A DNA stretch of 64,000 bases from Selaginella moellendorffii (Eukaryota > Plantae > Lycopodiophyta): contig NW_003314401.1 in NCBI RefSeq assembly GCF_000143415.4, positions 1-64,000 on the forward strand. The letters are read 5' to 3'. A program made the translations under genes and the position numbers. Below the pieces are notes generated by a model. That model made no database searches, was not told the origin of the DNA, and saw only the letters and a list, made by a program, of their open reading frames with translations. Of this stretch, positions 1 through 64,000 are shown piece after piece; the first letter of the stretch is position 1, and each line of letters opens with the position of its first letter.

Positions 1-299
1 AAAAACAAAACAAAAACCGGGCAGACGGCAGGCCAGCCTTTCAAGTACGTTTTAGTCTTTTAAGACAAGTAAAGCTCAAAAATAAGTTTATTACAACTTT
101 TTCCAAAGCATTGCGTTTTTGGGACTAATCCAAGTTGAGGTTTAAAAACGATGTCATGCAGTCAAGTATGGATTTGCAATACTCTTGATTGTGTTTCGAT
201 CATATATACAGAATTCCCAAATGGTCTATAATGATTGTCACCATGTACATATTTATTCAGTTATTATATTAATAATATTTTTTAATTCTTGATAGTGAT

Positions 300-900
300 A
301 ACTATTTATGAGATGAAAGGAGAAGATATGCTAGCTCAAATCTGTTTTGGACACTACTAAACAAAATATATCAAGTTAGAATAGAATCTTTAACACCACA
401 AATGTTTTATAATTTCATGAGTGATGAAGCACAAATAAATTGGCAAGTTATTAGAACTATTTATAATAGTGGTATAGATAAGGTTTTAGTTAGACAAGAG
501 AGTTCCATTGGAAGTAGAGTTTATATGAACACACAGCAAAATGCACTTGAGTTGAATATTGTGATAAGCATAAGTAGTTATGTTGGAGATTAAAAGTTGT
601 AAACATTTTAGAAAATGCAAAAAAATAGTACAAGTTAATACATTTATGGTGGGCTGGAGATAATGTTTATTACAAAGCAATTCTAAGACTACAAACTTGG
701 TTAACATGGTAGTTTACTTGTTTTCTTCATTGGGGGACTTTAGTTATTTATCATGGTATCAATATTAATATTGATCTCTTACATGTGGCTAGCAAAAATA
801 AATAACTATAAATATGTACCTCTATTTAAAACTTGTTGGAATGACATTTCTATCCTACAATAAGCCTTTATACATGCTTATATAAAAGGCCAAGTTATAA
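300..900 (+). mobile_element. Decayed Mutator/MULE-like transposase fragment
   Basis: Translates to FMSDEAQINWQVIRTIYNSG, then after a frameshift FHWK*SLYEHT. This resembles the MULE DDE core segment (second Asp, then the CxxH/FHW motif). Many stops, very AT-rich, boundaries approximate. Confidence 0.4.
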
Positions 901-1338
901 AAAATGGACTGAATCTTAAGGATTTAGTGGCACACTTATTTGTTACAACATTAATATGACTTCCTAGTCATACACTTACACAAGTGATAGAATTAACTTT
1001 ATATGATCTTGGAATTCGATTTGCAAAAAAACCAACTGGGAACCTTGAAATTGTCAAAAGGAAGAGACAAACAAATAAGCTGATACAATCGATAGATTTT
1101 ACACCATCTTGAGTACAAATATGTTACTAAAAAATAAGGAAAACCAGTGCTTTCAAGTAATCAAGAGTTGAAGTGCTTCCAAGTCAAAGAATAAAATATT
1201 CATAAAATTGAGTGGGCTATATATCAATCTAGAATAAGATCTATAATTAAGTGTCTTGCTTAGATTGAAGGAAAATTATATGGTAAATAGATTATTATAG
1301 AAACTTTATGCACTCCAACACTTTGTTTTAGGGATAAC

Positions 1339-1725
1339 TGTCAAGACCCCCAACAAGATCAAGACTGGAAAATGCTAAAGACAAAGAGAAAAAGCTAGTG
1401 AAAACAAAGAAGAGGCCTTAGACTGGTGTTGATTCAGATTGTGGAGAAATGGAACAAGGCTAACCTATATATACTATAGGTTGATGAAGCTCCACCACTC
1501 TTGGATCGAGGACAGCCTAAATACAGCTGAGGTCGAGGAGGCGCCACATCATCATCAGGAATGTGGCTCGAGACTCAGGAATCGGGAAGTGTCTCGAGAG
1601 TCAGGAATAGGGAAGTGTCTCGAGAGTCAGGAATAGAGAAGTGTCTCGAGAGTCAGGAATGTGGTCTGCAGGTTAGGAATCCGACGAGAGTCAGGAATGT
1701 GGCAAGAATTGGGGGATTCCTGACA
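1339..1725 (-). repeat. 3' LTR
   Basis: tgtcaagacc...attcctgaca. Near-identical to 6552-6938. Contains ~26-bp tandem units (tcgagagtcaggaatagggaagtgtc). Confidence 0.97.
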
Positions 1726-1740
1726 GCACCCCCTCCTCAA
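1726..1740 (-). promoter_or_regulatory. Polypurine tract
   Basis: Minus strand TTGAGGAGGGGGTGC immediately before the 3' LTR. Confidence 0.85.
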
Positions 1741-4700
1741 GAACGAGTGGAACGAGGATGTGAACGAGAACGAAGAGGAGGATGAGATGAGCGGCGAGGA
1801 ATGGGAGATGGAGAAAAAGAATGAGGACTAGGACGAGAAGGATAGCGGCGGTGGAAGTCCTGAACAAGGTCAGGAGAATGAATCAGGTTGTCCGCAGGTT
1901 CCCAAGTGCGTTCCTCAGGTCCGTAACCCTTCCAGTCCACCAGATAGTAGAGTTTAGATCGTGAAATCTTGGAATCAAGGATGTCCTGAACCTCGTACTC
2001 AGACCCATCCTCGAGCTGCACTGGTGGAGGCGGAGGAATGACCCGATTTGGAATAGGACTGGGAATATAAGGCTCAAGGAGAGAGGAGTGAAAAACGGGG
2101 TGAATTTGATATGAGGAGGGAAGTGCAAGGCGATAAGTGACAGGATTAATGATGGCAGTGATAGGGAAAGGACCAAGGCGTTTGAAATCGAGTTTTGGAC
2201 AGGGCCTGGTGGTGGAGATATTTCGCCTGAGGAGCCAGACTTTATCCCCGATATTGTAAGGGGGACAATCCTGACGATGGACATTGGCAAATGTTTTATG
2301 AGATTCCTGAGCACGATGGAGGTGGAAGGAGATGGAGTTGTGGATTTCCTGAAGGTTGGAGAGAAATGATTCAGAGCGGGGATTTGAACGAGAGGATTCA
2401 GATGGAGAAGGAAGTGAGAGATTGAATCGGGGATTTCGGCCAGAGTTCGCAAAGAAGGGGGAAACTCGAAGAGAGGAGTGAACAGAGTTGTTATAGGAGA
2501 ACTCAGCAAGGGGAAGGATATCAAACCAGTTATCCTGATGATAGTTGATGAAGCACCTCAAGAATTGTTCCAATGTCTGAATCGTTCGCTCGGACTACCC
2601 ATCAGTTTGAGGATGATATGCCGAAGAGAGGTTGGCCTTCACTCCAAGCAACTGCAAAAACCGTTGCCAGAAATGAGAGATGAACTGAGGCCCCCGATCT
2701 GAAACCACATCTGTAGGAATCCCATGAAGTCGGAAAATTTCCCTGAATACCAGTTTTGCCATGTCCTCGCCCGAAAACTCCTTGGTACATGGCAAGAAGT
2801 GCGCCATCTTTGTGAAGCGATCCACCACGACTAAAATGCTGTTGAAGCCTCCAGAACTCGGAAGATCACTCAAGAAATCCATGGAGATGGATTCCCAAGG
2901 ACTTGAAGGGACCGGAAGGGAACGAAGCAAACCTGAAGGAAGGTGGCGAGGTACCTTATTCCGGGCACAAGTGTCACAGGAGGTAACAAAAGCTTTGATG
3001 TAGTCGTCCATGTGAGGCCACCAAAAGTCCCGTGCAACTAGCTCATAGGTTTTCGCAATGCCGAAGTGACCAGCAGTCGGGCTATCGTGGCACGCCATCA
3101 GGATCAACCTTCGAGCATCACCTTCAGGAACGTAAAGCTGCTCCCCACGGTACAATAAGCCATCTAAGAACTCGAACTCGTCAAATCGCCAGCAGTCGGG
3201 AGTCACTAGGTGTCCAGCCTGAAGATGGGGAAAAATGTCACTAGCGAGATCATCGGATTGAAGATCGTTTCTGATTGCATCCATCAAGGAGGAGTCCTGA
3301 GGGGCCAGGGAAATTGCCATAACTTGAAGCCGATCAGGACCGAGGATAACTTGATCCTGTTGATCGAAGGCAGGATTACCAGGCCTGAGACTAAGATAGG
3401 AGCGCCTTGAAAGAGCATCAGGAAGGCCTTGAAACTTTCCAGGTCTGTACTTGATAACAAAGTCAAACCGACTCAGGAATTGTGCCCACCTTGCTTGACG
3501 ACGGCTTAAAACTCGGGAAGTGGCAAAGTACTCGAGATTTTTGTGATCCGTCCAGACTGTTGTTTGATGGCTCGCCCCCTCCAAGAAACGGCGCCACTCT
3601 CCAAAGGAATCCACGATGGCAAGAAGCTCCTTGTCGTGGATTTCGTAATTGATCTCCGCAGGCTGGAATTTCCGAGAATGGAAAGCGACCGGATGAAGTT
3701 CGTGATCCGCTCCGAGTTGAGATAGCACAGCACCAATGGCAAAGTCGGAGGCGTCAGCCTCGATGAAGAAAGGTTGTGAGGAATCAGCATGGATCAAGAC
3801 AGGAGCAGAACTGAAGGCCGCCTTGAGTGTGTCGAAAGCCTGCTGGGCAGCAGCAGACCAAGAGAAGGGAACATCCTTGCGAGTGAGATGTGTGAGAGGA
3901 AGGACAATGTCAGAGTAGTGATCAATGAATTTGCGGTAGAAGTTGGCGAAGCCAAGGAAAACCTGAACGTCTGACATTGATTGTGGAGGCTCCCATTCGA
4001 GAATAGTCTTGACTTTTGCAGGATCCATCGTGATACCCTCAGGAGTGACAATGTACCCAAGGAACTCCACAGACTGCTGATCAAAGGAACATTTCTCAAG
4101 CTTCGCGTATAGGCCGTGTTCTCGCAGCTTCGCTAGCACCTTGCGAACATGTTCGTCATGCTCCTCCTGAGTTTTTGAGTAGATGAGGATGTCATCGAGG
4201 TAGACGATCACCATCTGATCAAGAAACTCCCGAAAAACGTCGTTCGCCATGTGTTGGAAAACCGCTGGAGCATTTGTCAAGCCAAATGGCATGACAGTGT
4301 ACTCGAAGTGGCCATAGCGGGTTCGGAACGCAGTCTTCCATTCATCACTAGGCCGGATCTGGATCAGGTTGTATGCTCCACGGAGGTCGATCTTGGTGAA
4401 GAAGCGGGCACCGCCGAGGCGTTCCAACAGGTCTGAGATCAGGGGCAGTGGATAACGGTTCCGAACAGTCACCTTGTTCAAACCTCGGTAGTCGATGACT
4501 AGCCGCAAGCTCCCATCCTTCTTCTTGACAAAGAAGACAGGCGCTCCAGCCGGGGACTGCGAATGCTAAATGTAGCTCGAGGCAAGGTTCTCATCCACGT
4601 ACTCTTTGAGGGCCTTAAGCTCGGACGGGGATAACCCGTAGATAGGCCCCCACGGAGGTGACGCTCCTTCCTGTAAATCAATGGGACAATCATAAGGCCG

Positions 4701-5510
4701 ATGAACAGGCAGTACACTAGCTTTTTTCTTGTCAAACACATCCCCAAAATCATGATACTTCTCAGGAAGACTGACAGGAGAAACATGCAAAGCAAAAAGA
4801 AAAAGAGGTTCTTCATGAAGGAGTTCTTTCATAGTGATTGTGGAGATAGGAGGAGGAGTACGACTAAATGGAATGATGAGACGAGGATACTGTCCAGTGT
4901 AATATGGAAGAGAGAAAAAAGAAGAGGATGAAAACTGCGTAGAGTCAGGAACAGAACCCCGACTTGAGTTTAGGGAACTTTTCCTGATTCGGACTCGATG
5001 AACACCAGGGGAAGCCGTGGGAGATGGTGATGTGGGAGAGATGAGCTGTAAGTCCTTCCAACAAATCTGAGGCTGATGTAGTTGGAACCAAGGAAGACCG
5101 AGCACCACAGAGGAAGACTTGCTGTTGATGATGTTGAAGGCGATATCGGTGACGGTGGACCCGATGTGTACTCGAACGGGCAACGTTTCCCTAAGTCCAG
5201 AAGATGGAGACACAAAATGCCCGCCGATGCCTTCAACCCTCAGATCCCGTATGGTAGGAGAAAGAGGAACGTGATGTCGGGCAGCAAAGTCCGTGTCCAT
5301 GAAGCAGGAAGTTGCACCCGAGTCCAGTAGCGCCAAAGCCTTGAGTCCTGATTGTCCGGTGAAAGAAAGGAGACATGGGACGCGGAAGTTGCGGGAATTG
5401 GTGGTGGCTTTGATGAAAGGTGGTGAGGAGCTTGATAAGGAAGAAAAGTGATTTTTATTTGGGGAGTCCAAACAGACAGCTCATACTCTGTTTGGACAGG
5501 GTCGTTTCCC
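1737..5510 (-). pseudogene. pol: pol (aspartic protease, RT, RNase H, integrase, chromodomain) with two in-frame TAG stops
   Basis: Motifs LLDSGAT (PR), YLDDIL (RT), EADASDFAIG (RH), H-H-C-C plus DDE (INT), GPF, and EYEVQDILDSK...YLVDWKGYGPEERTWEP (chromodomain). ORFs 4566-5471, 2595-4508 and 1737-2573 are in one frame, separated by TAG at 4566-4568 and 2595-2597. Confidence 0.95.
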
Positions 5511-6454
5511 GACTGGAACAGTGGTGGACTTTGAGGCAGAGTGAACTCGAGCAATCGGGGAGGCTTCCTGGGACACACAGCTGCTTTGTGATTAGGATCA
5601 GCACAGTAGAGGCAAAGATTATGAGATATTCGACGTTGCCTCTCAGCAGGACTCAACTTCCCTCTAATGAGTCGGGGAGTACCAGAAATATCCATCGGGA
5701 CCGGAGCAGTAGGTTTAGGACTATGCCCCGAAGACTCAAGCTGGGATTCCTGAGTCTGGGACGGAAAAACAGCGGCGCGGCGACTTTCCTGACGACGTTC
5801 AAAGAGACGATTGTCACATCGAACAGCTTTGTTGATGGCGTCCAACAGGTCCTTGGGATCCTCCATGGTGAGCAACAAATCCTTGACACCGTTGTTGAGG
5901 CCGAAACGAAATTGGTCAATCAGGGCCCGCTCATCCCACTGAGTGTCCAAGGCAAGGAGTTGGAACTCTGCAGCGTAGATCGAGGCAGGACGAGACCCCT
6001 GAGAGAGACGTCTCATCTTTGTGGTAGCAGCCCGAACCCGATCCGTCTCGCCAAAACATGCTTCGAGCTTCTCTTTGAACAATTGAAGATCCATCAGCTC
6101 CGGAACCACGACCCCTTTCATGCTCTTCTCCAGAAGAGGAGAAAACCATGACAAAGCTGCACCCTCGAGCAACGTCCCAATCGCGCCGATTTGAGACTCG
6201 AGAGTGGGGTACCGCCGATGTTGAAGTGCAAAGATCAGCTCCATTTGATTCAAAAATCCACGAAGCTCCGAACGCTTGCCTGAAAATTTCGCCGGGAAAC
6301 TCACCTTCGGTTCAGGAACTTTGCTGGATCCTTGAGCCGAAAGTGAAGCAAGCTCCTGCTACATGCGAAGAAGGGTCGCCTTCAGCTCGGTATTCTCAGA
6401 CTGGATTTTTGCAAGGACTTCGGCAAAGAAATCAGGATGGCTTGGAGACTCCAT
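5240..6454 (-). pseudogene. gag: gag with CCHC zinc knuckle, one in-frame TAG
   Basis: ATG at 6454 (MESPSHPDFF...), TAG at 6359-6361, then PAKFSGKRSELRGFL, the FRFGL capsid motif and the CLYCADPNHKAAVC knuckle. Confidence 0.9.
5466..5510 (-). promoter_or_regulatory. -1 programmed ribosomal frameshift signal (gag-pol)
   Basis: G_GGA_AAC at 5510-5504 in the gag frame, 6-nt spacer, then a perfect 11-bp stem (5497-5487 pairing with 5476-5466, 10-nt loop). pol is in the -1 frame. Confidence 0.85.
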
Positions 6455-6534
6455 TGGCAAGAAGAAAGAAAAGAAAGGGGGGAAAAGACAAAGGCAATCA
6501 AATAATCAAAACAAGCTAAAAGAAAAGCAAAAAA

Positions 6535-6549
6535 CACAATCTGAATCAA
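6535..6549 (-). promoter_or_regulatory. Primer-binding site of self-priming type
   Basis: No TGG tRNA-type PBS. 15 nt perfectly complementary to LTR positions 6642-6656, which lie ~25 nt downstream of TATATATA (6679-6686). Confidence 0.75.
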
Positions 6550-6551
6550 AC

Positions 6552-6938
6552 TGTCAAGACCCCCAACAAGATCAAGACTGGAAAATGCTAAAGACAAAGA
6601 GAAAAAGCTAGTGAAAACAAAGAAGAGGCCTTAGACTGGTGTTGATTCAGATTGTGGAGAAATGGAACAAGGCTAACCTATATATACTATAGGTTGATGA
6701 AGCTCCACCACTCTTGGATCGAGGACAGCCTAAATACAGCTGAGGTCGAGGAGGCGCCATATCATCATCAGGAATGTGGCTCGAGACTCAGGAATCGGGA
6801 AGTGTCTCGAGAGTCAGGAATAGGGAAGTGTCTCGAGAGTCAGGAATAGAGAAGTGTCTCGAGAGTCAGGAATGTGGTCTGCAGGTCAGGAATCCGGCGA
6901 GAGTCAGGAATGTGGCAAGAATTGGGGGATTCCTAACA
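6552..6938 (-). repeat. 5' LTR
   Basis: Copy of 1339-1725, with a TATA-like box at 6679-6686. Confidence 0.97.
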
Positions 6939-7899
6939 ATAACGACAATATGGTGATTCCTCACAACACTATGATTAGTTTATGTGGTTCTGTTAAATAG
7001 AAGTTTTGCACACATTATCTATTACAATATAGATTATCCAAAAACTAAAACATGTACCACATACTTAGTTAGTTGAAGAAAGGGTGAGCCACAACCATAA
7101 GCCCAATATTAATATTATTCTGAAGAAGTTTCAAAAACAAGAAACAACAAACGTGTGAAGATTATAAATACTTGGTCAAAGGAAGCAAAGGCAACATATT
7201 CAAAAGCATTATAGTTGAAGGTAAGAATATCACTTTCCTCAATTTATTTTTTCTTTAACAAAAATAAAAGATGAAAATAGTGAGGATCTGAAAAGTTAAG
7301 AGTGTCAACATCAAGTAGTAATATTGTTATCATGAGTATACAGTTTTCAGTTATGGAATTGATACTGTAAACAGAGAAGTTTACAATTTCACAATCAAGA
7401 AATTCCCAAATTGCACTTGCATATACTTCTTTCAACATTAGATTTTTGATAAGTCTTTTATCCCTCGCAAATATATATATTTTATATATTATATTCTTCT
7501 TGGGATGGATTCAAATGTTAAAATTTAGATTCATTGCCTTGCAATGTCTAAATTTGAGGAGTTTATGACATTGAAAAAGAATTAGATATAGGTATTGTAT
7601 TCAAATTTAATATAAGATAAATAATTTTTTATTTATAAATTACATCTAAAATAACATATAGCATTTCTTATAATAGGTATTTTATATAATAATGAAAAGT
7701 TTAAAATAAATATACATGTATAAATACTAATTATTAAATATTAAAATAATAATTTCTTCTTTAAATGAGTTGATAAGGCAAAACATCTATTGAATAGCAA
7801 CTATTGCTACTAAGATTAGATACTGGTAGTTTACACAGATCTAAATATTATTAAAAAATTTAATTTGGTTTAAAGTACCTATTTAATAAAAATAATGCC

Positions 7900-9010
7900 A
7901 CTAAAATCTTAATAGAATGTGTGCCAAAATATTCTTAAAATATTCTTATTAACAGCAATGGCTCCTTTGGTTCCCTATTGAAATGATTCCCTACATTGGC
8001 AAATTCAGAAATACTCATATGTATGTTATTCGATAAAAGTGGATTTTATTTTCACATGTGATGTGGTATATCCTAACTTCAATGGAAAAGCCTGGTGTCA
8101 AGAAGGTATCCTGGCAGTAAACTTTATTTGAATTTTCTTATAATCCTTCTTTTATATGGATTTGCTGAAGAGTCAAAAAACTAACAACATGGACATCACT
8201 CTACTACTAGTCCCAAAAAAATAAAGAGGGTTGTCCTCAATATGATATTGAGAATATTAATGCTAAAATAGCAAGTCATCATTAAATAATATAAGATTTT
8301 TAAACCCCTCCCAAAACTTTCAAATCCACAATTTTTGAGCTTCACAAACCTTGTTAAGAAAGGGTAAATTTTGCTCCACACTTTATGAATACTAAATATA
8401 AGCTTCTTAAAACCTAAACTACTGCTAAACACTTCTTTTTTATTGTGGAGTAGTTCACCTCTACTTATTGTAATATATAGTTGATATATACAATAGGATA
8501 ATGCCAACCAAGCACACTTAGACTCTCTTGCATTAACACCCCTCTGAAACTGATATCATAAGCATCCATATGTAAAATAAAAAGTTGAGTAAAGTCAGGA
8601 TATGCTAAAATTGGAGGAATCATTAACAGATCTTTGAGATCCATAAATTCATGCTCATAGTCTTTAGACCAAATGAAAAATGATGTTAATAACTTCAGTA
8701 ACACTTACAATGATGCAGTACAATAAAAAATATAATTAATAAAACAATTGAGATATTACACTTTGCCTAAGAAACATTATACATCATGCACACATTTTGG
8801 AGTAAGGAACTTTAGAATAGCCATCAATTTATCAAGATCTTCACAAGAAATATGGTACCTAAGATAATTGTATTTTTGGACTCAAATATGCACTTCAATT
8901 TTAAACCAACTTTTCGCAATCAATCCAACACCACATTATAAATATACTCCTCTTATGTCCCTTTTGAGTGGATCAAGACATCATCAATAAAATCAGTAAT
9001 CACCTTTAGT
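7900..9010 (-). mobile_element. Old degenerate Ty3/gypsy RT-RNaseH(-integrase) remnant
   Basis: ITDFIDDVLIHSKG near 8960-9000 (YxDD region) and PPILAYPDFTQLFILHMDAYDISFRGVLMQ (RH start). Many stops, boundaries approximate. Confidence 0.7.
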
Positions 9011-9700
9011 ATATCACAAAAAACTTTTTCCATCATATGTTGGAAAATTGTTGGCAGGAAGTGGAGCTAAAGAATATGCAACCAAAAGTGGAAGAAGTAA
9101 TATTTCATAACATTGTATACATCGAAAAGCATCATTAAGGGTGGTTAGAACAAGTACATGCATAAGTTTTATAAAATTTTGACAAAATGTTAGCCATAAC
9201 ATTTTTAACTTGATCTATTCTGATATATTTAACTCTAAACAAAGCAAGAGGCTCCGAAAGCAAATGCTAAATTGCATCACTAACTAAAACAATGCAATTG
9301 TTAGAAGACATTATTACAATTGTTGCTATGTTCAAATATGCATTTGAAGACATCTCGGAAAATGCTTCAATCTACACAAGTGGCTTCACTTAAACCATTA
9401 TACCACTATAATACCATCCATTAGATATATATGTAAATATTGAGCATCATCCCAAGAATGATAAATGGTAATTACTATAAAGTGATCAAATCAATTATTC
9501 ACATTATCCCCAAAATTCCTATGGAAGAAATTTTCATATATTTCCATTTTCAGAATATTATTTTCAAATATGCTTATAATCGGACCATAAAGACTTCTAA
9601 ACACCAACCCACATGTCAAACTGATTTTAGATATTGAAACTTCAATTTGATTTTAAAGCACTTAAGAGGATTGTGCATATACAAAAGATCATGATTGCCA

Positions 9701-9702
<2 letters not shown>

Positions 9703-9738
<36 letters not shown>
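9703..9738. repeat. (TG)18 microsatellite
   Basis: Read directly. The paralogous copy at 26101-26118 is (TG)9. Confidence 0.95.
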
Positions 9739-9739
<1 letters not shown>

Positions 9740-10736
9740 ATGTGCGCACATATGCATTCAATGTCTTAATTTTTTCTTTGTTTTACACATTTCTAGGGCT
9801 ATAGGGAGCCTTTATTCAAGAATAGTAGAGGGTTGCATACCTACTGAAATAAAAATCCTGATATGAAGCAAGTTTGCAGAAGAACAATATACTAAAGTTT
9901 CCATTTCTCTTCATTTTATTGTTTTCTCACTCCAAATGGATGCACTCATTGCTGGTTCTACCATTCTTTGGGTACATTTTAGGGATTTCATCCACAATTA
10001 CAAAACACTCTAGTATTTCATACTACTTTTTACCAAGACTAGCTCAAAAGGTTAGCTACTATTAGGAATGAGTAAACTTTATGGAACAAGTGAAATTTCT
10101 GTCTATTATTAATCTTATCCCAATGGGAGAAATTTAGGTAAACTTCTTTATCTGAGGCTTATAGACTTTGCCTTGCAGCAGAGAATGGACATTAGATTCT
10201 TACCCTAGTTATAATGCTTAAGAGAAGAAACAACATGAGTGCTTGAATTTCAAATCCAAGCTCTTTTGTAAGAAGGATTCAAAATAAGTTTTCTAGAAAT
10301 ATGATGATAATAATTCAACTTAGTTTTATTCTAGTGTTACTCTTGCAAAAGAATTTTATGGGACTTTTAGTTGGTATTTAGCTTTTTGGATGATATTGTA
10401 GATAGTTGAGATGGCAGAAGTGTTTTCTCGAGCTCATTTTATCCTAATTGAAGACTACATACCAGAGTCACAAACAGGCTTTAGAGGCAAGAAGTAAGTA
10501 TGTTTAAAGTTCTTTTATTTCCTAATTAATAATTGATTTTGCAGTATAGATCAAAGTTATTTCAATGTTATTGTTCCCCAAGACAATAAAAGCAAAGGAA
10601 AAACTGGCTTTGCCTTTGAACTTTCATCAACTCTCTTCCAACATAAATCAGCCAATATTGCCATAGATCACATTAAATGCAAAGCTTAGTAAATCAATTT
10701 TTTTTAACAAGAAAATACTTTTAATATTCTTTATAG

Positions 10737-10910
10737 GCAACTTCTTTCACAAAAGTCAAAAACTTTAGCAAACATGGTTATGCAACACTTTTGCCGTGAA
10801 GGTGGTTGTATCCTTGACTTCTTTAGTGGCATAGAGGCTTCTTTATTTGTTGCTTGACACAATAGCTATAATGCTTTTGGATTAAATTGTGATCTTGGCA
10901 TTGTGCAATA
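10737..10910 (+). pseudogene. Decayed exon of a beta-class N6-adenine/N4-cytosine DNA methyltransferase-like gene (SAM-binding motifs X-I-II)
   Basis: After an AG acceptor at 10736 it reads SQKSKTLANMVMQHFCREGGCILDFFSGIEASLFVA*HNSYNAFGLNCD. This matches the N6_N4_Mtase pattern QKP..L...I......G..VLD.F.GSG....A....R...G.E.D. Confidence 0.55.
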
Positions 10911-11351
10911 ATTTAGTGTATTATTATGAAGAAAGCTCTTGATGATATACCACCCAACGTGAAGGTTGTAGCTAAGTTTATGAAGAGGCATCCAAAACAT
11001 CATAACATGCACATTAAATAAAAGTTAGCTTTCATATCAAAGCTCATTGATAATCATGCATGAGAGAAGAAGAGAGAAAAACAAAAAAGGTGAGAGAGAA
11101 GAAGAAAGAAAATTAGTTCTTCTATATGTATGGATTGTATATAGATTTGAGATATAAATTATTGTAGTTATAATAATATATCTGATATTAAATAATATAC
11201 AATATAAATTATAGTTGTAGTATAATTATAATGAGGAAATATTTTCATTATAAAAGGATATTCTTAGCATATTCAACCAGTACTCTTTAAGTGTAACAGA
11301 ATATTCTTTAGTCAACTGCGTTGACTTGACTCTCTTTTTGCCAACCCCCAG

Positions 11352-11451
11352 NNNNNNNNNNNNNNNNNNNNNNNNNNNNNNNNNNNNNNNNNNNNNNNNN
11401 NNNNNNNNNNNNNNNNNNNNNNNNNNNNNNNNNNNNNNNNNNNNNNNNNNN
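11352..11451. other. Assembly gap (100 N)
   Basis: N run. Confidence 1.
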
Positions 11452-11459
11452 CTGCTTGA

Positions 11460-12300
11460 GCGCTTTCTTTCTTTTCCTTTAAACCTGTAAAAAGACAAAA
11501 CAGTAAGCATACATACATAAGAAGGTCGACGACAACCTGATATAGCCTGATATCTGGTTCGCTACGTTTTGCCTTTTGAAGGTTGATTGCATTGGGAGTT
11601 TCATTACCGGCTGGGGTCCTGGAGACATTACAAGGATTAGAGAACGAGCCAGAACTTTGTAAAGTATATAAAACGTACTCGTAAGCTTTATGATCTATGA
11701 TTTTTGACACGCATAAACTTCCATATGAATTCTTCCAGTTGTATCGGGAGTCCAATCTTGGGGAGTTTAAAGCTAGAGGCTCACTTTTCTCAGTTTTTTT
11801 TCCCTTGCCGGTGACTGTTGGCAACTCAAAACACTGCCAAGCAATTGGCACTAAGAATTCTCGGTTGGTTTTGGAGCTCCAGTAGCTCATCTGGAATAGT
11901 CGAGTACCACAAAAGCGAGAAGAAACTGGCAAGTACCTTCTTTGGGGTCGTGAAGCTGATACTCCGCCGCTGGGCTTCATGCAAGCTTCAATCCTTGCAC
12001 AGTTTGCTCACTATCAATGTCCGAGTTGCGTACGTACTCTAATGCTTAGTTAGGCACTTTACCGGTACCACACCCTCCTTTGGGACTGGAGCCGGAGCTG
12101 GAGCTGGAACCTCGATTGAGAAAGGGATCATGAACTCCAAGCCAGTGTATGGCTGCAAGGCCCTGGGAGGTAGTTCTCCAAAATGCAGCACAATGTTCAC
12201 GGTCAGTTCAGCAGGTGGCTTTGGTTCGTTGGCCAGGAAAGAAACAAAGGGCTATGCAACAGAGGAGCTCCATATCTTCCCAAAACCATTTTTTATAAGT
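11460..12300 (-). pseudogene. Possible decayed multi-exon gene of unknown product
   Basis: Exon-like segments (e.g. ANEPKPPAELTVNIVLHFGELPPRALQPYTGLEFMIPFSIEVPAPAPAP) separated by ~50-bp GT-AG intron-like spacers. No continuous frame could be built. Confidence 0.25.
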
Positions 12301-13961
12301 TTCTATTTCCATCAAAACTTGAAGTCCACTTTCTTTGTGCGAGAATCTTTCTCGGCCTTGCGCTTTCGTTTCTTCGGAAACGTATGTAAAAGCTTAGGCA
12401 ATTCGCAAAAAAACATGTAAGTTTCTTTCATTTACCGCAGCAACCATGTTGCTTTTCTGCTGCTACTCTTCAAACCTGTGAAGTACTCAAAAGGAAAGCG
12501 AATGAAGCAGGAAAACGTCCACAAACCTTGCATGTTTCAGGCAGTAGAGTATTTGGAATTCCCGTCGAAGCAAATGAAATGGCAACTTTTCCGCTTTCCC
12601 TGCAGAGACATGCATACTTTCAGAGCCGAGAAAAAACTACCTATGAGTTCCGAGAAATGCAGATCATCTCATCCAATGCAACACAAAAATTGTAGCTTCT
12701 AAAAATGGAAGTCCCTGCCTCTTCCTCTAGACGATTGAATTTGTCAAAAATCCGCTGGAACTCCACAAATCCATGGCCCGAAGGGAGATATGTCTAGAAC
12801 ATATTCAATCTCCACGCTTTTGACATTCTGCTGGAGCAAAGCAAGCAATTCATAACGCAAAACCGAGACTACCTTGCTCTAGCAGAATGTAGTTGGAATG
12901 TTTTCCCGGTTGCTTTGGGGTCTTCCTTCTTCTGCATCGCTCTGCCACTTCTCAGCCAACTCCCTCAAACCATAATATTAATAATAGTAATTTCTGTTAA
13001 AGAAATAGAAAATTAATTTAAGCTACAGTATTGTTTATATACATTCTAATATGGGTTATTGAGGAGCTCAAAAACCTCTCAGCAACCTGGTCCCTTCGTA
13101 CTCTGCTGGGATTGGATAACCAGCTACCTGCAACGCCGCTCAAGGATTTTCTCTTAATTTTGGGAATGGTGGGAGATTAGCAGGTTAATCCACCTCAATG
13201 GCTGAACTAAGACAACACTCAATCGGTGTTTGATGTTTGATATCATTTGTGGCGTCACTTTGCTGTTGGTTTTAGATCTACAATGAGGAAAGAAGGTTTG
13301 CACGTCATGAATACCTGCCAGAAGACGAAGGTTATCCTCACTGTGTCCTTGCCCGCCATTCACCAGAAGATGCATATGGTAGTATTCACCACTTAAACGC
13401 TTTTTTAGAGACTCAGAAAACTTGCAGGATCTTGTGCAATTCATGGACAGAGAGAGGACCCATAGAGGACACTCGCAAAAAGCTACCACCAGATGTGGTG
13501 CAACAGCAGCAGGATCAAGGTGTTAAGTTGCCAACAATTTCTCGGCAGGCACAAGACCAGGAGCTCTTGGGAGGAGCCTTCTTAGCTTGTCAAGGTTCAC
13601 GGCAGCAAGTATCCAGGACTGCCAGACGAAGAGCCAGAGACTTGCCAGATGTCCTTTCGTTCTTGTCATGTTGGTCGTGTTGTTTGAGCGGGTCAAGCTC
13701 ACCATTCCCGGACGATCCGAGCGTCACTGGATTGATCGCTAGGTTTTTTCCTTCGCTTGCATCTGGTAATCATCTCCGAATCGAAGCATGGTTTTTCTCA
13801 ATTGCAAACCTGGTGAGGACGACAATCTTTTTTTCCCCGCTGGTGTGTTTGCGTCCGGGAGTTTGTAAACCGCCACTGCTTCTCCGCCAGCTCCCCGCCA
13901 AGTACATAAAAATTAATTCTTTATTGTAAAAACCAGGAATGCACATACCCCCTAGTGTGAT

Positions 13962-14834
13962 TTAGTCACTATCAAAACCAAATACTTCTGGCTCTCGCCA
14001 TGTGGTCCCTTCGTACTCTGCTGGGATCGGATAACCAGATGCCTTCAACGCCTCCCTAGTCTCAGGCACCTGGAGTATCTGAAGCCTGTCATGGATGGCC
14101 CCGAACCAGGGGAAAGTGGTATACGTGCCTTGCGACCCAATCGCAAGGCTGGTGCCACTCAGCCCAAACTCGTTGCAGGAGAACGCGATAACAGCATCTC
14201 CATGCGAGGCAGGAGCGTTCACATCCACCGGCCATGCCTTCACACGATCATTGTCCGGGTAGCCGAGCCTCGCCACAACCTCATCCCTCATATTGCAGTG
14301 GAGTAGAAGCTGGAGGGTGTTGACCTCCAGCCGGGTGGACCGATATAACTTGGGCTCCCAATCTCCAAACCCCACGCAGTAGGATGGGAAAGCCTTGACC
14401 GCCATGTCTGCCACCATCGTCCCTGGGCTCTCGGTGCACGCGGGTGAAAGGATGATCCCCTCCACCTCCTTCCTTCCTTCCTTAAGGAAAGGAAACACAA
14501 GCCTGATCTTGTCTCCAGCCTTGTAAATCTTGGTGGAGGGAACTTCTTCTTCTTCTGCGACTGTGAGGCAACACAAGCCCTCCCCAATAAGGACGGCCTT
14601 GTTGCCCTGGTCATCCCTTCCCAGAATCTCTGCAGCTTCCTCAACAGCAAAATCCCAATCGGACAAACCCAACCAAGCTTTTGCTATTCTCGCAAAAGGC
14701 TTCTTCACCCACGAAGAAGAATGCTTCAAACCAAGGTGTGACCTCACCTTGTCGACGTTCACAATCCATTCCCCGAAACGCGGCGGGAAGGGCTTCCATC
14801 CGGTGCCAGGCTCCACCAAATCCTTGCGCCACAT
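13962..14834 (-). CDS. Intronless 290-aa protein of unknown function (orphan), copy A
   Basis: ATG-to-TAA ORF with coding-like composition. Frame preserved in copy B. Confidence 0.6.
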   Translation of the reverse strand: MWRKDLVEPGTGWKPFPPRFGEWIVNVDKVRSHLGLKHSSSWVKKPFARIAKAWLGLSDWDFAVEEAAEILGRDDQGNKAVLIGEGLCCLTVAEEEEVPSTKIYKAGDKIRLVFPFLKEGRKEVEGIILSPACTESPGTMVADMAVKAFPSYCVGFGDWEPKLYRSTRLEVNTLQLLLHCNMRDEVVARLGYPDNDRVKAWPVDVNAPASHGDAVIAFSCNEFGLSGTSLAIGSQGTYTTFPWFGAIHDRLQILQVPETREALKASGYPIPAEYEGTTWREPEVFGFDSD

Positions 14835-15410
14835 TCTAAAATGACAACCCTAAACTTGCAAATTTATAGAGATTTGAACTGGGTCATGCATACTATTCTC
14901 CCCATGACAGGCTTCAGATACTCCAGGTGCCCAGCAGAGTACAAATGATCCTTTACACTTTATGTCTTAAGAGACTTACTGGAGCGGTATGTCTTGAATT
15001 GTACTTGTTTCATTCTTTTTTCTGTTTTTTATTCTTTTGGAATAGGTGATCAAGTGATTGTACACTTGATTCTTAGACAAATTTTGTGCACCTCATCTGA
15101 GTGGCTTTGCTCAGTGAATGCTGAAGATGCTGTGGAAACTGAATGTGTCTGTGCATTTTCCTGAGGACAACCAGTGGATGGAAGAGCCCCATTTGAAATT
15201 TTTGCAACTGGACAATTTAATAAGGCTATTTTTAATTTCACTATATATATGTATACACAAAGAAGTGGGCTTTTTATCTATCCTCCCATAGTCTTTTAGT
15301 CCTCTTACTCCCTTCCCCACTCCAACTGCTCGTTTGAGGTAAGTATGCCATGATTTTGTCCCTAAGCAAAATCGAGCATTTAGGCATCCAAAGGCCTTTG
15401 TGGTTCTTTG

Positions 15411-16230
15411 GTATCTTGGTAATTATTGATTAACAACCTCTATTGAGCTAAAGGGAACTAGCACCTCTATTTTCACACTAAATTTACTAATTTAGTATCT
15501 TGGTAACTATTGATTAACAACCCCTATTGAGCCAAGGGGAACCAACACTTTTAATTCAATCCAATGTACCAATCCTTCCATTATATAGATAAGTTATTCC
15601 ATATGGGTAACTATTGACTAACAACCTTTGCTGAGGTAACACCTCTATTTTTACACTAAATCTACTAATCCGGTATTTTGGTAATTATTGACTAACAACC
15701 CTTATTGAGCCAAGGGGAACTAGCACCTCCAATCCAATCCAATTTACCAATCTTTCAATTGTGTAGACAAGTTATTCCATGTGAGGTAACACTTATATAT
15801 GGTAGTCACATGTATTATAGTCCCACGGTGGATACCTTCATCCGTGAATACTTCATACAAAAGGGTAACTATTGACTAACAACCTCTATTGAGCTAGCAC
15901 CTCCATTTCCACACTAAATCTACCAATTAGGTATTTTAGTAACTATTAACTAACAACCCCTATTGAGCCAAGGGGAACCAGCACCTCCAATTCAATCCAA
16001 TCGACCAATCTTTCCATTGTGTAGACAAGTTATTCCATGTGAGGCAACACCTGTATGTGGTAGTCACATGGTGGATACCTTCGTCTGTGGATACTTCACA
16101 CAAGAGGAAAGATGTACGCATGGATGCTCAATACATATGATTTCGGCACACAGTGGATACCTTCGTCCATAGATACTTCACATAATAGAAAAGACGTACG
16201 CATGGATGCTCAATACATATGATTTCGGGT
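15411..16230. repeat. Modular complex tandem repeat island, copy A
   Basis: Recurring modules aactattgactaacaacc, tattgagccaaggggaaccagcacc, aatccaatctaccaatc, gtgtagacaag and gtggatac. Confidence 0.85.
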
Positions 16231-17599
16231 AGAAATACCTTGCATAAAGGTATATTATACTTTTAAGTAGCCATTAATCAATGTAAATAGCCACTAATCA
16301 ATGGGAATTGAATCCATGCCATTTGCTTTGATACTACATATAACACACCTTATCTTTCTCCGCTTAAGCTAATTGAAAAATGGGCAATTGCTTCCACACC
16401 TCCATCATTATTTGGGTCACCACACTCCAATTGCATAAGTTATGCCATTCTCATTTCCATTAGGATTCCTTTGGGAAGGGGTTCTCATGAACCTACCAAC
16501 TTGAGTTCATCGGATGTATGTAGGCAACCACTATCCAGAAGTTTTTGGCTGGGATAAACTTACTGTCTCATGACTTGAAATCCAGACCTTCTTTGTTGAT
16601 ATATACTTTCTCTTGTTTCGAAAACATAAGTACAATGAAAGAATAATGTTTGGAAGGCTAAAAACCTAGCCAACATCCCAAGATCTATGGCTCCCGTGCT
16701 TATAGTTGAGTAGGAGAATGTTGGTACAAACAACAGTATAGTGGCCACGCTTGTCACTCACTTCATCGACCATGAATTGTAGTGATCGCCAATAAACCCT
16801 AAACCGTAATAAAATCGAGTGCGAGGTAATAAAGTATTTTTCTAGGATGCATCCTTGATGACTCTGTTCTTCCATGCTATTTTTTTTAGAGGTTTAAGGT
16901 TTTTTTAGAGGTTTTCTCTTATTTTCACTTGTTTTTTCTCCATTTTTTCTCTTTTTGTTTTAGTATCTAGTTCTTTTGTCAACTTCTCCCATATGGTTTC
17001 CTTTCAACTTCAGAACTCTACACTTTCTTTTTTCTTCATCTTCTCTTTTCTTCGTTTTTCTTTAGTCTTTTTTCCTCAGAACAATTGTCAACATAGGACA
17101 TCATAGTGGAGTCTACACCAATACTTAGGCCTTGTGTTCTCGCGTGCAACAGAGTTAATGCATTCTTTAGATGGTTAGAGTTGAGCAAGATTCTCTAAAA
17201 TATTCAATATTCTAGGGGGCACAGAGGTATATTCCCCATTTTTTAGGGTAGAGAGTTCACAAAGAGATATTTTTTAGTTGGATTTTAGAGTATGATAGAG
17301 TGTTTTTCCCACTGTTGAAAGGCTCCCTTTTCAACATTAACATAACAAACTAGTATGTCATGGATACCCTTGGCTATCTGTAATGGGATTAAACATGTGT
17401 TACATTCGCTAAATTGAAAGTTTATATAGATATATAAATTTGTATAGTCTAGTAAGCCTATTGGTTATATGGCCATTCCTCCAAAGACTGATGATGCTTG
17501 AATATGTCTAGGATGACTTGGCAATTTAGCCTACTCAAACCATGATGCTATGAGTCAATTGATTTTGACATAACAATTAGTGGTGGATGTTTGCAATCA

Positions 17600-18290
17600 C
17601 TTGATTTAGTCCTAGACATTGTCTTCCTTCTTGAAGCTCCACTCTTGGTATTTCTCATTCAATCCTAGAATGAAAAGTGCCAAGTGGTCATCTTTTTAAT
17701 GTACTTTGAAGCTTTCTCCATTGCTCCCTATTAACTTGTCAAAACATGTTCATCTCCAATGCCCATGAGTGTTGACAATAAACTTTGATAAAGTGCTTGT
17801 CATGCCTTAGTTGAAGCAGTGGCATTTTTCACCTTATTTGATCAAAATTATCTTGTGGTGTTGTCAACATCCTTGAAATCCTCTACACACTTTTTGTATT
17901 TCTTTCATTGCTCTAGGGACAACTTCCCAAGCTCTATTTCATTCAGCCTTGATGGTGGCTGCTCCTTTCTAGTGAGTAACCCAAGAACCTTCTTCTTTTT
18001 CAGCTTCCTCTCAAAGACAAAAATCCCTCAAATCCACTAGACTTTCCCATCACTTACAAATTGCCCTTAATCCTCTAAGACCATGTTGGGACAGAATATA
18101 CAGCAGACACACACATGTATAGGGATACAATACTTATATACTCCTTGCTTTCACAAGTCACAGTAGTGACTATGCTTCAACAGGGATTAACGATTTCTCA
18201 TAAGGAGAGATAGATTTTGGAGGGAGGAATTTATACAAGAATTCCATGATCAAGAAATAAAGCATCACAGCAAGGATATCCCCAAGGCTA
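17600..18290 (-). mobile_element. Possible LTR-retroelement gag/LTR remnant
   Basis: Gag-like DDHLALFILGLNEKYQ on the minus strand, and a PBS-like TGGTCTTAGAG abutting a tgttggga LTR-like end near 18085. Confidence 0.25.
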
Positions 18291-19025
18291 GTACATGCCC
18301 TACATATGGTCAGCTTTGGCTGGAGGTTGAGGGCAGTGGTGTTTGCACTCTTGATGTTTTTGTTGTGTTTGGCTGCAATAGGTATGCATCATTAGATTAG
18401 TTTCTCTATGACAACACTAACAATCCCTATGGGACATTGGGGAATGTTCATACATATTTAACCATTACAATCACTTCATCTCCCTTCCTGGGAATGTAGG
18501 TCAAATGGCTTTTGGTCTACCATGGTTGTGGTCACCAAGATTGTCCTGACATCCATTCAAACCAAGGAAAAATCGATCTTCTTTTAAAGTTAACTTTAAA
18601 AAAAAGCATATTAAAGTACCTTTAAGGCTACCAATTTCTTGAAGAAAATTTTGTGAGGAAGCCATTCAGCTCTTTTATTCTGGCAGATGTGTGGGAGCTC
18701 CTCCAGTAGCAGAGCCCCGTACACCTAGCCAGCGCCAGTGCTCCCTTCTCCAAGGTGGAAGTTTTTTAGTTAGTTCCTGGACAAAAAGCGAGGAATGTTT
18801 TTTGATGAGTACGTTCGTTCACCACTGCCTGTGAACCAGGATATCTTCCAGTACAAGCAACAGAAAGATCGCAAACTGTGTCATCTCATCTACGAGCTCA
18901 TGCTTTCTGTGTACCTGAACATGTTCTAGAATTCATCCAACGGTTCATATTCATTTCGAATAGAACTTAAACATGATATGATATGTCAGCAGCCACGCCA
19001 TATTCTCGTTCAAACCCTAGGGGGC

Positions 19026-19863
19026 ATGAAGCGCCCGCGACGGCCACTGGAGCTGGAGGATGGAATCTCAGACGCCGACGACGACGGCGATGTTGGGCGC
19101 AAGGCAGGCACGAGGTAGCTGCATTTCCAGTGATTCTATTCTTCATTTCTAGCGATCATTCTCTTGCAGGGTGGATTCTAGCCTTGATCCGATCGATAGT
19201 GATACCACGTCCGAGGTAACGAGACATAGCCTGGCCCTTCTCTTTCTTCTCCTCTCATTGATTGTTTTTCTAGGATGCATCCTTGACCAAGCTTTCTGTG
19301 CAAGAGCTTCAAGAGTTTAGCAGCGACGGCGGTGGTCTTCCGGCAGAAACCTCGTCAAAGTTTAAGTCAGTGGCTCTTCCATGCCGTCCTTCACATCTGA
19401 CGTTTCTTTGATTCGTAAAGGTTTGAAGCGCTCTTGGCACAACTGGGAGGGCGCCACAATCACTTGAGCTCAGACATGAAACCAGCTGGTATGCCTTTCC
19501 CTGTTTTGTTCTCTTCGACATGATCACGGTTCCTTGCTTTAGATGGTTCTCTCACTTTACGAGTGCTCGAGAAATCGTCGCCTGAGGCACATCTCACATC
19601 CACAAAGTGCGAGGTTTTGGAGACCTTTGAAGCTGTCACCGCTATTTTCGACAGCCTTCCTCCCGATGTACAGGTCGGATGTGTTGTATCCATCCATCCT
19701 CCATGGTAAGGAAAGATCTTCGCTGAGGACAGTCTCTCTAATTTTGTGCCGTTTTTTTTTTCAACCCCGGCACGAAGTAGCGAGTGTTAAAGGACATGGA
19801 AGAGTACTTCTCGTTCCTCGTTTTGAGCTTCTCTTGGCCCAAAAGGACGTGGATTTCCCTTGA
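19026..19863 (+). CDS. Small multi-exon gene of unknown function, copy A
   Basis: aaaccctag leader, then ATG MKRPRRPLELEDGISDADDDG. Several ~50-70-bp GT-AG introns. Later exons read DGSLTLRVLEK...GCVVSIHPPW and HEVASVKGHGRVLLVPRF...DFP*. Exon model is tentative. Confidence 0.4.
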
Positions 19864-20200
19864 AAGTACAGTCGAAACTTCTCGTGCTGAATTTTTTTTT
19901 TTTTTTATGTTTTGTTTCAGTAACAAAAAAAGTCTTGGTAAAGACGACTTGACGACAAAAGCAAGTTCGACGATCCTGCCACGCCAGTCAATGATACACG
20001 CTGATCTTGAAACTCTCTACGAGCCCCGCGTGGATTGCGAGATCATTGGCGGTCGCCATAAACCAGCCTGAACGTCCAAAAGCTCTAAGACACATCGAAT
20101 TTCCGAACTCTCTACGCATCCTTGAAAGAGTCAAAGCAGGCAGCTTCTTCCCGCTTATTTAAGCAGACCAAGCAATGTGCTCGACTCACAGACTACAACA

Positions 20201-23099
20201 ATGGCTTCGCATTCCGTGAATCAAGTGAATGAATGGCGCAAGGCTCAAGAAATCGCGCTCTCTCTGGATGTGGTAGCGGCTGCAAAATCACAGTTGGAGT
20301 TCCTTTCGCTGGTACATGCCAATTTCAAGCTGTTTGAGAGGCCTGTTCTGGAAAGGGCAATTGAGAGGTGAGATATTTACTTGTTCGATCTAGTTTGCTG
20401 ATTTCTTCTTGGATTCTAGGTACCAGTACTGCTGCCTCCCGCTGTTAGCAAATTCTTCTGGGACTTTTGTCCCGCCACTCGACTGCGGCTGGATATGGCA
20501 TTGCCATCGCTTGAATCCTGTGAGTGTGGCTATTCATTATCTGTCCACTTCAATCTACTAAAGTTACGTGTCTGACTAGGTTCAATATGCTGACGACTGT
20601 AAGAGATTGTTCGGTAAAATTGTGGAGGGACCTTCTTTGGCGAGGCACAGAAATGATCTCCAACAAAGCGCCAGTACATGGGCTTCGAATTTTCCAGACG
20701 AACCATACACTCTTGACATTTACGCGATATACCGAAAGACCAACCAATATCTTTTATGACTTGGCAGAAGCAGCTCTCAGGCAGAAAAGTTTCTACTATC
20801 AGGCAAGTGATGATCTTTCCTTGGAAGCAAATTAACTTTGAGTACGCAGGTTTCTGAGCCGCATTACCTGGACGAGAGCTTCTTGGTAGTTGCTGTTGCA
20901 CGTTACAAGGCGTTTCTCCATCTCGTACGCACGTCTGGCACATCAACATTTTTCGTTCCCACTTACGACATCGATTTAATATGGCATACACATCAGCTTC
21001 ACCCTGTGAGCTACCACAACGATCTCACACAGGTACTGGGAAGGATCTTCGAGCATGACGACACAGATAGCAACCGAGATTCCGGAGGAAAACTGGACAA
21101 TGGATTCACAAAGACTCGATCTATGTGGGAAGACACGTATGGCCTTCCATACGAGAAAGCAGGGTGCATGTATAGAGGGGAGCCACCAGCATCCGTTCCC
21201 AAAACACCTGCTTATGATCCAGCCAAACTCGCCAGGCTCGCTAGTAAAAACGATTATGACTTGGCTGAGCGAAAGACCATTCAGGTATTGGAGTTCGCAG
21301 ATTTGTCAATCTCGTCTGATCCGATTCGATTCGATTTATGCAGGTTCATCTCTCCGTAAGAGGTACCAGAGGTTTGCCAGACGATAGGACCATCTACTAC
21401 GTGATAAGCTCGTTAAACCATCAAAAGTATCTGAATCTCGAGAGCCAACGAGGGAAGGCTTCCTCTCATCGGAGCGTAGTCTCAACCATAACAGCTGAAC
21501 TCTCCACCGAAGGGCTGGTGCTCGCAGTTCGACAGAAGCGCTTTTTGATATCCAGAACCGTGGGCCTGCTCCTGATTCCATGGAAAACTGTCATCCGCTC
21601 GGAAACGCAATCACTCAGCGGCTGGTTTCCATTGCTGGAGACAAAGAAGGACCGAGAAGTGTCGGTGCTGGTTTACATCTCCGTTACTCCTCCAGTCACT
21701 GCGCCTTATCTCTTCAGAAGCGTGAGAGTGAGAGACACGGGAGACGACTGTGCCACTCACAGCCTCCACAGTCACAGAGAAGGCATGTGGATAACAAGGA
21801 ATGTTTTCGACCACACCAGAAACGAATCCTTCGTCGTCCGTTGCAGGTTGCAAATTGAGCCACTTTTTTCTAGAACTAATGTGGCAACTTTTGCTTTAGA
21901 TACAAGGGTGGGGGGCTTTTGCTAAGGAGCATTCTCGACACCGATAAAGTTATCCATGTTCACAAAGGAGGGTGGACATACGACGGTTCTTACAACACTG
22001 GCTCCGTAAATGGTATGAGCATCTTCTGGACATGTTTTGCAAAAGATTTATAGTGTTGCTTTGTTTTCTCAGGTGAAATTCTAGGATCTGCGTGGCAACT
22101 AGAGAAACCATCTTCAGTGTCTAGGAGATGGTCTCTAATGAACGGGAAGGCTACTTTAACTGTTAACAGAGATGTCAAGGATGAGCACTGGAACATGAAA
22201 CCACAGCTCCGCGTTGAAATGAAATCCCACGACTGTCCGGTGAGTTAGTCTGCATATATAGTGGTACAGATTCTCTGATATAGTGGCTGATTCTCTGGAA
22301 AACTTGATTGTAGATCATGCTCTTCTCGGGGCGTCACCTGGAATTTGCTGTTCCTGGTGCATCCGAGCGACAGGAAGCGTGGTTTGTGACAATGGTAAGA
22401 TTCACAAGAGACGCTCCTCAAGGCAAGGCGACAGCTCTTTTCAACTGGCGATCTGGTGGCATGCAGGTAGACTTTAATCGAAACTTACTTCCAGTTTTGT
22501 GATTTGATTTGTCTCAGATTGATCGCAATGAGGATGTGCTGCTTGTGCTTCTTTTATCGGCAACCATAAGCATGTCCGTGTCGGATATGCTCGGCAAAGC
22601 CATTCCTTCGTGGACGAAGACGAGTAAACGAGTGATCGTCTCAGAAGAAGAAGAAGATCATTGGGGTGAGAAACAAGTTTCTTTGCACGCAAATTCTAAG
22701 AACATTGCTGCTTGACCAGGTGCTGTGACAGTTGATCGCCGCAAGGACGGAGGCGGAGGCGGAGAGGACGGGGACGGTGGCGGTGATGATTGTTTTTGCG
22801 GTGATGGCCAGTGCTGGTATGACGGAGGTGGTGGAGGTGGTGGTGGCGGAGGCGGGTGTGGCATCAGCGGAGGTGGGGGATGTGGTGGAGCAGGAGGTGG
22901 CGGAGGGGGAGGAGGAGGTTGTGGAGGAGGTGGCGGAGGGGGAGGAGGAGGTTGTGGAGGAGGTGGCGGAGGCGGTGGTGGTGGGTGTGGCGGAGGAGGA
23001 GGTGGTGGGTGTGGCGGAGGAGGAGGTGGTGGAGGCGGTGGTTGTGGGGGCGGTGGCGGGGGGGTCGGCGGCGGCGGCGGCGGCGGCGGGGGTATTTAA
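20201..23099 (+). pseudogene. GRDP1-like glycine-rich domain protein (DUF1399), copy A, probably disabled
   Basis: LDVVAAAKSQLEFL, VPPLDCGWIWHCHRLNP, FFVPTYDIDLIWHTHQLHP, EHDDTDSNR, GKATALFNW and a Gly/Cys tail. +1 frameshift in exon 3 (~20715-20735) and TGA at 22713-22715 before the Gly tail. Confidence 0.85.
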
Positions 23100-23170
23100 T
23101 CGTGTTTTTTCTGCCTGAACAGCTTTATTTATTTAAAGAAATTCATTTTATGCTTTTGTGCCGCTTTTGC

Positions 23171-23434
23171 CTATATAGCGAAACACCCAACAAAGATCCC
23201 GGCTTTCTGCTCCTCGCAACAGACTACAGTGTTGGAGCACTGATTCACAGCGACAACATTAAAGCACTTGAGAATGTCTGCGTCAATCTCTACAGGAATT
23301 CCTTCAGAAGNNNNNNNNNNNNNNNNNNNNNNNNNNNNNNNNNNNNNNNNNNNNNNNNNNNNNNNNNNNNNNNNNNNNNNNNNNNNNNNNNNNNNNNNNN
23401 NNNNNNNNNNNNNNNNNNNNNNNNNNNNNNNNNN
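23171..23434 (-). CDS. Class I hydrophobin-like secreted protein, copy A (5' half in assembly gap)
   Basis: 23171-23310 matches the 3' half of 39709-39972 (ends GCFAI*). The 174-N gap equals the corresponding 174-nt interval in copy B, so the start coordinate is inferred. Confidence 0.6.
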   Translation of the reverse strand, partial: XXXXXXXXXXXXXXXXXXXXXXXXXXXXXXXXXXXXXXXXXXSEGIPVEIDADILKCFNVVAVNQCSNTVVCCEEQKAGIFVGCFAI

Positions 23435-23484
23435 NNNNNNNNNNNNNNNNNNNNNNNNNNNNNNNNNNNNNNNNNNNNNNNNNN
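23311..23484. other. Assembly gap (174 N)
   Basis: N run. Confidence 1.
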
Positions 23485-23743
23485 GTATGATCAGATGACT
23501 TCTTCAACATTGTCACCTTTGCAGCTTTAGCTGATTCATGGATGCACGCCATTTGGTCATGCCATCCGCGAGCTCAACTTGACTGACAGTGTTCCATTTG
23601 TTGAAGTGTTCCTGCTCATTTCAATCGTTTACTTCCAGAGCTTCACTGCAACCATGAGAATTTTCATGAGGTTTGAAGGTGATGCTTGAGTGTGAGTGTC
23701 ACAAAATGGCCAGTTGCCAAGGACTTTTTAATTTACAAGTCTG

Positions 23744-25227
23744 TCAGTCATAAGTTTTTTCCTGGGAATCTTCCTTTTGAGGATGATCACCACAATTGAC
23801 AAACGAATCGAGACTGATTCGACCACTGGATAGCTTTGATCCGGGCTTCTTCCACGCGCCAATCTTCCTGCTCATCGCATGAACTCTGGCTTTCTCCTCA
23901 ACCATGCCCAAGCTTCCATAGATGTTGGCCATGAGAACGTAAGTAGCAGCCTGCTTCTCATCCAGCTTCACCAGTGCCTCAAACGCCAGCCTTCCAAATT
24001 CCAAGCTCTTCCACTTGTGACACGAGCTCAGCACGATGGTCCATGTCACCACATTCGCTGCGAAAGGCATCGAGTCCGCCATCTCCACCGCCTCCTGGAG
24101 TTTGTTTGCCCGGCCTAGCATGTCCACCACGACGTGGTAGTGCTCCATACTCACGCTTGCAGCCTTCCGGGAGCACATCTCCTGGAAGAGCTTCTTCCCT
24201 CTTTCAACCAGCCCGGCATGGCAGCACGCGTTCAAGACCGCCAGTGTGGTGATACCATCCGGTTGGAAGCCTTCTGCCACCATCCTTGCAAAGAGCTCGA
24301 GGACGGCGTCGGTTTCACCGTGGCGGCTGTAGCCTGTGATGCCATGACACCACATCGTGGCGCTTCATCCTGTCAAACACCCGGCGAGCCTGGAGGACGC
24401 TGCCGCACTTGGAGTACATATCCACCAGCGTGCTGCTCACACAGATGTCCGGCTCAAACCCGGCCTTGAAAGCTTCTCGATGAACAGCCATGCCTTTCTC
24501 CAGAGCTTTCACCTTGAGGACTTTGCCGTCCTCTCGCAGAGCCAAGTTCGTGCACGCGTGAAGAACTGCCACAAAAGTCTGAGCATTCGGTGCACACCCC
24601 GAGGCTTTCATTCTCTCAAACATCCCAAGGGTCAGCTCGCTCTCGCCATTCTGCGCGTAGCCAAACAGGAGAGCGGTCCACGAGACCACGTCCTGAGCCA
24701 CCATCTTCTCAAACACGATGCGGGAGTCCTCCATGCTTCCGCACTTCGCGTATGTATCCACCAGGACACTTCCCACGAACATCTCCGTTGCAACTCCACT
24801 CTTGGCAGCTTCACGATGCACAGCCATGCCTTTCTCCAAGCACTGGATCTTTACACCTGAGTCGTTTGCCACCTCTCTGTCCGTGAGCCCCGTGCAAGCT
24901 TTGAGCGCAGCAACAAAAGCCTGCGAATCTGTCCTGCGTCCTTCTTCTTCGCCAAGCATCCGAGCGAAGAGCCGGAGGCCAACCTCATTCTCCCCGTTCG
25001 TAGCATAGCCCAGGATCAATGCCGTCCAGGCCACCAAGTTGTGGCTCGGCATTCGATCGAAAACTCTGCGAGCATCCCTCATGCTCCCACACCTGGCATT
25101 AATGTCCACCAGCGAGCTCGCCACAAATTTATCCAGCTCGCATCCAAATCCCTCGGCTTGCAAGTGGACAGCCATGACTCTTTCCAGAGTCCTTGTCTTC
25201 ACCACCTTTCCTCCGAATCTCCTGCCT
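23744..25227 (-). pseudogene. Truncated, frameshifted PLS-E class PPR gene (copy A)
   Basis: Paralog of 40282-42684. It lacks the 5' end (breaks at 25227) and has a 323-bp deletion (copy-B 40880-41202) at 24341/24342 that shifts the frame. Confidence 0.9.
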
Positions 25228-25285
25228 CGTTGGGAAAGATCCCCATGAGCCTGCCTTTGGAATGGATGTAAGCCACCATGTATCC
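25227..25285 (-). pseudogene. 59-bp fragment of the complex I 21-kDa subunit gene exon 2
   Basis: 58/59 identity to 47324-47382 (GYMVAYI.SKGRLMGIFPN). Confidence 0.9.
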
Positions 25286-26100
25286 TGCTTAGAAGGCTAA
25301 ACACCCCTAAGATCTATGGCTAGTGAGTAGGAGAATGTTGGTACAGATGATAGCATAGCAGCCATGTTTGTCACTCACTTCGTCGACCGGCCACCAATAA
25401 ACCCTAAACCCTAACAAAACTGCACTCTTCCATGCCGTCTTTTTTATAGAGGTTTGAAATGCCCTCTTGAGACCAAACCTTGTTGATTCTATCCTTATCT
25501 TCCAAGAGCTTATATTTGATATGATCCATCGCTATACTCCTCAGGTGCATGGAACTCCAATTTGAGCGCAACATGTCTTGGGACAGCTAGGAGGACACCT
25601 CATGATCCTCATGGACGAGTATTTCTTATTCCTCTTTGAGCTTCTCTTAGCTCGAAAGGACGTGAATTTCCCTTGAGAGTGCTGTTGCATCTAAATTATT
25701 TATGTTCTCTATAAGATTTAGTGAAAAACTTACTTCTTATCAATAAAGAATGAACATTATTTTTACTTATGATTTTGTGTATAATATTTAACCATGTTTT
25801 CAATTTGACTCTTCCTAATATATATCTATAATTATTATTTTTATTATGTTTTGCTACTAGTTTAACAAAATTTAAATATTTATATTGCTTTTTCTTTAGT
25901 ACTTCTTCATTTAAAAGTGCTATTGGCAGTATCATATATTTCCATTTTCAGAATATTATTTTTAAATATGCTTATAATCAGACCATAAAGACTTCTAAAC
26001 ACCAACCCACATGTCAAACTAATTTTAGATATTGAAACTTCAATTTGATTTTAAAGCACTTAAGAGGATTGTGCATATACAAAAGATCATGATTGCCATC

Positions 26101-26118
26101 TGTGTGTGTGTGTGTGTG
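26101..26118. repeat. (TG)9 microsatellite
   Basis: Read directly. Confidence 0.95.
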
Positions 26119-27139
26119 CATGCGCACACATGTGCATTTAATCCTTCTTTTCTTTCTTATTCAATGTCTTAATTTTTTCTTTGTTTCACACATTTCTAGG
26201 GCTATAGGGAGCCTTTATTCAAGAATAGCAGAGGGTTGCATACCTGCTGAAATAAAAATCCTGATATGAAGCAAGTTTGCAGAAGAACAATATACTAAAG
26301 TTTCCATTTCTCTTCATTTTATTGTTTTCTCACTCCAAATGGATGCACTCATTGCTGGTTCTACCATTCTTTGGGTACATTTTAGGGATTTCATCCACAA
26401 TTACAATGGATGGAACACTCTAGTATTTCATACTACTTTTTACCAAGACTAGCTCAAAAGGCTAGCTACTATTAGGAATGAGTAAACTCTATGGGACAAA
26501 TGAAATTTCTGTCTATTGTTAATCTTCAAGTTGTTTCTTCTCTTAAGCATTATAACTAGGGTTAGGCTGGATAGAAGAATCTAATGTCCATTCTCTGCTG
26601 CAAGGCAAAGTCTATAAGCCTCAGATAAAGAAGTTTACCTAAATTTCTCCCATTGGGATATGAGCATGAGTGCTTGAATTTCAAATCCAAGCTCCTTAGT
26701 AAGAAGGATTTAAAATAAGTTTTCCAGAAATATGATGATAATAATTCAACTTAGTTTTATTCTAGTGTTACTCTTGCAAAAGAATTTATATTTAGCTTTT
26801 TGGATAGATAGTTGAGATGGCAGAAGTGTTTTCTCGAGCTCATTTTATCCTAATTGAAAACTACATACCAGAGTCATAAACAGGCTTCAGAGGCAAGAAG
26901 TAGATATGTTTAAAGTTCTTTTATTTCCTGATTAATAATTGATTTTGCAGTATAGATCAAAATTATTTCAATGTTATTGTTCCCCAAGACAATAAAAGCA
27001 AAGGAAAAAGTGGCTTTGCCTTTGAACTTTTCATCAACTCTCTTCCAACATAAATCAGCCAATATTGCCATAGATATTGAATGCAAAGTTTAGTAAGTCA
27101 TTTTTTTTAAGAAGAAAATACTTTTAATATTCTTTATAG

Positions 27140-27312
27140 GCAACCTCTTTCACAAAAGTCAAAAACTTTAGCAAACATGGTTATGCAACACTTTTGCCAT
27201 GAAGGTGGTTATATCCTTGATTTCTTTAGTGGCATAGAGGCTTTTTTATTTGTTGCTTGACACAATAGTCATAATGCTTTTGGATTAGATTGTGATCTTG
27301 GCATTATGCAAT
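27140..27312 (+). pseudogene. Decayed amino-methyltransferase-like exon, copy B
   Basis: QPLSQKSKTLANMVMQHFCHEGGYILDFFSGIEAFLFVA*HNSHNAFGLDCD. Confidence 0.55.
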
Positions 27313-30081
27313 AATTTAGTGTATTATTATGAAGAATATGCCACCCCACATGAAGGTTGTAACTAAGTTCATGGAGAGGCATCCAAAACATTATAACATG
27401 CACATTAAGTAAAAGTTAGCTTTCATATCAAAACTCATTGATAATCATGCATGAGAGAAGAAGAGAGAAAAACAAAAAAGGTGAGAGAGAAGAAGAAAGC
27501 AAATTAGTTCTTCTATATGTATGGATTGTATATAGATTTGAGATATAAATTATTGTAGTTATAATAATATATCTGATATTAAATAATATACAATATAAAG
27601 TATAGTTGTAGTATAATTATAATGAGGAAATATTTTATAATATTTTATGTCATTATATTATTATTATAATGACAGCCTGATATCTGGTTCGCTACGTTTT
27701 GCCTTTTGAAGGTTGATTGCATTGGGAGTTTCATTACCGGCTGGGGTCCTGGAGACATTACAAGGATTAGAGAACGAGTCAGACTTTGTAAAGTATATAA
27801 AACGTACTTGTAAGCTTTATGACCTATGATTTTTGACACTCATAAACTTCCATATGAATTCTTCCAGTTGTATCGGGAGTCCAATCTTGGGGAGTTTACA
27901 GCTAGAGGCTCACTTTTCTCAGTTTTTTTTCCCTTGCCGGTGACTGTTGGCAACTCAAGACACTGCCAAGCAATTGGCACTAAGAATTCTCGGTTGGTTT
28001 TGGAGCTCCAGTAGCTCATCTGGAATAGTCGAGTACCACAAAAGCGAGAAGAAACTGGCAAGTACCTTCTTTGGGGTCGTGAAGCTGATACTCCGCCGCT
28101 AGACTTCATGCAAGCTTCAATCCTTGCACAGTTTGCTCACTATCAATGTCCGAGTTGCGTACGTACTCTAATGCTTAGTTAGGCACTTTACCGGTACCAC
28201 ACCCTCCTTTGGGACTGGAGCCGGAGCTGGAGCTGGAACCTCGATTGAGAAAGGGATCATGAACTCCAAGCCAGTGTATGGCTGCAAGGCCCTGGGAGGT
28301 AGTTCTCCAAAATGCAGCACAATGTTCACGGTCAGTTCAGCAGGTGGCTTTGGTTCGTTGGCCTGGAAAGAAACAAAGGGCTATGCAACAGAGGAGCTCC
28401 ATATCTTCCCAAAACCATTTTTTATAAGTTTCTATTTCCATCAAAACTTGAAGTCCACTTTCTTTGTGCGAGAATCTTTCTCGGCCTTGCGCTTTCGTTT
28501 CTTCGGAAACGTATGTAAAAGCTTAGGCAATTCGCAAAAAAAACATGTAAGTTTCTTTCATTTACCGCAGCAACCATGTTGCTTTTCTGCTGCTACTCTT
28601 CAAACCTGTGAAGTACTCAAAAGGAAAGCGAATGAAGCAGGAAAACGTCCACAAACCTTGCATGTTTCAGGCAGTAGAGTATTTGGAATTCCCGTCGAAG
28701 CAAATGAAATGGCAACTTTTCCGCTTTCCCTGCAGCGACATGCATAATTTCAGAGCCGAGAAAAAACTACCTATGAGTTCCGAGAAATGCAGATCATCTC
28801 ATCCAATGCAACACAAAAATTGTAGCTTCTAAAAATGGAAGTCCCTGCCTCTTCCTCTAGACGATTGAATTTGTCAAAAATCCGCTGGAACTCCACAAAT
28901 CCATGGCCCGAAGGGAGATATGTCTAGAACATATTCAATCTCCACGCTTTTGACATTCTGCTGGAGCAAAGCAAGCAATTCATAACGCAAAACCGAGACT
29001 ACCTTGCTCTAGCCGCCCAGCAGGGGTCTTCCTTCTTCTGCATCGTTCTGCCACTTCTCAGCCAACTCCCGATCAAACAAACCATAATATTAATAATAGT
29101 AATTTCTGTTAAAGAAATAGAAAATTAATTTAAGCTACAGTATTGTTTATATACATTCTAATATGGGTTATTGAGGAGCTCAAAAACCTCTCAGCAACCT
29201 GGTCTTCGTACTCTGCTGGGATTGGATAACCAGCTGCCTGCAACGCCTCTCAAGGATTTTCTCTTAATTTTGGGAATGGTGGGAGATTAGCAGGTTAATC
29301 CACTTCAATGGCTGAACTAAGACAACACTCAATCGGTGTTTGATGTTTGATATCATTTGTGGCGTCACTCTTTGCTGTTGGTTTTAGATCTACAATGAGG
29401 AAAGAAGGTTTGCACGTCATGAATACCTGCCAGAAGACGAAGGTTATCCTCACTGTGTCCTTGCCCGCCATTCACCAGAAGATGCATATGGTAGTATTCA
29501 CCACTTAAACGTTTTTTTAGAGACTCAGAAAACTTGCAGGATCTTGTGCAATTCATGGACAGAGAGAGGACCCATAGAGGACACACGCAAAAAGCTACCA
29601 CCAGATGTGGTGCAACAGCAGCAGGATCAAGGTGTTAAGTTGCCAACAATTTCTCGGCAGGCACAAGACCAGGAGCTCTTGGGAGGAGCCTTCTTAGCTT
29701 GTCAAGGTTCACGGCAGCAAGTATCCAGGACTGCCAGACGAAGAGCCAGAGACTTGCCAGATGTCCTTTCGTTCTTGTCATGTTGGTCGTGTTGTTTGAG
29801 CGGGTCAAGCTCACCATTCCCGGACGATCCGAGCGTCACTGCCCACATAGCATGGGATTGATCGCTAGGTTTTTTCCTTCGCTTGGTAATCATCTCCGAA
29901 TCGAAGCATGGTTTTTCTCAATTGCAAACCTGGTGAGGACGACAATCCTTTTTTCCCCGCTGGCGTGTTTGCGTCCGGGAGTTTGTAAACCGCCACTGCT
30001 TCTCCGCCAGCTCCTCGCCAAGTACATAAAAATTAATTCTTTATTGTAAAAACCAGGAATGCACATACCCCCTAGTGTGAT

Positions 30082-30936
30082 TTAGTCACTATCAAAACCA
30101 AATACTTCTGGCTCTCGCCATGTGGTCCCTTCGTACTCTGCTGGGATCGGATAACCAGATGCCTTCAACGCCTCCCTAGTCTCAGGCACCTGGAGTATCT
30201 GAAGCCTGTCATGGATGGCCCCGAACCAGGGGAAAGTGGTATACGTGCCTTGCGACCCAATTGCAAGGCTGGTGCCACTCAGCCCAAACTCGTTGCAGGA
30301 GAACACGATAACAGCATCTCCATGCGAGGCAGGCCACGCCTTCACACGATCATTGTCCGGGTAGCCGAGCCTCGCCACAACCTCATCCCTCATATTGCAG
30401 TGGAGTAGAACCTGGAGGGTGTTGACCTCCAGCCGCGTGGACCGATACAACTTGGGCTCCCAATCTCCAAACCCCACGCAGTAAGATGGGAAAGCCTTGA
30501 CCGCCATGTCTGCCACCATCGTCCCTGGGCTCTCGGTGCACGCGGGTGAAAGGATGATCCCCTCCACCTCCTTCCTTCCTTCCTTGAGGAAAGGAAACAC
30601 AAGCCTGATCTTGTCTCCAGCCTTGTAAATCTTGGTGGAGGGAACTTCTTCTTCTTCTGCGACTGTGAGGCAACACAAGCCCTCCCCAATAAGGACGGCC
30701 TTGTTGCCCTGGTCATCCCTTCCCAGAATCTCTGCAGCTTCCTCAACAGCAAAATCCCAATCGGACAAACCCAACCAAGCTTTTGCTATTCTCGCAAAAG
30801 GCTTCTTCACCCACGAAGAAGAATGCTTCAAACCAAGGTGTGACCTCACCTTGTCGACGTTCACAATCCATTCCCCAAAACGCGGCGGGAAGGGCTTCCA
30901 TCCGGTGCCAGGCTCCGCCAAATCCTTGCGCCCCAT
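30082..30936 (-). CDS. Intronless 284-aa orphan protein, copy B
   Basis: Paralog of 13962-14834 with an in-frame 18-bp deletion (VDVNAP) and a few substitutions. Confidence 0.6.
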   Translation of the reverse strand: MGRKDLAEPGTGWKPFPPRFGEWIVNVDKVRSHLGLKHSSSWVKKPFARIAKAWLGLSDWDFAVEEAAEILGRDDQGNKAVLIGEGLCCLTVAEEEEVPSTKIYKAGDKIRLVFPFLKEGRKEVEGIILSPACTESPGTMVADMAVKAFPSYCVGFGDWEPKLYRSTRLEVNTLQVLLHCNMRDEVVARLGYPDNDRVKAWPASHGDAVIVFSCNEFGLSGTSLAIGSQGTYTTFPWFGAIHDRLQILQVPETREALKASGYPIPAEYEGTTWREPEVFGFDSD

Positions 30937-31517
30937 TCTAAAATGACAACCCTAAACTTGCAAATTTATAGAGATTTGAGGTTGCTACTGGGTCATGCAT
31001 ACTATTCTCCCCATGACAGGCTTCAGATACTCCAGGTGCCCAGCAGAGTACGAATGATCCTTTATGCTTTATGTCTTAAGAGACTTACTGGAGCGGTATG
31101 TCTCGAATTGTACTTGTTTCATTCTTTTTTCTGTTTTTTATTCTTTTGGAATAGGTGATCAAGTGATTGTACACTTGATTCTTAGACAAATTTTGTGCAC
31201 CTCATCTGAGTGGCTTTGCTCAGTGAATGCTGAAGATGCTGTGGAAACTGAATGTGTCTGTGCATTTTCCTGAGGACAACCAGTGGATGGAAGAGCCCCA
31301 TTTGAAATTTTTGAGACTAGACAATTTGACAAAGTTACTTTTGATTTCACTATATATATGTATGCATAAAGAGGTGGGCTTTCTATCTATCCTCCCATTA
31401 TCTTTTAGTCTTCTTACTCCCTGCCCCACTCTGACTGCTCGCTTGAGGTAAGTATGCTATGATCTTGTCCTAAAGCAAAATTAAGCATTTGGGCATCTAA
31501 GGGCCTTTGTGGTTCTC

Positions 31518-33200
31518 TAGTATCTTAATAACTATTGACTAACAACCTTTACTGAGCTAAAGGGAATTAACACCTCCATTTCCACACTAAATCTACAAAT
31601 CTAGTATCTTGGTAATTATTGATTAACAACCTCTACTGAGCCAAGGAGAACCAGCACCTTTAATTCAATCCAATCTACTAATCCTTCCATTGTGTAGACA
31701 AATTATTCCATATGAGGCAACACCCGTGTGTGGTAGTCATATGTACCGTAGTCGCACAATGAATACCTTTGTCCATGGATAATTCACATAAGAGGGTAAT
31801 TATTGACTAACAACCTCTACTAAGCCAACACCTCCATTTCTGCACTAAATCTACCAATCCGGTATCTTGGTAACTTTTGATTAACAACCCCTATTGAGCC
31901 AAGGGGAACCAGCACCTTTAATTCAATCCAATCTACCAATCCTTCCATTATGTAGACAAGCTATTCCATGTGGGTAACTATTAGCTAACAACCTCTACTG
32001 AGCCAGCACCTCCATTTCTACATTAAATCTACCAATCCGGTATCTTGGTAACTTTTGACTAACAACCCCTATTGAGCCAAGGGGAACCAGCACCTCCAAT
32101 CCAATCCAATAGGCAACACCCATGTGTGGTAGTCACATGTACCGTAGTCCCACGGTAGATACCTTCGTCCGTGGATACTTTACACAAGAGAGTAACTATT
32201 GACTCTATTTCTGCACTAAATCTACCAATTCGGTATCTTGGTAACTTTTGACTAACAACCCCTATTGAGCCAAGGGGAACCAACACCTCCAATTCAATCC
32301 AATCTACCAATTTTTCTATTGTGTAGACAAGCTATTGCATGTGAGGTAACACCCGTGTGTGGTAGTCACACAGTGGATACCTTCGTCCGTGGATACTTCA
32401 CAACCCCTATTGAGCCAAGGGGAACCAGCACCTCTAATCCAATCCAATCTACCAATCTTTCCACCAATCCGGTATCTTGGTAACTTTTGACTAACAACTC
32501 CTATTGAGCCAAGGGGAATCAACACCTCCAATTCAATCCAATCTACCAATCTTTCCAATCTACCAATCTTTCCATTGTGTAGACAAGCTATTCCATGTGA
32601 GGTAACACCCGTGTGTGGTAGTCACACAGTGGATACTTTCGTCCATAGATACTTCACAACCTCTATTGAGCCAAGGGGAACCAGCACCTTCAATCCAATC
32701 CAATCTACCAATCTTTCCATTGTGTAGACAAACTATTCCATGTGAGGAAACACCCGTGTGTGGTAGTCACAGAGTGGATACTTTCGTCCTCTATTGAGCC
32801 AAGGGGAACCAGCACCTTCAATCCAATCCAATCTACCAATCTTTCCATTGTGTAGACAAACTATTCCATGTGAGGAAACACCCGTGTGTGGTAGTCACAG
32901 AGTGGATACTTTCGTCCATGGATACTTCACAACCCCTATTGAGCCAAGGGGAACCACACCTCCAATCCAATCCAATCTACCAATCTTTCGATTGTGTAGA
33001 CAAACTATTCCATGTGAGGAAACATCCGTATGTGGTAGTCACACGGTGGATACCTTCGTCTGTAGATACTTCAGAGAAGAGGAAAGATGTACGCATGGAT
33101 GCTCAATACATATGATTTCGGCAATGATGAATACCTTTGTCCGTGGATACTTCACACAAGAAGAAAGACATACGCATGGATGCTCAATACATATGATTTC
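31518..33200. repeat. Modular complex tandem repeat island, copy B (expanded)
   Basis: About ten tattgagccaaggggaacc cores at ~95-260 bp spacing, versus about four in copy A. Confidence 0.9.
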
Positions 33201-33298
33201 AGGTAGGAATACCTTGCTCAAGGGTATATTATACTTTTAAATAGCCACTAATCAATATAAATAGCCACTAATAAATGGGAATTGAACCTATGCCATTT

Positions 33299-33310
33299 GC
33301 TTTGATACCA
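33299..33310 (-). promoter_or_regulatory. tRNA-iMet-type PBS of a probable non-autonomous LTR element
   Basis: Minus strand TGGTATCAAAGC, 2 nt after ...GCATTACA (LTR-like end at 33313). A degenerate copy is at ~16325-16336. Confidence 0.5.
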
Positions 33311-35563
33311 CATGTAATGCACCTTATCTCTCTCCCCTTAAGCCAACTGAAAAAGGGATGATTGCTTGATGAGAGAGCCCTTAGTGGCTATTTTATCCCT
33401 ATTTATCCCTCAAGGTTCCAAGGATCCACGGTGACAGTATATCCAAATTTCATCCCATAATTACATGCACTACAAATACCCTTCTTGATACTGCTGGGAA
33501 AGAAAAAGGCTAAAAGAGATAATTCACCAGTTAGATTAACCAATAATATAGTATGTCGCTATTTGCTGTAGCAATTTCCCATTGCCTATGTTTTTGGAAA
33601 CCACTCGAATTTGTAATCCCCACTCAACCTTAGTAGAATAAAGTCTAAGCTAAAAAAGAAAGATATGTTTGTCTAAGAAGACTCAGAAAAACTTTTACTT
33701 GCATCAGATATATATAGGCAACCACTACCTGGAAGTTTTCGGCTGGGATAAGCCTACCATCTCATGACTCGAAATCCAAACCTTCTCTGCTGATTTATAC
33801 TTTCTCATGTTTCGAAAACATAAATACAATAAAAGAATAATGTTTGGAAGGCTAAAAACCTGGCCAACATCCCAAGATTTATGGCTCATGTGCTTGTAAG
33901 TGAGTAGGAGAATGTTGGTACAAACAACAGCACAGCGGCCACGCTTGTCACTCACTTCATCGACCATGAATTCTAGTGATTGCCAATAAACCTTAAACCG
34001 TAACAAAATCGAGTGCGAGGTAATGAGGTCTTTCTCTAGGATGCATCCTTGATGACTCTGTTCTTCCATGCTGTTTTTTTTAGAGGTTTAAGGATTTTTT
34101 TAGAGGTTTTCTCTTATTTTCACTTGTTTTTTCTCCATTTTATCTCTTTTTGTTTTAGTATCTAGTTCTTTTGTCAACTTCTCCCATATGGTTTCCTTTT
34201 AACTCTAGAACTCAACACTTTCTTTTTTCTTCATCTTCTCTTTTCTTCGTTTTTCTTTAGTCTTTTTTCCTCACAACAGTTGTCAACACAGGGCATCATA
34301 TTGGAGTCTACACCAATACTTAGGCCTTGTGTTCTCTACAACAGAGTTAACACATTCTTTAGATGGTTAGAGTTGAGCAAGATTCTCTAAAATATAAAAA
34401 TATCTCTTTATGAACTCTCTGCCCTAAAAAATGGGGAATATACCCCTGTGCCCATACCCTTAGAATATTCAAACAATAGAGAGTTGGATTTTAGAGTATG
34501 ATAGAGTGTTTTTCCCGCTGTTGAGAGGCTTCCTTCTCAACATTAACATAACAAACTAGTATGTCATGGATACCCTTGGCTATCTGTAATGGGATTAAAC
34601 ATGTGTTACACTCGCTAAATTCAAAGTCTATATAGAATTATAAATTTGTATAGTCTAGTAAGCTTATTGGTTATATGGCCATTCCTCCAAAGACTAATGA
34701 TGCTTGAATATGTCTAGGATGACTTGGCAATTTAGCCTACTTAAACCATGATCTATTTCATTTAGCCTTGATGGTGGCTGCTCCTTTCAAGTGAGTAACC
34801 CAAGAACCTTCTTCTTTTTCAGCTTCCTCTCAACAATTAGACAAAAATCCCTCAAATCCACTATACTTTCCCATCACTTACAAATTGCCCTTAATCCTCT
34901 AAGACCATATTGGGACAGAATATACAGTAGACACACACATGTATAGGGATACAATACTTATATACTCCTTGCTTTCACAAGTCACGGTAGTGACTATGCT
35001 TCAACAGGGATTAACAATTTCTCATAAGGACAAATAGATTTTGGAGGGAGGAACTTATACAAGAATTCCATGATCAAGAAATAAAGCATCACAGCAAGGA
35101 TATCCCCAAGGCTAGTACATGCCCTACATATGGTCAGCTTTGGCTGGAAGTTGAGGGCAGTGGTGTTTGCACTCTTGATGTTTTTGTTGTGGTTGGCTGC
35201 AATAGGTATGCATCATTAGATTAGTTTCCCGATGACAACACTAACAATCCCTATGGGACATTGGGGAATGTTCATATATATTTAACCATTACAATCACTT
35301 CATCTCCCTTCCTGGGAATGTAGGTCAAATGGCTTTTGGCCTGCCATGGTTGTGGTCACCAAGATTGTCCTGACATCCATTCAAACAGGAAAAATCGTCG
35401 CAAACTGTGTCATCTCATCTACGAGCTGATGCTTTCTGTGTACCTGAACAAAGACAACATGCCGACCTATAAAAGTCTATGTGCTAGAATTCATCCAACG
35501 GTTCATGATATGTCAGAACTACTTAAACAGCAGCCACGCCATATTCTCGTTTAAACCCGGGGC

Positions 35564-36394
35564 ATGAAGCGCCCGCGACGGCCACTGGAGCTGGAGGATG
35601 GAATCTCAGATGCCGACGACGACGACGATGTTGGGCGCAAGGCAAGCACGAGGTAGCTGCATTTCCAGTGATTCTATTCTTCATTTCTAGCGATCATTCT
35701 CTTCCAGGGTGGATTCTAGCCTTGATCCGATCGATAGTGATACCACGTCCGAGGTAACGAGACATAGCCTGGCCCTTCTCTTTCTTCTCCTCTCATTGAT
35801 TGTTTTTCTAGGATGCATCCTTGACCAATCTTTCTGTGCAAGAGCTTCAAGAGTTTAGCAGCGACGGCGGTGATCTTCCGGCAGAAACCTCGTCAAAGTT
35901 TAAGTCAGTGGCTCTTCCATGCCGTCCTTGACGTTTCTTTGATTCGTAAAGGTTTGAAGCACTCTTGGCACAACTGGGAGGGCGCCACAATCACTTGAGC
36001 TCAGACATGAAACCAGCTGGTATGTCTTTCCCTGTTTTGTTCTCTTCGACATGATCATGGTTCCTTGCTTTAGATGGTTCTCTCACTTTACGAGTGCTCG
36101 AGAAATCGTCGCCTGAGGCACATCTCACATCCACAAAGTGCGAGGTTTTGGAGACCTTCGAAGCTGTCACCGCTATTTTCGACAGCCTTTCTCCCGATGT
36201 ACAGGTCGGATGTGTTGTATCCATCCATCCTCCATGGGAAGGAAAGATCTTCGCTGAGGACAGTCTCTCTAATTTTGTGCCGTTTTTATTTTCAACCCAG
36301 GCACGAAGTAGCGAGTGTTAAAGGACATGGAAGAGTACTTCTCGTTCCTCGTTTTGAGCTTCTCTTGGCCCAAAAGGACGTGGATTTCCCTTGA
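35564..36394 (+). pseudogene. Copy B of the 19026-19863 gene, splice donor mutated
   Basis: ccatg|gtaag in copy A is ccatgggaag here. Confidence 0.35.
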
Positions 36395-36768
36395 AAGTAC
36401 AGTCGAAACTTCTCCTGCTGATTTTTTATTTTTATTTTTATTTTATGTTTTGTTTCAGGCTAACGTGAACGCACGTCCTTTGACACAGTAACAAAAAAAG
36501 TCTTGGTAAAGACGACTTGACGAAAAAAGCAAGTTCGACGATCCTGCCACGCCAGTCAATGATACACACTGACCTTGAAACTCTCTACGAGCCCCGCGTG
36601 GATTGCGAGATCATTGGCCGTCGCCGTCAACTAGCCTGAACATCCAAAAGCTCTAAGACACATCGAATTTCCGAACTCTCTACGCATCCTTCGAAGAGTC
36701 AAAGCAGGCAGCTTCTTCCCGCTTATTTAAGCAGACCAAGCAATGTGCTCGACTCACAGACTACAACA

Positions 36769-39615
36769 ATGGCTTCGCTTTCCGTGAATCAAGTGAATGA
36801 TTGGCTCAAGGCTCAAGAAATTACGCTCTCTCTGGATGTGGTAGCAGCTGCAAAATCACAGTTGGAGTTCCTTTCGCTGGTACATGCCAATTTCAAGCTG
36901 TTTGAGAGGCCTGTTCTGGAAAGGGCAATTGAGAGGTGAGATATTTACTTGTTTGATCTAGTTTGCTGATTTCTTCTTGGATTCTAGGTACCAGTACTGC
37001 TGCCTTCCGCTGCTAGCAAATTCTTCTGGGACTTTTGTCCCGCCACTCGACTGCGGCTGGATATGGCATTGCCATCGCTTGAATCCTGTGAGTGTGGCTA
37101 TTCATTATCTGTCCACTTCAATCTACTAAAGTTACGTGTCTGACTAGGTTCAATATGCTGACGACTGTAAGAGATTGTTCGGTAAAATTGTGGAGGGACC
37201 TTCTTTGGCGAGGCACAGAAATGATCTCCAACAAAGCGCCAGTACATGGGCTTCGAATTTTCCAGACGAACCATACACTCTTGACATTTACGCGATATAC
37301 CGAAAGACCAACCAATATCTTTTATGACTTGGCAGAAGCAGCTCTCAGGCAGAAAAGTTTCTACTATCAGGCAAGTGATGATCTTTCCTTGGAAGCAAAT
37401 TAACTTTGAGTACGCAGGTTTCTGAGCCGCATTACCTGGACGAGAGCTTCTTGGTAGCTGCTGTTGCACGTTACAAGGCGTTTCTCCATCTCGTACGCAC
37501 GTCTGGCACATCAACATTTTTCGTTCCCACTTACGACATCGATTTAATATGGCATACACATCAGCTTCACCCTGTGAGCTACCACAACGATCTCACACAG
37601 GTACTGGGAAGGATCTTCGAGCATGACGACACAGATAGCAACCGAGATTCCGGAGGAAAACTGGACAATGGATTCACAAAGACTCGATCTATGTGGGAAG
37701 ACACGTATGGCCTTCCATACGAGAAAGCAGGGTGCATGTATAGAGGGGAGCCACCAGCATCCATTCCCGGAACACGTGCTTATGATCCAGCCAAGCTCGC
37801 CAGGCTCGCTAGTAAAAACGATTATGACTTGGCTGAGCGAAAGACCATTCAGGTATTGGAGTTCGCAGTCTTATTGTCAATCTCGTCTGATCCGATTCTA
37901 TTCGATTTATGCAGGTTCATCTCTCCGTAAGAGGTACCAGAGGTTTGCCAGACGATAGGACCATCTACTACGTGATAAGCTCGTTAAACCATCAAAAGTA
38001 TCTGAATCTCGAGAGCCAACGAGGGAAGGCTTCCTCTCATCTGAGCGTAGTCTCAACCATAACAGCTGAACTCTCCACCGAAGGGCTGGTGCTCGCAGTT
38101 CGACAGAAGCGCTTTTTGATATCCAAAACCGTGGGCCTGCTCCTGATTCCATGGAAAACTGTCATCCGCTCGGAAACGCAATCACTCAGCGGCTGGTTTC
38201 CATTGCTGGAGACAAAGAAGGACCGAGAAGTGTCGGTGCTGGTTTACATCTCCGTTACTCCTCCAGTCACTGCGCCTTATCTCTTCAGAAGCGTGAGAGT
38301 GAGAGACACGGGAGACGACTGTGCCACTCACAGCCTCCACAGTCACAGAGAAGGCATGTGGATAACAAGGAATGTTTTCGACCACACCGTTGCAGGTTTG
38401 CAAATTGAGCCACTTTTTCTAGAACTAATGTGGCAACTTTTGCTTTAGATACAAGGGTGGGGGGCTTTTGCTAAGGAGCATTCTCGACACCGATAAAGTT
38501 ATCCATGTTCACAAAGGAGGGTGGACATACGACGGTTCTTACAACACTGGCTCCGTAAATGGTATGAGCATCTTCTGGACATGTTTTGCAAAAGATTTAT
38601 GGTGTTGCTTTGTTTTCTCAGGTGAAATTCTAGGATCTGCATGGCAACTAGACAAACCATCTTCAGTGTCTAGGAGATGGTCTCTAATGAACGGGAAGGC
38701 TATTTTAACTGTTAACAGAGATGTCAAGGATAAGCACTGGAACATGAAACCACAGCTCCGCGTTGAAATGAAATCCCACGACTGTCCGGTGAGTTCGTCT
38801 GCATATATAGTGGTACAGATTCTCTGATATAGTGGCTGATTCTCTGGAAAACTTGATTGTAGATCATGCTCTTCTCGGGGCGTCACCTGGAATTTGCTGT
38901 TCCTGGTGCATCCGAGCGACAGGAAGCGTGGTTTGTGACAATGGTAAGATTCACAAGAGACGCTCCTCAAGGCAAGGCGACAGCTCTTTTCAACTGGCGG
39001 TCTGGTGGCATGCAGGTAGACTTTAATCGAAGTTTAGCTCCAATTTTGTGATTTGATTTGTCTCAGGTTGATCGCAATGAGGATGTGCTGCTTGTGCTTC
39101 TTTTATCGGCAACCATAAGCATGTCCGTGTCGGATATGCTCGGCAAAGCCATTCCTTCGTGGACGAGGACGAGTAAACGAGTGATCGTCTCAGAAGAAGA
39201 ACAAGATCATTGGGGTGAGAAACAAGTTTCTTTGCACGCAAATTCTAAGAACATTGCTGCTTGACCAGGTGCTGTGACAGTTGATCGCCGTCGCCGCGAC
39301 GGTGGTGACGGTGGTGACGGTGGCGGTGATGTTGGTTGTGGTGATGGTTGTGATGGTGATGGCCAGTGCTGGTATGACGAAGGTGGTTCGTATTGTGGCG
39401 GAGGTGGTGGTGGCGGAGGCGGGTGTGGCATCAGCGGAGGTGGGGGATGTGGTGGAGCAGGAGGTGGCGGAGGGGGAGGAGGAGGTTGTGGAGGAGGTGG
39501 CGGAGGCGGTGGTGGTGGGTGTGGCGGAGGAGGAGGTGGTGGAGGCGGTGGAGGCGGTGGTTGTGGTGGCGGTGGCGGGGGGGCCGGCGGCGGCGGCGGC
39601 GGCGGGGGTATTTAG
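36769..39615 (+). pseudogene. GRDP1-like gene (DUF1399), copy B
   Basis: Same exon-3 frameshift and same TGA (39262-39264) as copy A, plus an extra 22-bp frameshifting deletion near 38388. Confidence 0.85.
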
Positions 39616-39708
39616 ATGTTTATAAATCGTGTTTTTTCTGCCTGATTACAAACAGCTTTATTTATTTAAAGAAATTCATTTTATGCTTTTGTTTCTTGCC
39701 GCTTTTGC

Positions 39709-39972
39709 CTATATAGCAACACACCCAACAAAGATCCCGGCTTTCTGCTCCTCGCAACAGACTACAGTGTTGGAGCACTGATTCACAGCGACAACATTAA
39801 AGCACTTGAGAATGTCTGCGTCAATCTCTACAGGAATTCCTTCAGAAGCGTCAATGTCGTTGCAACAGAGTGTGGTACCCTTGTTACATACTTCTGTTTC
39901 TGCGGATGCAGTGTGCGTAAGGCATGCTGCCAGGACAAAGAACGCAAGAACAAGCTGAGTAGAGGAAGCCAT
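39709..39972 (-). CDS. Class I hydrophobin-like small secreted protein (87 aa)
   Basis: Signal peptide MASSTQLVLAFFVLAACLTHTASA. Mature Cys spacing C-X6-CC-X19-C-X8-C-X5-CC-X10-C-X3. TATTTAAA ~30 nt upstream of the ATG (40004-40011). Confidence 0.75.
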   Translation of the reverse strand: MASSTQLVLAFFVLAACLTHTASAETEVCNKGTTLCCNDIDASEGIPVEIDADILKCFNVVAVNQCSNTVVCCEEQKAGIFVGCVAI

Positions 39973-40281
39973 TTCACTGTTCCTTTCCTGGAGTTAGAGG
40001 GTCTTTAAATAAGGGCTGGCTTGTATGATCAGATGACTTCTTCAACATTGTCACCTTTGCAGCTTTAGCTGATTCATGGATGCACGCCATTTGGTCATGC
40101 CATCCGCGAGCTCAACTTGACTGACAGTGTTCCATTTGTTGAAGTGTTCCTGCTCATTTCAATCGTTTACTTCCAAAGCTTCACTGCAACCATGAGAATT
40201 TTCATGAGGTTTGAAGGTGATGCTTGAGTGTGAGTGTCACAAAATGGCCAGTTGCCAGGGACTTTTTAATTTACAAGTCTG

Positions 40282-42684
40282 TCAGTCATAAGTTTTTTCC
40301 TGGGAATCTTCCTTTTGAGGATGATCACCACAATTGACAAACGAATCGAGACTGATTTGACCACTGGATAGCTTTGATCCGGGCTTCTTCCACGCGCCAA
40401 TCTTCCTGCTCATCGCATGAACTCTAGCTTTCTCCTCAACCATGCCCAAGCTTCCATAGATGTTGGCCATGAGAACGTAAGTAGCAGCCTGCTTCTCATC
40501 CAGCTTCACCAGTGCCTCAAACGCCAGCCTTCCAAATTCCAAGCTCTTCCACTTGTGACACGAGCTCAGCACGATGGTCCATGTCACCACATTCGCTGCG
40601 AAAGGCATCGAGTCCGCCATCTCCACCGCCTCCTGGAGTTTGTTTGCCCGGCCTAGCATGTCCACCATGACGTGGTAGTGCTCCATAGTCACGCTTGCAG
40701 CCTTCCGGGAGCACAGCTCCTGGAAGAGCTTCCTCCCTCTTTCAACCAGCCCGGCATGGCAGCACGCGTTCAAGACCGCCAGTGTGGTGATGCCATCCGG
40801 TTGGAAGCCTTCTTCCACCATCCTTGCAAAGAGCTCGAGGACGGCGTCGGTTTCACCGTGGCGGCTGTAGCCTGTGATGAGCGAGTTCCACGAGATTATA
40901 TCCCGGGCTCTTGTTCTAGCGGAATCGAAAACCTGGTGAGCCACGACCATGCTCCCGCACTTGCCGTAGAAATCCACCACCGAGTTCGTGACAAGCCTGC
41001 CAGCCTCGAGTCCACACCGGCATATATCTGCATGGATCTTCTTTCCAAACTCGAGCGATGCAACTGTGGAGCAGGCCTTCAGCACGGCAACGAACGTCTG
41101 ATCGTCGGGCTGGCAACGTTTCTCTTCAAGCCTCATCTTTGTGAAGAGCTCCAGTGCCATATCTCCCTCGTCGTTTTGAGCACAGCCGAGTATGAGCGCT
41201 GTCCATGACACCACATCGTGGCGCTTCATCCTGTCAAACACCCGGCGAGCCTGGAGGACGCTGCCGCACTTGGAGTACATATCCACCAGCGTGCTGCTCA
41301 CACAGATGTCCGGCTCAAACCCGGCTTTGAAAGCTTCCCGATGAACAGCCATGCCTTTCTCCAGAGCTTTCACCTTGAGAACTTTGCCGTCCTCTTCAAT
41401 GCTGTCCTCTCGCAGNNNNNNNNNNNNNNNNNNNNNNNNNNNNNNNNNNNNNNNNNNNNNNNNNNNNNNNNNNNNNNNNNNNNNNNNNNNNNNNNNNNNN
41501 NNNNNNNNNNNNNNNATTCTCTCAAACATCCGAAGGGTCAGCTCGCTCTCGCCATTCTGTGCGTAGCCAAACAGGAGAGCGGTCCACGAGACCACGTCCT
41601 GAGCCACCATCTTCTCAAACACGATGCGGGAGTCCTCCATGCTTCCGCACTTCGCGTATGTATCCACCAGGACACTTCCCACGAACATCTCCGTTGCAAC
41701 TCCACTCTTGGCAGCTTCACGATGCACAGCCATGACTTTCTCCAAGCACTGGATCTTTACACCTGAGTCGTTTGCCACCTCTCTGTCCGTCAGCCCCGTG
41801 CAAGCTTTGAGCGCAGCAACAAAAGCATGCGAATCTGTCCTGCGTCCTTCTTCTTCGCCAAGCATCCGAGCGAAGAGCCTGAGGCCAACCTCATTCTCCC
41901 CGTTCGTAGCATAGCCCAGGATCAATGCCGTCCAGACCACCAAGTTGTGGCTCGGCATTCGATCGAAAACTCTGCGAGCATCCCTCATGCTCCCACACCT
42001 GGCATAAATGTCCACCAGCGAGCTCGCCACAAAGTTATCCAGCTCGCATCCAAATCCCTCGGCTTGCAAGTGGACAGCCATGACTCTTTCCAGAGTCCTT
42101 GTCTTCACCACCTTTCCACCGAATCTCCTGCCTTCCTCCCTTGCAGCCAAGCTCGAAAGGCCCTTGAGCACAGCCAGAAACGTTAGAGAATTCGGCCTTG
42201 CGACGAGCAGCATCCGCGAGAAGAGCTCCAAAGTCGCTTCTCCCTGGCCGTTCTTGGAGTAGCCGAGCATGAGCGCTGTCCAGAGAACCACATCGTGGTG
42301 CTCCATGGCATCAAACACCGAGCGAGCCTCGCCCATGCAGCCACATCTCGCGTACATGCTCACGAGAGAGCTCGCAACGTAGAAGTTGGAACCGTTGCCA
42401 CTCTCAATCGCTGCGGCATGGAGCTGCCTTCCCCTCTCGATCGCTCTTGAGCCGCTCGCCGCCTTCAATGCAGCAATGAGCTCCAGCACCATCTCCTTTT
42501 TCCTCTTGTCCTCCTCTTGTTTGATCTTGTTCCAGCTGAGAATTTTTTGATCCTCTGAGCCACTGCTGCTTGTTTTTGTGAAAGTCCTTCCGTGCATTCC
42601 TTCGTCGCTGGTGCTGGAAGCGCCATAGCCTCTCCTTTCTCTCGAGAAAAACGGCGAATTGCGAGCCGCCGGCACCACAGCCAT
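40282..42684 (-). CDS. PLS-class PPR protein with E/E+-like C-terminus
   Basis: Repeated LVDMYAKCG...DVVSWTALI motifs, HYHVMVDMLGRA, and WKKPG...GDHP. Intronless, spans a 100-N gap. First in-frame ATG after the upstream TAG is at 42684. Confidence 0.88.
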   Translation of the reverse strand: MAVVPAARNSPFFSRERRGYGASSTSDEGMHGRTFTKTSSSGSEDQKILSWNKIKQEEDKRKKEMVLELIAALKAASGSRAIERGRQLHAAAIESGNGSNFYVASSLVSMYARCGCMGEARSVFDAMEHHDVVLWTALMLGYSKNGQGEATLELFSRMLLVARPNSLTFLAVLKGLSSLAAREEGRRFGGKVVKTRTLERVMAVHLQAEGFGCELDNFVASSLVDIYARCGSMRDARRVFDRMPSHNLVVWTALILGYATNGENEVGLRLFARMLGEEEGRRTDSHAFVAALKACTGLTDREVANDSGVKIQCLEKVMAVHREAAKSGVATEMFVGSVLVDTYAKCGSMEDSRIVFEKMVAQDVVSWTALLFGYAQNGESELTLRMFERXXXXXXXXXXXXXXXXXXXXXXXXXXXXXXXXXXLREDSIEEDGKVLKVKALEKGMAVHREAFKAGFEPDICVSSTLVDMYSKCGSVLQARRVFDRMKRHDVVSWTALILGCAQNDEGDMALELFTKMRLEEKRCQPDDQTFVAVLKACSTVASLEFGKKIHADICRCGLEAGRLVTNSVVDFYGKCGSMVVAHQVFDSARTRARDIISWNSLITGYSRHGETDAVLELFARMVEEGFQPDGITTLAVLNACCHAGLVERGRKLFQELCSRKAASVTMEHYHVMVDMLGRANKLQEAVEMADSMPFAANVVTWTIVLSSCHKWKSLEFGRLAFEALVKLDEKQAATYVLMANIYGSLGMVEEKARVHAMSRKIGAWKKPGSKLSSGQISLDSFVNCGDHPQKEDSQEKTYD
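41416..41515. other. Assembly gap (100 N; 70 nt in paralog A)
   Basis: N run. The copy A interval 24540-24609 is 70 nt. Confidence 0.95.
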
Positions 42685-43519
42685 GACATGGGAGGGAATG
42701 TGCAAGAGCTAGGCCAGGTAATCCCATACCTTTCTCCATCGCGGCATCGCCCAAGGCTCTGGAACCCTAGTCTTATAAACACGCATAATATAAAAACTTA
42801 TTAACGTTTTGAATGAAGTCATCAACATTTATACTTTGATCACATTTCTTTCTTTTCAAAAATCTGATGAAGTTGTATTGGTTTTGGAATACCATAGAGA
42901 GAAAACCTGTATGTTAATACAAGCATATTGCAAGATCTAGAGAATTTTACCAAAAGAAAAGTGATAAAAGTTTTAAAAAATATGACAAATTTAATTGGTG
43001 TTCAGAATTTTTATTATTATAAATATCTAAATGTTTATATAGAAGAATATACTATTATATTCAATCATGGAATTACAATCCTTTGCTTTTATGATTGGGC
43101 GGTGAGAGTTGTTTGGGTTGTTCTTTCTAGGTTCCCCTAGGAGCTGGGATTGTCTCGGAATCCAGAGCTGTAATTTAAAGACGTTGTCTTCTTAAGTTAA
43201 GTTCTCTGTAGTGTCCTGTTGACTTTTTTTGGTAGATGTGGCCTTCTTGACTATCAGTTGAGTCTTTTCTATAGCTTCAAAACTAGCTGTATTAGTACAA
43301 ATGTTCTTGGAAGATAATTAAGTTGGCAGTATAAAGTCCACTTTAGGAGCTCTCACATGAGCTTCGTGTGTATCGGGTTTAGGGAATCTCTAGTTAATTG
43401 CATGAATGAACAAAAGGACGATCATACAACTTACACCCTCGAAGAAGGACAATCTTAACTCAATAAATTCTAAGCGTCCAAAGAGACAAACCCATTCTCA
43501 TTCAGCTGCTCTTACAATC

Positions 43520-43795
43520 ATGGCTTTTTCTTCTTCTTCAATTAAGGTTATTGCCACATTCCTGGCCCTGAGTGCTGCTCTCTTTCTCAATCCTGCCTTG
43601 GGACAGGGCAACCAAACTTGTGGAAATGATTCCACTTCTTACTGCTGCTCGAATTTCCCTGCTGCACCTCCTGGTACACTTGTGACTGTCAATGCTGCAA
43701 ATTGTGCGGTAAATGTGGGTAGCGAGTGCGGAGGGACTCCTGTTTGCTGCCAGCAGACAGACTCCACCAACGTTCTGGCATGCACCACCATCTAA
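43520..43795 (+). CDS. Second hydrophobin-like small secreted protein (91 aa)
   Basis: Signal peptide MAFSSSSIKVIATFLALSAALFLNPALG. Cys spacing C-X7-CC-X18-C-X7-C-X5-CC-X10-C-X3. Intronless. Confidence 0.72.
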   Translation: MAFSSSSIKVIATFLALSAALFLNPALGQGNQTCGNDSTSYCCSNFPAAPPGTLVTVNAANCAVNVGSECGGTPVCCQQTDSTNVLACTTI

Positions 43796-45847
43796 TCTCC
43801 CAGAAACTTAAAAAAAAAATTAAATTATTATGTAACCACCACTTTATTTTCAATCAAGATTTATAGTTGACCACTCTTCTTTCTTCTTAAAATTCTTACA
43901 ATATGCTCCAAGTCCTGTTGTTGGTTTTGGGTCAGTAGTAATACTACTGTTGTTTACATTTTAGCCTGAAGAGTCTACATGTAGAAAAAATACCAGCCCC
44001 AGGTTTCAATTGTCCATTATCATTTGAGATATGATCATTTAATGGGTTTTTGTTAGGAGGAAAATGCCCATAATTCCGCTTTATACCACAGCCTTATATT
44101 TTTACATGACAACACAAATCATATCAAGAAGACCTCAACTAAAATAATATAAAGAAGAAGCAAAAAACACCATTCATTTCATAAACTAACTTTAAAAATA
44201 ATATATTATTTGCACGGCATCTGTCTTGTGGACAAACTACTAGAATTTAATATTATGATAGTTTGCTTGGGATATGCTTTTATAAAATTAATAATATACT
44301 TTTTTAAAATTGTGGTCTTAAAAGTATAATAGACCTTTCAAACTCTGAAGCATGCAGCAGCATGGCAATCAATTAGTGGCTTCTAGTTTGGGACTGGATC
44401 AAGTGCCACATATAATGGTCTCCCAAGTATAGATAGGCTAGGTAAGGATGTGTTCTTGGTGTCACAATTAACATAACTGACATAATTAATCAACTCATTT
44501 CTTTATCCAATGAATTAATCAATCAAGTACTAAAGTGACTTAAGCACATCCAATAGTGTTGTGCCACGTGGTCATAAACCCTAGTCACTTTTTCTTCTTG
44601 TGGTTATAATCATAGTCACTTTGTAAGCAATCGCAAGTGAATGGGTCTATATGTGAGCAAGTTTCAGCAACACATCTTTGTTCTTCTAGTCAGGCACCTG
44701 TATAGATGCTATCGACAAGGTCTTGCAGCTCTTGACACCCTCTCCTAGTGTTGCTCAGTGGCCTCTCGGAGAATCTATAGTGTGTTGGCACTAGAAGCAA
44801 ACTTGTGGTGAGTAGTCTTCTCATGACTAGGTACTGTCACCTATCTCTTAGTAATCTTGTAGGTGCCATCCACTAGTGTCTTGTGGAACCAATCAATTTG
44901 AGGCTTCTTTGCCTTTTTTATGCAATTGACTATGTAGTGTGTTAGCATTATTTATGCAGTTTGTAAGAGCTTATAGAGGCTATTCCTTTTGACATAAATT
45001 GTTGGGTAAGTACTTCTATAATTTTTATAGTAAAATAAGTGTAACTCTCTATGACAACAAATGTGTATACCTATTTTATAATAGTTGAAGGTCCTTTCGA
45101 CTATATTGTGATAAGTTTACAGCTTGATACCTAATTCAATAGTGGTTTAAATTGATCCTCATCTATTTATTCATTGTTATATTTCTTGAAGGTGATTGTA
45201 AACTAGTTAGATGTATCTTAAAACCCTATGAATATTATAAGTTACTTGTTGGCGAATTCTTTTAAATATTCTTCTCTTATTATTGTCACAACAATAGAAA
45301 ATTGATAATACTAAACCCTTTATTATTTCCTCTTCTGCTAGTGGAGTTAATTGGCATTTCATACTTAAATTGGATGAGCATAAATATGGAATTCCTATGT
45401 GTTATTAGCTAAGTGAACATAACTTAGTAAAAAGTACCCCATCTCATTATGTCTTTTATTGGTGAAATCTTGCATATTAAACTTTAATCCCTCAATACCA
45501 CTACATAATAATTTATTGTGTCCACCAAGACACTTTTGCTATGTGTTAGTTATATTTTAGTCTCATTGGCTATTTATGAAAAATGTCAATCTAATAGTAA
45601 AAATGTAGAGCTTGTTTTGAATACTAAAGCATCATTTTATATTTATTAAGTTTTTATAATTATTTTGGAGATTAACTCCTAGGTGAAAGCCTAAAACATA
45701 CTTTTATAGGGGTGTAAGTCAAGAATGGGTGACCAACTTAATATATTGTTTAGCTTCTTGCTAAACAACTGTGGACCAGGAGCTTGAGCAGGTTCCCCAG
45801 AAAGGGTGATCATTGGTACAATTTATCCTTGGGACAAAGACTTTGTT

Positions 45848-46200
45848 GAGGGGGAAGAATTGTTAGGTGTCAGCTTTAACTATGGTCAAAGGGAGGTTCA
45901 AGGGTATATTAAGGCATATTAGGGTAAGGGACTTAACCTACCCTAGGGCTCATAGTGGAGCAGCAGTGCAGTGGAGCTTTTGAGGTAGCTTGGGGGTGGT
46001 TGGGTGGTGAGGAACCTCAAGAGGTGGTATAGCGTAGTTTAGGGCAACTAGATCTTTGTATTTTTGCGCCGGCATTCAACTTAGTTATAAACTTACTATA
46101 TTAGATGGTGGAGTACCCATATTTTATATTAGGTATATTGAAATAAACTAACTTTGTTTTGTGTGTTGGTTTTAGCATTAAAATGTTAAATGCTCTAGGA
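45848..46200 (+). mobile_element. Possible PPT plus 3' LTR start of an old gypsy element
   Basis: GAGGGGGAAGAA followed by TGTTAG at 45861, preceded by a ...gggacaaagactttgtt gypsy-like end. Right boundary is a guess. Confidence 0.3.
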
Positions 46201-47277
46201 TTGTTTCATTGTCATGTTTATATCTTTTATTTATTGAATGTATGCTTGGGAATTATTTTATGCTTTTTTTTTTTTTGTTCTTTAGTTGTATGTTTAGGAA
46301 TTGTTCTATGTTTTAATTCTTTCATTATTTAGCTACATGTTTAAGAGTTTAGTTTTGTCTTTTTGTTTAATGGCCTAAAATCTTAAAATTTAAGTTTTTC
46401 TCCATTACTCTGATATGTGTGTCCAATAGTTAAATTCCACTATGTGGTTATTCTATAATAAATTTATGGTTATAACATTTGAAACTTTTCTAATTTATAT
46501 GTTTTCCTTCTTATCTTTCTCTAATTTTTTTTGTTATTAGTAATGTTATAAATGAATATATATCTAATGTTTAAGTGTTGAAGTTTAAATTTCATTTTAT
46601 TTTGTTACTATAAATGGAATTTATGTACTTTTCAATAATACATTATATCATCAAATATTAGAGCATGTAAGGAATGATGCCACACTATGTTATTGAATGA
46701 CTATCTTATAATAAAAGCTTCAATTAAAGTTTATTTAATTTTTAAAAATTAATATATATTTATTTTTGAATATTGTGTAGCAACTCTTACTTGTTGTCAA
46801 CAATGTTATTTTCACATACACAATCATAATATAAATATTCTATTATGAAATCACCCAATTAAATTACCCTGATCATTTTCAATGAAGTCATTAAAAATTT
46901 TCTACTGAAGTCCACACTTAAAAAAAAAAAAAACAAAAATGAGAAACTCCATGTGGTTGAAAAAAAAAATTAAAGCAATGATCCTTGGACACAAGACTCT
47001 TGATCCATCATGGCAGAATGGGATCTTGGATCCTTCCAGCCTTGCTGGGTTGAAGGCAGTGATGCTGAAGTACTACCACTAAGAAGGTGAGGGAGGATGT
47101 GGATAATGGTCCTATCGCATGAGTGACTGGAGGATGATAATCCAAAATTTGATACGACCGAGAGAAAGATGAAAAACGCAAATGCTTACTTGAAAATGAA
47201 TGGTTATTGGTTTCGAGAAGTTCTTCTATGTTTCTTGTTTTGAATCACACCGTCAAGCAAAAGAGGTGGAGCTTGGA

Positions 47278-47779
47278 TCACGATATGCTCATGGTTGACA
47301 TTCCCAGTCTTGCAACTTCATCGTCGTTGGGAAAGATCCCCATGAGCCTGCCTTTGGAATAGATGTAAGCCACCATGTATCCGGCCTGGAGTCCTGTGAG
47401 TGCCGCCACCACCATCGCTGGACCTTTCACCCTTGCGCTCGCTCCTAAAACATCCAGGAAAGAAAAAAATCACATCCTAGAAAAGACACGAAAACTTAAC
47501 AAATTTCTGCCCAAACAGAAATCCCAGACGCACATAGACAGGAAAACGAGAAATCACGTCCACGAATCGAAGATTTCGCTCGAAGACCCACACAAGATCA
47601 TCCCCCAGAGCTACATTTCTCAAGCACTTACCGGCGAGATAGCCGAATGGAACCGAGGCGGAGGTGTAGGTGAGAATGTGCATCATGTCGCGGAAGCTGA
47701 AATTGGAGACGACGGCGCTGACCTTTGGGAACTCGTAAATCACCGGATACTCGGGAGGCTCCACCCATCGCCGCGGCAT
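47278..47779 (-). CDS. Mitochondrial complex I 21-kDa/20.9-kDa (MNLL-type) accessory subunit, 2 exons
   Basis: Exon 1 47779-47632 reads EYPVI...VVSNFSFRD...GYLAG. Exon 2 47444-47278 reads VKGPAM...AGYMVAYIYSKGRLMGIFPNDDEV. Confidence 0.85.
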
Positions 47780-47868
47780 CGCCCCTCACTCGCTCTCGCG
47801 GATAAACCCTAGAAATAGATCTCCAACACTTTATGCCACCGTGGCTGCCAACGCGTAAGTATCCATTG

Positions 47869-47906
47869 ACGTGTCTAGTTTAAGCTACGTGGCAAAATGA
47901 CGTGTC
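47869..47906. promoter_or_regulatory. Cluster of three ACGTG(T/G)C ABRE/G-box-like motifs
   Basis: ACGTGTC at 47869, ACGTGGC at 47887 and ACGTGTC at 47900, all upstream of the complex I gene. Confidence 0.35.
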
Positions 47907-47974
47907 ACTTTTACAAGGAGCTTTCGACAAATGCTGCGGCATTGCATCAAGCGATTTCGCGAGCGAAGCTTTGT

Positions 47975-49839
47975 TTAGTAGACTTCGACGTTCCACTGCT
48001 CGCCTTTCTTGAGCTGCTTCTTATACTCCGCCCAGTCGATCCCTGTGGTCACGAATTTTGAGAGCTAGAAATGTATGAATGAAATCTCAATCGTTACCTT
48101 CTTTGGCTGCGAGGCTGGTCATGATATCGTCGATTCCTTTCTCCATTCCTTTCAAGCCGCACATATAGACGTAGGTGTTGTCCTTCTTGAGGAGGTCCCA
48201 AAGCTGCTCGGCATACTCGGCCATTCGCGTCTGGATGTACATCTTCTCGCCCTTGGCGTTTGTTTGCTCGCGGCTCACTGCGAAGTCGAGGTTGAAATTG
48301 TTTGGGAACTTTTCTTTCATCTTCTCGAATTCCTGAGAGATTGAAAAACATGGCAAGTTTATGCATAGATAGCACGAAAGCTTAAAGCCGCACCTCTTTG
48401 TACAGTAGTGAGCTGCTAGTTGGAACTCCCAAGAACAACCAGGCTAGCCCGTTAAACTGCCAAAGCCAACATTCTTGTTTACTTTTAAGAAGAGACCTTT
48501 TATGTAGAGAACTCACCTTATAGTCGTCGTGTTTCTCAAAAAACATCCGCCACAAAAAGCCTCTGAAGGGTGCGATACCAGTACCAGTACCAAGCTGATG
48601 AAAAAAAAAAAAGCAATAGGAGTGTCAGACGTGAAATCCTCGGAAATGGATTTGTTGTACCATAATAATTGTGGCGTTTGGATCGACTGGCATGAGCATC
48701 TCCTTCCCAACAGGTCCAGTTATGCTGACTTCATCTCCTGGCTTGAGATCGCCTGCAAAACTTGTTTGGTTGATGTCAACTGTCGTTGGAAGGAGAGCTT
48801 TGCTTACAGAGAAAGTTGGAACACACGCCCTTGACTTCCTCTCCCTTGTCATTCACGTACACGAGGCGCTTCACGCACAAAGACACCTGGGAGGAAGATA
48901 AGACTGAAGCTCGATGAGAACTCGTTGAATTTCCAAGCAAGAAAAAGAGAGGAAACTTACAGTCTTGTAATCGCCAAAGTCCCCTGGAGCACTGCTAGCA
49001 ATGGAGTAAAGTCGAAGTTTCTGAGGTTTTCCCTTGGCATCCAATCCGGGCGGGACAATTCCAATGGACTGGCCTTCTCGGTATGGAACTTTTCCTGGAG
49101 ATAAGCCAAGTGTTATAAGTGATCGAATCCACAAAGGAGTTGATTTTTCACATGAAACGCACGTACCTTCGGTCGTAAAAACCATATGCCAAGTCTCTCC
49201 AGGAGCATCATCTCCCACAATTTTGGTGTTGAGGAGGCATCGCCCGACGTAAGGTTCCTTCGGCCTAAACAAGTTGGTGACAACTCCTTCCTCGTTTTTC
49301 TTCTTCACTTTCTCCACAGTTTCAGTGGACACTGCCGCTGCTCTCACGGAAAAGTTCCAAGTCGAAGGAGATGGCCTGTGGCTGTACGTTAGATCCGACG
49401 ATGAGATCTTCCCTCCAAAGAAGGACTGCAAAGGAGGAAGGGCGTAAAATAAAAGAAAAGAATCGATCGACACGGCAAGAATGAGACAATGCAGCTGAGC
49501 TTTCGATGCAGATGGCGTCACAAGTAGAAAACGACGGGATCGCACTGCAAGGCAAGCATTCAAATCGCGAGCGCGAGAATTCATGGCAAAATATTTCTTC
49601 ACTCGTTCCAACAGGCACGGATTCTCAGCACCGCAATGCAGCGCAGCAGCAGTATCTATGGATCCTCGGGAGAAGCAAGCCAGAGCAATCTCTCTCTGCC
49701 AGGAATCGAATCAAATTTCCCTCACCTTGCTCGCGCCAGGAAATCCGACTCGATCGCTCCGCTCCGCCACCGGTGGCAACTGCCCTAGGGAATGTGATGA
49801 ATGAATCGCCGCTACCGATGCCGCCGCCAGGGCCGCCAT
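47975..49839 (-). CDS. PETH: Ferredoxin-NADP+ reductase, leaf type, multi-exon
   Basis: Transit peptide from ATG 49839. Motifs [61 protein letters not shown] and WNVEVY*. Confidence 0.95.
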
Positions 49840-50484
49840 AGCTGCCGATCGAGGGAGAAGCTGTGCCTAGCCACACAAACGATAACTCTTTACAATCACA
49901 CCGGATATTCACGAGAACATTTCGATTGGACAAGGCGTGAATATTCCCGGCGCTCTGTGGCCAGAATGTAGCGCATCGCAGCCGTCCATCCCGTGGGCGA
50001 TTATGCCCATCTTCCGGGCCGGAATACGGCGAGATCTACATCGCGGATCTTGTCAGTGGGACAGTGACGCGCAACTTGCTACGTAAGAGCTTTGGTCGTA
50101 GAGACGTTAAAAGTGATGAGAGCTATGTGGGCAGCAAAAACGAAGAACATTGTCTTAAACACTTCCATTTTCTTGGAACTTTTGGGGGAGAGATTTTTTT
50201 CCTATTCATCAATCAAGGCAAAAATGGGACAATGGATTACAAGGCGTTGGGAGGAAGGACTCCACAGCTCTCCACAGCTCGAGCCTTCCACAAAAACGTC
50301 GATTAAATCCCTCGCAAAGAGACTTGATAGTAGTGAGTGAGTAGCAGCAGCAGCAATCAACCAAACGAAGAAACAACCAGAAGGAAACCAGAGAGAAAAA
50401 CTAAGAAGCAGCGATGATGATCACGATCGACGAGTGCTGCCACTGCAAACGATGATCATTCATCCAAACGCCCGCGCCGGATCA

Positions 50485-51054
50485 TCACTGGGGAGCATTG
50501 GGGCAGTCCTTGGCTATGTGGCCCGACTGCTGGCAATTGTAGCAGTTCCTTCCACCGCCGCCGCCGCCTCTTCCACCGCCACCGCCGCCGCCAGAGGGAC
50601 AATCGCGCGAGATATGGCCGCTCTGGCCGCACTTGAAGCATCCATCGCCTCGACCGCCACCACTGCGGCCACCACCACCGCCAAATCTTCCTCCGCCGCC
50701 GCGGCCAGAGTCCGCGCCCCTTCCTCCGCCAAAGCCGCCGCCGCCACCACCGACAAAGCCACCGCCGCCGCCACCGCCGCTGCCAAAGCCACCGGCGTCG
50801 CGCCTAGACGCGCCCTGGACGAAGGAGCCCTCGGGGCCAGTGACATCGAGCGCCTTCGTGCGCCCATCCTCGCTGCGATCGATGGTGAACTCTACCGCCT
50901 CGCCGTCCTTGAGTGAGCGGAAGCCATCGGCGTGGATGGACGACTGGTGGACGAAGAGATCCTCGCCGCCATCGTCGGGAGTGATGAAGCCGAAGCCCTT
51001 GGCGCTGTTGAACCACTTGACCTTGCCACTCTTCTTCTCCGTCGCGTCCGACAT
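50485..51054 (-). CDS. CSP: Cold-shock domain protein with Gly-rich linker and two CCHC knuckles
   Basis: [43 protein letters not shown] and [14 protein letters not shown]. Confidence 0.96.
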
Positions 51055-51136
51055 CGCTTCCTCTCTCACGCTAGGAATCGAGCGCTCTTGGGAAAGAGAG
51101 TGCGAACAGAGAAATCTACGCGCCTCGCGCGAGGTA

Positions 51137-51145
51137 AAACCCTAA
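51137..51145. promoter_or_regulatory. Telo-box
   Basis: AAACCCTAA in the CSP/PPR divergent promoter. Confidence 0.5.
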
Positions 51146-51342
51146 CACTCGCTAGAACCCTAACCCAGCCGCCAATCACAACCGACCTAATCTTCTGACC
51201 GGATTTTATCGCCGCCGTCAAAATCTACAGCCTGTCTTTGACGGCGAGCTGCCGCCGTCGGATAGAGTCAATGCCCTGGACAGTCAACGCAACGGTCGTG
51301 TTTGACTTCCAAGAACCCTAGAAATTGAAAGGGCATCTATAG

Positions 51343-53103
51343 ATGCGATGGGTTCGAATTGCGCGCGCTGGCCGCCCCCGCCCGGCAAAGGGATCGATCA
51401 GGCGCATCTCACTCCTCGCGGAGCACAGGCCACCGATCGCGGCAGTCCGCGCGAAGCTAGCGGGCGTGATCGACTACCTCAGAGACGAGAGGAATTGCGT
51501 CGACTTCGACGCGATCAAGAGCGCGCTCGTCCTGTGCAGCGATTGCAAATCCCTGCCCGATGGCCGCTTCGTGCACTCCCGGATCGTGGCGCTCAAGCTC
51601 GAGGGCGAGCGCAGCCTCTCCTCCTTCCTCATCTTCATGTACGCCAAGTGTGGCGATCCCGACGCGGCGCTGGCCGTCTTCGCCAAGATCAAGGAGCTCA
51701 ACCAGGCCTGCTGGAATGGGCTTCTCACGGCTTTCATCCTCAATGGCCGATCCAAGCAGGCGATCCATCTCTTCCGCGTGATGCAGCTCGAGGGAACCGC
51801 GCCCAATCGATCCACCTTCGTCACGACCTTCAATGCGTGCACTCGAATCGGCTCCATCGCCACTGCCAAGGGCATCTACGCCACGATCGCCCACCTCGCA
51901 GCGGTGTGTAGCGCCGATCTCCACAACGCGCTGCTCAACACCTACTGCAAGCTTGGATCTCTCGCCGACGCCATCGCCCTTTTCGCCGAGATCGTGGAGA
52001 AGAACGTTGTGTCGTGGACACTGCTCGTCTCGGCATTTGCCCAGCACGGGCATTTGGATCTCGCGATCGTTTCGCTCCAGCGGATGCACCACGAAGGGAT
52101 CCAGCCCAACCGGATCACCTTCCTGGCTGTTCTTGACGCTTGCATCGGCGAGAGGGAGCTCGTTATCGGTAGAACGATCCACCGGAGCTTGATCGACGCT
52201 GCGATGGACAAGGAGGTCTCGGTGGCGACGTGCCTTGTGGACATGTACACGAAGTGTGGGAGCCTGGACGAAGCTAGAGCGGTGTTTGATGGCATGGGCG
52301 CCATCGCCGACGTGATCACTTGGACTGCGATGATCTCGGCCTACGTCAAGAGCGATCAAGCACGAGAAGCGCTGCGGCTCTTCCGGATGATGCAACTGGA
52401 TGGAGTGAAGCCCAACTGCGTCACCTGTTTGATCTGTCTCAACGCCTGCGCCAGCCTCACGGATCTCCGAGAGGGGCGATTCATCCACGAGAAGATCACG
52501 CAGAGTGGATTCCAGGAGATCAATCTCAACGTTGGAAACGCGCTCGTCGACATGTATGGCACCTGTGGGAACCTCGCGGTTGCCAAGTCGGTGTTTGATC
52601 AGATGCTCGAGAAGGACAAGGCGACTTGGAACTCGCTCATCGGATCTTTCTCGCAGTTTAGCGAGAGCTCGTCGACGCTGGAGCTCTTCTTCGCCATGCA
52701 GCTCGAGGGTGTCTACCCCGACGCGATAACTTTCGTGGGAGTTCTCTTCGCTTGCAACTCCGCCGGGATGCTGGCTGACGGACACCAGTTCTACGTCTCC
52801 ATGCTCCTCGACTTTGGCATCGAGTGTCGGTTCCAGCACTGTGGATGCATCCTCGATCTGCTGGCCAGAGTTGGATGGCTCGACTTCGCCGAGGAGTACG
52901 TGAGGACGATGCCGTTTTATCCCGATGACAAGAAGTGGATGACGCTGCTCGGCTCGTGTAAGATCCATGGCGACATCCACCGCGCCGAGAGAGCGGCACA
53001 AGGATCGATAGAGCTCACTCCGGGCGACTCGTCGCCATACGTTGTCCTGTGCAACGTTTACGTGAGCGAAGAACTTGACGAGATGGCTGCTGCTGCTGGC
53101 TGA
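51343..53103 (+). CDS. PLS-class PPR protein (E-type end, no DYW), 586 aa
   Basis: Intronless ORF with PLS triplets and C-terminal WMTLLGSCKIHGD...SSPYVVLCNVY. Confidence 0.93.
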   Translation: MRWVRIARAGRPRPAKGSIRRISLLAEHRPPIAAVRAKLAGVIDYLRDERNCVDFDAIKSALVLCSDCKSLPDGRFVHSRIVALKLEGERSLSSFLIFMYAKCGDPDAALAVFAKIKELNQACWNGLLTAFILNGRSKQAIHLFRVMQLEGTAPNRSTFVTTFNACTRIGSIATAKGIYATIAHLAAVCSADLHNALLNTYCKLGSLADAIALFAEIVEKNVVSWTLLVSAFAQHGHLDLAIVSLQRMHHEGIQPNRITFLAVLDACIGERELVIGRTIHRSLIDAAMDKEVSVATCLVDMYTKCGSLDEARAVFDGMGAIADVITWTAMISAYVKSDQAREALRLFRMMQLDGVKPNCVTCLICLNACASLTDLREGRFIHEKITQSGFQEINLNVGNALVDMYGTCGNLAVAKSVFDQMLEKDKATWNSLIGSFSQFSESSSTLELFFAMQLEGVYPDAITFVGVLFACNSAGMLADGHQFYVSMLLDFGIECRFQHCGCILDLLARVGWLDFAEEYVRTMPFYPDDKKWMTLLGSCKIHGDIHRAERAAQGSIELTPGDSSPYVVLCNVYVSEELDEMAAAAG

Positions 53104-53167
53104 GGAGCTACTATCAAAGTTTCGAAGTTCCTCCACCTCCATTCTTCGTCCTTCCTTGGTTCGATGA

Positions 53168-55618
53168 TCAAGGAGGAAGGGAGTGGAGATTGGAGAGCAG
53201 CAAGTACGTTGCCGGATTGTACGAGTTCATCCTCTCGGCAACCCGAGCTGCTCGATCGCGATCGACGTAGCTACGACATGCCCCGAGGAGCGAAGTCCAC
53301 GCGACTTCATTCGGCTCGTAAGGCATGTTGAAGATGAGATCCTCGGCAAGTTCCAGCTGACCCGTGCGTGCCAGGATATCAATCACGCACACGTAGAAAT
53401 CCAGCGGGGGAGTGACACCAAAGTCAGGCTCTAGCGACTGCAGGAACTCGTACCACACCACCCCGGCATGGCTCCACGCCGAGAGAATGCCAACGTAAGT
53501 TATCCTGTCCGGCTCCACTCCCTCGACGAGCAGCAGCTGGAACAAATCCATGGCTTGATCTGTATGCCCGTTCTGGGCATAGACGCACAGCATCGTGTTC
53601 CACAGCGCCAAGCACTTGTCCGGGAAATCATCAAACATCTCCCTCGCAGCGTCAAGGTGGCCACACTTTCCATACATGTTGACGAGCGAAGTTTGCAGGA
53701 GAACATCGCCCTCGAGCAGCCGTGAATCGTCCCTCACGCAGCTGTGAACCATCTTGCTATCGGCCAGAGACGCGAGAGTGGAGCAGGCATCGATGAGCAC
53801 CATGAAAGTCACGGCGTTGGGCTCGACTCCATCGGAATCCATCACCGGCAGGAGCTTGAGAGCCGTGACGCTGTAGCCATTCATGGCGTAGGCAGTGATC
53901 AGGGCGTTCCAGCAGATCACGTCCCTCTCCGGCGCTTGATCAAACGTCTCCTTTGCTCGATCGATGTAGCCGAGATGGGCATACCCGGAGATGATCCCCG
54001 TCCAAGACACCAAGTTCCTGGCGGGCATTCGATCGAAGCTCCTGCTCGCCTCGTCCAAAAGCCCGCAACAGACATAGCCCTGGAGGAGAGAGTTCCAAGC
54101 CACGACCGTACGGCACGGCATGGCACGGAAGGTGGAGTGGGCGTCCCGTACGCTGCCGAGCTGGCAGTGCCCCGTCACCAGCACCGTCCACGTCACCACG
54201 TCGCGAGCTGCGAGGCGCTCGAATGCTTCCAGCGCTCGGTCGAGGCGATCGTTGTGGACGAAGTTCGCGATGATCGAGTTCCAGGAGACGACGTTGCGCT
54301 GGGGGAGATGGAGGAAGAGGGACTCGGCGATTTGGAGCTGGGCAGTGGCGGCGGCGATCATCGCGTTCCAGGAGGCGGTGCTGTGGCGGGGCATTCGATC
54401 GAAGACGGCGGCCGCGCTGTGGAGATCGCCGCCGTGGGAGTGCGCCTGGATCAAGACGTTCCACGCGATGAGATTGCGCTGGGGCATGGCATGGAATCGG
54501 CGCGTGGCCTCGCCCAGGAGCCCGGCCTGGGCGTAGATCGTGACGAGCGCCGACCAGGACACCAGGCCGCGGTGGGGCGATCGATCGAATACCAGCTGCG
54601 CCGCGTCGATGTTGCCGGATTCGACGTGTGCCTGGAGCATCGAGCTCCAGGAGATTGAATCGTGCTGCGGCATTCGATCGAAGAAAAGCTCTGCCTGGAG
54701 GGAATCGCCGCGCTGGGCACTGGCCGAGACCATTGCGTTCCAAGAGACGATGTCGCGGTGGGGCATTTTCTGGAAGAACTGGTGGAGATCGCGATTGTCC
54801 TCGCCGAAATCCGCGAGGCCCTGGATGATCACGTTGGAGGCAAAGACGTCCCACTGCGGCATCTTGGAGAATATCTGCGATGCCTGTAGAAGATGCCCAT
54901 TCTCGGCAAATGCGGTGATCGCAGCGCCCCAAGAAACTGGATTGCGGCATGGAAGATCATCGAACAGGAGCTTGGATTCCTGGGGATGGCCGCTCTTGGA
55001 GAATGCTGTGATCATCGAGTTCCAAGATATGGCGCTGTGCTGTGGCATCTTGGCAAACGCTTGCTCGGCGAATTCCAGTTGCCCATTGAGTGCCTGTTCT
55101 TGGACCACCACATTCCAGGAAACGATCCCGCGCTCCGGCATGGAATCGAAGAAGCACATCACTCGATCGAGATCGCCATGGCCACCTAGCGCCGTGAGCA
55201 TCGTCGTCCAGGAGAAGAGATCCGGCTCGGGGATTTCATCGAACAGGAGCGCCGCGCCGTGCAAATCCCTGGAATCCACAACCGCCGCCAAGAGCGTGTT
55301 CCAGCTCGCGATGCTGCGCTGCGGGATGTGATCGAAGACCCGCCGCGCTCGATCGAGGGATGGATCGGTGCGAGCGAGAGAAGCCAGCGCCATATTCCAG
55401 GAGAAGACATTCTTGCCGATGGCGATCGCATCGAAGGCCTGGAGCGATTCATCCGGGCATCCGCAGCTGCCATACAATCGGACGAGCAGATTTCCAAACA
55501 GCGCATCGCGATCGAGGCCGAGATCGGCGAGCCGCGCGTGGAGCTGCCGACCTTCGAGTAGCGTTCTTCCAAGAACACACTGACGCAGGAGAGCTAGCCA
55601 CGTGTCATAATTTGGCAT
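53168..55618 (-). CDS. PLS-class PPR protein rich in short (S/SS) repeats, 816 aa
   Basis: Long run of ~31-aa FDxMPxRxxxSWNx repeats and an E-type end. Confidence 0.93.
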   Translation of the reverse strand: MPNYDTWLALLRQCVLGRTLLEGRQLHARLADLGLDRDALFGNLLVRLYGSCGCPDESLQAFDAIAIGKNVFSWNMALASLARTDPSLDRARRVFDHIPQRSIASWNTLLAAVVDSRDLHGAALLFDEIPEPDLFSWTTMLTALGGHGDLDRVMCFFDSMPERGIVSWNVVVQEQALNGQLEFAEQAFAKMPQHSAISWNSMITAFSKSGHPQESKLLFDDLPCRNPVSWGAAITAFAENGHLLQASQIFSKMPQWDVFASNVIIQGLADFGEDNRDLHQFFQKMPHRDIVSWNAMVSASAQRGDSLQAELFFDRMPQHDSISWSSMLQAHVESGNIDAAQLVFDRSPHRGLVSWSALVTIYAQAGLLGEATRRFHAMPQRNLIAWNVLIQAHSHGGDLHSAAAVFDRMPRHSTASWNAMIAAATAQLQIAESLFLHLPQRNVVSWNSIIANFVHNDRLDRALEAFERLAARDVVTWTVLVTGHCQLGSVRDAHSTFRAMPCRTVVAWNSLLQGYVCCGLLDEASRSFDRMPARNLVSWTGIISGYAHLGYIDRAKETFDQAPERDVICWNALITAYAMNGYSVTALKLLPVMDSDGVEPNAVTFMVLIDACSTLASLADSKMVHSCVRDDSRLLEGDVLLQTSLVNMYGKCGHLDAAREMFDDFPDKCLALWNTMLCVYAQNGHTDQAMDLFQLLLVEGVEPDRITYVGILSAWSHAGVVWYEFLQSLEPDFGVTPPLDFYVCVIDILARTGQLELAEDLIFNMPYEPNEVAWTSLLGACRSYVDRDRAARVAERMNSYNPATYLLLSNLHSLPP

Positions 55619-55691
55619 CGATAGATTGATCTCAATGCCACGTTGCAGATTTTAATCTTTGTAGTTAGGGTTCCTGGGCTGGGCGGAGAAC

Positions 55692-56703
55692 ATGATCTCC
55701 GTGGCGATGGCGCCGCTGGCTGGCGCTGGAGCTGCCTTGACAGAGCAGCATTCTAGGAATGGGTTCCGGCTAGCGATTCATAGCTCCAGGGGTCGTGGCG
55801 GAGGCGCCAGGGCTTGCCGCTCGAAGCTGATCTTTCCAAGGGCCGGTCTCTGCTACACAAGCACTTGGAGCTCCTGGATTCATCAAAATAAGCTGGATTG
55901 CTCGTTGCTGCTCTCGAGAGGTCGGTCGTCGCTGGAAATCATGAAATATCTGGCATTGATGTTCTTCGCGTCTTTGTAGCTAGATACAGATCCTCCAATC
56001 GGCCCTACAGAGGTGTTGTGAGATCTTCGTTGCTTGGTGTTGGAGCTCCGGAAGTTATCGTCATTGCCGTGGTGGCGCTTCTCGTGTTCGGACCGAAAGG
56101 CCTTGCTGAGGTATGAGTTCTTTCTTTTGGGGATGTTTAGCCCGCTAAGCCGGGAGCAGTGTGTGTAGATTGCCCGGTCGCTGGGACAGTCATTGCGAGC
56201 ATTTCAGCCAACTATACGGGAGCTCCAGGTTCGTATGTGGTGAACGATAGAAAGAAATGTGAGCTCATTGATTTGTAAATTGCAGGAGGTTTCGAAAGAA
56301 TTCAAGCAAACTTTGGAAAAGGAAATTGGTCTGGACGAGCTGAAGAAACCCGCGGAGCGTAAGTTTTTCTGAGACATCGTTTTCTAAGTTGCAATGCTAC
56401 TCTTATTCAACAGCGCCTAAACGAGCACCACCACCGGTTAATGAGAACTTTGTGGTGGACGAACTCACAGCCCAGCTCAATCTTATGCAACAAGAGAAGG
56501 AGAATGCAGACGCGCAAGAGACGAAGCCAGAAGAGGCGAATCCCAGCTCTGTGGTCGTTGCTTCATCGTCGGGAGATGATACGCCTCCCTCTCCAGCTCC
56601 TTCAGAGGTAGAGACGACTCCCTCTCCAGCTCCTTCAGAGGTCCTAGAGACGACGCCAGTGATAGAGAAGGAGGCCGCTGTAAACAACGTTGCAAAGGAC
56701 TGA
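55692..56703 (+). CDS. HCF106: Thylakoid Tat translocase TatB (HCF106), multi-exon
   Basis: SSLLGVGAPEVIVIAVVALLVFGPKGLAE / IARSLGQSLRAFQPTIRELQ / EVSKEFKQTLEKEIGLDE, with an acidic tail and an N-terminal transit peptide. Confidence 0.92.
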
Positions 56704-56881
56704 GAGAAGTCTAGTTACACGGGTGGTAAGGATTCAATTCATTGGGGAATTTCGGACTCATAAGCTAAGTGAGGATCGTTTCGTTTTGCAAAGGCTACAG
56801 TAAAATCATACAGCGAAGAGTAGCGACGACAGATCTCCCAGAACGAACAGCCAGAGGAAGGAAAAAATTACTTTTCCTTCT

Positions 56882-57337
56882 CTAGATGTTATCCTCCTGG
56901 TGGGTCAAGATGACAACGTCGCTGGTTGGCCTCGCAACGCAAGTGAGAACGAATCCATTCCCGATCTGATCGTCGTCCAAGAAGTTCTGGTCCGTTTGAT
57001 CCACGCTGCCGCTGACGACCTTTCCTGCACACGAAGAGCAGGAGCCGGCACGGCAGGAGCTTGGCAAGTCGATGGATTGCTCCTCCGCCTCGTCGAGAAT
57101 GTAGACGTCGTCGGGACACTGGAATGTTTTCTCGCTGCCATCCTCGAGTTTGAGCGTGACTTTGTGCTTGGCCATGGCGACTACTCTAGCTCTGCTGCTG
57201 GACAGACCAAACTTCTTGGCGAGTGAGATCGGTGCCGGGGACAGGGATTTGGTGGAGATCTTGGTGGGCGATGCCGCGACGATTGGTAGACGCACAGCGG
57301 ACGCTGCCGACGACGTTGCGGCGAGAATCGACGCCAT
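56882..57337 (-). CDS. PETF: Plastid [2Fe-2S] ferredoxin
   Basis: Transit peptide plus CRAGSCSSC...LTC cluster ligands and a THQED end. Confidence 0.95.
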
Positions 57338-57558
57338 TGGGATCGAAGGAAGCTCGTCGGTGCTACAAAGAGAGAAAGGAGAAAGGAGCCCGAGTTATAG
57401 AGGAGAGAAAGAGCGCACCTTGGTTCTTGAAGATAGAGAGTGACGGGCGGGGACGAGCGTGACGGGTATTGTTGTGGTGGAACTTGTGCTGCGGCCGTCG
57501 CGTGACGGGCCGGTGCGCGCCACACACGGGCTTCTGGCCAATAGCGTCGCTTCGCGGG

Positions 57559-57577
57559 CTTATCTTTCTGCCACGTG
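57559..57577. promoter_or_regulatory. I-box (GATAAG, minus strand) and G-box (CACGTG) upstream of ferredoxin
   Basis: cttatc at 57559-57564 and cacgtg at 57572-57577, a classic light-responsive pair. Confidence 0.45.
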
Positions 57578-57637
57578 GACAGCGTTTCCACCGTTGAATC
57601 AAATGCGCCTCCCAGCCGCACGAATGCTAATCGGGCT

Positions 57638-60235
57638 ATGCTCACGAGCTTCCACGTTGCAGTTAGAAGATTCTCGAGTGGAATTAGGGCTTGCGAGCGT
57701 GACGAGCAGGATGCTCTTGCGCGGATCCTCCGAGATTGTGGGAATGCCAGGGATTTGGAGCGCGGGAGGAGAGCGCACAGCCAGATCTTGGGCATCGATC
57801 ACTGCAAGCGCAACAAATTCCTCGCCAACCTCCTGGTCCAGATGTATGGGAAGTGCGGCTGCGTGGAGGACGCAGCGGAGGTGTTTAGCGGCATCGATCA
57901 GCCCAACCAGTTCTCGTGGAACATCTACCTCCAGGCGTATGCCGAGAATGGGCATATTGATTCGGCAAGGAAGATCTTTCTCCAGATGGAAGAGCGCGAT
58001 TCCGTGTCTTGGAATTGCCTCACAGCGGCATTTGTGCAAGGCTCCCATCTCGAGGACGCGAAATCTTGCTTTGATCGCACTCCGCAGTGGAATGTTTTCT
58101 CGTGGAATGCGATGATCACAGCAATGGCCTTTCGAGGGCATTTGGAGGAAGCCAAGAACTTGTTTGATCTAGCAGGGCACCGAGACGGTGTTACATGGAA
58201 TGCCATTCTCACTGGATATGCCCGGCATGGGTACTGCGACCAAGCCAGTGATTTGTATAACAGGATGAATCACTGGGATTTAGTGTCCCAGACGACGATG
58301 ATCCAGGCATATGCCCAAACCGGGGATTTGGAGAACGCGAGGAGTGTCTTTAATTCTATGCCCGAGAGAGACGTGGTGACCTGGAATTATATAATGCAAG
58401 CTTACACACAAAACGGCTGCTTGAATGAATCCAAGGAATCCTTTGATCGAATGGCGAAATGGAACATTGTGTCGCTGAACACCATGATCCTGGCTTATGC
58501 CCAACAGGGAGATGTCGATCTTTTAAAAGAAGAATTCGCAAAATTTCCGGAGAAGAATGTGATTTCCTGGAACACCGCAATGGGAGCAATGGCGCAACAC
58601 AACCGTTTGCATGAAGCGAAGAACTTGTTTGATTTTATGCCGGTGAGAAACGTGGTCTCATGGAACACCTGGCTTGCAGCAAATGCCCAATCTGGAGATT
58701 GCAGCGAGGCGGGAAGAACATTCGATCTTATGCCACAGCACGACGTTGTAACGTGGACGGCGCTCGTCCACGTCTACTGCCACCTAGGATATCTCGACGA
58801 GGCAAGCGCCATGCTGGACAAGATGGCACGCACATGTGGCATCGTCGTCACGGCCGTGTGGAACTGCCTCATTGCTGGATATGCCCAGGCCGGGCAGATC
58901 GAGCAAGCATGGGAGATCTTTGGGGGATTGATCCAGAGGAACATTGTCTCTTGGACATCAGTGATCCAGGGATTTGCCGAGAGTGGGCATTTGGATCGAG
59001 CAAAGAGAGTGATCGAGATGATGCCAGAGCATGACGTTGTCACTTGGACTGCCTTGTGCCAGGGGTATGCCCAGGCCGGGTATGTGGGCCATTCGAGAAA
59101 AATCTTCCAAGAGACGGTGTCGCGGAACATCGTTACTTGGACGACGATGATCCAGGCGCATGCGCAGAGCGAGAGCTTGGATGATGCGAGAGAAGTTTTT
59201 GATCGAATGCCCGAGCACAATGCCGTGTGTTGGACTGCGATGATCGTCGCGCTCGCCCAGAATGGCTGCCGCGAGACTGCCCGATCGATGTTCTTGGAGA
59301 AGATGGAGGCGCTCGACGTGGTGTCCTGGAATGCGATGATCACAATGAGCGACAGTGTGGCGGGAGCGAAGGAGATGTTCGAGAGAATGCCGGCGAGGGA
59401 TGCTGGGAGCTGGAGCACGGTGACAGCGGCATTGGTTTCCAAAGGCGAGCTGGAGCAATCACTGATCGCGTTTGAGCGCGCTCCCAATCACAATCTCGCG
59501 TCTTGGGTTTCGCGGATCCACGCGCTCGCACAGATGCTGCGAATCGACGAGGCAAAGTCGGCGTTTGATCGCATCCCGGAGAGGAACCCCGCTGCTTGGA
59601 ACGCTCTTATCGATGCATTTGCTCTCAATGGCTTCTTGCGCGACGCGAGGAGGAGCTTCGATCTCATGCCTTGCCGCGACACGATCTCCTGGAACGCAAT
59701 CCTGGGCGCTTTCTCTCATCACGGTTTGGTGGATCGAGCGCTCGAGATCTTCGATTCCATGCCGCTGCGCGACGTAGTCTCCTGGAACTCCATCGTTGGC
59801 GGCTATGCCCACAATGGGCATTGCGGATTGGCGATGGAGTTCTTCCGTGCGATGGTCCAGGAGGGCTTCCAGCCCAGCGAGCTCGCGTTTGGGAGCATCT
59901 TGAGCGGATGCAACCACGCCGGTCTCGTCCGCGATGGATGCCAGCATTTCGTGGCGATGATCGCCGACTACCAGGTCGCGCCACTGCGAGAGCATTTTTG
60001 CTGCTTGATCGATCTCCTCGGCCGCGCCGGGGAGCTGGAAGAGGCCGAGGGGATGATCGCCCAGATGCCACACGCCCCCGATTCCATCGCCTGGGGAACG
60101 CTCCTGGCGGCGTGCCATATCCACCCCGATCTAGATCGCGCTGCGCGTACCGCCGATAGAATGTTTGAGCTCGATCCTCCCGGCGACGCTGGGCCCTTCG
60201 TGCTCCTCGCGAACATTGGAAGATCGTTTGAATGA
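57638..60235 (+). CDS. PLS-class PPR protein rich in short repeats (E-type end)
   Basis: Intronless, ~31-aa repeats, WGTLLAACHIH end. First ATG at 57638 (the ORF track starts at GTG 57575). Confidence 0.92.
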   Translation: MLTSFHVAVRRFSSGIRACERDEQDALARILRDCGNARDLERGRRAHSQILGIDHCKRNKFLANLLVQMYGKCGCVEDAAEVFSGIDQPNQFSWNIYLQAYAENGHIDSARKIFLQMEERDSVSWNCLTAAFVQGSHLEDAKSCFDRTPQWNVFSWNAMITAMAFRGHLEEAKNLFDLAGHRDGVTWNAILTGYARHGYCDQASDLYNRMNHWDLVSQTTMIQAYAQTGDLENARSVFNSMPERDVVTWNYIMQAYTQNGCLNESKESFDRMAKWNIVSLNTMILAYAQQGDVDLLKEEFAKFPEKNVISWNTAMGAMAQHNRLHEAKNLFDFMPVRNVVSWNTWLAANAQSGDCSEAGRTFDLMPQHDVVTWTALVHVYCHLGYLDEASAMLDKMARTCGIVVTAVWNCLIAGYAQAGQIEQAWEIFGGLIQRNIVSWTSVIQGFAESGHLDRAKRVIEMMPEHDVVTWTALCQGYAQAGYVGHSRKIFQETVSRNIVTWTTMIQAHAQSESLDDAREVFDRMPEHNAVCWTAMIVALAQNGCRETARSMFLEKMEALDVVSWNAMITMSDSVAGAKEMFERMPARDAGSWSTVTAALVSKGELEQSLIAFERAPNHNLASWVSRIHALAQMLRIDEAKSAFDRIPERNPAAWNALIDAFALNGFLRDARRSFDLMPCRDTISWNAILGAFSHHGLVDRALEIFDSMPLRDVVSWNSIVGGYAHNGHCGLAMEFFRAMVQEGFQPSELAFGSILSGCNHAGLVRDGCQHFVAMIADYQVAPLREHFCCLIDLLGRAGELEEAEGMIAQMPHAPDSIAWGTLLAACHIHPDLDRAARTADRMFELDPPGDAGPFVLLANIGRSFE

Positions 60236-60384
60236 GAGTTAAATTTAATTGGTGCTTGGCTAGGGTTAGGGCTTCTTCCAGCGATGGCAGGGCAGGGCAG
60301 GGCGCTTGTGCCGCTGGGCTAGGCGACGCCATCGGCAGCTCTTGACGATTGGAGCGGACTAGGGTGGAGCTAGGGTGGAGCGGC

Positions 60385-63300
60385 ATGGCTCAGCAGCAGC
60401 AGCAGCAGCAATCGTCTCGGTTGAACCGGCTGCTGACGCTCCTCGACAGTACGTGAATTCGTCCCTCTTTCGTACTTTTTCGCCGATCTCTTTGTGTTTG
60501 TGTGGAATTTCGCAGCTGGATCCACTTCCGCGACGAGGCTCACTGCTGCGAAGCAGATTGGCGAGATTGCGAAGCAGCACCCCACTGAATTGCAAGCTCT
60601 CCTGAAAAGAGTGTGTTTGTTTCTGCCTTTTCCATTCATGCGCGCTACAAACTTGGCTTTGTGACAGGTTGGGCACTTCCTCCGAAGCAAGAGCTGGGAA
60701 ACGCGTGTGGCCGCCGCTCATGCAATTGGATCCATCGCCGAGAATGTGAGTCATGTAACTGTGAGGGAGCTTGTCGCTAGAGCACAGAAGAACATCCAAA
60801 GGATGGGGTGCACCACTTTGAATCTAGAGAATGTCTTGACGGCTAGCGGCGAGAAGCAGCCATCGCCAGGCCTGGCGTTCAGTAGGTACATTTCTCCGAC
60901 ATAGTGTTTGCGCTGCGCCTAACGGTGGTTTTATCGCCAGGTTTGATGTTCACAAAGTTTTGGAGTCGGGCCGGCTATTGCTTGCATCCGGTGGTCAGGT
61001 TGGCATCTTGAGAAGTTTTTGTGTTGTTTAGTCCTTTGGCCGACGCTTTGTACATGCTAGGAATTTGATGTTTCGCTCGACAGTACAAAGACTTCAGTGG
61101 AAAGGCTGGCACACCAGAAGCAAAATTTGCGTCGCCGACTGGGTAAAAGCTTTACTTGTAACGTCTTTTGTCTTGCCGACTTACTATGTCTTTTGTTTTG
61201 GTCAGGACTAGACGACTTCGTCGATGTCAATGACATGATTCGTGACGAGGATCTCATGATGCAGAGAACACCAGTTGGCGATAGTAGCATTCACAATCAT
61301 GTGTACCAGCGGCAGGAAGTTCAACAATTGGTTGCCAACATGGTTCCGGGTGTCCTTCCAAGGACACTAAGTGCGAGAGAGAAGAACATGCTTAAACGCA
61401 AAGCTAAATTTTTTGTTAAAGATGGATCGAAGGAGGAAGCGGAGCTAGAAGAGCCTAGTAACAAGCGTCCTAAATCTGTTGTGAATGAGCAATCACAACA
61501 ACAAACTGATAAGGTATTCTATAGCGCTTCGTTGTTTGTAGCTAACCGGTGCTTTCGCAGCTCGTGTTAGATTCTGTGCTAGAGGAGGACGGTCAGGACA
61601 TTTTTGCCGACGGTCGCTGGCCATTTTCCCGCTTTGTGGAGGCTCTCATGCATGATATTTTCGATCCTGGTAATTTGTGTGTCTGCAATTTTGGGAGCGT
61701 CAATGACCATTGTGGTTTCTGTCATACGCAGTCTGGGAAATTCGCCATGGTAGTATCATGGCGCTTAGAGAAATATTAAGCTCACAAGCAGCTTCTGCTG
61801 CCGTAACTGCTCCTGAAACATCTTCAACATTTACAGCAAACAGAGTGGAGACCAAAGGCCAGGAGGCAGTTGTTGATACTAAATTGGAGCCTTCTCAGGA
61901 AACAAAGGTGGAGCAAAAGAACGAACTAGTTTCCGACGTTAAAAAGGAGGAACAGAAGGACGGAGACAAGATGGAGCTCGAGAAGAGTGATGCAGAGAGG
62001 ATGGAACTAGTTTTCGACGGGAAAAGCGAACCAGAGGAGATTGTATCTGACCAGCCGAAGACTGAGGAACAGGAAATGGAGAACACGAATGACCGGAAGG
62101 ATATTGCTGTCAAAGGGGAGCTAGATCTCAACCAAGACGTCCCAGAGGTCAAAGGGGTCGCCTCAACAGAGAATGACCCGAAAGCGGCATGTATCTCTAA
62201 AGAAGTGGCTGCTGCACAAGAAGCATGGCGAGCAAACTCGGAGTTTCTTCAAGATTGCACTATTCGGCTTATTTGTATCTTTTCTCTTGATCGGTAAGTC
62301 ATCGCGTGTATCTTTTTCTTTTTTCTTTTTTTATTTTGTTTTTTGGTTTTTAGATTTGGTGACTTTGTTTCGGACCAAGTGGTTGCGCCTGTGCGAGAAA
62401 CTTGTGCTCAAGTTCTGGGTGCGGTGCTCAAGCAAATGCATTCGCCGCTAGTTCATGAAACTTTCAGTATCCTTCTTCAGATGCAGGTAATCTCACGGTG
62501 CAACTCATACCTGAATTTTCATACTGATTTTGACAATGCTTGTCCGTATAAGCTATTTACAGCGGCGTTCAGAGTGGGAGGTCAGACATGGCAGTTTATT
62601 GGGCATCAAGTACCTGGTGGCAGTCCGACAGGTAGCCTTTGTTTTCTACGTTTTAAGTGTTTTCATAAGGGGTTTATTTATTTTGAAAGTTTTGTTGCTG
62701 CTACATGCAGGAAATGATAGGTGAACTTCTTCCTCGGGTTTTACCTGCCTGTATAGCTGGACTTGAAGATCCTGATGACGACGTGAGATCAGTTGCAGCA
62801 GACGCTTTGTTTCCAGCTGCCCGCGCAATTGTGACTCATGCGAGTCATCTGGTAAAAACTATCCTGATCTTGCTGTGGGATATTCTACTTGATCTGGATG
62901 ACTTGAGTCCTTCGACTAACAGGTTGGTCTAGTAAAAGATGTTTACGCTTGAGACTAATGTATTGTCTCTGCAGTGTAATGCATCTTCTGGCTGAGCTTT
63001 ATTCACAGCCTGAAGCGTTACTTCCACTGAATTCTACATCTTCGATTGACTTGAATGCGGACATGGCTCTGGACGAGCAACAACAGGATTTGGATGATTT
63101 ATCTGTCTTAGCCCCCCGGCTTTGGCCTTTTATGCGGCATAATATTTCATCCGTGAGATATGCTGCTATTCGAACTCTGGTACGTTCTTCGCAAGATTTC
63201 GTAATTGCTGGTATAACTTCTGTGTTAGGAGCAATTACTGGAGTCGGGATCGACATGTTGGGCTCTACGCATCCTTGACGATATGCTGCGCATGGTCTTT

Positions 63301-64000
63301 CAGAATTTGCTTATGGAATCAAACGAAGAAATTCTGCAGTGTTCTGGGCGCGTCTGGCGTCTATTGATTCAGGTAGTACTTTTGTTTGCTGATTATAAAT
63401 ATTACTATTGTTTAACATATGCTTGCAGTGTTCACATTCGCATTTGCAACCATCGACGCTATCCTTCTTTCCAACGTGGCTGAAGCTTGCCAGCACCGCG
63501 GCTGGTGCTTCTTTGGAAGCCTCGAATATGTTTTCGCCCACGTCTCTACCAAAAGGAAGCCGTTCTAAAGTGGTGGCTAAGCTAAGTGCATCTAAACTTA
63601 TAAGCCGAGGAGAGTCTCACTCGCATGGTCCAGAAGCCCAAAAACATTCTGACGTGGTTCCGAAAGTAGTTGTTGGTGCTGACGGAGAGAATTCTGCTGT
63701 ATATATGAGGATTGCCACTACATCTGCCTTGGGAGTTTTGGCTGGGAACGTACCTGGTTCAATGCTGGACCTTATATTTCAGGCTCTAAACCAAGCTTTA
63801 CATTCGCCCTCAGGTATCCAGAGACAGGTGTGTATAGTTTATTCAAGGTTTTGTCGATCACCTTTTATTAATCTTTATTTCACAGGTCGCATCCATGGTT
63901 CTTATATCATGCTTCAAGGAAGTAAGATCCTTTCCTGATGAGAAGAAGGCGCCGGTGATTTCTGCTTTTCGACCTTTAACATCATATTTACAAGTGCTCC
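60385..64000 (+). CDS. BTAF1: BTAF1/MOT1 TBP-associated SNF2 ATPase, 5' portion (runs out of window)
   Basis: [77 protein letters not shown] and [14 protein letters not shown] across short GT-AG introns. Confidence 0.95.

Follow-up and report, generated by a model that had tools for sequence, protein, structure and literature searches.

Small secreted eight-cysteine proteins resembling fungal class I hydrophobins encoded in the genome of the spikemoss Selaginella moellendorffii

Hydrophobins are described as unique to the fungal kingdom (PMC3364958; PMC12655489). Why, then, does a nuclear scaffold of a lycophyte carry a short open reading frame (ORF) with the cysteine framework of a class I hydrophobin? 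In this study, we examined a stretch of 64,000 nucleotides (hereafter the window), which corresponds to bases 1-64000 of scaffold GL377705.1 of the Selaginella moellendorffii assembly GCA_000143415.2 (PMC11276031), starting from an earlier note that had described an intronless 87-aa ORF with a signal peptide, a TATA-like box and eight mature Cys, lying next to a GRDP and a PPR gene and duplicated with them. Our findings show that this observation holds in full. The interpretation put forward there, a horizontally acquired (or convergent) surface-active, rodlet-forming protein, is only partly supported. At least three unannotated small genes of this kind are present, designated here hyd1 (the ORF first noticed), hyd1' (its near-identical tandem copy) and hyd2 (a divergent paralogue), and their resemblance to fungal class I hydrophobins extends beyond the cysteine pattern, pointing to an old fungus-to-plant gene transfer, although fold, expression and function are inferred by analogy only. 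The features of the locus are collected in table 1.

Table 1. Features of the hydrophobin-like locus in the 64,000-nucleotide window of S. moellendorffii.
Feature	Position	Strand	Description
hyd1	39709-39972	-	Complete intronless CDS, 87 aa, ATG start
hyd1 signal peptide	39901-39972	-	Residues 1-24
hyd1 mature domain	39712-39900	-	63 aa, eight Cys, C-X6-CC-X19-C-X8-C-X5-CC-X10-C-X3 (mature Cys at 5, 12, 13, 33, 42, 48, 49, 60)
hyd1 stop codon	39709-39711	-	
TATA-like TATTTAAA	40004-40011	-	32-39 nt upstream of the hyd1 ATG; candidate core promoter
Two overlapping AATAAA motifs	39657-39666	-	43-52 nt after the hyd1 stop; candidate polyadenylation signal; conserved in the duplicate copy
hyd1'	23174-23484	-	Tandem-duplicate copy, sequence visible at 23174-23310; last 45 codons (23174-23308) plus stop visible (23171-23310); 5' part hidden in the 174-N gap
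hyd2	43520-43795	+	Divergent paralogue, 91 aa; signal peptide about residues 1-29; mature 62 aa, C-X7-CC-X18-C-X7-C-X5-CC-X10-C-X3
GRDP-like gene, 3' part	37406-39615	+	Plant gene with Gly/Cys-rich tail, convergent with hyd1; its stop is 93 bp from the hyd1 stop
GRDP-like domain (PF07173)	37406-37930	+	E 1.8e-23
Gly-rich last ORF of the GRDP-like gene	39274-39615	+	
PPR gene with E motif	40282-42705	-	Between hyd1 and hyd2, ending 309 bp from hyd1; PPR E 1.8e-62, E_motif E 1.9e-10; annotated as a 762-aa PPR product
Tandem duplication	9534-42133		Units 9534-25227 and 25932-42133, about 16 kb, about 95% identical; each carries the GRDP-like gene, a hyd1 copy and PPR sequence; first PPR copy cut at the junction
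Assembly gaps	11352-11451, 23311-23484, 41416-41515		The second (174 N) lies in hyd1', the third (100 N) in the PPR gene

Is the gene anatomy real, and could it have arisen by chance? Every Cys interval of hyd1 lies inside the class I ranges given in the note (C-X5-7-CC-X19-39-C-X8-23-C-X5-CC-X6-18-C-X2-13), with X19 and X8 at their lower limits, whereas hyd2 falls one residue under the lower limit in two loops. To the original description we add a ninth Cys (residue 17), located within the hyd1 signal peptide. Judged by inspection and hydropathy profile, both proteins display a hydrophobic N-terminal core (residues 7-16 in hyd1) and small residues at -3 and -1 of the putative cleavage site, A-S-A before Glu25 in hyd1 and A-L-G in hyd2. 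Given the position of the TATA-like box, the 5' UTR of hyd1 would be very short. Both full ORFs start ATGGCT. A six-frame pattern scan of the window recovered one strict and two loosened matches to the class I framework, both behind signal peptides, while neither the strict nor the loosened pattern occurred in any of 300 block-shuffled windows. Although hyd1 and hyd2 are only 27% identical, both are still intact, with the signal peptide retained and all eight Cys in register.

The genomic context is that of a plant. The distances of about 95 and 310 bp to the GRDP and PPR genes given in the note are, more exactly, 93 and 309 bp, and no N separates hyd1 from either neighbour. The block is duplicated in the assembly, with a sequenced junction, as shown by a self-comparison of the window with blastn. 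In hyd1', the visible part is 97.8% identical to hyd1 over 45 aa (tblastn) and differs in one codon, GTT to TTC (Val85Phe), while the gap equals the missing 174 nt exactly and the upstream flank resumes in register after it. With one codon change in 135 nt and an equally conserved upstream flank, the recent duplicates give no signal of purifying selection and differ too little for a selection test, and hyd1 and hyd2 are too diverged for one. No transposon-like terminal repeats flank the genes, hence no sign of transposon capture, and no Rfam family was found in 36000-46000. The neighbouring genes map only to this scaffold. Neither hyd1 nor hyd2 is an annotated product of the assembly, exact-product look-ups for both returned nothing, and no annotated gene lies between record positions 42685 and 47277, where hyd2 is found. 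Codon GC3 is 45-47%, below the species mean of 60.7% but inside its range.

Are these proteins specifically hydrophobin-like? The profile search that the note had proposed as a check returned PF01185 as the only Pfam family matching hyd1 up to E 10, aligned end to end (profile 1-79 of 79) at a significant E of 3.6e-4; yet the score of 21.6 bits lies just below the gathering cutoff of 23, and most of such a score comes from the Cys columns. For hyd2 only Eas (PF22354, 11.7 bits) and Hydrophobin (11.1 bits) were matched, both weakly. A profile of the Selaginella sequences searched against 177,635 PDB sequences retrieved EAS first (E 7e-4), an immunoglobulin chain second (E 0.2) and MPG1 third. 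Protein language-model neighbours of hyd1, hyd2 and mature hyd1 are all hydrophobin clusters (0.85 with 178 shared features, and 0.82), the nearest being PF01185 families, whereas plant LTP/8CM clusters score only 0.53-0.60. Thus, apart from the one immunoglobulin chain, every independent approach places hydrophobins at the top.

Since hydrophobin scores are dominated by Cys, we asked whether the similarity goes beyond the framework. A homologue search seeded with the EAS (8-64) and MPG1 (10-92) rows of the PDB search returned only seven proteins, in effect EAS, MPG1 and their near copies, and the comparisons that follow rest on these two fungal families. Alignment of the Selaginella pair to EAS and MPG1 with hhalign gave a probability of 89.9% (E 1.7e-6, 52 columns). 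hyd2 is 40% identical to EAS over 57 aa (E 3e-6), with CC, C4, C5 and CC in register, while hyd1 matches EAS at E 5e-4 and is 32% identical to an MPG1 orthologue over 59 aa (E 3e-5), including the C5 to C6C7 block and the C-terminal G-hydrophobic-C stretch. With Cys positions fixed and the remaining residues shuffled, z reached 5.9 for hyd2 against EAS and 5.3 for hyd1 against the MPG1-like protein; shuffling only within each inter-Cys loop still gave z 4.0 (p 7e-4) and 3.4 (p 0.004), respectively. However, EAS and MPG1 were chosen because they were the best PDB hits, and these p-values therefore carry a selection factor of roughly ten; also, the hyd1 alignment to the MPG1-like protein does not place C4 on C4, so that part of this similarity is not topologically consistent. 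By comparison, the two bona fide fungal hydrophobins reach only z 1.2-1.3 against each other, and reversed targets score at background. The Selaginella proteins are therefore as close to fungal class I hydrophobins as they are to each other, and closer to them than two accepted family members are to one another.

Structure prediction and comparison with known hydrophobin folds, where a small beta-barrel core is held by disulfides C1-C6, C2-C5, C3-C4 and C7-C8 (PMC3364958), yielded low-confidence models only. AlphaFold2 gave pLDDT 45 for the single sequence, and pLDDT 57.5 with pTM 0.39 and all-beta secondary structure from a seven-row alignment that itself contained EAS and MPG1. On that model, Foldseek ranks EAS, SC16 and many Swiss-Prot class I hydrophobins first, but at E >= 1.3 and TM 0.3-0.47, that is, without significance, and VIA-align gives Z 2.0 to EAS.

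Where could such genes have come from? An exhaustive phmmer search found no protein at E <= 0.001 among 1.84 billion representatives of about 15 billion proteins, a result that rules out a recent contaminant from any sequenced fungus and any close annotated plant relative, but leaves no donor to be named. Word-indexed homologue searches with hyd1 alone and with a Selaginella alignment found nothing, and two metagenome scans, one with the Selaginella alignment and one with the EAS/MPG1 alignment, gave no confirmed loci. The identity of 27% between hyd1 and hyd2 implies a long residence in the lineage. Vertical inheritance from a common ancestor of plants and fungi would, we infer, require very many losses, leaving old horizontal transfer, which we favour, or convergence.

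Overall, we suggest, with moderate confidence, that hyd1, hyd1' and hyd2 are real nuclear genes of S. moellendorffii encoding small secreted proteins that are distant homologues of fungal class I hydrophobins. In this view, a single old transfer from a fungus into the Selaginella lineage would have been followed by an old duplication (hyd1 and hyd2) and by the recent 16-kb tandem duplication (hyd1 and hyd1'). By analogy with the fungal family (PMC3364958), the signal peptide would be removed, four disulfides would lock a small beta core, and the amphipathic monomer would be secreted to the wall or surface, assembling at air-water or hydrophobic-hydrophilic interfaces into a film that changes wettability or adhesion. 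What our analysis demonstrates is the gene anatomy, the plant context and a specific sequence similarity to hydrophobins; the fold, the disulfide pairing, expression, self-assembly, including rodlet formation, the biological role, and the transfer itself, with its direction and age, are inferred, the latter without the support of a tree. A bolder reading, at present rather unlikely though not excluded, is that the transfer gave Selaginella a working hydrophobin family, with rodlet- or film-forming proteins secreted to control the wettability or adhesion of its own surfaces (spores, cuticle, rhizophore or root), or to interfere with fungal hydrophobin layers; these would be the first hydrophobins outside the fungal kingdom.

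The main alternative, which we consider unlikely, is convergence: a lineage-specific plant family of secreted Cys-rich peptides, for example antimicrobial or signalling peptides, may have arrived independently at the C-CC-C-C-CC-C framework, whether or not its members are surface-active. Small disulfide-rich proteins evolve fast, with database scores dominated by Cys, and the subthreshold Pfam score, the low-confidence models, the lack of a detectable relative at E <= 0.001 among 1.84 billion representatives, the loops shorter than in typical class I proteins, the strong acidity of hyd1 (10 D+E against 3 K+R) and the C4 mismatch with MPG1 all speak for this view. Yet the similarity to EAS and MPG1-like exceeds both kinds of shuffles, as well as the similarity between the two fungal proteins themselves, the Cys of hyd2 align in register with those of EAS, hhalign agrees, and no other Cys-rich family appears in Pfam up to E 10. 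Less likely still, the ORFs could be relics that are not expressed or no longer make a working protein, given that they are unannotated, that no caller in a 15-billion-protein collection has called them or a near relative, that their GC3 is close to the genomic background rather than to typical S. moellendorffii genes, that the TATA-like box is unusually close to the ATG, and that no selection is visible between the recent duplicates. Nonetheless, two paralogues at 27% identity still keep an open frame, a start in good context, a signal peptide and all eight Cys, which neutral decay would have destroyed; an AATAAA motif is conserved after the stop, and short intronless genes are commonly missed by annotation pipelines. 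Finally, fungal contaminant DNA joined to plant sequence by the assembler is very unlikely. Although the reference is an older scaffold assembly with gaps, and hydrophobins are otherwise known only from fungi (PMC3364958), the ungapped junctions with both plant neighbours, the repetition of the same arrangement at about 95% identity, the divergent third member in the next intergenic region and the absence of a close match in any sequenced fungus all speak against it.

A 2026 review of hydrophobin taxonomic distribution (PMC13514795) contains none of the terms "non-fungal", "Viridiplantae" or "outside", with "horizontal" occurring only in a reference title, and no paper in the library searched links hydrophobins to Selaginella, to lycophytes or to fungus-to-plant gene transfer. 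If these genes are true homologues, the family is not kingdom-restricted; a structural, self-assembling surface protein, rather than an enzyme or transporter, was taken up by an early vascular-plant lineage and kept through duplications; and the reference annotation of a model lycophyte misses a whole small-protein family.

How, then, do the Selaginella proteins compare with known systems? EAS, the class I hydrophobin of Neurospora (PDB 2FMC), is likewise secreted with eight Cys in the same order, and is the best PDB sequence match and the top, though not significant, Foldseek PDB row; it differs in having longer C3-C4 (25 residues against 18-19) and C7-C8 (17 against 10) loops, the latter reportedly harbouring its amyloid-forming stretch, and in being a fungal protein for which rodlet formation is shown, a property only inferred for the Selaginella carriers of the framework. 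With MPG1 of Pyricularia and the PF01185 family (fungal class I hydrophobins such as SC3 and SC16), hyd1 shares a whole-profile match 1.4 bits under the cutoff, but the C4 of MPG1 is not aligned with that of hyd1 because the C4-C5 loop of MPG1 spans 19 residues against 8, and the mature Selaginella proteins (62-63 aa) are shorter than the 70-130 aa given as typical (PMC13514795), with the C3-C4 and C4-C5 loops at or just below the class I minima. Class II hydrophobins (PF06766; HFBI/HFBII, cerato-ulmin) display the same eight-Cys order and appear lower in the language-model and Foldseek lists; however, PF06766 is not matched up to E 10 for hyd1 or E 1 for hyd2, and the spacings found here (C3-C4 18-19, C4-C5 7-8, C5-C6 5) are class I-like and do not fit the class II values of 11, 16 and 8-9. 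Plant nsLTP, 8CM and hydrophobic seed proteins (PF00234, PF14368, PF14547) are also small, secreted and eight-Cys, but their C-C-CC-CXC-C-C motif, on a helical fold, is absent here, there being no CXC and two CC pairs, and no Pfam match to them was found for hyd1 up to E 10, in agreement with the note, which had held that they do not fit. Bacterial chaplins and rodlins, the Streptomyces surface amyloids, are functional analogues of hydrophobins (PMC3364958) and appear as remote language-model neighbours of mature hyd1 (0.45-0.50); yet they are unrelated sequences without the eight-Cys framework, and the parallel is one of analogy only.

The window carries the hydrophobin-like genes hyd1, its duplicate copy hyd1' and the divergent paralogue hyd2. 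A tandem duplication of about 16 kb, at about 95% identity, carries the GRDP-like gene, hyd1 and PPR sequence; in the first unit the PPR copy is cut at the junction, which is sequenced without N. The gap of 174 N in that unit equals the length of the sequence missing relative to the other duplicate (39849-40022); it is a sized gap, and hyd1' is probably complete in the real genome. The GRDP-like gene ends in a Gly-rich tail with regularly spaced Cys (G-runs broken by C), built of 9-15-nt repeats, and the length of this tail differs between the two duplicate units (113 against 124 codons in the ORF). We also found a Ty3/gypsy-type LTR retrotransposon, whose direct repeats of 390 bp are 99% identical and flank ORFs with gag, aspartyl protease, RT, RNase H and integrase domains; it looks like a young insertion. 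In addition, four PPR genes occur within 20 kb, all much more GC3-rich (67-78% for the three measured) than the hydrophobin-like genes (45-47%).

Coordinates of the features in the window
Feature	Position	Strand
Tandem duplication, first unit	9534-25227	
Tandem duplication, second unit	25932-42133	
PPR copy of the first unit (ORFs)	23744-25304	
Gap of 174 N (hyd1')	23311-23484	
Gly-rich tails of the GRDP-like gene	39274-39615 and 22725-23099	
Ty3/gypsy-type LTR retrotransposon	1336-6938	minus
Direct repeats of the retrotransposon	1336-1725 and 6549-6938	
PPR genes	40282-42705, 51343-53103, 53168-55618, 57575-60235	
hyd2 stretch from C2C3 to C4	43658-43714	
Mature hyd1	39712-39900	minus

The hyd2 stretch from C2C3 to C4, ending VNAANC, also aligns with the stretch of the fungal hydrophobin EAS from C6C7 to C8 (residues 86-107 of the sequence P0004), ending INAANC, in a second HSP with an E-value of 0.031; this echoes the two-fold internal symmetry of the C-CC-C / C-CC-C framework. 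Among the remote language-model neighbors of mature hyd1 are bacterial rodlins and a chaplin-domain cluster, at scores of 0.45-0.50; these are functional analogues of hydrophobins, and this is a lead only.
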